From: Ascidiella aspersa
Lineage: Eukaryota
Direction of reading: 5' to 3'
Assembly: GCA_963924565.1 (NCBI GenBank)
Contig: OZ004612.1
Span: 12,028,001 to 12,092,000, forward strand
DNA: 64,000 bases
The position numbers and the translations under genes were made by a program. Shown here in pieces: positions 1-64,000 of the stretch (its first letter is position 1; each line of letters begins with the position of its first letter). The notes below the pieces were generated by a model, which saw only the letters and a list, made by a program, of their open reading frames with translations, was not told where the DNA came from and did no database searches.

Positions 1-1239
1 TCTTAACTGCCGCACCCTAGATAATCTGACTTGACAGCGGCGACTGGTAAGGGGCAAAGCATGCGGACCACCGAAGCACCGCCAGGCTGCGCCTTGTTGT
101 CGACTGGCCTTGTATGTTTGCCCAAAGACAAGGCGAAGCGAACTCGTTCAGGGACCGTGGGTCAAAGGGGGTAAGGGCTTCACGGCTTGCCTAATTTAAG
201 CGCTGGGAAAACTAGCCTTGTGCTGATTTTCGGAGGAGTCATAAAACACGTCTGAAGTGGACTTGACAGGAGCACAGAATATCTCCGGCATGTTTACCTG
301 TCGTCGTTGACCCGTTCATTTTTACGCTAATCGCTTCGAAATCCACTTATTTATCGATTTTAAAAAGTGAGCATTTTTAGCCGATGTTTGCCATAGTGTT
401 TTCGTTTTTTCTTATCAAAGCAAAGCACCATTTTTTTAGCTGCGATGAAACACAATAAAAATTATACGATCAAAAGATTAATTTTTCTCTCATTTTTTGG
501 TCAAACATTAGAATCAACCTTGGTATTATTATTTTGATCAATTTTCAATTATCTCAACCATCCTGTTGTCATAGAGATATAGAGTGTGCTCTGAAAACCC
601 AAGACTAAATATAGATTGCAAGGTTCGTTTTGTGTATTTAAAGGCGCGAAAGTTTTCCTGGAGTAGACTGCAGACACGCCCCAGTAACTTAGCAGGCTAA
701 TGCATAATTAGCTAATTACATTACTTTCTAATTGGATTACGGGCGAACGGCGTTGCACGGTACACATTGAGCGCACTATATGCAAGAGTTTTTTTTATCT
801 AATTTGCAAATAAAATGACAAGCTAACAAATTTCCTTTATGGTAAACATCATTTTAAGGGTGATCATTCTAAAATATCTTAATTTGTCGCAGCTTAAAAT
901 TTTTCAGAAGTCAAGTAGCGAAGCATCAAAAACATATTAGAATAATCGAAGTTAGTTTAAGTAAATGTAGTAAAAGTCGGTAAGTTCACGTTCATTAATG
1001 GGCAGTTTGGACTTTAATGCTAATTTAAGGTCAAGTTTTTAGTATATAGTTATTTTCCAAACACAGCGTACAGCTTTTATAAAATAATACGGAAATCAAC
1101 TGTCAAAAAAACGCAGCAAACTAAATAAAGGTAGGCTAAGTAAATTAAGTTAATTAATTCGGTTTGAAACGTGCATCGCCTTCACAAATCTGTTGTGTGG
1201 AAAATAACAAAAGACGTGCAAACTTTTGTTCGTTTTGAA

Positions 1240-1675
1240 CAGTGCTCGTCAAACTGTGAGCTGTATGGCCTAAATGTGGGCCGTTGTGTCTCTTTTAGTG
1301 GGCCGCGGACTAATTTCTAATATTTGACCTTTATCATATGTATAGGTGTTGGCCACGTAATAACCGTACATTTTTCACACTGTATTTCAATAATGGTGTG
1401 GTTAAGAGTTTTTATACGCTCATTTTTGCAAACATTCGTTCAAAAGTACAATGCTTGCTATGGCATGATGCACCGTTTGACCTGTAAACGCTACAAATTT
1501 CAGCTCATTCTTAGCGGACAACAGGATTTTTAAGATTAATTGTTTTATGGCGTAATTTTGTGACGTCTTACGAATCATTGTCATGTTCTCATCGTACATT
1601 TTTGTGTGGGCCTTCAATAGCTCGTGAAAAATAATTTGGTATGGGCCGCACCAAATAAAGTTTGCCGACTATACG
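1240..1675. mobile_element. Degenerate hAT-type MITE
   Basis: CAGTGCTCGTCAAACTG...TGGGCCG left end, GGGCCGC...AAGTTTGCCGACTA right end; no clean TSD. Confidence 0.5.
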
Positions 1676-2181
1676 GGTTTCGATTATTTTCCAATTTCTT
1701 TGTTTCAGGTTTACCCGCCCAAATGCAATTCCATGACAAACGCACCCAGTTACCCAATCGTCCGATTGCACAGCATCCGGGATTATAACCCAGATTTTGG
1801 CTCTACGTCGTTGTCCACTAAACGCGAATTTTCACCCTCACAATGCCGTGTAATGCGCTTTATGCAAGCGATCAATCGGTGCCGGCCCTGAAAGGGGAAT
1901 TTATCTGAAAACGTATAAAAGTGAGGCACTGGCCATTGGCAAACATCAGTTTGTGCCAGTCGAATAATGGTAAGGAGGCTAATAGGTCGTTTATTTGATG
2001 AAGAGCTTTTAACTATTGAGGCACCTGTCGCTTTGAAATTGCTAGAGTAGTAGATGATTATGTATTTATTGTCGTGGTCGAAACAGAAATATCATACTAT
2101 TGCAGTTAAATTGTTATCCAATTAATTTCGTAGTTTATAGAATATAAATATGTTAAGTTGTGTTTTGATTGTCAGATAGGC

Positions 2182-2574
2182 CAGTGTTTCTTAAACAGGT
2201 GAATGATTCACCCCAGGGTAAATACAATTTTTGCAGGGGTAAACCAACCAAAAGGGATGAATAAGGGTGAACTAAACTGTTTTTTAGTTTTTTTTTTATA
2301 TATTGTATTAGTAAGTTGATTTGCACTGAGTGTATATGTACAAAAAATTGGTGACTGTGTTTTGTAGCTTTATATCTTCGGACTCGAGAATTGTAGATTT
2401 ACAATGGTAAAACTTAGCTTGAGTTGATCTTAACAAAAATCGAAACAACCTAAGTCATTTTGTGCTGTTATATATCGACAAGATAGTTTTATCGTATCAT
2501 GAGACTATAGGGTGAATGAAATCTGGAGATAGATGCTAGGGGTGACCAAAACTAAAAAAGTTTAAGAAGCACTT
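2182..2574. mobile_element. hAT (Buster/Charlie-type) MITE
   Basis: TIRs CAGTGTTTCTTAAAC / GTTTAAGAAGCACTT; perfect 8-bp TSD AGATAGGC (2174-2181, 2575-2582). A related fragment lies at ~33650-33720. Confidence 0.85.
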
Positions 2575-2800
2575 AGATAGGCTGTACAGTGGTGTCAGCA
2601 ATGTAGCCTGCGTTTAGCTTTCATGGGTAGCCCTTATTAAAGTTTAGCATTTTTGTTATCAACTTCTTGAAGTTAAAAAAAACGTGGTTCTTCTCTAACC
2701 GTAACTTTATGTCACTACGCTGCACGAATATTTGTCATACCAGACTTAAATGCAAGTGTGGGTTTCTATCGGCCTTAGTCAACTAGAATGTGACCTTGGC

Positions 2801-3051
2801 GTTCACCACGAATTTTCAACCCGAAAGGATTTTACCAACGAGTTAATCCTTTAGATAGGGTAATTATAGGTATTCGTTGTTATGCTTTTTCGGTGGCACT
2901 AAACCCAAAGCCACGTTTACTTTTATTTTTATTTAACAATTTACTGTTACCACGCATTTTCAACCTGGGAGGTGTTAAGCAAAGAATCAACAATTTTGAG
3001 AGTGTAAACTAGTTATTCGTTTTATGCTCTTCGTTGGCCTTGAACCACGTT
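2801..3051. repeat. Diverged ~145-bp tandem duplication
   Basis: Two units (2801, 2946) share ACCACG-ATTTTCAACC ... TATTCGTT-TATGCT-TTCG-TGGC ... CCACGTT. Confidence 0.65.
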
Positions 3052-6000
3052 CGATACAGGAGCAGCCAACGCGGCCAAACGATTAACGCGAACCGGATTT
3101 ATAAAGAAAACAAAGAGATATAAATTCGTGTGTAAGCCAAGTTTCTATACTAGACAAACCTTGGATTATTTTGGGATTTTTCTTGACGACTGGCGGAGAA
3201 GGGTTGTACATGAATCCTCGATATATATTTGTAAAAACGTTAGTAACATGAGGCAACATCTCGAAACGCTAAACGGCAATACTTTTACTGCTCAAAGTTA
3301 CCACAAAACGTAAGATAAAAAACAATATAAGGTAATAAATGAATGAAACTGAAACGTGAACAAATGATGTGACAAGGATATCTCCCAGAAAATATAAACA
3401 AACTTAGAACTATATACATTCTAGAAATTTAATTTGCCAGTCCTTGTCGCTTTCCTGACTCTATAAAAATAAATGCTGTTTGGCTTTAAAAGTAATGATG
3501 GTATTATGCAGCAAATATAAATACTTAAAAATGGCTTGGCTTTTGCCTATATAGTCGGTAAAAAAGACCCAGACGGGACTGTATTCATCGAACTGCTTTC
3601 CCCACATATCTAATCCACCTTCAAAGGCAAATTGCCGTCGAAATGAATCACAAATTGTTGGGTCTCTTACTTAGCTTTGATAGCCCGGTCCCAGCGAGCT
3701 GGTTGTTTACCCAGAAATTAAGGCGCAAAGCAAAAATCCGAAGCAAAAAACTCAATGCGGGATCAAGTGGCGCTTCCGTGTGGAACGATCAAGCGCCTTA
3801 AAGAGCTCGGCAGCCAAACGACGGTAACGTAAACAGGCCGTTTACCGTCCCTTTGATGGGACCATGCCTCTGTGGCTCTGCGCGGATTAAAGGAAAGGCG
3901 CCGGGCGATCTAATGTTGTTGCCTTTTTGTTCGTTGTTTTCAAATAGGGGTTAGTGCGGGTCGCATCGAAAGTAGAGAGTCCCTTAGTTGAGGAAGAACC
4001 TTTTGTGGCGCACTGTCAGAGTTGTGTTAGGCCTTTATTCCGTTATATTGACGCGGGTGATTATTTTGCAGCTTTTGCATTTAAGAGAACCTTCGTTTGT
4101 GATTGACGTCATTTGCTTTGAAGTGCAGCTTAAGGAAAATACGTGTTGCTGTACAGATAGCCAAACTGCAAATAGCAGGAGGAACACCTGGTGCGCTTTC
4201 ATTCGTCATCGTATAAAACTTTGTCGAAGTTGTCAGCTAGGATCTCGCATGTCAGTTATAGGCAGTTCATCCAACATGGTCGAGTTGCATTGATGGATGA
4301 GTATTAGGTGTGCGAAGTGGCGGTTGAGAAGCACACTTTGTTGGAAGACGAGCGGCGTTTTTTCGAGTGGAACAATTAGGCGCAGAGCTAAACATGTACA
4401 TCTTGTTAGCCTACCGGTTTCTGACGTTCGAAATCTAGTAATATTATGCTGCGTGGAGGCCACATGCGAAGCGTTTATTTACGCTGGCTTACAGAGCGAT
4501 TTGACCCGGGTCTGCTTATTTGCACATATAACTATCGGATTTGGCTCCTTGGTGTTCCCCGAAAGGGAGTGGCGGGAAAATTGACGCAGCGCACCCCTTC
4601 CCACTTCGAAACGAGCCTTCCACGGACGTAATAGGGTAGTATATCAACATTGTGTGCAGTTCGCAACGCTAAATGATTATACAGTTGTTAAGGTGGGGGT
4701 GGCAGTGTGTAGGGGGCTTTGCAATGATTAAAAGCGCACACCCTGGCCCGCGTCGATTCTTCTATCGGCGGGTGCAGGGGTGTGGTGGGTAATTGCAGTC
4801 GGCAACACGGTACAAACTGCTGCAGAAACAACGAGGTCTGACGCGTTTGCCTGGGAAAAGGTGAGGATAAGCTCCCGAAATCTAAAAATTACCAATCAAC
4901 GCGAGGGGGTCTCCTTTTTAGGAAAGAACGCGTTAACGACTGCTTTTGGCACTGGAGTGCGTCATCAACTGAAATTTTAATTGACGTTTGAAAAACAAAC
5001 TAATTTCTTTAGGGCTAACTTTAGACATTCCTGAAATACTATATTCGACAGTCAACCTGATTGTTGAGTTGTACATATATGCCTGCAAACAGCGCCTAGG
5101 ACCCAGTTAAAAAACAATTGTGTATTTAACAAAGGTAACAAGAGGGAATTGAAATTGTAGTGAGTTAAGTTTGGTGAAACAAAGGGGAGTAGAAGTGAAT
5201 GAGCATAGCTTTGTTGTGGTAATGTTTTATAACCTAATAATTTCTAATCGTATTTTAAGTAACCGTTTTTGCGCTTTTCGCATAAGCATTCAATCGCCGG
5301 CCTCGAGAAAAGTTGCTTACCTGTTGGCTTATCTTGCCACGTAAAACTCAAACTAACTGCTTCCTGTTTGCCTTTTTGCCGACGACCGTATTTGTTGACC
5401 CACAGTGTTCGGACTGTCGTCGGCACTGGTCACTGCAGTTCAATTCATTCCCCTTTGTCCACTGTGTGTCCAGCTGCGGGTGCATCCAGTTTTTAGTTTG
5501 TATTTCTGCTTGCCGGTAATGCATCGACCCGACGACATTTGGTTAGGTACGAGTTTACTCTGCCGTTCGCTACAGCAACGTTTTATTTATTTCCTTCGGT
5601 GTAAAAACACATTGTGCAAACATTTGAGATCCGCATCGGGCTATGAGATATTGCAGTACAAACGCTGTCGTCACAACAGCTATTTAGCGTTTGCGTTTTC
5701 CTATACTAGAGTCGTTATAATTTTTGTATATTTCTGTTTTAAATTGTCTTTGGATACACAATAGGTATATAAAACGTGTTTACCCTATTTTATACGACCT
5801 ACGTGCGATTCGCAGACAACAATGCGGAACAATTAGAATTGGTATGTCATGCAGTACAATAAAATATTTCACAAAGCGTGTTCTACGTAGATTATCGTCC
5901 AAACAACATAACTCGCGCACTTTGGCGGTCCAAAGCAGTGGCTTGCAGTAGTGCAAACACCCCTTATTACGTCAATAAACTCGCCCCCAAAGGCCGCATA

Positions 6001-6254
6001 GAAGCGGCAACAATTGGAAAACATGTATGTCGGCATCGTCTGGCACGTTGCGCCTATTGGCCACTATTTGTTAAGCTAATATTAATCTTGCTTTAAAGTG
6101 TGCCTGTGTTCAAGACAAATGCGAATCGACAATTACTTGATCTTTGATCCCGTAAGTTGGTCCATTGGAGAAAGTCATTTACACTGGGCTACATTCGTAA
6201 ACTGAGATTCCTTAATTTTCTCCTTAGTTCGGATGAACAAAGTGTACTATGGAC

Positions 6255-6556
6255 CAGTGGTTCCCAACCGAGGTGCCGCGTCGCCCTGATCTGCAATTTT
6301 TAATGCCTGGTATTTGAGAATTTTTAGGGATCTGATTTTTGCTCAATCGGAAAGCTTTTTGATACAACTATCTGTGTACGATAAGTGACGATTGTATTAA
6401 ATTACATTTTCCTACATATTTTAAGTTGATTGTGCTGTCCCAGTTCTATTTATTGGATATATCAGTAAATACTCAACGAAAATTCCAGTCGGCCGCAGAA
6501 TATATATTTATTATTTTTGCGGGATGACGTATGCTATAAAAGTGAGAGAATCACTG
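6255..6556. mobile_element. Degenerate hAT MITE, same family as 32704-32980
   Basis: CAGTGGTTCCCAACC ... GAGAATCACTG ends; shares the internal TCTGATTTTTGCTCAA. Confidence 0.65.
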
Positions 6557-9500
6557 CAAATGATTATTGAATAAAGCTAAGAAAGTATAAGGGTTGTTTG
6601 GCACCCTGTGATGTATATTGAGTTTTATTGTGTTTGTAATTTGCTTTAAATTCGTGACTTTTTAGCTTTTGCCGAGAACCAATTGACATAGGCTAAGAGC
6701 GCCGTTTAAGTGGCAATCGCGAGTGTTTAAAATACCTTTTCGTTGAGAGTTATATAAGCTCTACGAGCGCAAACGCAAAGTTCATCAGGTGGATTTTATA
6801 GATAGAATAAATATAATAGCCACAGCAAAAATTACAAGAAAAAATCGCCTTGTAAGTCACAGGCAACTTAGTGAAGAATAAATCTAAAACATAACTCAGG
6901 GAAAGCATGGAGTGGCAACCCTGTGATACAATAATGACCAACCCTTACAATACAGAACAATAATATACGGCTATTATGCGGTCAACCAATACATGGTAAA
7001 ACTGAAATATCATAAATAGCTTGCTGCACATTAACGATTGCTAAAACAGTTATCCGACCAATTGTTTAAAGATTCCCAAATAAGATTTCCCAACGAATGT
7101 ATCTACTGGAGGTGATGGTTGAGTGGAACTAATTTTGGTACCGTGTTTTAATTTTCATGTTCAAAATGCGCCGCAAGCTAAAAAGTTTGGTAACCATCTC
7201 TATAAATGTACGGCCGCAAGAATACCCGCTCTGAACTTAAGGGTAGAATAGGCGGCTACAGTGTTGTTATTTTGGGTGAAAATGGTCGATTCCTGCCAGG
7301 GAAATCCTGTCCATTTAGGGTACGCTGTTTACTGTAATAATTTTTCCTCGTTTTCGGTTAACCTAAGTTCATGGCAGGCTTCCAAAAATAATTAATTATC
7401 ATTGTAAAATAGAAACAAAATTGCTGTGCGTTACTATCCGGCCCATAACCAGTGCTCTATAATTTCGTTACTGTATGATGTATGAACGAGTGATATTAAA
7501 TTGTACATTGAATTTAGTTACTAATTCACTCAACGTGCGCCTCGTTACGAAACCCCAAAGTTGACTTTTACTTCAATGGCTTAAAATCTGTTTGGAATAT
7601 TTTTCAAAAAAAGTAAATATGTTTTTTATGGGTTGGAATTTTCCTAAAAAATGTGTGTTTACAAAAACATATAGTTTCAATTCTAATTCCGGATTTATAT
7701 TACGTTACTAGAAGCACAGACTTCGCATAAACTTACCACTCTTTTTATTCGAAATTGATTTATTCGATGCGTTACGTAAAGTGAAAACCCCAGGCAGGCA
7801 CAACCGCAAACAGAATGAGTCCTTCTCCTGTGCGGCGCCTCAGATGCCCCGTATATACCGCCTATAAATAGTCCTTCTCGTCAGCAGCATCCCGCCTTGC
7901 TATATCCCAGATCTCCGCAAAGGGCCGGCGACGGTCATCGATCATAGTCGTCCAAACCCACGGGCCCGGCCCCGGTTTTGTGCGCGCTGTGTATTTAGCA
8001 TTGTCGTGGATTAGGGGTCGTCCGCGCGCGATTTGCAAATGTTTCCGAGTCGACTTTGAGCGCTGCCCCGGGCGCGCGGCCACCTCGTTAGCACGTCCGA
8101 TCTCGGTCGCTCATCGTTTTCTGACACCCACCTCAATGCAGTTGCCCTGTCACCGGGCGTGACTCTTTCTCTCTCTTTCGCACGTGAAGACCGAGTCAGT
8201 CAACTTTGGCCGACCGCCGCCGCCGCCGGACTAGCGTGCGTGGGAGACCGACCGACCTTTGTCCTCTTCTTTTTTCTTCTTTTTTTAGGCCTAAAAACGG
8301 ATCTTTATGGTGGGCGGGATAACGCGCCGAACCTCGCCCGAAAAGCAAAACCGGTAAAACGTGAGGAAAATAAGATGGGAGAAAGGGCGCGTTCGCGGCA
8401 TCAGCGCCGTTTGCTTTACTTTCATATAATATTTTGTAACACTCACAGGCGGATTTTTGATACACAATTTTAATATCAAGGTAAATCTTGAAACAATTTG
8501 AAAAAGCAAACGCAAAAACTGCCGCATATATACAAGCCAATGAACTAAATTGCGAAATGTTACGCATATTTTGTTCACTGCACTTCAGTTTGAAAAGTCT
8601 TACGCTATCATATTAGGCCAACGTTTTAAAGTTATCAAACTTATTCTGCTTTAAGTTGCTTGATATACAACATAGATAAAAACAATTATTAAAAAAGAAT
8701 TACATCGCCTGTTTGACTTTTTTGACGCTCCTTGTAAACCTAAAATTTGCTTTTTCGTTGGCAAGAAAAATTAAAACATTTTAAAAACACATGTGTGACC
8801 CAGGATTTATCAATACAACATCAATTGGCAGAGGTTACAATGTACCCCAAAGTCGCTACTGTTTTATCAAGAAAATGTAATACAAATCAACTAAAAACTA
8901 AAGTTAGCACGAAGGATTTTGCATTTAACGCCCCCATACAATTTTAAACCCGCCCGAACTTTAATCGCCCAACAAGTATACTTGAGCGGCGATGAGATCT
9001 CACCCCAACCTGTTACGAGCTAAACTTGTCCGTTGGGAATACGCAGTTGTACTGATCGCATAACTCTGATGGAGTGCTGGTGTCTATAGCTTACAAACCC
9101 CTATTCTGTCGAACGTTGTTATGCAGTCGTACAAAGTTCGTGCGATTTTGCAACCTCTTTTCGCCTGAAATTGTTTGAAGAACAAAGGGGTCTACATGTG
9201 GGAGGAAGGTATGTTGTACGGCTTACGTAAATTGCCGCGACAAACCTGGTGGTAATTCTATAGTTATTATTAGATGTATATAATTCTCTTGAGAAGCGAA
9301 CCACCGAACAACCGTCAATCAGCAAGGTCTAAACTTTTAATATTAAAAAACAAAATTATAGCTTTTATCGTCGACATTATGTGTTCTGTTGGAGGGCAAG
9401 ATTTCTTGTGGAAACACAGACTAGGTATGTAACTCATTTCACTTTTTAATACTGAAATAGTTTATTAAACAACATGAAAATTCTTAGCGAAAGACATTCT

Positions 9501-12500
9501 TCTTTTCCTCTATCTTTGGAAATTTGCTTAATTTTCAAAATAGTTTCTCGACATTGTAAAATGTTGAAATAAAGATGTATGCAATGTTTATGAGGTCGAC
9601 TTTCAACTTCGCAGAGTCAGTGCGTGATATCGCTTAATGTAAAGTTTCAAACTTATTTTTAAAAGTGACAAAAGTGTATTTGTTGTTTTACGCGTTGTTC
9701 ATCAGTGCTAAAGTGAATGAGGTCCAGGATGTTGTCACTTCTATATTTGTAAACTTAACGCCATATTTGGTTTAAAATCATGGAAATAGACCCCTAACTT
9801 ACAATGCAAACCATTGTGAACATTATGTCAATTACTCTTAAGTGACGCTGTACGAAAAAGGCCCCCAGTCAATATTGTATTACGTTTTGACCTTTTCTAC
9901 TTTTTTCTCCAAAATACGGAAATATATTTCTCACGGCTTATGCCGCGTCAAGTGACGTCACAAAGCAGTGATCTTTTGTCGTGATGTTGCGCAATCGCGT
10001 CGGTAAACTCCAGAATGAAACGGCTGAATCAGAGCGTAGGAAAAAGGAGTTTGTGTCGTCCAACTGCGCTATATAAATGATTTTTTAACCCAAGGCTGGG
10101 CACATGTTGTCAACATATCGAAAACATGCGAGCGGCAAGGCTGTTTTAAAGTTGAGTCAGTTCTGTGCAACAGTACCGAGAGAAAGGGAAACGCGAAACA
10201 AAGTGGTGCTCCGTGTTCACTGCGAGGATGCGCAAAGTGCCGTATCACCACCAGAAATTTGCGCAATAAATTGGCTTCTCGCAAACTTGAAAAATTAGCT
10301 TTTTATTAGAAATTTTAAGATAAGTATATATACGTTGGAAAAGCCAAATACCAGTAAAGGCCCTGTGAATTTCATGTTTACAATATTTCGTATTTTTGAA
10401 CTATTTTATACTAATTTAAAAAAATATTTCTTTTAAACTATTTTTTACTAATTTTTGATTTAAAGTTTTATAACTCGTTCATGACACTGCTGATTTGTTT
10501 ATCCTCAAATATCTGTCGTCACATAAACAAAAAAACGCCTAGTTTGAAAACTTCACAGAAGAAACATTGGTATTGCTTTTGAACGAAACGATCCGAGTAA
10601 CTTAACGCGTCAACGCCACCATTTCGTCACTGGTTATGCAACATCGTTTCGAAACAGGATGCTCGGTTTGTGCGTGGACCAATGTCTCCGCCTCTCTCCT
10701 GCACGACGCATGACGTACGCATGCCAGTTAGCATTAAGACAATAATGGCGAGCGCGCTTAACATAGTGGGGCCTCGGGAGAAGTCGCACTCGGTTCCGAA
10801 CGGCCCTTGCTGCATCTAAATGTCGCTTCGCATCGAATCGTTGTCGCCAAATGCGGCAAGGTCGCGGTCGCTTGAAGCTCACGCCAGTTGGAACGCGGGC
10901 CTGAAAGACCGGGTACGGCTTGCTGTGAAGAACGCCGTCCCTGAATAGAATCTGATGTAAGGCTTGGCCTCCTGAAGTAGGCCGTGGGCCAAGGTGGACA
11001 TTAATGCGGCCGCGCGCGCTCTTCTCATAAGCAAAACAAAGCCTCCGGCGTTTTGGCTGACGGGGGCCCCGGGAGGTTTTATTGGGGGCCAGAACGTGCT
11101 GCCGCCTAGCCGTCGACTAATCCCTTCTATACTTGGCGCCCTCTGGCGCAATCCCACGGGGAGCTACCAAGTCGCTGGTTTGATGTGCTCGAGCGCGCGC
11201 CGAAAAGCAATCTAATTTCCTGTGCGCCCATCGCTAGATCGCAGCGAGATCGACAGGCCCATAAAGCCTCTATCAAGCTTCAGGGGTGCAATTGTGGGAG
11301 CTGGAGCGACGCTCAGGGTTCCACAAGCAGTCGCGGCAACGGCGACGGTGCCTGCCAGAGGTCACCGCGACACCGCAAAGCGCGAAGAAGAGTTGCTGCC
11401 TTATTTGGAAGGTGTTACACTGATTTTAGAGAGGACCAATCGAAGTTTCGTCCTCTTTTTGGCGTTTAGATCGTTTTCTGGTGACTAAAAGAAAAAAGAT
11501 CAGTGCGAGAACAGTCAGTTCAAGGGGTATGGTTTTCACATGTCATTTAGTAGAGAATCCAGTTAGGCCCCTTTGCAACAATGGATTTGATAGTCACGCT
11601 ATTCTTGATGAATTAGTGTTTTGTGAAGCGTGCAGGTGTGTTATTTATAATGGATAGAAACGTTTAATTAAAACGGAGGCTGTAGGTTAGGCGTTCATCA
11701 GGTCTCGTACAGCAAGCATGCCAAACCGTTGGTGAGACGTGAATTAATTGCGTCTCGTTCGTTGTTGTCTCGCGCTGTATATGTTTACTTGTGCTACGGG
11801 ACACAGGGGAATCACTGGCGCGCGCGACCCAACAGGCAGGCCACTGTTTTCGCGGCCGTTTAAACACTCTCAACTCTGCCAATGGGCAATTGTGTGCGCT
11901 GCAAGTCTATGTACTCAGCCCGGAACTGAAAAACAAACCGTAAAACACACCACCCGGGCCAACACGAGTAATGGATTCGGCCGAAAAACAACCAGCCGGT
12001 TTATAGCCCACTGCCGCTGCCGCTTCGACCAAGAGGTGAACGTTATCTTTCGCCGTCTGACGTAGGCGCGTGCTCTTTAAAACTGCGCCGATCGCCGTTT
12101 GAACGCCACATAAAAGCCGGATTCGCCGGCGTAAAGCCGCCTTGTGTAAAGCAACGGCATGGAGGCACGTCCACGTGTTTGTGCACCTAATGTATCTCGC
12201 GCTGCTGCAACCCACTCGAGCTTTATCGCGGCGTGGCATTGAAGCCGGCCTGAATGGAATGAATTGACTATAGGCGCTCCGGCTTCGCCACCGCCGGATG
12301 CCTTATCAAGCCCGGCACTCATCTATCAAGCTGTGTCCGTGTTTATGACGTCATTACGCGCGGTTATGGGCTGATCCGGTGACGTCATGCGGGCCTGAAA
12401 GCGGAAGGAGCTTTCTTTGCCTTCTGATCGGAAGGCGTCAAATATTAGCTTTGACTTTCCCGCCTTGTTCTGAACCCGCGCCCTTTTGCTGCCTATGTGT

Positions 12501-13195
12501 ATTCAAAAGCGCCCTTCGTCTATGCTCGCGCCCAGCTAACAAACCTTTGGGATTGCGGTTTTTATCTTGAACCTTGCGTAAATTCGGGGCGTTGCCGCAA
12601 TACGACAGGTGTGCGTATCCTGTACTGTAGACACACTGTTATTTTCGCGCCGTTTCGCCTATTAATTTCAATTGTAAAACGCCCTTGTTGATTAAACTTT
12701 ACGATTGCGTATAGCTCCAAACTTGCCATCGCTTTGGAGTTGCTGCTCTCGCGTCTGCGTGAGGAACGTTTCCAGGGAAGGCTGTGGCGTTTTTGTACCG
12801 AATCGAACCGTCAAAAGACAAGTATAATAAAACTCTAACGTTTTTACTTGGTTAAAAGGTTTTCCAGTATGGTTAAAAGTAGATTGTAGCGAAAACTTAC
12901 GAATGATCCACTGCCAATTGGTAAAAACATGCGCATTATACGTTCTACTTGTCTAGGCTATCATCGGTTTTGCTATTTCTCCTACGTGTTTAAATCGTAC
13001 GACAATGTCAGGGGTGGATTATTATCAATGTAAGCCGTGATCTTAAGCTGAACTTTAAAGAGAGTAGTATTTGGTCGAAATTTGACAGGGAAAAATCTTA
13101 CCTTCGATTAGCCGCTTAAAACTTCGTTTTTTGACAATTTTTGTTCACCGTAAGCATTCAGTTTTCAGCAGAATGAAGTTTCCGTTGATCTAAAT

Positions 13196-13508
13196 CGGTG
13201 TTTCTAAACCAATGGGTCGCGACTCGCGACCCAAAGTCGGGTCGCCGTTTACATTGTTTGGGTCGCTGACTGAAGTAGTTCACAGGGTTAGCCTTATTGG
13301 AATTGTTTCTAAGAAAGTTGCTCCAAAAGTTTAGAAAATTGATCATGCAATATAAACAAGTTCCTAATATTAATCAAATTCGAAATTATTTTTGCTAATT
13401 TCCTGTGTCTCGATCGCTTATTATCAAAAGTTTGGTGAAGAGAAGAGGCCTTCGCTATTAAAGTTATACGCTTCGTATTTGGGTTGCCGCGTAAAAAGTT
13501 AAACACCG
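13196..13508. mobile_element. hAT MITE
   Basis: CGGTGTTTCTAAAC...GGGTCGCGAC left end, AAAGTTAAACACCG right end; imperfect TSD ATCTAAAT/ATCTAATG. Confidence 0.65.
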
Positions 13509-16500
13509 ATCTAATGATTTTAAAAGTCGATATGGTTTGGACAACATTCAACATACGATTTAGCAAAACTGTAGGGCGTCGAATTTCCATTGAAATTAAA
13601 AATTTGGAGACAATCCTTGTCAAATTCGTAAATACTTCCACGATTTTTTCTGATACGGTTTCAGCCCACATCATATTCTATAATTTTCTGCTCCCAAAAG
13701 AAAAAAAATATTGCATACCACGCGAAATTCAAAAACAAAACTAAAATCAACATTATAACACTCAGATTTGAAAAGCAAACCTTTCACTCCGACGCCGTAA
13801 GCGTTTTAATACGGGGTTATTCACCTACTTCAACCGCACGTCGGCGCCCGTAAAAGCGCAACACGTTGTCAGTAAAATTTAACAGACTTGTGAAAAATTT
13901 ACACCAAGCGGCATCGTGTGTAAAACACCCTTTAAGCCATCACGCAACCTACAGGCCAGCCGAACGTCCAACACTTGATCTTCGCCGACAACATTGCTCG
14001 GCTAATGTGTGTGTTTTCTTATCGGGCCGCGTCGTAAATTCTGCCGCAAACCGACCATTCATTTCCCGTAATCCGGCGCGAATTGAGTATATAAACCTGG
14101 CGCGCTCGAAGCAGCCAATTGGCATTTTGTTGGCGCGATGTGTCCCGCGGGCGATTTGCAGTAATTTAAGCGGAGACGATTTAACCAGCAAGTGCAAGGC
14201 CAGGCGAACTGTCCGACATATTGATTTTGCTGGACGCCAATCGGCGAGGAAAGCTTAGCGAGGCGTTTTCCTTGTTTTGGAGCGCTTGTTTGGATACGGA
14301 AACGTAGTATTGGCAACACTTAAAAGAGCGGAAAATTAAGAAAGGTGGTTTGTGCCTAAAGTGCAAAACGCCAGTCGTAAAAACTCTTTTAAAATCGAGG
14401 CATCCAAATATAGTTGTACAACGTACGCTATTGGCTCAAAGGCCGTGTTTTACCATTATTTATCACTCATAGAATTGTAACACCAGCCTCACGCAAGGAT
14501 TGCATTTGCAGCCTCTAAAAGTCAATTTAAAGGAAATGTCTGAATTTCTGCAAGATTGTTAAAGTGTCTTGGTTGAACTTGAAAAAAAGCGAACTGCAAC
14601 ATTGATAAAGTGCCTTGGCTAACCTTAAAAAAACTTTTTCACCAGCAATCGCCTAAAAGTTACCTTGTCAAGCCTGCGAACTTTTGCTTGCGCGATTGGG
14701 TCAGCGTAACAAGTTGAAAGATTAACTTTTTGCGCAGCGAAACCGGCCAAAGTAGGGGGTTCTTCGGCGGCGCTTCATGGGCCGACGGTTTGCGCAATCC
14801 GCCGGGCTTTGCCCTATTTACAGGGCCCCGGTATTTACGCAATGCGAAGCATCCGCAACGAGAATAAAGCCAAGAAGAAACGGGAGCCGGGAATAGCCGC
14901 AGTGGCCTCTTGCCCGAACCCCCTGAAAAACTCGTCGCGTGCGACCGCCTAAATTCGACTTTTTCTTTTTGCTTACACGACCAGACGGGTACAGGGGTAG
15001 GGTCGCCCCTCCCACAACCCCCATCCGCCTACCCCCTTCCCCGATATCGAACAGGGTGCGCCATCGAGCGGAAAGATGGCGATAGATAAAACGAGACACA
15101 AGCGGAGGTTACAGCGGTTGAAGGAACGCCCTGCGTTTAGCACGGAATCGCAGAGTTTTTCATGCACGTTTGGCAATAATGCTTTGTTGACACGCAGCAG
15201 AGGCCTTTTTTCTCGTGTTTTTGCGCAGGGGAAAAGTAATTACCCTATATAGTTAACTAGATTCTTTGCCGCTGGGCCGTATTGGGAGAAGGGTAGATGA
15301 TACTTGCTTGTGCAGAACAAATGCTGGGACCCGTCCAAATGCGGGTCTGTTTTGTTGTTGTGTTGTTCTGCCGATAAAAATTCTTGTCAGTGCATTTCGA
15401 CTCGTTGCAGCGCATTGGACTTTGCTTTGCGAAGTACTTTTAGGGGGAACTATAGAATGACGATTTTTTTTCTTTGTGCGTTTATCAGTGTTACTTCGTT
15501 CATTTCTTTGTGGTCGCATGTACTACCAAAAACGTAATCATTGTTTTCAGTTAAATACTCTTTTTCGTTTTTGTCAAATGCTCTTTTCGTTTGAGGGCCA
15601 ATTTTTAGCTGCAAACTAAAGAGATAAATATTTGAAAGCTGTCACGGTTTTATTTACTTTTCCAAAAAAAAAATTTGGGTGGGGTGGGGTGGGGGGGGGG
15701 ATTTGCATGGCACGCGAATGCCCCACCAGGTTAAGATTGCAATCAGAAAATCTGTTAAAAACAAGGAGCCGAATCCATCAAAACAGAAAGTGCTTGACCA
15801 GCAGAACAGAGCGGCGACAATTGCCGAGTGCGTACAAGAAAAACCGCTCCGCGTTGGCTATTTAAGGGGCAAGGTTGGTCGAATAATATCGTGGGCCGCA
15901 GTGGGCGGGTCGCCAGGCCTTTGCGTGACTAGCTGGACCTAATCCGAGCCATCCATCAAAAACCGTTTGGTGTGTTTTATCCTTTTGCGAGCTCGCGCCC
16001 ACGTGATGTGCGTGAGAGAGAAAGAGAGGCCGACTGACCAGCCACAGCCCTCGGCAGAAAAGAAGAGAGCAATTTTCCTTTCTCTCGCAGGTCTTAGAAG
16101 CGGGGGGGAGGCCTCGATTGGCCGCCCGGGGACGCCAAACAATCAGAAGGCCTGGGCTGCGCCGTTGGCGACAATTTGTGCTGACACGGAGGACGGGGTA
16201 ACAGGGGGATCGGAACGCCGCTTGATTTTGACACATTCACCTGTGGGCAGTTTCGGGCTAGGGGATGATCTGGTGCATTTAGGGTCTTCAAAACAACTCG
16301 AGCTGCTTGCAATTGTTGCTACTAGTTTAGACTGCTTATACAATTGTTATTTAGTGTAGGCCAGTTGGTTATTTTACAGGTGGTGGTGGATTTTAGCTTT
16401 TGCGTTTTTGCAGTTACGTCAGCACGAGCGATTACGTATCGCTTATTTCGGTCGCGTGTGTTTCTGCTGTTGTAGCAGTGTTTGGTGCGGTTGACATCGC

Positions 16501-16968
16501 AGCGCCAAGGCGATCAGGTGTCACGCGGTCGATAAGATTTTGCGTTCTGATGCGACCGTTTTCTGACCGGGGCGATTGCGGCAAAGAGAAGCAGCGTTGA
16601 ATGGAAAATCGAGGCGTTACGCAACTGCTGTGTCGGGCTAAAGTAAAATAAAATCGTCGGAAGCGCGTAATCTGTTATCCGCAGTGTAAATGTTCGCGCT
16701 ATATCTGGACGTTTACACAGAACGGCGTGGCAGTCTTTCTTCCCGCCCGCAGTATTGTAATGACAGTTTATGTTGGTTCCGCGTGTCTGCGAATATGTAT
16801 TGTCGGCCAGCGGTCGCTATTGTGTCTAAACGTAAACCCTTGAATCGCAGCGCCAAAGAAGTGTCCTCTAAGCCGTTCTTTTCTAACCTCTATTTTCCTT
16901 CTCGTGCAGCATTAAGTGCCCTCGCGTCCGCGCTTTGAAACCCGAACTTTCGACCACAAATTTCTGGA

Positions 16969-16975
16969 TATATAA
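16969..16975 (+). promoter_or_regulatory. Candidate TATA box of the FGF gene
   Basis: TATATAA in GC-rich context ~170 nt upstream of the ATG. Confidence 0.55.
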
Positions 16976-17140
16976 GCGCCAGTGCGAGAAGATCCGCCCA
17001 CACACCGCCACAGCGACGAGCAACGACGAAACGCCCCGCCGGAATCGCAACGCCGAAATCCCGCCGAAGTACACAAATGAGGTCGAGCTCCTTCGTCGTC
17101 GGAAAATAACTATGTTCGCTTCCCCCAAGTTGCCAGCACC

Positions 17141-17870
17141 ATGCTCACGATTTTCTCAACGTGCGTCACAAAGCTGCTGATCGCCCGCCCCGCCGCTGCT
17201 GCCAACCGTGACAACGTGACGTCAAACAGACGTCATCGACCGAACGTTCGCATCAACGCATTAAGTTGCGTACTCGCGCTCCTCTTGTTACTCGCCTGTT
17301 TTTCCGCCGCATCCTCAGCACCCGCATATTCCTCCACTAAAGGACTTCTAAGAAGAATGGAGGCCAGGAGCAGCGATGTTCTCCTGGAGGAAAGCCAAAG
17401 CAAACGCCTTCACCAAAAATACGATGAAGCAGAAGCGTCCCTGGCGACGCGATGCCGATCTTGCCACAGACTAAGGACTATTGGCTTGGACGTGGAGCAC
17501 GTTCTCCTTAACGCAAAGGACATCACGACTTCGCCCAAAGGACATATGCTCCGTAGAACGCTGCGCCTTTGCAAATCCCTTACTTATCAACAGTACAGGT
17601 TCGCCTGCATTCGATCCGACTCCGGGCCGATTGTTCCCTCCAACACCTTAACCGCCGAACCTCAACACGACGACCGATTAGTGACGTCACAGTCAGTCAG
17701 TGACCTCGCTGTCGTGACGTCACCGCTGCGCAGCAAGCTCCTGAGCAGGCGAAGACGTTTTTTACCCGCCGGCGACCGAAGGAGACGCCGGCTGTTCAGC
17801 AAGACCGGCTTCTTACTTCAGATTCTCCCCAACGGAAAAATCCGAGGGACGCAAAGGAAAACACAACACA
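17141..17870 (+). CDS. FGF coding exon 1 (N-terminal extension, signal peptide, pro-region, first strands of core)
   Basis: ATG in cagcaccATG context; open frame to the GTAAGT donor at 17871. The 303-aa track ORF reads through into the intron. Confidence 0.9.
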
Positions 17871-20800
17871 GTAAGTCGCTTCTATTTAATTTAATTATTT
17901 TTTATCTAAGATTGTTGGATAACTTTTTTAAGTGGTTCTTTTGGTGCGTAATTTATTTTCCAAACGGAAATGGTGCAATCAAATGGCTAGATCGCAATTT
18001 TTGTAAAAGTTACCCCCTCTTAGCCCGTTTAACCTCAAATGTTGTGCGCTAAATCGTGCGAGGCGCGAGTTTATGGACTTGCAACGAGCCGCGTCTAATT
18101 CACTCGCGCTAACATGCGAGTTTAAGTGCTTGTAGTCGAATTACCCAATAGTTGGTTTTGTGAGGGTGAAATTGCGATCATTCACGGGCATGTGAACCGT
18201 GGCCTTGTGGACAGAGTCGGGAAAATCATTAGCTTCCGTTCGCGGCCCTTGTTTCGATCAGAAAAACACAAAACTTGCTCCGCGGGCGCCTGAGCCTTTA
18301 CTCGCCCGACATGGGTATCTTGTTACGTCGTTAAGGACGCTACTTCAGTTCGCTTGCCTGCCCTATGGCCAACGTGTAAAACTGCAAGTCGAGCGGCGCG
18401 CGAGGATACTTTCGCAAGGCCCGAGGGTTAGGCCAGTCCGGCTGACCCCTTGCTTAGGTGATCTGCGCGTCGAGTGTTTACTTAGCTTTGGGGATAATTG
18501 GGCAAACAGAGTTTCTCGCCTATTTTAAGGCTCTCACGCCCTGTAACACCCTTCAGATTCGCTCCAGCCCACGCTATAGGCCACCGTATAACAAGGGGCG
18601 GTCTTGAGGACAACTATAATGCTGATTTTGCGTGGTCATCCTGCGGGTTAGGAGATGTGTTGAAAGGAAGGCGCGATAGGCCCAGGTGGGGCGGGCAAAT
18701 CAAAGTCTCGACAAAATGCAAGTAAGCACCCAGCGGTGCAATCGCAAGCAAAACAACAAGGCGTAACGTAGATGCTACGTGACCTCGACTGCGCACAACT
18801 GCGGCTTGCAAAACCCGATGACTGACGAAACGCAGTCGAACCGTTCTCAGGCCATTTTTTTTGTAAAAACACACAATTTTGTCGAGGCGAAAACGAGTTA
18901 AGCGCAAGTGTCTATAGATCCACCTAATGTTGATCCCGGTGTGCAATTTCTCTTTTTTAAATTAATGTATTCAACCGTTCTAAGGCCATTTTTTAGGTGA
19001 AAACACACAATTTTGTCGAGGCGAAACCCGGTTTTACAGTGCCTAGATCCACCCAACGTTGATCCGGGTGTGCAATTTCTCTTTTTTTAAATTAATGTTT
19101 TCGGGCACAACGCCAAGAAATCGCAAATTTCCACTGCCATGGGGGGCAATCATTTGCCGCCAGACACCGATGTTGGGCCGGATAAGGGCAAGAAGCCACT
19201 CGGCGAAGACACAACATAGGCATAACTCATAATTAGCAGCTATTTTTGCCACTGAACGTCGAACCCTGCTTTCTGCGCGCAGCGATTTGAGATAAATTTG
19301 GCGTGCCGCTTTCCACGGCCGAGCGGGTTCCCTTTGTCGGGCGTCTTAGGCGCTTATGGGATAAAGATTCGACAGCGTAACCCGCAAATATAGCTGCATT
19401 ATATTTGGGTTAGGTTTCGGCTCCACGAGTTTCGTTTCTTTTTTTTGGAAGCTGCTACAGCGCGATGCGGTTTCGGCGAATTTTTTGCTGCGGGCTTGAA
19501 GGCCCCAATGTGGAGAAGGCGCGGTCGCTAAATTACGGCACAGCCCTGCCCTGGGAACCTCGACGGTCCTGGGTAATTGATAAAGCTGGAGGGCGTGGGC
19601 AAAGTAAAATTATGGGTATTTCTCGGGCAATTGCTGTTCGACGACCTATACGGTACCCACAAGCATGCGTCCCATTAGGCCGCACCTTCTCGATTAAGAG
19701 CAATAACAACCAGATTGCCCGCTTTATACTAAAGGTGGTGCAGCCGTATACAAAGTAGGATATGAGAATATTACACAACCATTTATCTCTAATTTTGTTT
19801 GAGGTAATCCAATCATTGCCGCGCAAACAAGATTTAAGCTTTATGTAAAAACACTCTTTCGCGCAAAGTTTACGTTTTCGTTGAAAGCTAAAGCGTCCTC
19901 TTTCCACACTTGACACAAGAAGAAGAAAAAACCTTTAATCCCTTCCAGGGCCCCACTTTTCCCAAATCCGGTTTAGTGAAGCGCATTTTATTCGAAGTGC
20001 CCAACTTGCATCGTGGACACAAAAAAAACGGCCGGGCCAAGAACAACAACAAAAACTCCCTCCCGCGCTGAAAATGCTCGCGCAAAGCTGGGCCGAGCGG
20101 GTCGCCGGGGGATGATCCCAACAGCTGATCCCTTAACGCAGAAGCAGCGGTTCATCTTCCCGGTCGCGTGTAGCGAGTTTCGTTGGGCATTAGTAGAGGG
20201 CCAATGGGCGACGGGACCTTTGAACCGGCGGGCGGGCGCGAACATGAAAAGCCGCCAACTCTCGCACGCTAAGTAATCGATATGAATTGCTGGCCCGGGC
20301 TCGCGCGGCGCCTGGCTTCGTGTAGGTGGGTGTCCGGGCCCCGGCAAATCTCTGTGGGAAAACGCCATCCACGCTCGTGTTGGTTTAGGATCGGCGAAAT
20401 GCCCTGTTGATTTTCAATGGCGGAGCGGCTGTCTGATCTAGCGGACAGGTTTGACTGATGATCCCCATCACCCCCCCCCCCCCTCCCCTAACCTAGCTCA
20501 GCCCGCGCTGGGCTTAATCAGCGCGCCCAAAACAAGGCGGGCGGCGCTGCCTTTGCCCCCTGACTTTCGCACGCACGCACGATCGCCGACCAGCCAAGAG
20601 CGAGAAAGTTCAAAATAGTTTTTTTTTAATTTAGTATGAATCTAAGCGCGCAAAGGTGAATCGTTTAGTAAGGGGGGTCAAGCTATTTACTTCTATTTTT
20701 TCACAAACTTTGGCATTTTAGTAACACACTCTGATTACCATTCAGACTTCGGCTACAGATTTTATATAGAAATCAACTTACAAATATATTTATTCCGTTT

Positions 20801-23800
20801 AATGTTAACCCTCTCCCGCAAGACAACGGCGCTATATATAGCATCTCTGCTGTCTTAGCACTATTTATAGATATTTATCAAATGACCATAACACCAGCAG
20901 CCCACCAGCGAGGCGACTAAAACAACGCCGACGCGCTTCGCTGTCCACTGTTCAGTCATAATGGCCCTGGATCATTATTCACATAGAGCGCTAGAATTCC
21001 AGAGTCCCGCGGTAAACAACCCTACCAAATCCACAGCCGGTAGCGTGCCCAAAGTGCTGCTGCTTCTGCTGAGCGATTGAAGACGCTGTGGTCTCGCTGT
21101 CGCGATAGTTGACATAAGGCTCGCGGCTACGATAATCTTTTCGGCCGGCGGTGCGATGGGTGACAGTGGGCGAATGACTTCTGTGTCAACATGACGTGAG
21201 AAGGGACCGCGATGCGACCCCCTGCGGCGCGGCAAAGGCGGCGTCGATCCGCGCCTGGGCACACGCCCAAGTCTAAAAGCGAGCACGCATTTTTTGCCCC
21301 GCTATTGTTACCGAATGCCGACGCCTATCGTATGCAAAGCGGCTCCAAAAACCAAAATCGCCAAAGTTGAATCAGCGCGGATCGCGTTGCTTAAAATTAA
21401 AGGTCGTTTTTCACATAAAAAATGCTCTTCCGTGTTTTAGCCCAAAGGAGTTGATCATCGTTTAATCGACCCGCAATCAAGCTTGTGTGTTTAGTGGTAA
21501 AATGAAACTGCACAGTCAACATTGTTTCGCCCATCTTAAAAATTACAGAGTCTTCAAAAAACAACTACAGGATACAGAAACAATTAAGGACAACCGCTTT
21601 CAAAAAAATGTACTAATAGGAGCTAAGTAATGGCATTATATTGCATGCTCAAGTTCGGCATTTTGAACTTGATCACAGTCCAATGCGCGCAAGGTACGAT
21701 TTTCGCTCTTCGCGTTTCGTTTTGTTCATAAATATCGTAGCGTAAAATCGGATTGGCAATACGCTCGATTGCATAATTGCGCTATTAACATGAATCCCTG
21801 ATTGAAGTGAACCGGCAACTATGTGAGTTATCCTCGGTTGCGTGCGATTAAATTAGAACAAGATGGACTTTTCTTCTGGTTTCGGTCTGGAAAACCCCTA
21901 GACTCACAATAAAAGTTCAAAAGCCTAATAAAATCACTGTATATGGTAAATACAGGCTTGGGTTAAAAACAATAACTATAGAGATCCAGTCAAACTTTAT
22001 TCAGGCGAACTCACCAAATATAAAAAAGATATCAACAAAACGACAAATACAATCTGTTAAATATAAAATATTTGTATAACATCACTATAGACAAACTTTC
22101 GTCCATCTAAGTTTCAATGTGAATTTTTTTTTAAATCCACTCTAAATAACTAAATCACTGAAAGCGAATGCAGACTGGGATGTGAATGAGCGTCGTCCAG
22201 AACCCGGCCAACACATCAGCACTGCAGGTGTGTCGGCATCGATTTGCCAAGAAAACTTGTTTTTCGTAAATAGACTTGCTGCCATGAGCCGCCTATGGTG
22301 AGGATGAGCAAATATTTGTCGTTCCGATCACGCTAGCGTCGCTGGAACGAAATTCGGACACGTCCAAAACGCCAAACCTTTACAATTTCTGTTTGTGATC
22401 TTATTTTGGCTTGTCCAATTTATACCACATGATAAAAAATGCATCACAAATCTTGCAACCTGTGATCAATTTAGGACGGGGTCAACTGCGTGGTTAAACT
22501 TATATTAACTATACGAATTTTTTTATTGGCGACTTAATTAAGATAATTCGATTGGACGGGTTAACAGTCAGTAAAAGGTGCATTAAGAGTAGACTGTTAG
22601 CAGTAGCCCAACCTTGAATGTTCTTCCGACATCTAGGCGTTGGGGCAACGGCAAATGTACACTGGCGGTGACGACCCAGTTTCTCGGCACCCTTGTATAT
22701 TTGCGAAACATTGCGATAAACAGCTTAACGGAAGATAAATGGATTTGGAACTGGAGCGGCGGTTCGCCCAGCAATATTTTTGTTGGCGACCTTTTAGCCC
22801 CTTTTTCTCTCCCCCTTTGCCGCGTGGCGACCCAAAGAACCCCAGAGGCTCGAAAAGCCGCAATCTAATTAAGTGCTGGCGCTGCCGGGCTGTTTAAAAA
22901 AAGCTCGTTTTGGTGAAACACCACTCTACGTTCAAGCCAAACTTGGTTGCTCGCAATGGCTGGTTGCTTTTTAATTTGCGCGGAAATCATTTGGGGGAAT
23001 TTACACGGCAAAATAGCATTAGGTCAGGCACGCTAATATTTCAGGCGAACATCACACAACACTATAAGCAAATAGATTGAGGAATAAGCAGATTTTAGCT
23101 TTTATGCTTTTATGTAATTTCTTGCTATTCGCGTCATTCGTGCTGAGCGCGTTTTATCTTTTGGTACTTTTCATCAAAATTGGAAAAAAATCTAAATTCA
23201 CGCGGCCCCAACACAAAAGAAAAGCGAATTAGAGTGTTGTCGAGGGCGAAAGGGTAAAAATAGCCCTAAGTCGTTAACGGGAAATATAACTCTTGGGAGA
23301 TAATGAGTCATTCAGAAGGCCGAGAGTCCCTGCTTGACCTTATTCCCGTATTGGGGATCGCGCAGCTCTGACGTCAATGGTGACGTTGCACCTGCTCCTT
23401 TAAGAAGCAACCTACCCTTCGAATATCGACTGCCGTTTCATAATTACGTGTCATAACTCGAAACCGCTTTTGCGTTTGCGGTTCTTGACTTTTGTCTTGA
23501 GAACGTTTGGCGCAAATAAAGGTTCGGGCGAATTCGCGCAAATCCAAACGTAAAGAAGAAAAGTGGCCACTGCCTACGTAAGCGAATGGGCGAGCCCCCA
23601 GAAGTGGCCCATGAATAATGATATGACAACCTTCAACGCATAAACGCGAGTTCAAATCGCACTCAAGTACCGACTTTGTGTTATACAAATCCCGCTGTAC
23701 GAATTTTGAAGCAGGCGCTTTCTCTTAACTGTAAAAGAAATGCTCTGCTTTGTACAGGGCTATGTTTTGTATGTTCTGGTAATCTCTCTGCCCGAGAGCG

Positions 23801-26800
23801 ATCTTTAAAGGCGAGTCTTGTGCTTTGTATGGTTCCAGGGTAGATTGCATGAAAGGTGCCATTGCAACAGCGCTTTGACTGTAGCGTTTCTATAGCAGCA
23901 AGCAGCTAAACCCGGGCAAATTAACATTCCTTTAAGGTGTTTCTGCTTGCCAGGCGCGGATTTGCAAGACAAAGGCAACTGATAGTATTCAAAGGCACCT
24001 TGTTACCGGTTACCACAACAGAGCTAAAAATAGCCGAAAATTAGCGTTTCTTTTCGCGCGATAATAAAACCGTTAGGCCTCGAACGGCGACACCGAATAT
24101 GGAGTTGTTTCGCGGCCTTTGACAAAACAACACGGATGATCTATTAATGCCAGCTTAAGCCGCGTGCTCACAACAAAGGCGACTCGACTCACATGCAGGC
24201 CGCCCCCTGAAACTGAGCCGGCGCGGCGCCCAATCGGCCCAAACACAACACCACGCGGACCCGGATAGTTTGTGTCGCACACACGCCGCTCTCGTTCGCA
24301 GGTAAACGATGAACCGCGTGGGGAGCTGAGAATGTTTGCACAGCAAAGACGACTAGGCTCATCTGCGTGGTTTTTACTTTGACCCCGATGATTTCGGGTA
24401 AACTCGGCGGACAAAGGGTGCTGTTGCCGGTGAAAATATAACGCCGATGTCGGGGCCTGTTTTGGGTCATCAGGATTTTCTTTTCGCCCGCTGACTGACA
24501 GAAATGACAATTGCAGGCGATCCTGCCAAGCTGGGGATACTTTTGGCGCAATGTAACGCTCAGGCGCAGGGTTAGGGAACGCGGTGCCACAATAATTCCC
24601 ACGAAATTCGCCTTTAAATATACGCGTCGGTCAGTTCGAGCGTCCAGCGCGCTCGCTGTTGTCCCGACGCTCAAGGGGTATACCTTTGTTTACGTCATAA
24701 CAACTATTAAAGTGAGGCGTAACGTAATCGCCGAATCGCCGCCGCGGTAAGCCGAGAGGACGTAATCGCCGGAGCCCGTCGGTGAGACAAAGGCGCAAAG
24801 ACAACACTACAAGCCGAACAGTGCTCGGCCTGGGCATAGCCGGGTATATCGGTTTCAGTTGTGAGCGACCGCTGACCAACCGAAAAACACAGCCAAGCAT
24901 CCCTTCTCCCATTTCTGTTGGGCTGTTTTTGCTGGGTAGGCGACCGCTGGCGAATAGGTAAACACGCGCCCTGGCAAGCGCTTGCTTTAAACTAGGAGTA
25001 GGCGGGGGCGAGGGCCCGTGGCCCCGGGTATTATCCCTTACGGGCATCGGCGGCCCGGGCAGACGCACTACGGTTTCCGGCGGTGCCCCTGGGAAAGTGG
25101 TCCCTGTTTGTTTAACTCATCACGAGAGCGCGGCCTTGCTATCCTTAGCGCGATTAGTTGCTTGCTTGCGCGCACGCCACTGCTGGACAAGCCAGGGGTC
25201 GGGGGGAAATGTCAGACAAGGCGATCGCGTTAATAGCGAGCCTTCAAACGCGGCATGCACAGCAACGACAACACTCCGCAAAGCGGCCTAACCCGCGAGA
25301 GCTGCTGGACAATAGAAACTGCGGCCTGGAAGGCTGTTCCTGCTTGGCATACGCGCGCGTCTTATGCTCAGCTAATGGTGTCGGGACTGTCGCGAATACA
25401 GATTCTAAGCCAACGGTTTGACATTAGCCTCCAGCTGTTGCGCCCATTCGCCTTGCAAATGACACGCAAATTGAATTAAATGCCGACGAAAATTACCCGA
25501 AATGATTCACGAGCGACTTCTCTATACGTGTTGTTCGTTTGTTTTCAAGCCGCGAACAAGGGTTAACATTACAGGTGGAGTCTTATGTGGTGGTATATTG
25601 GTTTATAATTAAACATTGTTGTAATAAATTAGGAGAGTGTAGATTAGAACAACGGTTTCGCTCATTTGTTAGGTCGCCAATGGCAATGCAACCCAAACTA
25701 ATACAAATCTCTACAATAAAAAAAATTGTTTTCGTAACTACCGGGAAACACTGATTCACCATCCAACGAAAAAACATATATCTTGAACGTTCGTAGCTGC
25801 CTAGGAAAACAATGAGAGCACGCGTAATAACAAACTAACACTGACATGAATCACTTTCGCAAACAAAAATATTGTGTTATGTTTTGCACGTTTTTATGAA
25901 GTGAGGTTAAAATTAATAGGTTTTAAGACAACTTAATTTTTCGCGTATATAGCCTCGGAATTAACATAAATCATAAGCTCCCCGAAAACTACCCTTGGCA
26001 ACCGCACAGTAAAATGGTGGTTTAAATATTGCAACTCAGTCTCGCTTAGGAGAAACACCATCCCTCTACAATCTCCCAATACCATGGGTCCCGACGAAAT
26101 GTCGCGTGGCAACATTAGCCGTTATTCCCCATTAGCGGTCGTCGCCCGCGGTCGCTGCTCGCGCGACCCTCGTTTCACTGTGACGTCACTAAGGGATTCG
26201 AGACACTTTCGAAATCCCAGGTGCGGGATCCCTGTCAATCGCGAGCGAGGCGTGAGTGAATTAAAATCGACGCGCCAAATTGAGGGGCAAAGTACAGGCT
26301 TCGACTGCGTTAACCACTGCGTTCAATAATAAAGCGGATTTTGAAAGGTAATTTGACCTTGTCATATGTCCCCAAGTTGCAGAATAGAACTTGATTTCTT
26401 GTCCGATGTCAGAAAATAACGTAACGAACCTCTATAACCGAGGCGTTAGGGGTGTTTTAAAAATCCATCAACAGAGTTCTAAATAAAAAAAAATGTTTTT
26501 TATGTTGTTTTTTTTATTGCAAATGCACACGAGAGTTAGGTTGTGTAGTATTTTTGGGGTTGCTTTTTACAAAGGTTTTCCATTGTAAATTACGCCGTCC
26601 CGGGACATGAAGAACGCTATTGTATGCCTTGACGTTTCGGCGATAAAAGGACGTTTCCAATTTCTCTTTAGCTTACATCGCAGCTCGAAAAAAGCGGATA
26701 ACAAACTAAGCCTCACCGACACAAATTCCTACCGATTGTGGACGGAAAGATTCCAAACGAGAGAGTTAAAAACTTCACGCGAGGATCCCATCGATCTAGC

Positions 26801-29800
26801 GTCGCCGCGGTCGCACGCATAAGGGGGTCATCCGAATAGGGGCGACCCGTCAGCCATCGACGTCTTATCGCGAGTCGGCCTGTTTGCGATCTGCCAGCCC
26901 GGCACCTGCGACCTCGATCTTGGGCCTTGACGGATCGCTTTTAGCTGCTGTTGTCGGCTCTCCATTCCCCCCTCTTCCCTGCAACTGCGTTTTTAGGTGG
27001 CGGTCGCGGCCAGAGGGATTATCGCCGCGATTTTTGGTGCTGTGGCGCCTTTGGGGGTTCGTAATGCGCGGGGCAAACAGTGAAAAAGAGCAAGACCGGG
27101 TTTGAGCTTACCCGACTTGACATTTAAGTTTACCTCGTCTTGTATAGGAAAACAGCACTTTTTGCCTTGTTACGCCTTGCCAAAGCCTGGGAATAATTTA
27201 TTTTTGAATTTAGTATAAATAAGGCAACCTAAAGACAAATGCAATCAACATGGTGAAGGCCATTTACACGTGGGTTAAAAACGTCACAATGAAAGTAGGA
27301 ATGTTAACTAGGTTGGAAATTTTATCTTTGTTTACCTTTTTTTTTTTTTTCTGGCATCAGTTACACTTACTTCCCTATATATCGGTCCAACAGTCCATTC
27401 CTCACCGTCAGTCTCAATTCCCAGCTTGGCAAGTTAGGATGTCCGGTATGTTCAAGCGAGTGACTAGGAAACGCGGCAAGTAGACAGCCGGCTCGTCAAA
27501 ATTGTTACAAACCCCGGGTTAAATCGCTATTGGAAGGGAACGAGAAGAGAATGTCTCTACAGATCCGCCGCTGCGGACACCCGTGCGAGGCTAAGCAGCA
27601 AACAATGCGATCTTATCGACGACTTCATACAAGAGCGCCGCGCGCCCGCGCTTTGCACGCAAGCCCTGCATTAACAGTGGAGCGGCAGCGAGGGTCGATG
27701 GGGCGCCTGGTCGGCCTGCCATAGGGCGCTGGCGGGCAAGTCCCATAATCCCCGCCACAGTTTTCGCCGCCCGTTTCGCACGCATACGCGCACGGCAAGA
27801 ATGCGACCGACAGCGACGCTAGCCGTTTTGGTATATAGTTGCTTTTTGGGTTTATTTTTGCTTGCAAGGGGACAAACAGGAACTGTTTCCTGCTGGCCGA
27901 AATTCCGGATCGGTCAGCGCGGAGACTGCTGTCTGGCCCCGTAACTCTCACACGGCGGCCACATGGTTCTTGGTCAAAACTGAGACCAGTCAATTTTACC
28001 TTAGCCCTCTACGCAGCTTCCTCACACTCAACGTATTGAAATTATATCGGTTTCCATCGATAATATTGCTATACATAGGCTACAGTTCACCTGCAATACC
28101 CGAAAAGCGATTTACCTGCACCTATAGCTACTGTATAAGCAACCCCAAAAGATCTCATATTCTAATGTTTTTACATTGTACGTTCGTGGCTTCGTGCTTG
28201 CTAACGTCCTGTTTTTTTCTCGCAGCCATAATCGAGATCCAGTCGGTGGCGGCCGGGGGAGTGGTGCGCTTCGTCAGTCCTGCTACCGGAATGTTTCTCG
28301 CCATGTCCACCAAAGGGATCCTCTTTGGCTCGGTGAGTTGTGAGAGTTTTCCCGAAAAACTGCTTGTCGCCAAACGCTGTTCGCCTAATCGACGGGAATA
28401 CAGAGGCACTGATTTTATGTGCCGAAATCCCCTTAACTTCCTTGATGCGACCACACTGGTCAAACACCTAACGGTTGTTAAATAGGACAATGGGGACGAG
28501 GGGAACTAATTCAAACAACTTAAGGGTATTTCACAGAATTCTCCACTTCATCTGCAAAAGTTCTAAACTGCTTTTGTATCACAGATGTGCACTATATATG
28601 CACATATGAATACAGGATGGGCCAAAAGTAGGATTACAGTTATTCCACAGCGTTGGCTTGGAAAAAGAGGTAGCATTGAATGACCACCACGGTCACCTGA
28701 CCTGACACCAATGGTTTCTTTTTGGGGGGTGTTGAAAAGAACAAGAAGAACCCCAAAACAATAAATTTACTTTTAGACTTTTTCAAAAAAAAATTGTTTC
28801 AAAAGGGATTGCGTCACCTGGCGAAAACGTCCTCCGAAACTCAAGGCAATAAAAAGCGCGCGGCATTTGGCAGGACACGCGAATCGCTTTTGCAAAGTCA
28901 CGCGACACGCGAAATATGCTGCCAGGGGGCGGAGGGCACCTAAACACGGCGCGGCGCAAGACCCTTTCTCCGACCGAAGATTACGCAAAAGTAACAGGAT
29001 TAGCGTCGAAGGCCGCGGGCGAGCTTGCGCGCTAATGCGAGCTCAGAGGGGTCCGCGAAAAACATTACAGCTCGCGATTGTAGATTGATGTTTACAAGGC
29101 GGCCGCTGCACAGCCTAAGCTGCGTTTGATGTGTATCGCCCGCAAGTCCGACCGTAAATTGTTTACAAGGCGATTTCTCGGCGCGTAAACAGATCGCATC
29201 CTCGAGCCTGGGAGAAGGGGCAAAAATGGGTGGGAGGGGCCTTTCGGCGCCGCCCCGATTTTAGGGGTGTTGCAAGCACTCGATGTGCGTGTAAAGGGAC
29301 CTGGGAGCCGCGGGGTAGCCAGTCAAAATTGTTTTCGAACATGCTGGCAAACAGACTCAGTAGCGCTTTGATCAATCACGGCCATTTTTCCGTTCTCGGC
29401 CACTCCCAGTAGTTTCACGGTGCGTTGGCAGCGAGATATGCTAATTGTTTTTCGTCCTGCGCGCCACTGAAGGTGGACCCCTTGGCCCCTCACAGGTCCC
29501 CTGGGCCTCTATTACAAAGGAGGGGTCGATGGCAAAAAAAGACAAACAGACTGATGTGTCGTCAACGGCTGATTACGACAGCTGGTGAAATACCGCGCTA
29601 AAACGTGCAGTTACTGTCTAAAATACGTGCGGGCCCTTGGGAATAGTTATCTGTTGTATTGTAACGCAACCTAATTGGCGTCTAAACGTTTATACACATG
29701 CGGTAATCTGTTAAAGAAACACCTCAAAGGTTTTTAATAAAAGGTATCCTTTTTACGCTTGAGCATTGATCCTAAACACGTCTTACCGCATAGACTATTT

Positions 29801-30239
29801 TGCATCGCTGAAATCGGTAGCAATAAATACGTTTTCACATGGCTTATACAATTTACTTACTACACACAAACTGTAAAAAAATAGTTTTTCATTAGTTAAT
29901 GATTTTGAAAGATCCTATTGAAAACTTCTTGGATCGCAATTTGAGAACCACCACGCTATAAGGTGTATGTCGTTTACATAACTCAGCTGAACATCCTAAG
30001 CTTCCTATATTTAACAAGATGCTTTTACCTTACAGCACCAATACATCCCGGAGCAGTGCGATTTCGTGGAAGAGCCGCTCGATAATCACCAGTCGACCTA
30101 CCACTCGTTGGCGCTGCCACGACGGAACCCGGGCGGCAAAAAGTGGTTCGTGGCCCTGGGCCGACACGGCCAACCTCGCAAGGGCAGTCGGACGGCCCAG
30201 TGGAGGGACTCTGCCCAGTTTCTGCCCCTCGACTTTTAA
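17141..30239 (+). CDS. Fgf3/7/10/22: Fibroblast growth factor, FGF3/7/10/22-like; 3 coding exons (17141-17870, 28226-28332, 30036-30239), 346 aa
   Basis: Exons join in frame (730+107+204=1041 nt) with GT-AG introns of phase 1 and 0 at the classic FGF positions. Core: GDRRRRRLFSKTGFLLQILPNGKIRGT...IIEIQSVAAGGVVRFVSPATGMFLAMSTKGILFGS...CDFVEE...WFVALGRHGQPRKGSRT...SAQFLP. GD-R-RRLFS and SAxFLP resemble FGF10/22; CxFVE resembles FGF3. FGF identity is firm; the subfamily is by eye and less certain. Confidence 0.92.
18839..19098. repeat. ~130-bp tandem duplication in FGF intron 1
   Basis: 18839-18968 and 18973-19098 share AACCGTTCT-AGGCCATTTTT, AAAACACACAATTTTGTCGAGGCGAAA, TAGATCCACC and GGTGTGCAATTTCTCTTTTTTAAATTAATGT. 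Confidence 0.9.
28226..28332 (+). CDS. FGF coding exon 2
   Basis: Branch point CTAAC at 28201, tttttttctcgcag acceptor, GTGAGT donor; encodes IIEIQSVAAGGVVRFVSPATGMFLAMSTKGILFGS. Confidence 0.92.
28613..28775 (+). mobile_element. Tc1/mariner transposon relic in FGF intron 2
   Basis: TA + CAGGATGGGCCAAAAGTAGG terminus, then degenerate FPQRWLGKRGSIE*PPRSPDLTPM..FFWGVLK..KNPKTI (the WPPRSPDL catalytic-region motif) with a stop and a frameshift. Confidence 0.8.
30036..30239 (+). CDS. FGF coding exon 3
   Basis: ttttaccttacag acceptor; HQYIPEQCDFVEEPLDNHQSTYHSLALPRRNPGGKKWFVALGRHGQPRKGSRTAQWRDSAQFLPLDF-TAA. Confidence 0.92.
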   Translation, partial: HQYIPEQCDFVEEPLDNHQSTYHSLALPRRNPGGKKWFVALGRHGQPRKGSRTAQWRDSAQFLPLDF

Positions 30240-31238
30240 GCGGCGCCCTTCAGACGAGGGCCGAAAGGAAAATGAAAAGAAGACGAGACGCGGTCGCTGG
30301 TGGCGCTAGAGAGCGACACCAGCGTTGGCACGTGACGTGTGATGACGTGCCTCCTGAGCAACTACCCTCACTGACAAGTTCGGCCCTAAACGCCAAAGGT
30401 CCCCGTCGAAGAACCTTTCGAAACAGAGACGACTTAACGGACAGCAATCGCTGCCGCTGTTTTCGACCAGCGATTGCGATTCCCCTTATACGAAATTGCA
30501 CATCTTTTTGCCCCCACACACTTATACAGTCTTCAATTTTTCAGCGCAAGTGTTTCTTCGTTCTTTTAAGTTTTCGCGCACTCTCTCGTATTACTGTTTT
30601 GTTTTTCGCCTTACTTCAAACCGCAACACCAGCTTTATTATTTTTTCGCGTTGATTCAAAATGTTTTTTCTTCTCTTATGCTTTTGTCATGTTTTGATTT
30701 GCTTTTTTTGACGTTCGGTGGACGAAAAATCCACCTGATAAGTTATACGGTTGACCGTGACGTCACGCACAGGATGACGCAATGGACTGCGGTCCAAGAA
30801 GTTGGCACAGATTTTACCTCGGCACTGCTAAAACCTGTAACGTATAACGAACCGCACATCTGCAGCGTGCTTTTTTCGTTTAACGCAAATGTAGAACGGA
30901 AAATGTTTCCCAACACCAATTTGACGTTTCCGAAGTAATATTCGGTACAAACCAATAAACGTATAATATAGCATTAACACGCGACTGCAGCTAGAGCATT
31001 AGAGACATTTTTGTTCGCTGGCACAGGTTACCTCTTACCACAAACGACTGCCATGTAATCACCGGTCAACGATTAACGCTTATACCTGCTGCGACTGGCG
31101 CAATGAGCAACTCATCTCGCGAGTACCAAGAAGACAATCTACCTATTTAACGCAACGATTTATAATTATTGCCGTGTGTCACCAATGTGTCATTGTTGTT
31201 GTTCTTCGTTGTGTTAAGTTGCAAAAGACGAGTTCCAG

Positions 31239-31244
31239 AATAAA
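31239..31244 (+). terminator. Candidate FGF polyadenylation signal (a proximal one is at 30954-30959)
   Basis: AATAAA ~1 kb after the stop, followed by T/GT-rich sequence, where the GC-rich 3'UTR-like composition ends. Confidence 0.4.
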
Positions 31245-31832
31245 CTTCTGGCATTGAGAAAGTTGCGTATATTTTTGGTGCGGCTACAAAGGGTTTTAAG
31301 AGTTGAAAGACGATTAAGTCACTTCAGGACTTACTCCCATTGGGAGTGATAAAATTAGCTGAATTTTATTTGGGATATACTTTTAGTTTCAGTTGAGGCT
31401 TGTAGAAATCTCATCGGCTCTGTTTATTTAGGAAAAGCAATCGCTATTTACCAGTGTTATTATTCGACCAAATTGTTTATAAGGAAACGTCTGAAATGGT
31501 CGACCAGGCTTTCAGACCAGAAAAGTAGCAAAACTGGTTAACTTACGTGAACTAGCTGCGAAAGAGCAGAGTGAATATAGAAGAGCCCAAAATAATAATA
31601 TAATTGGTTTATTTTTTTGTCTGTATATACAAGGACGTTTTTGTAAAGCTATATATCTAGACTTTATACAATTACTCCAATTTACAGTAACACTAACAAA
31701 ATCATGACAATTAAACGTGAAAAATCGAAAATGGTTATATTGTGATGATTCCGGTTAAAATATAGTACTGACAAACGATTAAGGTATACTTTAATAATAT
31801 ACCGGGTAGGCTACCTTTGGAAAGGTTGTAAC

Positions 31833-32589
31833 TAGGGCGATTATTTTTTGACCTAAAATATTGGAAATTTTGACCTAAAAAATTGAAATTTTGACAAATT
31901 TTGACCTAAAAATATATTTTTTTGACAAAATTTTGACCTATAAGAAATAAATGTATTTAAACAAAATATTGCTTTTTGAAGTACTACATTAGTGCCCTAA
32001 AGTCAACCACACGTTTTACTGTTTTACTAACTACAGATTTCAACAAAATTCAGTTATTTTTTCAGGTTTATGCATACTCTTGGAATGACTAGTTCATATT
32101 TTGTTATTTCAAAAAAAGTATTGAAGTACCAAAGAAAAACAAGACGCTGGTTATTTTAGAAAAATGTTGTGTAAATAGTTGAAATACAAGGTATGAAAGG
32201 TAAAAATGACAAAATACTGTTCAATATTTGTCCAAATCAGAGATACACACTTACGTAAAGCAAAAACTAAGTTGGAGCCCAACCTAATGCGATAAACTAG
32301 GTCTGGGTGGTTAATTCTACCGGCTCGCGCGTATTCCGTATATTGCTATAGTGAAGATATAATACCATTATAATGTCGTTGCATATCATTTAAATCTATT
32401 TTTTGTGATCAAACGTAAACTAAACGACAATCTTAAAAATATGAATATATATTTTTTTTTTAATTTTGTAAACTATCTAGGTGCATATCTTAAGGATTTT
32501 GACTTGAAAGATTTTGACAAATTTTGACCAAACGTGTAAATTTTGACAAAATTTTGACTTTTTTCACAAGTCAAAAAATAATCGCCCTA
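31833..32589. mobile_element. hAT-like MITE with TTTTGAC subterminal repeats
   Basis: TIRs TAGGGCGATTATTTTTTGAC / GTCAAAAAATAATCGCCCTA; TSD GTTGTAAC/GTTATAAC. Confidence 0.85.
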
Positions 32590-32703
32590 GTTATAACCAA
32601 TATATGTTGGCCTAACCAGGTTTGTATAACAAGCAAGGCCAGGCTAGGAAAGACAATTAGCCTTCGGTGAGTTTCGAACTCTAACTGATCTCACAGTACA
32701 TAC

Positions 32704-32980
32704 CAGTGGTTCTTAACCGGGGTTCCGCGGCACCCTGGTTGCCATTTCTAATGCCCAAGGGTGCCGAGAAATATTTGATAAATTTTAAGAATCTGATTTT
32801 TGCTCAAGTCTTACAAATTTTGGTGTAAAATTAGAGTGGAATAAATCCATTTATAACTCCCTACGTTGTGTAGAGTTGATGTGTGTTGTTTTAGTTTTGT
32901 TTATTGTGACAGTCTAGTGATTTTACCCACCGAAAAATCTTGTAGGGGTGCCATAGGCAATAAAAGGTTGAGAACCACTG
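32704..32980. mobile_element. hAT MITE
   Basis: TIRs CAGTGGTTCTTAACC / GGTTGAGAACCACTG; TSD GTACATAC/GTATATAT. Confidence 0.85.
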
Positions 32981-33118
32981 GTATATATAGCTATATACGC
33001 GGATTTGATGGTTCTGTTGCTTGATGCTAACTGTTGATCTCCAAACACAAAATTGCATGTACGAACAGGAAGCAGCGCGCTATGTTGCTGTGGTCGTTTT
33101 AGACATGCGCTCTTTTGA

Positions 33119-33220
33119 CCCTGTGTAACTCAGTTGGCAGAAAGACGGGCTCGGTATGGCCGAGTGTTAGAAACTCACCTCAGGCCAGATGTTTTTCTAG
33201 CCCTGCCTTGCTTGCAATAG
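33119..33220 (+). mobile_element. Old tRNA-derived SINE copy (an opposite-strand fragment lies at ~32630-32700)
   Basis: CCTGTGTAACTCAGTTGGCAGA A-box-like head and GTTTTTCTAG-CCTGCCTTGCTTGCA body matching the reverse complement of the 61.5-62 kb copies. Confidence 0.55.
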
Positions 33221-33448
33221 AATCCTGATTAAGCCACTGATTTCGGTAATAAAGTTTGTTTTTCAGTAATAACGCAACTAATTTCGATAACAACGTTTCA
33301 GGCGGCACCCGAAATAAAATGAAAAGGTATATATGACTTGTGATTGCACAAAAATATGTGTTAAGCATTTCTTGACTTTTCCGCAAGAGACTCTATTTAA
33401 ATTATCCGTGGTTTCCACATAAAGACACGACATAGGCATGGAAGATTT

Positions 33449-36400
33449 TCACGCCGAGCTGATTGTCATAAGCGGAATTTCTTTGGTAATATCCGAATCT
33501 CTGCTTTCTCTGAAAAAAACAACAAGTATTTTATATCTCGCTCTTTAGCCAAATATATACAACACGTCTTTTATAATTTATAAGACATTTGTTTAATACA
33601 ATTTCTTGTTCGATATTTTGAGGCTGAAACCAATATTAGTTAAATCGGTGAACGGTTTACCCGAGGGCGAAAACCATTTTTGCAGTGGTAAACCAACAGA
33701 TAGGTGTAAATAAGGGGTGAGTGATTTAAGTTGCTATTTACCGCATTGCTAGGCTAGCACATCATATCTATCACCATTCGCAAAATGGTCCCTTCAGCAT
33801 TCATTTTAACTCTTATTACACTTCAAGCCATACAAGAACTATTTTTAACACTAGAATTACCGCGCGGTGAACACACTTAGAATTACCGCGAGCGGTCAAA
33901 ATGACCGTTTGTATAATAAAGAAAAAAAAGTCATAATAATTTAGATTTATTTCATTCTATAAGTTCCCTTTACTATTGAGCGACCTTAACCTTTGTAAGC
34001 GTTAGATTAATACGCTGTAGGCTCCATTATAATATCATGTTCTGAAATATACTTTAGAAGCCATATCTACTAATTGATGCATTGTTGGCTTTCAACCTGC
34101 TTTTTAGCTGCGTAAGGAGAATTTGTTTTTGTATGTTTTCTTTACAACTAACATGAATATTGAAATTGTTTTTAATTGGGTTAAAAATATCAAACATGCA
34201 TTTTTATTATGCTGCTTGTAACATGGACCACAAATAGCTATCCAAGGTATACAAGAACCAAAAAATTAGCAGCGCTTAGCGCAATCTACACATTCAAGTT
34301 TCACACAAGTTATACACAATCCGGAATCTAATCTACAGCATCCACAACACATTTTTGCATTTTATTTTGTCGACAGTCCACATTAGTTTGGAAATACTTT
34401 CGCTTTCTGCTTCCGTCAACCATCGAATTTGGATAAGAATTTTTGAGTCAAAATTATGAACTAACATGTGACTAACTGATACCAGCTACTGCAGCAATTG
34501 TTGCATGGTTGTTTAAAAATAATAGCGACACAAATAGCTATCGTTTAAGGCGATATAATTCGTGGAGGAATTAGAATTTTCTTTACGGTCAAAATGACCG
34601 TTGGCGGTAATTTAAGGTAAATCGATTCTTATCTCATACTGTGGTTATTCTAACAAACTAAAAATTTACATACCAAAAGGTGACCTAGACTGAGGAAAAG
34701 TCAGGGAGTTTCAATATTCTAACAGTTACCTAAGCGGAGATATAAACGATTGAAAATCAAAAACGGTCAAAATGACCGCACCGGTAATTCTAGTGTTAAC
34801 TCATAGAAATAGAAAGGCATATTAAATCGTACACACCGTTTTACAGTTGACTAAAGCGTTAGTCATCATTTGAACACTCAAATTTTGTTGATAGACAAAT
34901 GAACCTAAGGTTGTATGGAAAGATATCTCTAATGTTTACGGCCTCTTTAAAAAATAACTGAGCAAGACATACTGATTTATTATTTAGAGATAATCAGGAT
35001 TTAGTATACTGTCTAAATTTAAAGTCTAAACAGTAAGCAAACGCTTCGCAAAATGTGCTTTGCAACGGTTACGGAACTGTTATCTTATCCTGGAAAGATG
35101 ACTCGCGACATTTAACTCTTACCCGTTCCGCGCAAGACAGCACAGTTTTCCGATCCAGGTATGACGAAGGTGCTCCCCGAGAAACTCTTCCGACTCTTTA
35201 AAGGAAGAGAGAAGTGGGCGACCATTGGTTTCCGGGAAGCAGGAGGCAAGGAGAGCGGCAAAAGCCGCCGCAACACCGAAGATGGTCTGAATAAACCAAG
35301 CATGTTAGTTGCTCATTCTAATTAATACACATCGCATATAGTTTAGACAAATAATCTGACGCATGGACGGTAAATTTTTCCACAGGACGCCCTGTCACCT
35401 GTAGCATTTAATATGCAATATTACCAGATATTGCCTAATTTAACGTCACTATACACGTGACCGTTGTTCACTGACGCGTGACCAAAACGCCTAACTGTGC
35501 GCTTTCAACGTTTCGCGGGCATTCTGTTTTATACGTCTTACTGATTAGCGGCTTGAATCACCGCTTCGTTACATCATTGTGTGTCTGAGGCTTTGTGAAT
35601 ATACCCAACATGCAATTATCTACTGAGTGAAGTGATTTTGTCTAAAGAGTTCAAGAAGTTAAGGACATGTATTTTAGCGGCCTGCTTCTTTGGATTCGGA
35701 TACATAAGGACACGTAAGAGACTTAGGCAGCCGTCGGCTCTCGTCTTCAGAGCCAGCGCCTTATTACCCCTAACTATACAGACCCCGATACGCTACAACC
35801 CTCCTTTGATTTTCAACTTATATCTTGTATCGGATTGTTCATTATAGATAAGTATATTATAAGCCCAAACACAATATGCCTTCGCAAAGGCTTACCAAAA
35901 TCTTTCAGCATTGGTTGCCGTTATCGTTGGCCAGTAGGACTCCAGAAGGACTTGATCTCAGAATACACACTGTGTATATGTACGTTTTAATTAGCGCAAA
36001 ATGAACAATTAGACCAGTGGTTCTCAACCGGGGGTCCACAAAAACTTATAAATCTACCTTATTAATTTAATTAACGCTAGGAAATAACTAACGCTTGGCA
36101 ACATGCCTAATCAGTAATCACAATCTTGGTAAGTGATAAAATCACATTGTAACACGTTGTAAATCGGATCGAGTGTGACAGAACACTTTTATCGTAATGA
36201 AACACAATAAATTGTAAAATGGAAGGCAGAATTAACAGTTATTATATACTGGATTTTGGTTTATGCAATCATTCTCAAAGATGACATGCGTCTAGCTTTG
36301 TCAAAAACACAACCACACATTTTAGACTTGATTCGGCGATGCAGCAGCAGAAATCACTTGTCATAAAATGAATTGGTGTCGTGTGCTACTTTACTCAACA

Positions 36401-39400
36401 TAACGTGCACTATAGGCAGACATACTAAATTACTAAAAAGAACTAAACGCAGATATTACACCAGAAATATGTGAGGGATCCGCTACCACTTGAAAGCATC
36501 AAAAAGGGGCCACCGGAACAAAAAGGTTGAGAACCACTGAATTAGACCGAGAAAATCCAACCCAAGACATGGCTTCTATATGAACCACAAATAACTGGAA
36601 ACAATGTTTTACTTATAGATTAAAACATTGAGCTTTGTAGTGTGTTTTGTAGCCTGTAGATATACCTGGGTAAGCCAGGGCAATTCGTACTGCAACTGCA
36701 ATGTATAAGGAGTGATGATACTTCCGATTCTTGCTGCCATTGACGCTACTCCCATTGCTGTTCCCCTAAAAATGTATATGTGGAATATAAATTACGTTAC
36801 GGGCTGTAAAGATCATATCCCCGTGATTAACGAGTTTTTTAAAATGAAAAACTAAAATGATGGCAAATTTGGGTGTATTCAAATACAAAAAAATACTACG
36901 TAGTTAAAATTCACGTTTTGTAGCTGAGGAGAATCAGTAATGTTTATTACTGTTCGCTCATTGCAATACTTTTATATCAAGTAAACGTTTTAATCTGTAT
37001 ACGTCTTACATATAAAACTACATTAACTTGCCGCCGACTTTCTGCAATGTTTCTGTTGAAATTCTTTACTATGTTATTTACCTTCCGGGAGTTGGAAACA
37101 ACTCCACCGTTTGTTGGTAAACCGCCGCAAAAGTAGCACTTGAACTGAATCGACCAACCATCGCGGTTACAATTCCGGCCTTTTGAAATGCTGAAAAGCG
37201 GAAAAGTTTTAAAATTCACACAAAAAAACACCGACTTAAATAGCCTACCATCATTTCCACTGCTCAACTGTATGCACACGGTAGAAAGAAGACAGGAAAC
37301 GGAAGAGACCGCCAACGTCCCCACTGTAGTCCTTCGTCTGCCCAATATCAACAACATGGGAATGGTCATCAAACAAGCAGTCAACTCCATCACGCCACCT
37401 AACGCGTGGTTGAGGTAAACGCTACCGGAAAGTGCTCCGCTGTTTAATGCCAGGCCGTAGTACACTAAGCTGCAAAATGATAAAAACAACTCGTTGTGAC
37501 AACGTGCATAATTCCTCTTAAGTGGCAAAAGACAATGTCCGCATAGCCTACCTGGTAACACACCATACGAAGCAGTTACACAAGAGCATCAATCTCAAAT
37601 AAGGGAGGCGAAGAAGCTCCTTTGAGGATGATTGAGTTTCCTGGGATACATAAACAGGTCATAACTTAGCAATTTTCCAAACACAGCTCAAAATCACACA
37701 ACATATATCTTTGGAAATAGAAACCAATTTTATTAAAACATATGCTTTTTGTTCTTGATTTGTTTACTTTCGGCAACAATATCCTGGTAGTTACAAAAAA
37801 TAAAGCTTTTTTCACAAATAGGTATTCCTTTTCTTTATGGTTCCCCTAAAAAAATTGGGTTTTGTCTTTACCAAAATAAACCGCTCAAATGCAGGCCTCA
37901 TTGGTCGTGCGACTGTGTGTTCTATTATAATATACCCAAACTTAAGGATACCTGAGCAACGTTTTGCTGGGCTTCTTGGAACAGTGTTTCAGGCAACTCC
38001 CCTTTGTTTCTGCGAGCCATCACCTCACAGATCTTGTGAGCTTCCTTGGACCTACCTTTCGAAATTAGCCACCTGAGCGAACGGATTATTATGAGTAGAT
38101 TATGGGCACAAACAACGCATTTTAGTAGCACTCGACTAATTTTGTATTTGTCAAACATGATTATCCAGTATAGCCTTTTTAAATAGGAAAATTTTATTCG
38201 TCCATAATATAGCTTGGTGAAAACAGATTTATTTTTGCTACTGGTTTTCATCACGAGAATAATAACGACTATAGGGATACTCTCCTAAATCGGTCCTGAA
38301 CCCACACCAGGCGCCAAATAGTTTAGTGTCGGTACTTATCCGATACAAGCGTTGAATCCCTATCATCCGAAATTCCTTTTTAGTGCATTTTATCCAAGAT
38401 TTGCGATTAAACTTAATATTTGATTTTAACTCTGACAAAGAAAACTATTACCTTTTTACTAGTGATGCAAACTTGGCCTGATAACCTAATAAAATTGCGG
38501 TTATCAATGTCGTTATTTTTCACAGTAACGTCGTACTTTTAGTCCAAAATTTTAGATAACGGTATTGAAAAAAAAAATACAACCACGAAAAGTTAAATTT
38601 TATTAAAAAAGTTATACTAATGGTCTAATAAATTGTTTCCTTGTTAAATTAATTTCAATTTATCTTTTTTAATTAGATTATTTACAAAAGTTGAAAACAA
38701 AACAAATCTTTTTCAGGTATTCTTAAGAAAATTACAAAAAAGTTTTATCTTGCATAGCTTAACAAGCTGAAACAGGTTTTACCTCGGAGATTTCGGCAAT
38801 ATGCAGAAGACAATAAAGATAACAGGAATGCTCCATAATGAGAAAACGATTTCCAAATCTCTCCAGTGGCGCCACTTATAGGCCAGTCCTGACATAACCA
38901 CACATCCGAAACCAAATGCCACATTGTAAAGGCAGCCTAGAGTCGGCCGTAGAAACTTCTTGCTGATTTCTGTAACTGTTGAAGCAAATTACATTTTTAC
39001 GTTACTTTTGAATGACACTGTAGTTCCTTTTCTTTTAATAATAAAACAATTGGACAGAAAATCAATTTGGCAATTCGGCGATTGGATAAAAAAAAAGTCT
39101 TTAGGAATTAGTCAGAATATCAAAGCCCATACAGAAGAAAGTATCGTTTTGAACGCTTCGAATACCCCTTTAGCCGTTATTAAACCAACTTATACTCTAT
39201 GGGCTTTTGATATTCCTATACTACGCCTATAACTACAACCTCAAACCATTATGTTCCAATCTTTAAGAATTACTTGTTAAAACAGTTTTATTTTGAGGAT
39301 GTAGATGTCATTTATGTGAAATTCTTAAATATATTTGGCCACATTTTTTCTATTGTTTTTTTGTATGCCTTTCAATATTCGGCATACATTATAAACTACA

Positions 39401-42400
39401 GAAACCGGCGAACTCGTGCTGGATATAAATTTTGTGCCATATTTTAACTTGATTTCTTCTAAACAAGGTAAACACAACATAACAAAATATACAGCATACA
39501 TGTTGACATTATCGTTCTTCAATGAATGACGTCAAAATTGTAATTAATGTCTATAGGACATGTTTATAACCGTGTCTTATCTTCAATGAGCCAACATGTC
39601 GCCCATATAAAATGCCACCCCTTTTAACGCGTTCAACTTAAAAGCTGTAGTTAGCTCACCGCTGCGTTGGCCAAAAGCTTGGTTCCTAATTTTACATCAG
39701 TTTAAAGATCTCGGACTGGTATCTAAATAGAACGTTAAAATTTCAGGTACTTCCTCAAATGAAACTGAGTAGCGAGGTAACTTCAGCGCAATAACGGTTA
39801 TAAAACGATTAAGTTCTCGTCAAAGCGTATTTTTAATCCTAAAAGCCTAACCGGGCGACGTTCGTACTTACTGTAAACGAAGGAAGCGACAGACAACGGC
39901 ATGTAACTGAAGGCAAGCAGAAACCTGAGGGCCAGGAAAACGTAAACGTTCGGCGAAAAGGCCAAGGATAGACTGAAGACGAACCACAGGATTGAAAAGC
40001 CCTGGCAGACACGCACGCGTCCATATCTGCATAAACGGTACAACTTTCTTTAAAATGTTTCTCTGTAATTTTGTCGACTTAGCTGAAATGTCGCCGACCT
40101 GTCTACAGGTCCTTAAAATTGTGAAAGTCAAACCTAATCAACCCTTTAAGTTATAGCGCTAATTAACATGCACAAAGAAGGGACTAAAATCACGCCGTTA
40201 TCTTGATTTCAATATGGCATACAAATACAATGTTTCAAGTAATTTTAGGCTATGATGATTAAGGATATCTGAAATGTCTGCTAAGATGTATGCTGTTTGT
40301 TCTATAGACAAGATGTAATAAACCACGCATAGAATCAGTTTCGTATAAGGCGTAGAGTACCATAACTTGTTTTGCTGGGCAACCAAAGATATTAATGGTA
40401 TATAAGCCTTCATGTGAGTTTGTTAGAGAAACCGTTTTGACCTGTCACTGAGCATTCCACCAACTATGGCTCCAAAGAAAAGGCCGAGATAATAGATTGA
40501 CGATGTTGTGGTCATCAATATTAGCTTGTCGCAAACCAATTCCCACTGAAAACAATAGGGTATATTTAAGCAACTCTGCGCAACTCTGTTTCGTTACATT
40601 CGAAAGAGCTTTATTAATGTTTTATTCAACAATTTGAATATATTTATAAAATAAACGTAAGACATTATCCTATTCAATATCTTTAATTCTAGTTGTTTTT
40701 GTGCAATTTGCGCTAAAACGATATAAGTAAAGGAATTGTAATAGTAAACGTTTAAAAAAATTAAACTTCGCAAAAAACATGCTTTACGAATCACAGATGT
40801 ATTCTATAAAATTTCTGAATAATAATAAACGAAAGTTTTTAAAAATCATTGCAGAAACACCGCAGTAAATTACTATACCTCCGTTGTTATGGTTTCCTCA
40901 AACGTGCTATTGTCGAAGTAGAAGCCGTCCTGGCATGACATCACCTTGGGCACTTTTGTTTCGTTGGCAATCTTTGTCACACAGGCTTCGGTGATGTTAC
41001 TTCCGCAAGAAGTTAGGTCGTATTCGAACCTCTTGCAGCGATCGTAACCCTGGTATTAATGGTTGGCTCGATTTAAGTAACATCGCAGTTATCTTATCTT
41101 ATCCCCTGATCATGTATTGTAAAAAGAGTGTTAATGTTTGCGTTAAATGGTGTAACACAATCAAACTAGGTAAGTTGTTAAGTTTAACGGGAAGATTTTG
41201 ACTTGGTACTGGTATGCTCTCAGGCTGTATATCTAGCATTTTATCATTTGTTTTCGTATTCGCAAAGTATGGTCACCATATTGCTTCATTATATGGCTTT
41301 GTAAGTATTGTGGCACTAAAATTAACATTTGTTTAACGCAATGATTCTAAACCGGGGTGCTATTTTCTAATGCCCCAGGGATACCTCCCAAAACTTATTG
41401 TGTAAGATTAGAGTGGAATGAATCCAATTAAAACGCTGTGTATAGTTGATGTGTGTTGTTCTAGTTTTGTTCATTGTGACATTCTAGTGATTTACCAAGA
41501 CGGAAAAAATTTGCAGGTGTGCCGCAATCTATTTATTTCTGAGGGTTGTCAAACGCCATAAAAGGAGAACCACTGGGTTAACGTAAACGTGGGTGATTTT
41601 TTTTTTCCAAACTACGGAATCATGTCATAGATAGTAATGTATAATTATAATAAACATTTAATGGACTCTAGGTTGTCAGCACTCCGGTGAAACTGCACGT
41701 TGGATGAGAAAAGAGTTTATCTCGAAGTAAAATCCATAATACGCATTTTTGGCTGTTGATTAGTATGCACAACCGAGATCTACTTTGTTTTAGGGCAATG
41801 CGAGTTACATGTTATCCTGTGTTTCGCTGAGAATGTTGTACTTTATTAAATTTCTTTAGCTATTCGTATGTTTTACTGTCAACCATTTCTTGATTTACAC
41901 AGCGAGAGACAGCAGTTCCGCAATTTTGTCATTCGTTGTTTATATATTCAGTATTTTTACCTTAGTATACTTATTGTACGGAATGAAGGTCTTCGTGATA
42001 AAATCTTGGGACAAAGCACTTCCAGAAACGTTGTCAATGGCGTCTATCATGCAACGAGACGGCGGAAGACCGGCTGAAAATTAACCACAATTTTGTTTGA
42101 TGATGCAATAGGTTGCTTTGTCAGTTTATACACCAAGTCCGCCAATGGCAAAGCTTTGACAAAAAAACAATTTAAAAAATTGTAATAGGTTATGAAAATT
42201 AGAAATCACTGTTCCATGACTAATGCCCAATCAACATAAAGTGCTAAACTGAAATATATTTCCAAGAAACCAGAGAGGCCAGTTGTACGATTTCCTAAAA
42301 ATCTAAAGGAGATTTTTAAACCCATTGGAAAATTAATTTATCGTAAACTTCCAATTTTTTTACTATAGATTTCGACGAACAATAAACATACTCCACAATA

Positions 42401-42610
42401 CTCATTCAAATTAGTAGGCCTATATAACACGAAATGAGAAACAATAAACTAGTTGGTACCTAGAAAAACAGATCCGGTGTGCAAGAACGGACTCACAATG
42501 GTACGAAATAGAGTCAAGGCGAGTAGTAAATTTTGGTACCTTCCCGTCCCCGATACCGCTTCCATCAGTTTTTCATAGGAAGAGCTCTTGGCGAAATTGT
42601 TTTTGTCCAT
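33449..42610 (-). CDS. SLC22A: SLC22-family (MFS) organic cation/anion/carnitine transporter, 13 coding exons, 583 aa
   Basis: Minus-strand exons 42610-42460, 42073-41961, 41049-40879, 40545-40442, 40026-39872, 38975-38783, 38072-37952, 37640-37552, 37469-37249, 37190-37082, 36765-36666, 35286-35123, 33509-33449. All are GT-AG and phase compatible, total 1752 nt. Family motifs: GTGRYQ, CQDGFYFD-STFEETITTE-WELVC, GMLSDRYGR, P(K)SPRWL, SLVYYGLALN, GRR, ELFPTPGR, MAARIGSI, FPETNG. The last exon is the least certain. No specific vertebrate orthologue is assigned. Confidence 0.92.
33849..34795. mobile_element. piggyBac-like non-autonomous element in the last SLC22 intron
   Basis: TTAA on both sides; TIRs CACTAGAATTACCG / CGGTAATTCTAGTG; subterminal palindrome CGGTCAAAATGACCG x3; possible transposase remnant on - (FDSKILIQIRWLTEAE..MWTV). 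Confidence 0.85.
36015..36539 (+). mobile_element. hAT Buster/Charlie deletion derivative in an SLC22 intron
   Basis: Perfect TIRs CAGTGGTTCTCAACC / GGTTGAGAACCACTG; perfect TSD AATTAGAC; internal DDMRLALSKTQPHI..MQQQKS resembles a Charlie-type transposase C-terminus. Confidence 0.9.
41339..41575. mobile_element. hAT MITE, same family as 32704-32980
   Basis: Shares TTAGAGTGGAAT and GTTGATGTGTGTTGTT..TTGTGACA.TCTAGTGATT; right end GAGAACCACTG; TSD GTTTAACG/GGTTAACG. Confidence 0.8.
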
Positions 42611-43284
42611 TTTTCAAACTTAGTGTTTGTCGCGCAGTGAATCTTTAATCAAACCCAACTTTACTCTCTGTTAAAAAAATAAAACCATGTTATTGTGTAG
42701 GGAGGTAGGGAAAGACGCACGCCTATTCTATTTGTCTTTATTTTTATTTTTTTATAAACCAGATCCTCTCCAAGTATTATCCATATTAGTTGGCGGCTTT
42801 GAATTAATTGCATTTCCCTAAAAGCAGCTAAATTCTAAAACAAAATATAATTTAAAGTCCCTTATAATTCATAGAACTTTTACCCCGAATCCATACCTCA
42901 CCCCAACCTCGTAACTTTGTGATTTTATATCCATAGATGACGAAACCCCCATATGAAATCTCGAGAATATGCTGGAGTAAACATTAGTAAGTGTCATTGG
43001 ATAGTTAAACATTTTTGTTAGTTTAAAATATCGGCTCATTGAATGAAACGCACTTTTATTTGCAGAATCTTGTGTTAACATCAAATTAGAAACACTTCGT
43101 TTTTATATTTGCAATTAAAGTTTTACGAAAATTCAATATTTTATGCGTTTCACGTAAATGCATTACATTGCTTTATTATGTGTGAAAAATAAGTCGTTAC
43201 AAGTGAAACAACGATCTTGATACAATCGATACAATTGTTATCTACTGACAAAATAAATCACCAGTTATCATACAATAACCTAAA

Positions 43285-43460
43285 TACAATAACCGATTTT
43301 GCTACTCCTTCGTTTCCGCAAAAAGAAGTATGTCTTTCATGCTTCTATTCCAACTTATCCCGTCTATTCTGACTATCTAAGCACGGATATATCTTTCTTT
43401 CTGTTCTCACAGTCTATCTGCTCCACAATTTGAACCACCTTGCTTGGCTGACATCTCATG
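43285..43460 (-). mobile_element. Decayed LINE endonuclease (RTE-like) fragment
   Basis: Broken frames give QPSKVVQIVE..DISVL..SE..TG..KHERHTSFCGNEGVA, resembling the N-terminus of an APE endonuclease domain. Confidence 0.45.
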
Positions 43461-43722
43461 AGTTCAGGCTGAAAGAGGACATGTCTTGAACCTTCAAATA
43501 ATGATGAATTTTCCTTGATGTAGAACCTGTATAGATACCCACAAACTGCACAATAAGCCTCACGATTCCCTCTCAGTTTATGATTAGAAATCCAAAATCT
43601 GCAGATTCTAAATGAAGTCTTGAGCCACCAAGAATGTGACACTAGGGCTATCTGAAAGGAAGCATGTCTATCAGGCATGGCCCATATCTTGATAGCACTA
43701 CCAATCTGGTAACCATAGTAGG

Positions 43723-44103
43723 CAGATTTGGACAACTAGATTTATTTTAGTTTTTTTAAATTAGATTAGAATTAGAATTACCGAATACCTTATATGTGAA
43801 GTTCCAACTAGATTGTACAATAGAATCACATTTAATTATTTACAACTAATTTAACTTAATCTTAATTTATTCTTATAAGAACGTGAATGGGTAATTATGC
43901 GCATGTGCTAGTTTTTATGCCTTTCTATGCTTTTTAGACTGTAAGAATACACACAAGTCGTCCCAACTAAAAAAATATGATTGAGACTAAAAATGCAAGT
44001 AGTATTTTTGGTAAAATCTGAATTAGATTAGAATTAGAATTAGAATTAGCCGCGTTTTGCTCTAATTCAATGAATTAGAAAACTAAAATGATATAGAAGT
44101 CTT
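43723..44103. mobile_element. hAT-like MITE with TTAGAA repeats
   Basis: Starts CAGATTTGGACAACTA; flanked by the 8-bp direct repeat ATAGTAGG (43715-43722, 44104-44111); inverted sister copy near 62.6-63.1 kb. Confidence 0.75.
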
Positions 44104-44249
44104 ATAGTAGGCTATAAATTAATGGTCAGTACTCAAATCGTGATTCAGAGCGTGTTCAATCTTAACGAGCGGAAGGACACGTTTGAACTTGATTTATTTT
44201 CTTCAGTGACACAATCCAGTATATTGAGTGACACAAATCTAGAATATTG

Positions 44250-45550
44250 CGAAGAACGAGCCATGTTTTGTCTGAAAAAGTATTGCCATCCATCTTATGA
44301 ATCACATGGATGAGTGACAACTCATTGCTGTGAAGGTCACAAACAATCCAGACAAGCTTCCCTACAATTTTCCGCTAAATCGGTTGAATGACTTATATTT
44401 CCATCCGGTGTTCGTGTTGGTACTGCCTCCACAATGGCTTTTGAAGCCTGATCTATTTACGCACTCTGAATATGTTTGCAATGTTATCTGTCGTGCATCT
44501 ATGCTTCACGGTGCCATATTTTTTCTGGGGATAATTGCCACAAATACTCCGTTTTAGCTCACTGCTCACTGCAGCTATTTAATGTTTGTGTTTTACTATA
44601 ACAGGGTAAAACTTTTTTGACTGTCCAACTTTTATCAGCACCTTATTGTCAACCCTTATCCCATCAAAAAACAAACAGGTAATTCACCCTTTCTCTTGCA
44701 TATTGTCAAAATCATCTTTAGAACTAGATTATCGACAAGTTTCTCTTGAGCTTTCTTTATTTTATTATGATCTATACCCAGATAAACATCATCAAGTGTT
44801 AAACTACCGTCAATCCAAGCAGCTGTTGCTATATCTGCTTTGTGTGGTATTTTCTAGGTAAGGGACAAATATATCATTCTCTTGATCAACATTTAAATTA
44901 GACATTAGAAAGTCATTAAACTTCGAATCACCTTGACCCCAATAATTAGTCTTCTTTCTCTCTCCTGTACTTTCTCACCTGTTTTCCTCATTAAGGTTTC
45001 TCATCATCTCTCTTTCGATGGCAGCCTTCTCTCTCTTGTTCTCTGAAATATCCTTGCTAGAGACCCTTGCTTAAAGGTGCTTCTATACTGCCATTCTCCT
45101 CTCTCTGAGCTTTGACAAATCCCAGTTCAATTAGGGAATCTTTAGTTCACGCGTGCCAATACAATATATTTGGCCTCTGATTCACTGTCACGATCAGATT
45201 CTTACTCAGGAAAATAGGCCTACTAGTGAGCACTTTTCTGCAAGCAATAAAGTCGAATAACTGGTTCAGTTGTTTGTCAAAACTATCCTCATAAGTGCAA
45301 GGTTTTCTCTCCCAAGAGATATATCGCTTGCCTTTCTCAACTGGCTATCTGTCCCTCAATAACCTTCTTTTGATTTGTATGTCTGGAGCCTTGAACTGAG
45401 CGTCGGCCCATGTGTATTGTGCCAAAACATGTTTGATCATATGACTGGCAATGTCTCTATTTGTGTAAGTTCTACGGTGGTACATTTGTTTACGGGCCTT
45501 CCATCCTACGACACACCCTACTAACCTACCAATAGACACAAGCCTAAAAG
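44250..45550 (-). mobile_element. Highly decayed CR1/L2-like LINE (ORF1 and start of ORF2)
   Basis: Purine-rich minus strand; fragments EKVQERERRLIIGVK (ORF1-like) and GVFVAI (EN-like); many stops. Confidence 0.4.
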
Positions 45551-46303
45551 GGATTTTCCATACTATCGCCAACCCTATGTTCTTTCCAGCTACTCATAAA
45601 TAAGCATGTCTGATTCCAAAAAAGCAATACCATAGATTTAATGTCAGGTTTGGACACCGACTATAAAAGCTCAAGTTAATATCAACAAAAAATTTAATCT
45701 GAGCGGCAACCGATTCTAATCTCAAAACTATAAAATATCTGTAGCATTTGCGCAATAGCCCTATAAAATAAAAATATATCGAATGCTGTTTCGCATTCCT
45801 ATAGTTTAGCATTGTTGCGGGAACACACAATACAAAAGACCTAAAAAGCATCAATACCTAAAGCAGAAATATCTAACGACATAATAAAGGCAAATACACA
45901 GTAATATCTACGACAGAATAATAACTTAATCGTACCAATAAGATATCGACCCCTTCGGAATAAGTCGTAAACTCCTCAGAATAGGGCCTAAATGGCCAAG
46001 ATAACACCTTAAACTGTAATGAAAGGGAACGGGGCGATCAGGGCCACGGGTCTGCCATTGGCCGTTTTGGTTTCTACGTTGGAACGCCCTATTGTGCATT
46101 GCGCCTTTAGGGTGCCGCTGTTTTGGCACCGAATTTGTTGGCCGTGTTGGTGCTATTGATGGGTAATGGGTTAGGGTTGAAATTATTAGTGGAGTTAGTG
46201 GTGTACTTAGGTGTGGGGTTTGAAGTTGGGAAAGTGTTGTAGGGCCCTGATAGTGGCCATCAAATCTTATTTCGACGGGTTTAGGACTTATTACGATTTA
46301 GAC

Positions 46304-47071
46304 CAGGGTGGTCCAAACCCAGGCCCGCGACATCATTGTTCGTGGCGCGTGAAGCAATGTTTAATTATTGCATGCGCACCGTTGAGAGTTGAATCAAAGA
46401 ACTCTAACTGAGCAACGAACAGTAAGCATACTGCAATTGTTTCGGTATGATTTCATTTTTTCGGTTATGCCATTAAATGTAGCAGTTTTCTATTTGTGTT
46501 TTGTTTTCCGTCTTTTTAATATGAACATAACATAAAAAGTACAACCCTATATAAATTACTATTTCTTTGTACTTTGAAGTAAATAAACGATAAGATATAT
46601 CGCGCTGCTAGAAAATATTGTTTTACAGGTTTTCACTGTGAAATTAGGCTAACGCCCTGACCCTTTCCAAGATGCAATTTCAGCTAAATTTATCTGGTTA
46701 AAACCTTTTTGCGCGATAACGTCTTTGTAATATGTTTGCACGGTTTCCGAAAACATTCAACGCTTATAAAATGCTGTCATCTAAATTCAAAGTTATGTGA
46801 AATACGCAAATTGTTGCGCTTCGCACGCACCATTTCCCCAAGTCTCATCACACTCGATTTCATTTGCGCACAAGTTCGACTAAAGTAGCAAGTTTCTGGA
46901 GCTTGTATGTATTTGACGATGCTTTGTGACGTGATTTTAACCATTTCATGCCCCGACCAAACGAAAATCGTTGATTCGCTCCTGGTACGCATGTAACCTA
47001 CTTTATGTGGCCCGCAAAGAACATGTAAGAAATATTGTGGCCCGCGATGCTGTCAACCTTGGACCACCCTG
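46304..47071. mobile_element. hAT MITE nested within another repeat
   Basis: TIRs CAGGGTGGTCCAA / TTGGACCACCCTG; subterminal GGCCCGC; perfect TSD ATTTAGAC. Confidence 0.9.
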
Positions 47072-48630
47072 ATTTAGACGGTATTACGACTATATTAGGC
47101 GTTAGTCCTATTGTGGTCTTATTCCGAATTGTGTCTTATTACGACGTTGATGTTGTTGTTATTTCGGTCTTGTGGTTGGAGTCCATTTTTACAACGTAGT
47201 GTTTTGCCGACCTGCGGATCATGCGACATTAATTAATATAGTTGGATGATGTGGGCAATACGAACCACGAACTATGAGTTGGCCATATGAACTTTTAAAA
47301 ATATTACAGTAAACTACAAACTTTCTGTTCCTCAGTAGCACAAGAAATAAATTGAAACTGATTCAAGGCGAAGTTCAAGAAAAATATACAACCATATACT
47401 CTTGCGTAAATAAGGTATTGCATGACTTAAACTAATATTACGAAATATCCTAGAAGTAAACATTGTTGTTTTTTAATCTAACTATCGACACTTACGCTTT
47501 TACGCTTTTAACGGAAATTAGCGGCGGGATATGGTAGCAGTTAAGTGACTACCAACCAAGAACGGCAATTAAAACACTACTTTTAAAACATAAATAAATA
47601 ATCTTTTAAAAAACATTTTTAAGGTGCACATTTAAGAAGCAAGTACCGGTACTATCCGAAATATCTGCCTCTAGTTCAATATCTCGTTAAACGTTAAATG
47701 GCACGCCAAAAGTTTCAGAGGAAATTATATTACACATATCTTTGTTTCGAGAAACAGTCCACTTAAAAAGAACTATCCAATAAATTCGTTAGTTTGTCTG
47801 GTTACTACTTAATGATCCCGACATCCGAAATTTAATAAAAACACCACTATTAGAACAACAGTAAGCGGCCTTTTGTTATGTTTTCTGTACGCTATAAGTC
47901 TATTATAATGCAACCGCCATTTCTTCACCACGAAAAAGTGCTTTGACTTTAATTAAATGCAAAAACACATCGGAGATTCATGCAACAAAATTTGTCAAAA
48001 AGCAAAAGCATAGAAAACAATATCTTGCAATATACAACCATTTTTATTTTCACTCCAACGAAGTTAAACTAAGAGTTATCTGTATTGCAGCCCTGCCACA
48101 GCAAAAGAAAACAAAAAGTTTGCCGCAATTAGTACGGCTATCCGGCGACCGCAATTTCCGCAGACTGTATGTTGAAACGTTTAACAGAAACTTGCAATTA
48201 ATTAGGTTGCAAAGTTTTGTGAAAGTTTACGTCAAACCATAGAACACACTTAGCCTCATTGTTGGACCTATTTTGCATCAAAAATAAATCAGGGATAGAG
48301 GCCTACATGAAATACTAGAAAGAGAGTCGGCTTTATTAAGTCATACGATAAAGTTTAATGCAATCAAAAATACTTTTGTAGCTGCCTTTGCTGGACTATA
48401 ATGTCCGACAGTAGATTGGCCAAAAAAAAATAAGTTAAAAAGATGAAAAAATATATCTATCATCCATAATACAAGGATAAGTTAATTTCCATAATGCCTT
48501 ATAGTCAACCGACAAAACAAAAGCTGAAAAGAATTATGTAGTCCTACCTGATTTTACCGCCATAACAGTGACATTTAGTTGTTATTAAGTGGAAATCTGC
48601 GGAAGTTACGCTTACAGTGTGGTTTTCAAA

Positions 48631-48937
48631 CAGAGGTCGGCAACGGCCAATATACATCAGGCCCGCGACCTTTTCGCGCTTTACTCGTACCTTATTTGAC
48701 TTTGAGTTGTAGGCTATATGCGTTTTAAGTGAAACGCGCCGTGCAAATACATATAGTCTATAAGTACAAATTATTTTATTTATTGCGTGGAACCCTATAA
48801 AATAGAAGTTTCTTCAATCAAATTGAACTATGATTTTTTTAAAGGTCTGCAATAAGTCCGCCCCTAAGACTACTGGTAATTGCAATAAAAAACTTAAAGC
48901 CTTACAGAGTTTGATGTGCAAAGGTTGCTGAACCCTG
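48631..48937. mobile_element. Degenerate hAT MITE
   Basis: CAGAGGTCGGCAAC ... GGCCCGCG ... GGTTGCTGAACCCTG; no TSD. Confidence 0.55.
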
Positions 48938-51900
48938 TGTTAGAGCCTTAATCGTAGTAATAAAACTTTTTTTTCAATTAATATTACGGCAATGTTCTTT
49001 TCAAGTTGTGTTCAAAAATCTTATAAATAATCCCGACCTATATATATGTAAAGACAAAATGCTTCTATTCGCCTTAATGTCGAAAGTTAGTATTTGTTTT
49101 GTGTGATGCCTGGAATAGGATGCTCTTGTATTAATCTTTTCCCAAGCTTTTCCTGTTTACTGAAACGTGACAAGCTAATTCATTAATTTGGTGCAACAAA
49201 ACATTTTTTTTCTTCGCAAAACCAAATGTGCTGTACTTGCTGAACGCGTAAGTGTATTTCTACTTAATTTTTTACCCTGGTTAACAGAATTTTTTTACGG
49301 AGGTGTGGTAGATTGATTCTAAAAGTGTTTTAGGTGCTGATTCTGAAACTACTCTTAGTTTTCTTTTAGGACATTTGCACTTTTTCTTTCAATGTTTTGC
49401 TGCATAATTAAAATCGACACATTGCGCTCGGTAACACTACCCAACAATAATGTGATTCACGCACACTTGCTGTTTTCCATGTTATATTGAGAAAAACTGC
49501 TATGTTTGCTTATTCAGTGTTTTCCTAACGCAGCAAAAGTTAAATTGTGTGTCCCAAATTGGATTTGCTGCACCATAAATGTAGCAATGAGACATAACTG
49601 AAATAAAACATGGATCTACCGTAGATGGACCTTTTTGCTAGAAGCAGAACATTAAATAATTAGAATATAAGTGGTAGGATTTATGAAACCACGCTGCTTT
49701 ATGTGCTTGTAAAACAAACATCCTTAATTTTCAAATTAGTTTAGTTGCCTACTAATTTGCCGAATTTTCTGACTACCATCTAATGATCATTACATCCGTA
49801 TTTACATCCGTACAAAACGCATTAACTATATCTTTTATAGGCTACCTACATCGAGTTAAATAACATGGTACTAACTGCTCACTTGAACTAACGACATAAA
49901 CGGCTAAAGGGGTCAAATCACTGTAGTTAATTGTTTCGATTTTCACTACAGTTACATCAAACACAAAAATAAAAAATATTAGGCAAACTACTTTTCGTTT
50001 ATCTTTCGAAAGCAGTGAACAAAACAATTTACCCAAAATACCCTTTCTATACAGTTATGCATCGACTGCGATTTCTCTCCATAGCTCGGGAAAGTGTCCA
50101 CAAAAATCGATCATATCTGAGGTCAGTAACAATACATTCTAGCACACCGATTACAATTCATTCTATCAGCAAATGTGACTAAAGCTTGTCAAAATAACTC
50201 AAACAAAATGTTTTTTCTCGTTAATATATTATATAGTTTTTTCATATAAATATTACCATGAAGTTAAAGCAATCTGTCGTTTAAAATACACGTTATATAT
50301 TCATGGAGCGATGCACGTATTTCCTGTGCTAAAAACACAAGTTTGCAACTAATGAATAAACTTGTAAAATTGTGAATGGTTCAACCGTGAGAACTGCCTT
50401 TTTCTGTCCTTCACACCAGCGCAAGGAAGCACTCCTTAAAACAAAACACGTTTTGCGGGCTCAAGGTTTAACTGACGGACAAAAGCATACAACAGGTTCA
50501 TCAATTACGTGTGTCACAAAAGTAGCTGTTGGAAATTAGATTTTACAGGGGAGCATTTTGTGAAAGGCCCGGTCGAAAAGAGGATGTCGGACTCATATAA
50601 ACTGATTGTTTTCAAGGACGAAAAGGACACAGCACGTCATTATTTGACGCCCCAAAGCAAGTTCCGAATCCTGCTGTTCTCGCTAACAATTGTGCGCAAT
50701 TTGCAATTAAAATTGAATTAATACTGAAAGAAAAGGGCAACAAAGGGTTCGCGCGAAGCCTACATATAACTCAGCACAAATCTAAATTAAGGAAACGTGA
50801 CGATTGAGCACTCGCACAGTACTCGGTATGGTAGGATTTATCAAGATCATCTTGATAAAACAATAAGTTGCTTGGGGGCCTTTTGGCGCGTAAGCCTGCA
50901 CAGAATGCATCGTGTTAAAAGTTCGCTCATGGAACAAAAATTAATACCAGGCTTTTATCTTATCTTGTTCATCCGCATACAGATTTGCACAAAACACGTA
51001 AAACTGCTTTACTAAATTTGGTGAAAAAACTTTAATAGGGGCGTTATAAAACATTTCAATAGCATGGGTATATTATTAAATTTGCTCAACACTTTAGGAC
51101 CGAATACATACTCTCAAAACACAAAAAATTACTTAAGTTAATTTATGCAAACTTTTATTTTAGAGACTACAATACTACGTGCAAAAATCTCTTTAAACTT
51201 ATAAAAATTGCACATAGTTAAAATTCGCAAAACAAATAATTTAGGTGGCATTTTTAGATCTTCTCCTGGTAAAGCAAGCTAAACAAAATGAATACATTTG
51301 TTGCTTTTTATCTCCTTACAAACGTTTATAGTGACTATTCTCGTTCAAAATGTGCTACGAAGTCGACTCACATGTGTCTTCATGTTTGCGCAAAATAAAC
51401 ATAACGCGAAAAAATGTTGTGTGAAAAACGATCCGCCGGCTGGATACGGCCCACTGCCCGCATTTTACACAAGACTGGAATAAATTATTATTCTCAATCG
51501 GTTAACTAGGACTCGGCTAGAGCATACGTCTACTGCGGTAAACACTTCTTTTATGAGAATAAGGATTTATTTTTGCAAAATACCATTTTTATTTAGCTAT
51601 CTTTATATTATAGGATAGAGTAGTGGTCGGCAAACTGTGGACCGCGGCCCAAATGTGGATAGAACACCGCTTTGGCGTATAGCGTTTCTGGTGTAAGGCT
51701 CTGGAACTTAGGGCGAGGACCAAAGCTGCATAGGTCTCTTACATGCTCCTTGCATGTATGTGACTCTAAAGCAGCAGGCCGATAAAAATACCTGTCCTCA
51801 TAAATTCTTGAACTCTAGAAAGATTCGCTGCACTCAGTTGATACTGCTCCTTAACAGTTAAATCTCGGTAAAAAAAGATAACGTAACTAGGTGATTGAAG

Positions 51901-52829
51901 CCGCTAGTATTAAGCCGAAAAAAAAAGAATGGCGTCAAGTAAAATTAATGAAGAATTATATTGGTCACACGCCAGTGAACACCTGTCTCAAGCATTACAC
52001 TACGCAGCGCAGTCGGGTAACATTGGCGAAATCGGTTGCGCTATACGGCATTAAACTACTTTACCCGGTTATGTTATATTGCTGTGTTAGTGCTTCAAAC
52101 AACAAAACCAAATGAAAGATCCATAATATTTATCACTTTTTTCCATGTTTTAAAAACTTGTTGTGGTCTGCAGGAAAACAGTAAAAAATAACTTTAATCC
52201 ATTTTACTGACTTTTAACCATTACCGGTATACGAGGTTCGTTAAACACTTCAAAATTCGGCTTGCCCTGCTGAAATCAAAAGTCGGCTTGCCCTGCTAAA
52301 AAATGTTTCCACTAATTGTTTGTAGTATATTAACAAGTTCTTATAAAATTTGCAACACTTGTTCTTAGTTTTACAACCTCCTTGAGCCTTTTTGCTTTAA
52401 CTTCTTAAATGTCTATCTTGCTAATTGCCATTTCGCAAAACCTATAGTACGTTCTAAAGTTCACACTACACTTTTAGTGATATTAAGCGTTTGTTGCAGG
52501 TTAGATACTGACTTTAACTAGCTCTAACGGCATCCACTATTAACTGATCTGTTGCCACGTATGCCAAATCTGATTACCAAACATGTCACAGTATTTCCGT
52601 TTGGGTTAATTTACTGCATCCTCTCCACAGAATTGAATCATTGAATTCCATGGAACACTGAAACAACAAGTTGCCAACTTTGTTTTATCGTGTGGTATGT
52701 GCAGCAGTTTTTGAAAATCTGACCAAATGCCGACTATTCTGTTCGAATAGCATGATTGGTTGTGACGACATCACGCCTGCCTATGTGTGTTATTTCAAAC
52801 TGTCATCATATTGCTTAGAGGCGCTTTGT

Positions 52830-53280
52830 CAAGAACCTTAACCGAACCCGAACCTGTAAATAAAAGCGGTTCGCTCCTGCATGACGTCACAATTCTATTT
52901 TACAGAGTCAGTTACGCCATATTCGAAATTTTATGAAAAAATGTGAATATTGAATGAAAAAATCGTTGATTTTTTATTTTTTAGATATTTCAATAATGAG
53001 TTGCTGTTTTTTTATTACATCACGTAACTTAGATTAAATGACTTACAATTCAAAGATTATTCTCTACATTTAGCAACTCACATTTTGAGATTTAACGCAA
53101 ATTATATTGTATCTGAACCGGAACTTTATGAACCGGTTTTGAAATAGCGATGGTCGAACCGGAGCTGAACCGGAACTTTTAAATTCCTCCGAACCGAAAC
53201 CGGAACTGAACCGGATTCCGAAAAAATTCTTGAACCCGAACCGAACCTGAACCGGAAAAGTCAAACGGTTCGACTCCCTG
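52830..53280. mobile_element. hAT-like element remnant with GAACC(G) subterminal repeats
   Basis: More than 10 GAACC/AACCG motifs clustered at both ends; terminus CGGTTCGACTCCCTG. Confidence 0.65.
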
Positions 53281-56200
53281 ATTCTAAGTAACTAATTGTT
53301 GGAACTTGTGTTTGGCGAAACTTAGAGAATTACGCATACTGTGAAAAACTGAATGTTGATTGAATAGACCTGCATCGCAAAAATAATTGGTGAGTTTAAT
53401 TTAATCTGCGAATTTGTTTATGTTCGTTATTTAGCAGTTGGATTTCTTGCTTAGAAACCGTGCTTCGGCCCGTCATCGTGCCACATGAAAGTACTTCGCT
53501 GCTACTTGAGTATGCTGTATGAATTTGGCGTTGTTGCATAAGGTTTGGAGACTGTCATCATTGTACGTTAGGGCAAGGTGCGTGTTTCAACGTGACAATG
53601 ACAAACCCCTTTGTGAGACTCAGCCTGCAGGAGTTTACACAGACTGCAGTACTCTCTTCGGCCACCATACCATATCAATATATCATTTTGTAGCTATGTC
53701 TATGCAGGGCTTGATGTTGTAATCAAAGTTTAATGCGACAGTTCTTGAACAGGAAAAAATAATAATAGGAGGATAATTTAAGCCCATGATCAAATGAAAT
53801 ATCATGATTTTTTTTTTGTTGTTAATGCACATCTGTATCAGAACCAGCCTGCCAATATACTTCATCCGGCCCGCCACCTCTTTGACAAATTAGACACGAG
53901 TCCATTTTAAATACGTTTTGACTATTTTATGTAAATGCGAAAAATTTTTGCGCTTCGCGCTAATGATCTTTATGCATCCAGATCCAGTGTGTTTACGTTT
54001 TGATGCTCTTTTTGAACTAGATCAGCGCTTCTTTACTGTTGCGCCGTGGAAAGCTGCCAAATGCGTCGCGGAAAAACGGAAAACGTATTCGAACATAATC
54101 GACAAATATTTTTTAACCAATTTTTTTAAATGTAACAAAAACAAGAAATTAAAAGAAATTTTACGTTTTATTTCCTTCAGTTTATGAGACCAATTTCGGG
54201 TGTAAATAAGCATTTTTTAATTTTTAGCCCACAAGGAATATTCATGACGTCATTATGAATATTCATGAAGTCATCATTATGACGTGATAGACACGAGATT
54301 TTTCTGGGATAATTTGTTGGGGGTTTCTTGAGACCCTAATAGTGTTTAATCACGAAAAAAATTGGTTTTAGATTTCGGCGTTTTGTTAACTGATGGCTTC
54401 ACTAGTCTATTGTGGGCAGCAAACGAACTGCGTTTTGTGGCTGCGAATAGGACTGGTATTCAACGAATACATGTTTTCTTTACAAAACTGCAATGGTACT
54501 ACTTTAAATAGTATGTTGTTAAAAAATGATCAATTTTATTTACGTAGCCTACCTATCTTACTTGTTATATTCGCGTGTCAATCCATGTTTGTTGAAAGTT
54601 TTGAAGTAATAATCTGAACAAGGGCCTGCTTTACTCAACAAATTTATAACTGTATTTGTTAAACGGCTATAGCTGCAATTTACCACTATTACGACGTAAT
54701 AATTGCAAGGTTATTTTTATAATCCTAAGTCACCGGTTCTCGAACTTGTCTTTCGAAGCAGTCTCCTTGCAATTTGGCGACGATGAACGGTCTAAAAAGT
54801 GATACGATGTCAAACCAAACAGATAAATAATTAATATTACAATTTTAGCATTGATCTTTGCAATACTTGGACAAGATTTCAAAATCCACTTTCTAAACTA
54901 CTTTAGGCGAGGTTCATTTTTTACATTGCAGTGGTGGAAACGTTTTCAGTTGTGGAATTAATCAAATGTTTGCCATCTCAATTTTATTACGACAGAGTCG
55001 AACGCTTATCTATTTTGCCTCACGTTAAGCAAAGTCATTTTGCAATGTCTCAGTCAAGTCATTCGCAAAACAATTTATTACCAGGTTGTTTTAAATCATA
55101 AGCAAGTAAAGTACGGGCCATTGACTGAAGTCATTTTAACGCGGTTACTTGTAGCCTACTATGCATGCAAAGTAAAAAGGATACAAAATTTGATTTATTA
55201 GCATACAGTAAAATATAGTAATTAATAATTGTACTCACTTTGAATGGCAGAACTTCACTTCAAACGTAGATCGACGTTTAAACAGATACGAAAAACCCTG
55301 TCAGATAGCAAACAGATTAAAAAAGTTAAGAGAGAGCTAACAGACCGGACTACCTTCCAAACCTCAACTTATGAAACACGAACAGGAGTGGTTAATTAGA
55401 GAAAGGGCTTGAGGATTTTTACATAAATGAGAATAAGAGCTAGCGAGAAAAAAGTTTAACACGTAGAACAAGCATTTGTCGGCTGTTAGCTCAGGAAACT
55501 GCAGCGTGAAACAATATCCGCAAGATTTTGGAAATGAAACAGACGTGTTGGTTACAGGAAGTATCAGACGCTCAATCCAACAGACGCGATAAACGACTGT
55601 ACGTTATTTTGAAGTCTACTGCAGTGACTTAAACTGTTTGTGGCGATTTTTTTTTTAATTTTTTTTAAATCTTTTATATGTAGTAACAAAAGGCGTCCGG
55701 GTAACGTTCGTCTACTTATTCTTTTGCTTTATCCCCTGTCTTTAAAAAATGTCCGAATGAATGCTTCTATCCAGTTCTTTAGGTTGTATTCGATGTGAAG
55801 TTAGTTTCTTTCCACTGATGTTCCTTGATTTTTTTCCTTGATTTTTTTTCGAAGATCACTCCGATAAAAATGTAGATGAAGGGCTCCATGACGTGAAGTC
55901 CAATAGAGTAGAAGGCCCACATTCTGGATATCCACAAGATATCTTTTTTAAAAAGAAAACCTGTGCATCTATACGTTCAGTACTTTCATATTTTATGAGT
56001 GTTGCACCTTCGATGAACTGATGGGTAGAGCTATTGTAATCTGCCGATTTGTGACAAGACCAACATAAATTCTAAGCATGCAAACAAAATAAAACAATTA
56101 AAAAGATACGAAATAGAACGTTATTCCAGCTTCAAATGAGCAAAAGAAATAGGTAACTCAATAACTGTTGTGAGCTGACAAGTAAGGAAAGTAAGGACTG

Positions 56201-56530
56201 AATACATCCCGGAACCTGAATAGTAATTGAATAGGACATCTTCGTCTAATATAACGCAAAGGCTCGTCTTTAAAAGATGTTTCCCCAATTTCGAGATGTG
56301 GAAGTTTCTAACATCTGTTATAACAGGACTACTACTGGGAGATTCTGGAAGGGTTGCAAGTTCTGAAATATCTAAAACATAAGAAAAATTAATCCTGTCT
56401 ATATGGAGACACTGTTACTGCGTAGGAAGCACTTAGGATGCTTTTCGAGAATCCTAAAAGTAGGCTACCGTCAAAATAACAATATAAACTGCCTCTATAT
56501 AAACTGTTGCTACCAGGCATGGTTAAACTT

Positions 56531-56816
56531 ACCAGAGGAGCTGTTTTTGATTTATATTATTAAAATTACCAGAGGAGCTGTTTTTGATTTATATTATTAA
56601 AATTACCAGAGGAGCTGTTTTTGATTTATATTATTAAAATTACCAGAGGAGCTGTTTTTGATTTATATTATTAAAATTACCAGAGGAGCTGTTTTTGATT
56701 TATATTATTAAAATTACCAGAGGAGCTGTTTTTGATTTATATTATTAAAATTACCAGAGGAGCTGTTTTTGATTTATATTATTAAAATTACCAGAGGAGC
56801 TGTTTTTGATTTATAT
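56531..56816. repeat. Perfect 37-bp minisatellite, ~7.7 copies
   Basis: Unit ACCAGAGGAGCTGTTTTTGATTTATATTATTAAAATT at 56531, 56568, 56605, 56642, 56679, 56716, 56753 and 56790 (partial); no spacers. Confidence 0.97.
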
Positions 56817-59800
56817 AAACTGCCTTTGTTGGCGACGACCCCCACAAAAGAATGAGTACAGGAAGATGTTGGAGTTACACCTTCGTATTTTTTTTTACGA
56901 GGAATAAAACATTGTAGCGACATTTTGTCAGTTGCTGCGACTTCTCATGTCGAGGCACTTTTGCAACGTCAGTTTCGAAAAATTCGCCAGGCAAACCAAA
57001 AAAGGTTGATCCATATAATAATTCAGCAACACCACAATCAATATCTGATTTGTATCAGGGCTGAGGAATAGAAGTCGGGATTTGGCACTTGACGAAGTCG
57101 GTTTATTTTGCTGGAGTCGGACTTGGGACTCGAGGAAGTCTAAAAGTCCGTTTGTACTATGGCTGCGTTGAGCCTATTGTTTACAAAGGTCACATGATGA
57201 ATCAGCTGTTTTTTTTTGTTTCCTTCCGTTAATTAGTAGCCATGGTACATTAAACTAACTGGCATAGAAAATAATGTTGAATTTTCCTGCAATTTAAAAT
57301 AGATAAATTGACTACATTGTTTGTATGCAGCCACATTTTACAACAAAAAAGTGTTTTTCAAAGTGCAAATTTCATTACGCAGATATAGAGATACATTTCA
57401 ACCTTTATATTTAATTTATCTAGGTACATTGTTTATGTCAAACTTATTATGTGAATTACAAAATGAATATTCCAGCAAAACTGCATAAAGTCACTCTGTG
57501 ATTAATTTTGTTGTCGCACCATTCTAAGCAAAATGACTTTCACGCTTTAAAGGCAGTCAAGCAAATCGTAAGAACTGCTCCGAAGCATAACTTTTATCTA
57601 ACTGCGCGGGGCAAGTAAAGCGTTACGCTTTGCTCAGCTCACACCAGCGTGTGCAGCACCAGCTTTGAAATCTGTAAGCGCTTGCGATTTTAAACACTTA
57701 ATTATAAAATTGGGCATATCTTTCAAAATGAATTCCAAATCCGATTTCGATTTAAACATTCCAAACTGGTAATGCCAGATTTGTTTGTTCAAAATTAGTA
57801 CGTTTCACATTTTTTTGCAGGTTACAACTAGCAAAAGGTGTTCGCTGTGGGTTTTCAATTCTTTTTAGTGGCAGTTTTAAAGGCATAAATTCTAATAATT
57901 TGTTAAAGTTGTTTGGCAAAAACCAACAATGGTTAAAATGTTGTTATTCAAAAAATGATGATTTATAGTTTTTTTTTTTTTATAGACATTAGCAACGTTT
58001 TAGAAGTGTTAGAACTCTTTCAAAATTAGTTTAGGTCAAGTGTGGGGAAAATTATGCTTTACAAGACTGACATGCTTTACCTCTATGGAACCCCCCTGTT
58101 CATGTAGGCTACTAAGTTTTATATAGTGTATTAAGAGTCCTTTCAGTTTGGATGCGTTGACCTAGTTACCATACGACGCTCCTCGATTGCTGCTAAACTA
58201 TTACATGCGTGTTACTTTAAGCACGCAACCATGCACTTTTATGTTTAAGTTTGGGCAAGCTTGTATCGTTGGCGGTTTAGGCAAACATTGGCCCTGGGTT
58301 TTGGCGTTTAATATAATTTATCGCTGATCATCAATTTGATTCTAGTAGTGCCGAGCAATTGCAAAATATCAACCTTTGTAAACTTAAGATCCAAGATCTC
58401 CCCCCCCCCCCCCAAAAAAAAAAAAATAAATAAATTAATTAATTAATATTTTACTCTTAATCATTTTTTTTTGTAGCATTTATAAGCAGTACCACAAAAG
58501 TCGATCACAGGAATGCCACACCTTCAATTGCCATGCATTGTTACGTCATAAACGATGTAGTTAATAAACGTTTGTTATACAATAATGTATAGTTTTACTA
58601 CTTCATTCAGCTTTTGTTCTTTGACTGTGTATTGCGTTGACACTCAGTCAGTTGCTGCTGAAAACGGTTTGCTAGCATTATTGTTTGGGATCGTTACGGC
58701 AGTTAATACAATGGCAAAAGCCAAAGAAAAAATTCCAACTTTTTGGCCCCCAAAAAAATTTTCGGCTGGCTACGCCACTGCTAAAATCGCACAAAGCTCC
58801 GTTGCAGCATATTTTTATGACTTTTTACATATACTAAAAGTACGTGTGAAGATTTAATTCGATGAAAAAGTGCATTCCTAATTAAACTCGACACATGCTT
58901 AAATTATCTGAGAAAAAAATGTACACCATTTATTTGCTTACTTTGCTTTTTATTTGATATTTCAGACACATCAAGTTAAACGTCACGTCATTCCGATTTG
59001 GAAGTCAGCACTCCCGTCAATAAAACGAGAATAAATAATTTAATTTTACAGTTGAGATATTTTTAATGGTTCTGGTCCAAGTCTTCAATATTATCGGAAC
59101 AACCTTTAGTCCGGCATAGAATGAAACCAAATATTTTGATCATGTTTCAGCTACTGCAGTGGTTGGAACACGTACCCCTAGGCCAGTATAATCTCAGGTG
59201 TGCACTGTGCAGCTGAAAATTTTGAGGTGTGCAGATGTGCAGGTTTGCGGTAAGGTAGTCGGATTACAACTGCGGAATCAGCGGCAGACCACAACAGCAG
59301 CGGGATACGGTCGCGCTGAAGAATGGGCCACTTGTCGTGCCGACAACGCGCCGTTACAGTAACCAGAGAAGAGACGTTGTTCTTGTTGCGTATCTCATTG
59401 CAATCATTGCAAATGTAGTTTTTTTGGGCGATCCCGCGGTTTTGAACGGCAAGTTAGTGCTTGGAAGTGTTTGGGATCTTTAACCTGCAAGTATCTTGCG
59501 TTTATATCTTGGAAACCTATTTAAAATCGAAGATGTATCGCGCTACATTTTCTTTGCAATAAAGCGGCTAAAAATATATTGGGACCCAATTTCGCTTTAA
59601 ACCTAAATGATTTAAATGGCGAACACTCACGTGTTTTAGTTCTCTCAGTTTAAACATTATTATCGTATTTTGTGTTTATTTTTGACCTAAACTTCCAAGG
59701 GTCTTAAACAGCCAGTATCTGCTGTGTGTTTAGATTAGAATCTCAACTGTGAAAATAAAGACTGAAATAAATAAATTTGAAAGATTTATCGTTTACAAAT

Positions 59801-61551
59801 AAAGTTAGCTTGTATAGGTGAACGATTGTACATACGTGTCCTAAAAAAATGTTCGGCTTGTATTTTTCATATTGCAGGTATTTAAAAAATTAGGCCTACC
59901 GTTGCAAACAGGAGTGATTATTTCTAAAATAAGATAAAATTATAAAATAAAGTTGTACCGTGATGACCATATATATATAGTATCCAGTTGAGTTGCTGAT
60001 CGTTTTGATTTGAACGGATAATTTGAAAGTGTGTTTCGGGATAAAATCATATAGTAATCATATTAGCGCATCTTATAGTGTCTGTATAAATGACTATTGT
60101 TGCTCTTATGTGCAATTAAGGTATGTTATTTATTAACGTAAATATGCCAAAAGTGCCCGACTATATGTTACGCTTTTCCGCCATTTTCTCTTCTGTGCGA
60201 ACCTCCTAGCAATTTCGGCTTTGAAAAGAGGAAGTATAGCGATACACACAAGTAAATGGTCGTTAGACGGATGAGGGCTTTCTCATTATGATTTGTAGCC
60301 TGGTGCTTTTTCATTTTTTTATTTAATAATAAAATAAATTAGCTTCGGGATAAACGTGCGGCTATAAGAGAGCAAACAGAGCAAGAAAAAGATAACGATA
60401 AAAATTACGAGACCTTCATTGTGACTTTTATTCTTTATTCTGTTTTAAAATATAACAGCTAGAAATGATGTCTATATATTTAAGTATTTTTTGTCTATCA
60501 CGCTTTTGGCATTGAAAAAACAGCACTGGCGACAAATTGTTGATAGCCTATATGCATATACGCCCTAATTTAAAGCATAAGACCTGCATTTCAATTCTGA
60601 TAATGAAATCAAAGGTTTAAACTTTAAAGATTTTGCTGCTCCCCAATTTCCTAATTATCAAGTGAATTTGGCCTGCGGCGTGCATAACCTTTGCAAGTCG
60701 GCCACTGGCGAAATTGATTTCAGATAATCCATGCAGCCTTTAAAATTGATTTATCTTTCAGTTTATTGTGTCAAAGTTTATCCTTTTCTATACAACCACA
60801 AAGGTAGAAATATGACGAACTGCATTTATCGCACAGGCAGGACGTGTTTGCACAAACGCTTTGTATATTTCTGCCTTTTGGGGTCAAATGCGGCCTGTGG
60901 ATTAAATCAGACAAGTTGTTGGTTCGGCAACGAAGAGGAAATTTGTTTGTTTGTTAGTTTTCTTTAGTTTTTTTTTATCTCATTTTTAACATATCGCCAA
61001 TTTTAATTTTTTTGTAAAAAACGCATTGAAAACAATCCACGCATCATTTTTTTATACACATAACAGGTCAACACAATAGAACTTCTATCATGGGATTTTC
61101 AACCAATTATTACCCCCTTCTAAAACCCTTGGTGACGGAATTTTACAGCTTAAAATGTTGTTTTTGTTCGGTTCGTCACTAACTGAACCAAGGTTTTTTG
61201 GAAAGAAGGTCAATTAAGAATACAGGAATTGCATTTTGAATGACATGCATAAACCATCAACATGTAAACCTAAGTAGATCATCAACACCTCCCGGAAAAT
61301 AATGCAATTTTCATTTTCTAAACAGTTAGCACACAGTCACTAAATGCCAGCCAAGCGCGTAATTTCACCTTTTTAGAATGTACATCGATTTTACTAATAT
61401 TGTGGCCCATCAAGATTTCTTTCATTTTGCTTAGCTTAGTAGTGAAAACTTTTTGTATAGAAATGCCAAAAATACAACTTTACTTTCCTATTCCTTAAAC
61501 AAACAAAACATTCTAATTGTGGCGTAACGTTTGTGATTTTAGCTTGCGTAG

Positions 61552-61714
61552 TACACCGAAAAGCCATCACGAACTCGCCGAACCTGTCGATCAATGATGC
61601 AAGCAGGGCAGATCAGGAAAACAAGTAGCCTGCATTGCGATTCGAACTTACGACCTGCGGTTGCAGCAACTATTATGCCGGGGCGTCGCTCTACCAAATG
61701 AGCTATACAGGCTC
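61552..61714 (-). mobile_element. tRNA-derived SINE
   Basis: Minus strand: AGCCTGTA-TAGCTCATTTGGTAGAGC (A box) ... GTTCGAATC (B box) ... TGCAGGCT acceptor-like stem, followed by a non-tRNA body; multiple copies in the window. Confidence 0.75.
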
Positions 61715-61915
61715 ATAGAGGAGTGGGTCGAGAAACAACCATAGACCAATACTTGCTGCATGCTGTTAGTACAAGCAACTTCACATTGAAGGGGATCAAC
61801 AATACCTTATCAATCAATAAAAGACACACACACTGATATGTTTAATACAACTGTAATCTAGCCCCTCGGAAGTTGCTTTTTGAACTATTAAGGCTTCCGT
61901 AGTATTATAGTAGCC

Positions 61916-62025
61916 TACACCGGAAAGCCATCGCAGACTCGCCGAATCTGTCGATCAATGATGCAAGCAGGGCAGACCAGAAAAACAACTAGCCTGCAGT
62001 GAGGTTCAAACTCACGATCTCCGAT
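61916..62025 (-). mobile_element. Second, 5'-truncated SINE copy
   Basis: Near-identical to 61552-61660 (TACACCG-AAAGCCATC...TGTCGATCAATGATGCAAGCAGGGCAGA). Confidence 0.8.
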
Positions 62026-62619
62026 GACAGTAGTTTATTATTACATGTATAAGTCTTAAAACATTTCTTATGAGAGCACAATGCTTAAACTTTTTAACGC
62101 GGAAAACTTTAGAATTTTAGAGTTGAGGTCATAAAAAACCTGATGACAAATATGAAAAGAATGAAATGAAATCTAAATAAATTTAAGAATAATGCACTAA
62201 AGCGTTGTTTTTGAAATTATTCTCTTTTCATAAAAAATTAATTCGATTTCTTAAATAATACCTTCATGGACATGACCCCTGTATCACTTTTGCCATTTAT
62301 TCACTTTATATGCCTGTGTGGAATATATATTAAAGCAGGTGTTACCCGTTTGTCAGTATGCTTTATAAGAACCTACATGTCTGTGTAACCCAGTGATTCT
62401 TAAACCAGGCAACACTTTTGCTTTCAAAAATATATCAGGCCCCACTAGACCTACTACATTTTATGAGATTATGTAATCGCACCACTTTTTGCTACGAAAA
62501 GGGATGTTCAAAGTAAAATCCTAAGGTATCCAAGAATGATAGGTTTGGAATCTAGAATAACCAGAATATGGAAATGGAATTCAAGCACATTTTATTTATT
62601 TACCTTTTTTTCGAGTGAA

Positions 62620-63114
62620 TTATTAAAAAAACACCCTTTCTAGTTTTCTAATTTAAATTAAAGAAAAACGAGGCTAATTCTAATTCTAATTTAATTTGAA
62701 AATTGAATGAGTGCTTTAATTCTAGTTCTAATTTAATTCGGATTTTACCAAATGTGCTACTTTGTCCAACGGCATTTTTAGTCTATCAGTCAAAACAAAG
62801 AATTTGAATTAAAACCTTTTGGTCGAAAATAATTTTAGGTGATTTTTTCAGTCTAAAGAGCATAAGGTATGGCTAAAAGCATATAATTTACCCATACAAT
62901 TTCCTCAAATATATTTGCCATTCACTTATTAGAATGTTTTGCAACTTAAACTAAATTGATGGCGAATAATTGAATGTAATTCTAGTTAAAATTCGTTTTT
63001 TTTTATATTCGGTAATTCTAATTCTAATCTATTTTGAAAAAAAAACTAAATTGATCTAATTCTAATTTCAATCTCATTTTAAAAGTTAAAATAAAATTTA
63101 GTTGTCCAAGTCTG
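62620..63114. mobile_element. Inverted copy of the 43723-44103 MITE family
   Basis: TTCTAA repeats, TATTCGGTAATTCTAATTCTAATCTA and terminus TAGTTGTCCAAGTCTG are reverse complements of the 43.7-kb element; left boundary uncertain. Confidence 0.75.
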
Positions 63115-64000
63115 CTACATTGTAATCAAAAATAAATTACAAATAATTAACATTCTTCACAACTGCCGTTTAAAACAGTTATTTAAATTGTGATGCAAAA
63201 CTCCATAAAAAAACATAATAGAAACACCAGGTTGCTGAACAAACTTGGTTGGCAAGACAACTGACATTTTCCTCCTATATTTAGTGAGTGCGCAACATAA
63301 TGAACTCCTAACAAAATCAGACTTTTTTATAATACATTGTTGGGTTGTGGTTTTCTCTTAGGTTAATTAGGCGGTCAAACATTGTGCTACAAAGAATACA
63401 AAGTTATTACTGCTAGTTAATGTACTGGTATTACTTGGAACACTGTGTTGAGTAACCTTGTTGAATATTGGCCCAAAGCTGACCTTGATTAACCCCGTAC
63501 TGCTCTTTGCGCTTTTTTCAAATGTTACTCAATTCAATCTTACTTTTGCTGAAGGGTACGGGCATATAGGGAAATTGCTAAACTCTGGTCTGATATTCTG
63601 CTTTCAACCTCACTAGACACGACTAAAAAGTGAAATTAATAAAATTCGGGTAAATAAGTACAATTAAATCTCACTGTCTTAACACCCCCTACCGTAATGA
63701 CTCACATCACGGTGTGTCGCGTAAATTTCTTTTTCAGCTTCCTGTAATAAACTGAGCCAAACCCAGGCTTCCAAGTTGTGGACAAATCTGTACCTGGAAA
63801 ACATAACAGTGGGTAAAACTTATTGCTTTAAATTATATCGTTTCGTCGAAATACTTGTTTGGGAGAGGGGAGGGGGGTGCTAACCAAACTTAGTTGGTTT
63901 TAATAATTTTCAAGTGAAAGGCACGACTGAACAAACCTGGCATATACCTAAATCTATACTTGTGAAAACACATAACAGTTGGTAGAACTCACTGCTTCAA

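What the first reader, a model, noticed from the sequence alone, without database searches (positions are those of the whole stretch)
17141..17800. FGF built like a pre-pro-protein: displaced signal peptide, long pro-region, RRRR convertase site releasing a 140-aa core
Seen: the only strong hydrophobic stretch is aa 40-59 (ALSCVLALLLLLACFSAASS), after a basic 39-aa leader with no second Met. About 145 aa of non-FGF sequence follow, then S-R203-R-R-R206 immediately before the core; F207-F346 is 140 aa, about a minimal beta-trefoil. Known: R-x-K/R-R is the furin consensus, and vertebrate FGF3/7/10/22 have only short N-terminal extensions. Inference: this ligand may be activated or range-limited by pro-domain cleavage or by a type II membrane tether, as in TGF-beta/neurotrophin-style precursors. 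A second polyArg (aa 213-217) could be an inactivating cut or an NLS.
Basis: partly seen in the sequence, partly recalled or inferred. Interest (0 to 1): 0.75.

Follow-up and report, generated by a model that had tools for sequence, protein, structure and literature searches.

The report
Sea-squirt FGF with cysteine-bearing pro-domain
This sea-squirt growth-factor gene (Fgf7/10/22) encodes a late signal sequence, a long cysteine-bearing front piece and a furin-type motif kept in all seven related sequences compared, so it is likely made as a precursor and cut to a 140-residue factor, as shown for the fly FGF Branchless.

Summary
Observation confirmed. The three-exon model gives 346 aa: one Met before a hydrophobic stretch at aa 40-59, 143 aa of non-FGF sequence, RRRR 203-206, then 140 aa. 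A 2430-nt spliced contig matches the model's length exactly and keeps exon 1 whole. The gene is the ascidian Fgf3/7/10/22 (Fgf7/10/22) orthologue. All 7 of 7 sequences compared have a 35-53-aa leader before the hydrophobic stretch and an R-x-[K/R]-R site 2-4 residues before the core's GD motif; 4 of 7 share a C-x2-C...C-x11-C block of no known family. Best reading: a cleavable long signal peptide plus convertase removal of a pro-domain; cleavage itself is untested. Convertase-cut FGFs are known (Branchless, FGF23; Xenopus FGF3 is cut N-terminally), so this is a new variant. New here are the long, cysteine-bearing pro-domain in a chordate FGF and the conserved late signal peptide; nine literature searches showed no paper describing either in ascidians. 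In passing: exon 1 carries three CRE palindromes in coding sequence.

The parts
16765..17140 (+). 5' untranslated region (at least 376 nt) with four upstream ATGs; uORFs 17077-17109 (10 aa) and 17112-17180 (22 aa, overlaps Met1 out of frame)
   Evidence: X2 contig starts at 16765; uATG list
17141..17257 (+). aa 1-39: long basic n-region before the hydrophobic stretch; single Met
   Evidence: leaders of 35-53 aa in 6 of 6 relatives
17258..17317 (+). aa 40-59: hydrophobic h-region and small-residue c-region, predicted cleavable signal peptide (likely cut near A57-S59)
   Evidence: hydropathy; (-3,-1) rule; SignalP not available
17318..17746 (+). aa 60-202: pro-region, predicted helical to about aa 159, then a low-confidence Ser/Thr-rich linker
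   Evidence: AlphaFold2, low confidence; similarity to three relatives
17453..17608 (+). cysteine block C105-x2-C108 ... C144-x11-C156
   Evidence: same pattern in P0001, P0002, P0007
17747..17758 (+). R203-R206, R-x-[K/R]-R convertase consensus, 4 residues before the GD motif
   Evidence: the listed variant at 17758 is silent
17759..17870 (+). start of the FGF core in exon 1; R213-R217 (17777-17791) is the basic first beta-strand motif; donor GT at 17871
   Evidence: Pfam FGF starts at aa 214; FGF7/FGF10 alignment via P0008
28226..28332 (+). exon 2 (107 nt), FGF core
   Evidence: Pfam E 3.9e-5; length and depth fit the X2 contig
30036..30239 (+). exon 3 coding part to the stop codon
   Evidence: aligns with named orthologues
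30240..31252 (+). 3' untranslated region with AATAAA at 31239
   Evidence: X2 contig ends at 31252
17217..17224 (.). TGACGTCA (CRE-type palindrome) in coding sequence, read as V-T-S; two more at 17682-17689 and 17715-17722

Best explanation
This is the ascidian Fgf7/10/22 gene, and its 346-aa product is likely a secreted pre-pro-protein: a long signal peptide predicted to be cleaved near aa 57-59, a cysteine-bearing pro-domain, and a furin-type site likely cut in the Golgi to release a 140-aa FGF core. Shown: gene structure, spliced transcript, motifs, and their conservation in 7 of 7 sequences. Inferred: entry into the ER despite the 39-aa leader; signal-peptidase cleavage; two disulfides in a helical pro-domain; cleavage after R206. 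The most likely purpose, by analogy with Drosophila Branchless and vertebrate FGF3, is control of export, sorting, range and potency of the ligand rather than a strict off/on latency.
For: Spliced contig keeps exon 1 whole. Top hits are named Fgf3/7/10/22 of Phallusia and Ciona; core identity 60/121, 63/134 and 60/133. R-x-[K/R]-R lies 4, 4, 4, 3, 4, 4 and 2 residues before GD in the seven sequences while its letters vary (RRRR, RKKR, RKRR, RRKR, RHKR, RHKR, RTRR) and the pro-region ranges 61-143 aa; per-sequence shuffle chance 0.003-0.045. It is the only such site between h-region and core in each sequence. Released cores of the four full-length proteins are 140-144 aa, the size of the active 140-aa FGF7 form (PMC10173505; PDB chain of 140 aa with the GD motif at 8-9). 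Clean (-3,-1) sites behind the h-region in relatives. Precedent: Furin1 cuts Branchless upstream of its FGF domain (PMC6504889); Xenopus FGF3 needs an N-terminal cut at Arg45-Asp46 (as cited in PMC7109841).
Against: No cleavage, secretion or protein was observed. The seven sequences are related, so the shuffle values are not independent, and the searches that found them included the site in the query, which favours relatives that keep it. Three relatives (P0002, P0005, P0007) are unnamed exon-1 read-throughs; P0007's cluster also holds a aa longer, so its start is uncertain. The window's own uncharged run is 29 aa and could anchor. Pro-region similarity to the two Ciona proteins is not significant (z 0.9 and -0.7). 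Models are weak (mean pLDDT 51 and 44.5). The raw RNA run X4 gave no reads on the exons (6% of the run read).
Confidence: 0.72

Rival explanations
1. Latency model: after the cut the disulfide-held pro-domain stays bound to the FGF core (or is needed to fold it) and keeps it inactive until released, as in TGF-beta or neurotrophin precursors. This adds to the best explanation rather than replacing it.
For: Four-cysteine block with fixed spacing in 4 of 7 sequences and four cysteines in both Ciona proteins; pro-region similarity z 13.2, 7.3 and 5.0 to three relatives; helices predicted in both models. The N-terminal region of FGF3 retains it in the Golgi (as cited in PMC7109841).
Against: The pro-region halves in length in Ciona and keeps only 2 Cys in P0005. 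It is not acidic (22 K/R, 15 D/E), so it is no obvious mask for the basic core. Uncut Branchless still signals (PMC6504889).
Confidence: 0.15
2. Type II membrane tether: the hydrophobic stretch is an uncleaved signal-anchor, and the convertase cut sheds the FGF core from the membrane.
For: Basic leader of 35-53 aa (N-in orientation); 19-aa windows are favourable on a recalled biological hydrophobicity scale in 3 of 7 sequences, the window's included; its uncharged run is 29 aa.
Against: Uncharged run only 12 aa in P0008 and P0005; insertion unfavourable in 4 of 7 on the same recalled scale; typical signal-peptidase sites followed by a charged or polar residue in relatives.
Confidence: 0.12
3. 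Dual fate: the long basic leader weakens signal-peptide recognition so that part of the protein stays cytosolic and enters the nucleus through basic runs, as in CUG-initiated vertebrate FGF3.
For: N-terminally extended FGF3 is split between secretion and nucleus (PMC11726770, PMC1626074). Here the extension is fixed by the only ATG in 7 of 7 sequences, and basic runs are present.
Against: Leader sequences are poorly conserved (z 0-3.5), and their one shared motif may be a DNA element. The loop poly-basic insert seen in Phallusia and Ciona is reduced in this protein. No localisation data.
Confidence: 0.15
4. No processing: the basic run is only part of a heparan-sulfate-binding or receptor-contacting N-terminal arm, and the protein acts full length with a neutral linker.
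For: FGF N-termini are often basic (established knowledge); one motif in one protein is common by chance (30% of shuffles); two of four listed exon-1 variants change residues in the linker.
Against: P4 and P1 arginines are invariant and P2 is K/R in 7 of 7 while P3 varies (R, K, H, T), which is the convertase pattern rather than general basicity.
Confidence: 0.13

Closest known systems
Ascidian Fgf3/7/10/22 (Fgf7/10/22): Phallusia mammillata CAB3245885.1, Ciona savignyi H2ZB91, Ciona intestinalis 'fibroblast growth factor 3/7/10/22'
   Same: Orthologue by best hits; same late hydrophobic stretch, pro-region and site. In Ciona it is expressed in the ventral neural tube, needed for notochord convergent extension, and its knockout arrests tail absorption (as cited in PMC11733497).
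   Different: Longest pro-region of the set (143 aa against 61-64 in Ciona); the poly-basic loop insert late in the core is reduced; the first strand is pure Arg.
Drosophila Branchless (Bnl)
   Same: Signal peptide, long N-terminal pro-region, Furin1 cut upstream of the FGF domain; cleavage governs sorting and range (PMC6504889).
   Different: Bnl has a normal 31-aa N-terminal signal peptide, is cut 82 aa before the FGF domain, is 770 aa and GPI-anchored (title of PMC9203819). Here the site abuts the core and the protein ends with the core. No homology of the pro-regions was tested; independent origin is likely.
Vertebrate FGF3
   Same: N-terminal cut needed for full activity in Xenopus; N-terminal region controls Golgi retention (PMC7109841); a CUG-initiated form has a displaced signal peptide and a dual secreted/nuclear fate (PMC11726770).
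   Different: Pro-pieces proposed for vertebrate FGFs are 10-27 aa (PMC7109841), against 61-143 aa here; the extension there is optional, here it follows from the only ATG.
Vertebrate FGF7 (KGF) and FGF10
   Same: GD-x-R-x-R/K-x-L first strand aligns; the stable active FGF7 form is 140 aa, lacking 23 N-terminal residues (PMC10173505).
   Different: Short N-terminal pieces. The 140-aa FGF7 form starts 7 residues before GD, the predicted product here 4. That vertebrate FGF7/10/22 carry an R-x-x-R motif just before that start is my recall and was not tested.
FGF23; Drosophila Pyramus and Thisbe
   Same: FGFs processed by convertase-type cleavage (PMC2923630, PMC7109841).
   Different: Cut on the C-terminal side of the core; in FGF23 the cut inactivates.
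TGF-beta/BMP and neurotrophin precursors
   Same: Order signal peptide, pro-domain, R-x-x-R, mature ligand.
   Different: Mature part is a cystine knot there and an FGF core here; no sequence or fold match of the pro-domain was found; latency is untested.

Membership tests
FGF family (Pfam PF00167) | FGF core domain | tested here: met
   Exon 1 piece E 5.4e-4, exon 2 E 3.9e-5 (above cut-off), exon 3 alone no hit; core 45-50% identical to three proteins that pass the cut-off by far
Ascidian Fgf7/10/22 (Fgf3/7/10/22) | Closest relatives are the named orthologues, with similarity outside the core | tested here: met
   5 hits among 1.84 billion representatives; both named ones are ascidian, the best Phallusia Fgf3/7/10/22, matched over aa 25-242
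Ascidian Fgf7/10/22 (Fgf3/7/10/22) | Tree placement against all paralogues (Fgf-L, Fgf9/16/20 and others) and synteny | not tested
   No paralogue or vertebrate full-length sequences could be fetched; no genome held
Convertase-processed pro-ligands (Branchless type) | ER-targeting signal | tested here: inconclusive
   Hydrophobic stretch and (-3,-1) sites in 7 of 7, but 35-53 aa from the start; no SignalP, no experiment
Convertase-processed pro-ligands (Branchless type) | R-x-[K/R]-R site between pro-region and ligand domain, conserved | tested here: met
   7 of 7, 2-4 residues before GD
Convertase-processed pro-ligands (Branchless type) | Cleavage at the site in cells, dependent on furin | not testable with these tools
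   needs expression or proteomics
TGF-beta/neurotrophin precursors | Cystine-knot mature domain | tested here: not met
   Mature part is an FGF core with one Cys
TGF-beta/neurotrophin precursors | Pro-domain that binds, folds or silences the ligand | not testable with these tools
Type II membrane-anchored ligands | Uncleaved transmembrane anchor of about 19 or more residues without a signal-peptidase site, conserved | tested here: inconclusive
   Possible in the window's protein (29-aa uncharged run), unlikely in P0008 and P0005 (12 aa); peptidase-type sites in all seven
Known pro-domain families (Pfam, PDB folds) | Sequence or fold match of aa 60-202 | tested here: inconclusive
   Only sub-threshold Pfam rows that differ between relatives; fold searches on low-confidence models gave generic helical bundles

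The most novel reading that the evidence does not exclude
Ascidian Fgf7/10/22 is a chordate FGF with a folded, disulfide-held pro-domain of an undescribed family that stays with or gates the ligand until a convertase releases it, so that where furin acts sets the direction and timing of the floor-plate-to-notochord and metamorphosis signals; the short cleaved N-terminal pieces of vertebrate FGF3/7/10/22 would be remnants of the same ancestral processing site.
Probability: 0.2. Interest if true: 0.75.

Novelty: new variant of a known kind. Interest (0 to 1): 0.5.

Why it matters
Chordate paracrine FGFs are usually treated as small ligands that are ready once the signal peptide is off. A conserved pro-domain and convertase site in the closest invertebrate relatives of vertebrates would add a control step to a ligand that guides notochord intercalation and tail absorption in Ciona, where the site can be mutated and tested within days. 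It would also tell whether N-terminal processing of the FGF3/7/10/22 group is ancestral, and whether the sorting role of cleavage found for Branchless recurs in chordates. The gene itself is known and cleaved FGFs have precedent, which caps the interest.

Tried and rejected
No genome is held for this window, so no synteny or paralogues. Word-based protein search with exon 1: 0 of 2674 candidates passed; with the six-row alignment: only 3 of its own members among 8000 candidates; with the Ciona savignyi core: 2 of 88, one new. No vertebrate or amphioxus full-length sequence was obtained. The metagenome scan gave one locus, L001, an exon 1 that I read as a vertebrate FGF4/6 type and not an orthologue; dropped. 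P0003 and P0006 were left out of all counts as longer calls of the same cluster as P0007. The run search listed no holder on record as RNA. Pro-domain family: no Pfam row above cut-off; Atlas feature search without FGF gave no usable hit and its structure rows were generic; fold searches gave Z up to 8.2 on helical bundles and 5.1 on coiled coils, and Foldseek nothing at E <= 0.001. A saposin-like reading of the cysteines (recalled pattern) found no support in these lists and lacks two of the six cysteines. Rejected: alternative upstream in-frame start (stop 60 nt before Met1); splicing out of the pro-region (contig colinear over 16765-17870); the second poly-Arg as a conserved cut (3 of 7). 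Supplements that may bear on conservation could not be read: the FGF alignment of PMC11733497, which covers 11 ascidian species, came with its rows cut, and Table SII of PMC7109841 was not held as text. The primary FGF3 paper PMC395335 is not held. Earlier scan findings: none returned.

Full report
1. What is there. The finding covers most of exon 1 of a three-exon FGF gene on the + strand. Exons 17141-17870, 28226-28332 and 30036-30239 have GT-AG ends and give 346 aa. ATG 17141 is the first in-frame ATG, and the next Met is aa 73. The strongest hydrophobic window of exon 1 is aa 40-58. RRRR is aa 203-206, the part behind it is 140 aa, and Pfam's FGF model begins at aa 214. Every number in the finding checks out.

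2. The region is transcribed as modelled. Four runs were laid on 14500-33500. X1 and X3 cover introns evenly and behave as DNA. X2 is unlabelled, but it is empty in most intron bins and holds one 2430-nt contig on 16765-17870 and 30035-31252. The lengths 1106+107+1217 add up to 2430, the depth in the exon-2 bin (2.04) equals the value expected for 107 nt (2.06), and the contig ends behind an AATAAA. So a spliced transcript contains leader, hydrophobic stretch, pro-region and site. X4, raw RNA reads of which 6% were read, showed nothing on the exons. Four variants are listed in the coding part of exon 1 (128 further differences of the whole stretch were not shown): two silent, one of them in R206, and two that change linker residues 190 and 192.

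3. Identity. A search of 1.84 billion representatives with exon 1 gave 5 hits: Phallusia mammillata Fgf3/7/10/22, a Ciona savignyi FGF, and three unnamed exon-1 products. A later search added Ciona intestinalis Fgf3/7/10/22. The core is 45-50% identical to the three named proteins, and the pro-region is closest to Phallusia. The gene is therefore the ascidian Fgf7/10/22 orthologue, by similarity; no tree was built.

4. Conservation of the layout. I compared seven sequences: the window's, P0001, P0002, P0004, P0005, P0007 and P0008. P0003 and P0006 were left out as longer calls in P0007's cluster. All 7 have their hydrophobic stretch 35-53 aa from the first Met, with no Met close to it. All 7 have exactly one R-x-[K/R]-R between that stretch and the core, 2-4 residues before the GD motif. 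P4 and P1 are always Arg, P2 is Lys or Arg, and P3 varies. The pro-region between varies from 61 to 143 aa. Shuffling gives a chance of 0.003-0.045 per sequence for a site in the last 12 residues. Two limits apply: the sequences are related, and the queries contained the site. The four full-length proteins would release cores of 140-144 aa.

5. The pro-region is not a plain linker in part of the set. The window's protein, P0001, P0002 and P0007 share C-x2-C, 34-38 residues, then C-x11-C; the two Ciona proteins have four cysteines in a shorter block; P0005 has two. Local alignment of pro-regions gives z 13.2, 7.3 and 5.0 for the first three relatives, 2.9 for P0005 and nothing significant for Ciona. 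AlphaFold2 on six-row alignments draws helices across the cysteine block at pLDDT of about 50-70, but both models are weak overall and neither folds the core. No Pfam family, Atlas cluster or solved fold was matched; with such models that is inconclusive.

6. Signal peptide or anchor. SignalP was not available. By simple rules, every sequence has small residues at -3 and -1 shortly behind the hydrophobic stretch, the uncharged run is 29, 20, 20, 21, 18, 12 and 12 aa, and a recalled hydrophobicity scale favours membrane insertion in 3 of 7. A cleavable signal peptide with a long basic n-region fits the whole set; an anchor cannot be excluded for this species.

7. The second poly-Arg. R213-R217 is the start of the first FGF strand. 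The orthologous stretch of P0008 aligns with the basic motif of solved FGF10 and FGF7 chains, and an active FGF7 form starts just before this motif with it intact (PMC10173505). It meets the furin consensus in 3 of 7 ascidian sequences. It is ordinary; an NLS role remains possible only if some protein escapes the ER.

8. Mechanism. Most likely the precursor enters the ER, loses aa 1 to about 58, folds with disulfides in the pro-domain and is cut after R206 by a furin-type enzyme in the Golgi (all inferred; confidence 0.72). The best-tested analogue is Branchless: a signal peptide, an FGF domain at aa 243-379, Furin1 cleavage 82 aa upstream of it, and an uncleavable form that still signals but is mis-sorted and short-ranged (PMC6504889). 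Xenopus FGF3 needs an N-terminal cut for activity, and the N-terminal region of FGF3 holds it in the Golgi (PMC7109841). I therefore favour control of export, polarity and potency over strict latency. Rivals, not all exclusive: latency by a bound pro-domain (0.15), dual secreted/nuclear fate as for CUG-initiated FGF3 (0.15; PMC11726770, PMC1626074), no processing (0.13), type II tether (0.12).

9. Novelty. The gene is known and convertase-processed FGFs are known. What I did not find described is the conserved late signal peptide, cysteine-bearing pro-domain and site in ascidian Fgf7/10/22. Nine searches of the held library listed no such paper, and a 2024 study of tunicate FGF evolution has no occurrence of 'furin' or 'cleavage' in its main text. 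Subscription papers, including the first descriptions of the Ciona genes, were not searchable. Verdict: new variant of a known kind, interest 0.5.

10. What I saw of each paper. PMC6504889: passages. PMC2923630: passages. PMC11733497: passages, supplement list, one supplement search and part 1. PMC1626074: passages. PMC10173505: passages. PMC7109841: passages and section 3.5. PMC11726770: passages. PMC9203819: search listing only. Antoine 2000, Kiefer 1993 and 1994, Shi 2009 and Treen 2014: only as cited in these. The furin consensus is as given in PMC6504889; the (-3,-1) rule, the name CRE for TGACGTCA, the saposin pattern and the hydropathy scales are recalled.

11. Side finding. All three V-T-S tripeptides of exon 1 are written GTGACGTCA, against 0.11 expected under synonymous resampling (p about 1.5e-4). 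The window holds 13 such palindromes against 0.57 expected, and 3 of the 13 fall in this 730-nt exon (p about 4e-4). The six relatives have 15 [V/L/M]-T-S before the core against 1.5 expected, which is the reading of the palindrome in this frame. The one shared motif of the leader may thus be a DNA element inside coding sequence; orthologue DNA could not be read, and one run has a variant that breaks the third site.

Noticed in passing
window 17217-17224, 17682-17689, 17715-17722 (also 30758 in the 3' UTR): Three perfect TGACGTCA (CRE-type) palindromes inside coding exon 1, each read as V-T-S; [V/L/M]-T-S is tenfold enriched before the core in the six relatives (15 against 1.5), hinting at conserved regulatory elements within the exon.
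   Followed up: partly
window 1-64000: 13 TGACGTCA palindromes against 0.57 expected from dinucleotide shuffles; most extend to a 10-base palindrome-like context.
   Followed up: partly
window 16765-17180: Four upstream ATGs in the transcribed leader; a 22-aa uORF from 17112 overlaps the main start out of frame and could damp translation. A TATA-like stretch near 16969 and an acceptor-like site at 16910 lie inside the contig, so other 5' ends or trans-splicing are possible.
   Followed up: partly
P0001 aa 283-286, P0004 aa 227-231, P0008 aa 228-231: Phallusia and Ciona orthologues carry a poly-basic insert late in the FGF core that fits the furin consensus; the window's protein has a shorter insert without it.
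   Followed up: partly
window 8000-31000: The gene lies in a GC-richer block (about 44-51% against 32-39% further downstream) with a 10.4-kb first intron and no other long ORF that I could assign, like a developmental regulatory landscape.
   Followed up: no
window 28650-28750 and 31600-33300: High-copy repeats (contig depth hundreds of times above background), probably small transposable elements.
   Followed up: no
window 56523-56816: Tandem array of 7.9 copies of a 37-bp unit at 99% match.
   Followed up: no
L001 1945-2295: A metagenome contig holds what looks like exon 1 of a vertebrate FGF4/6-type gene, probably host DNA; not an orthologue.
   Followed up: partly
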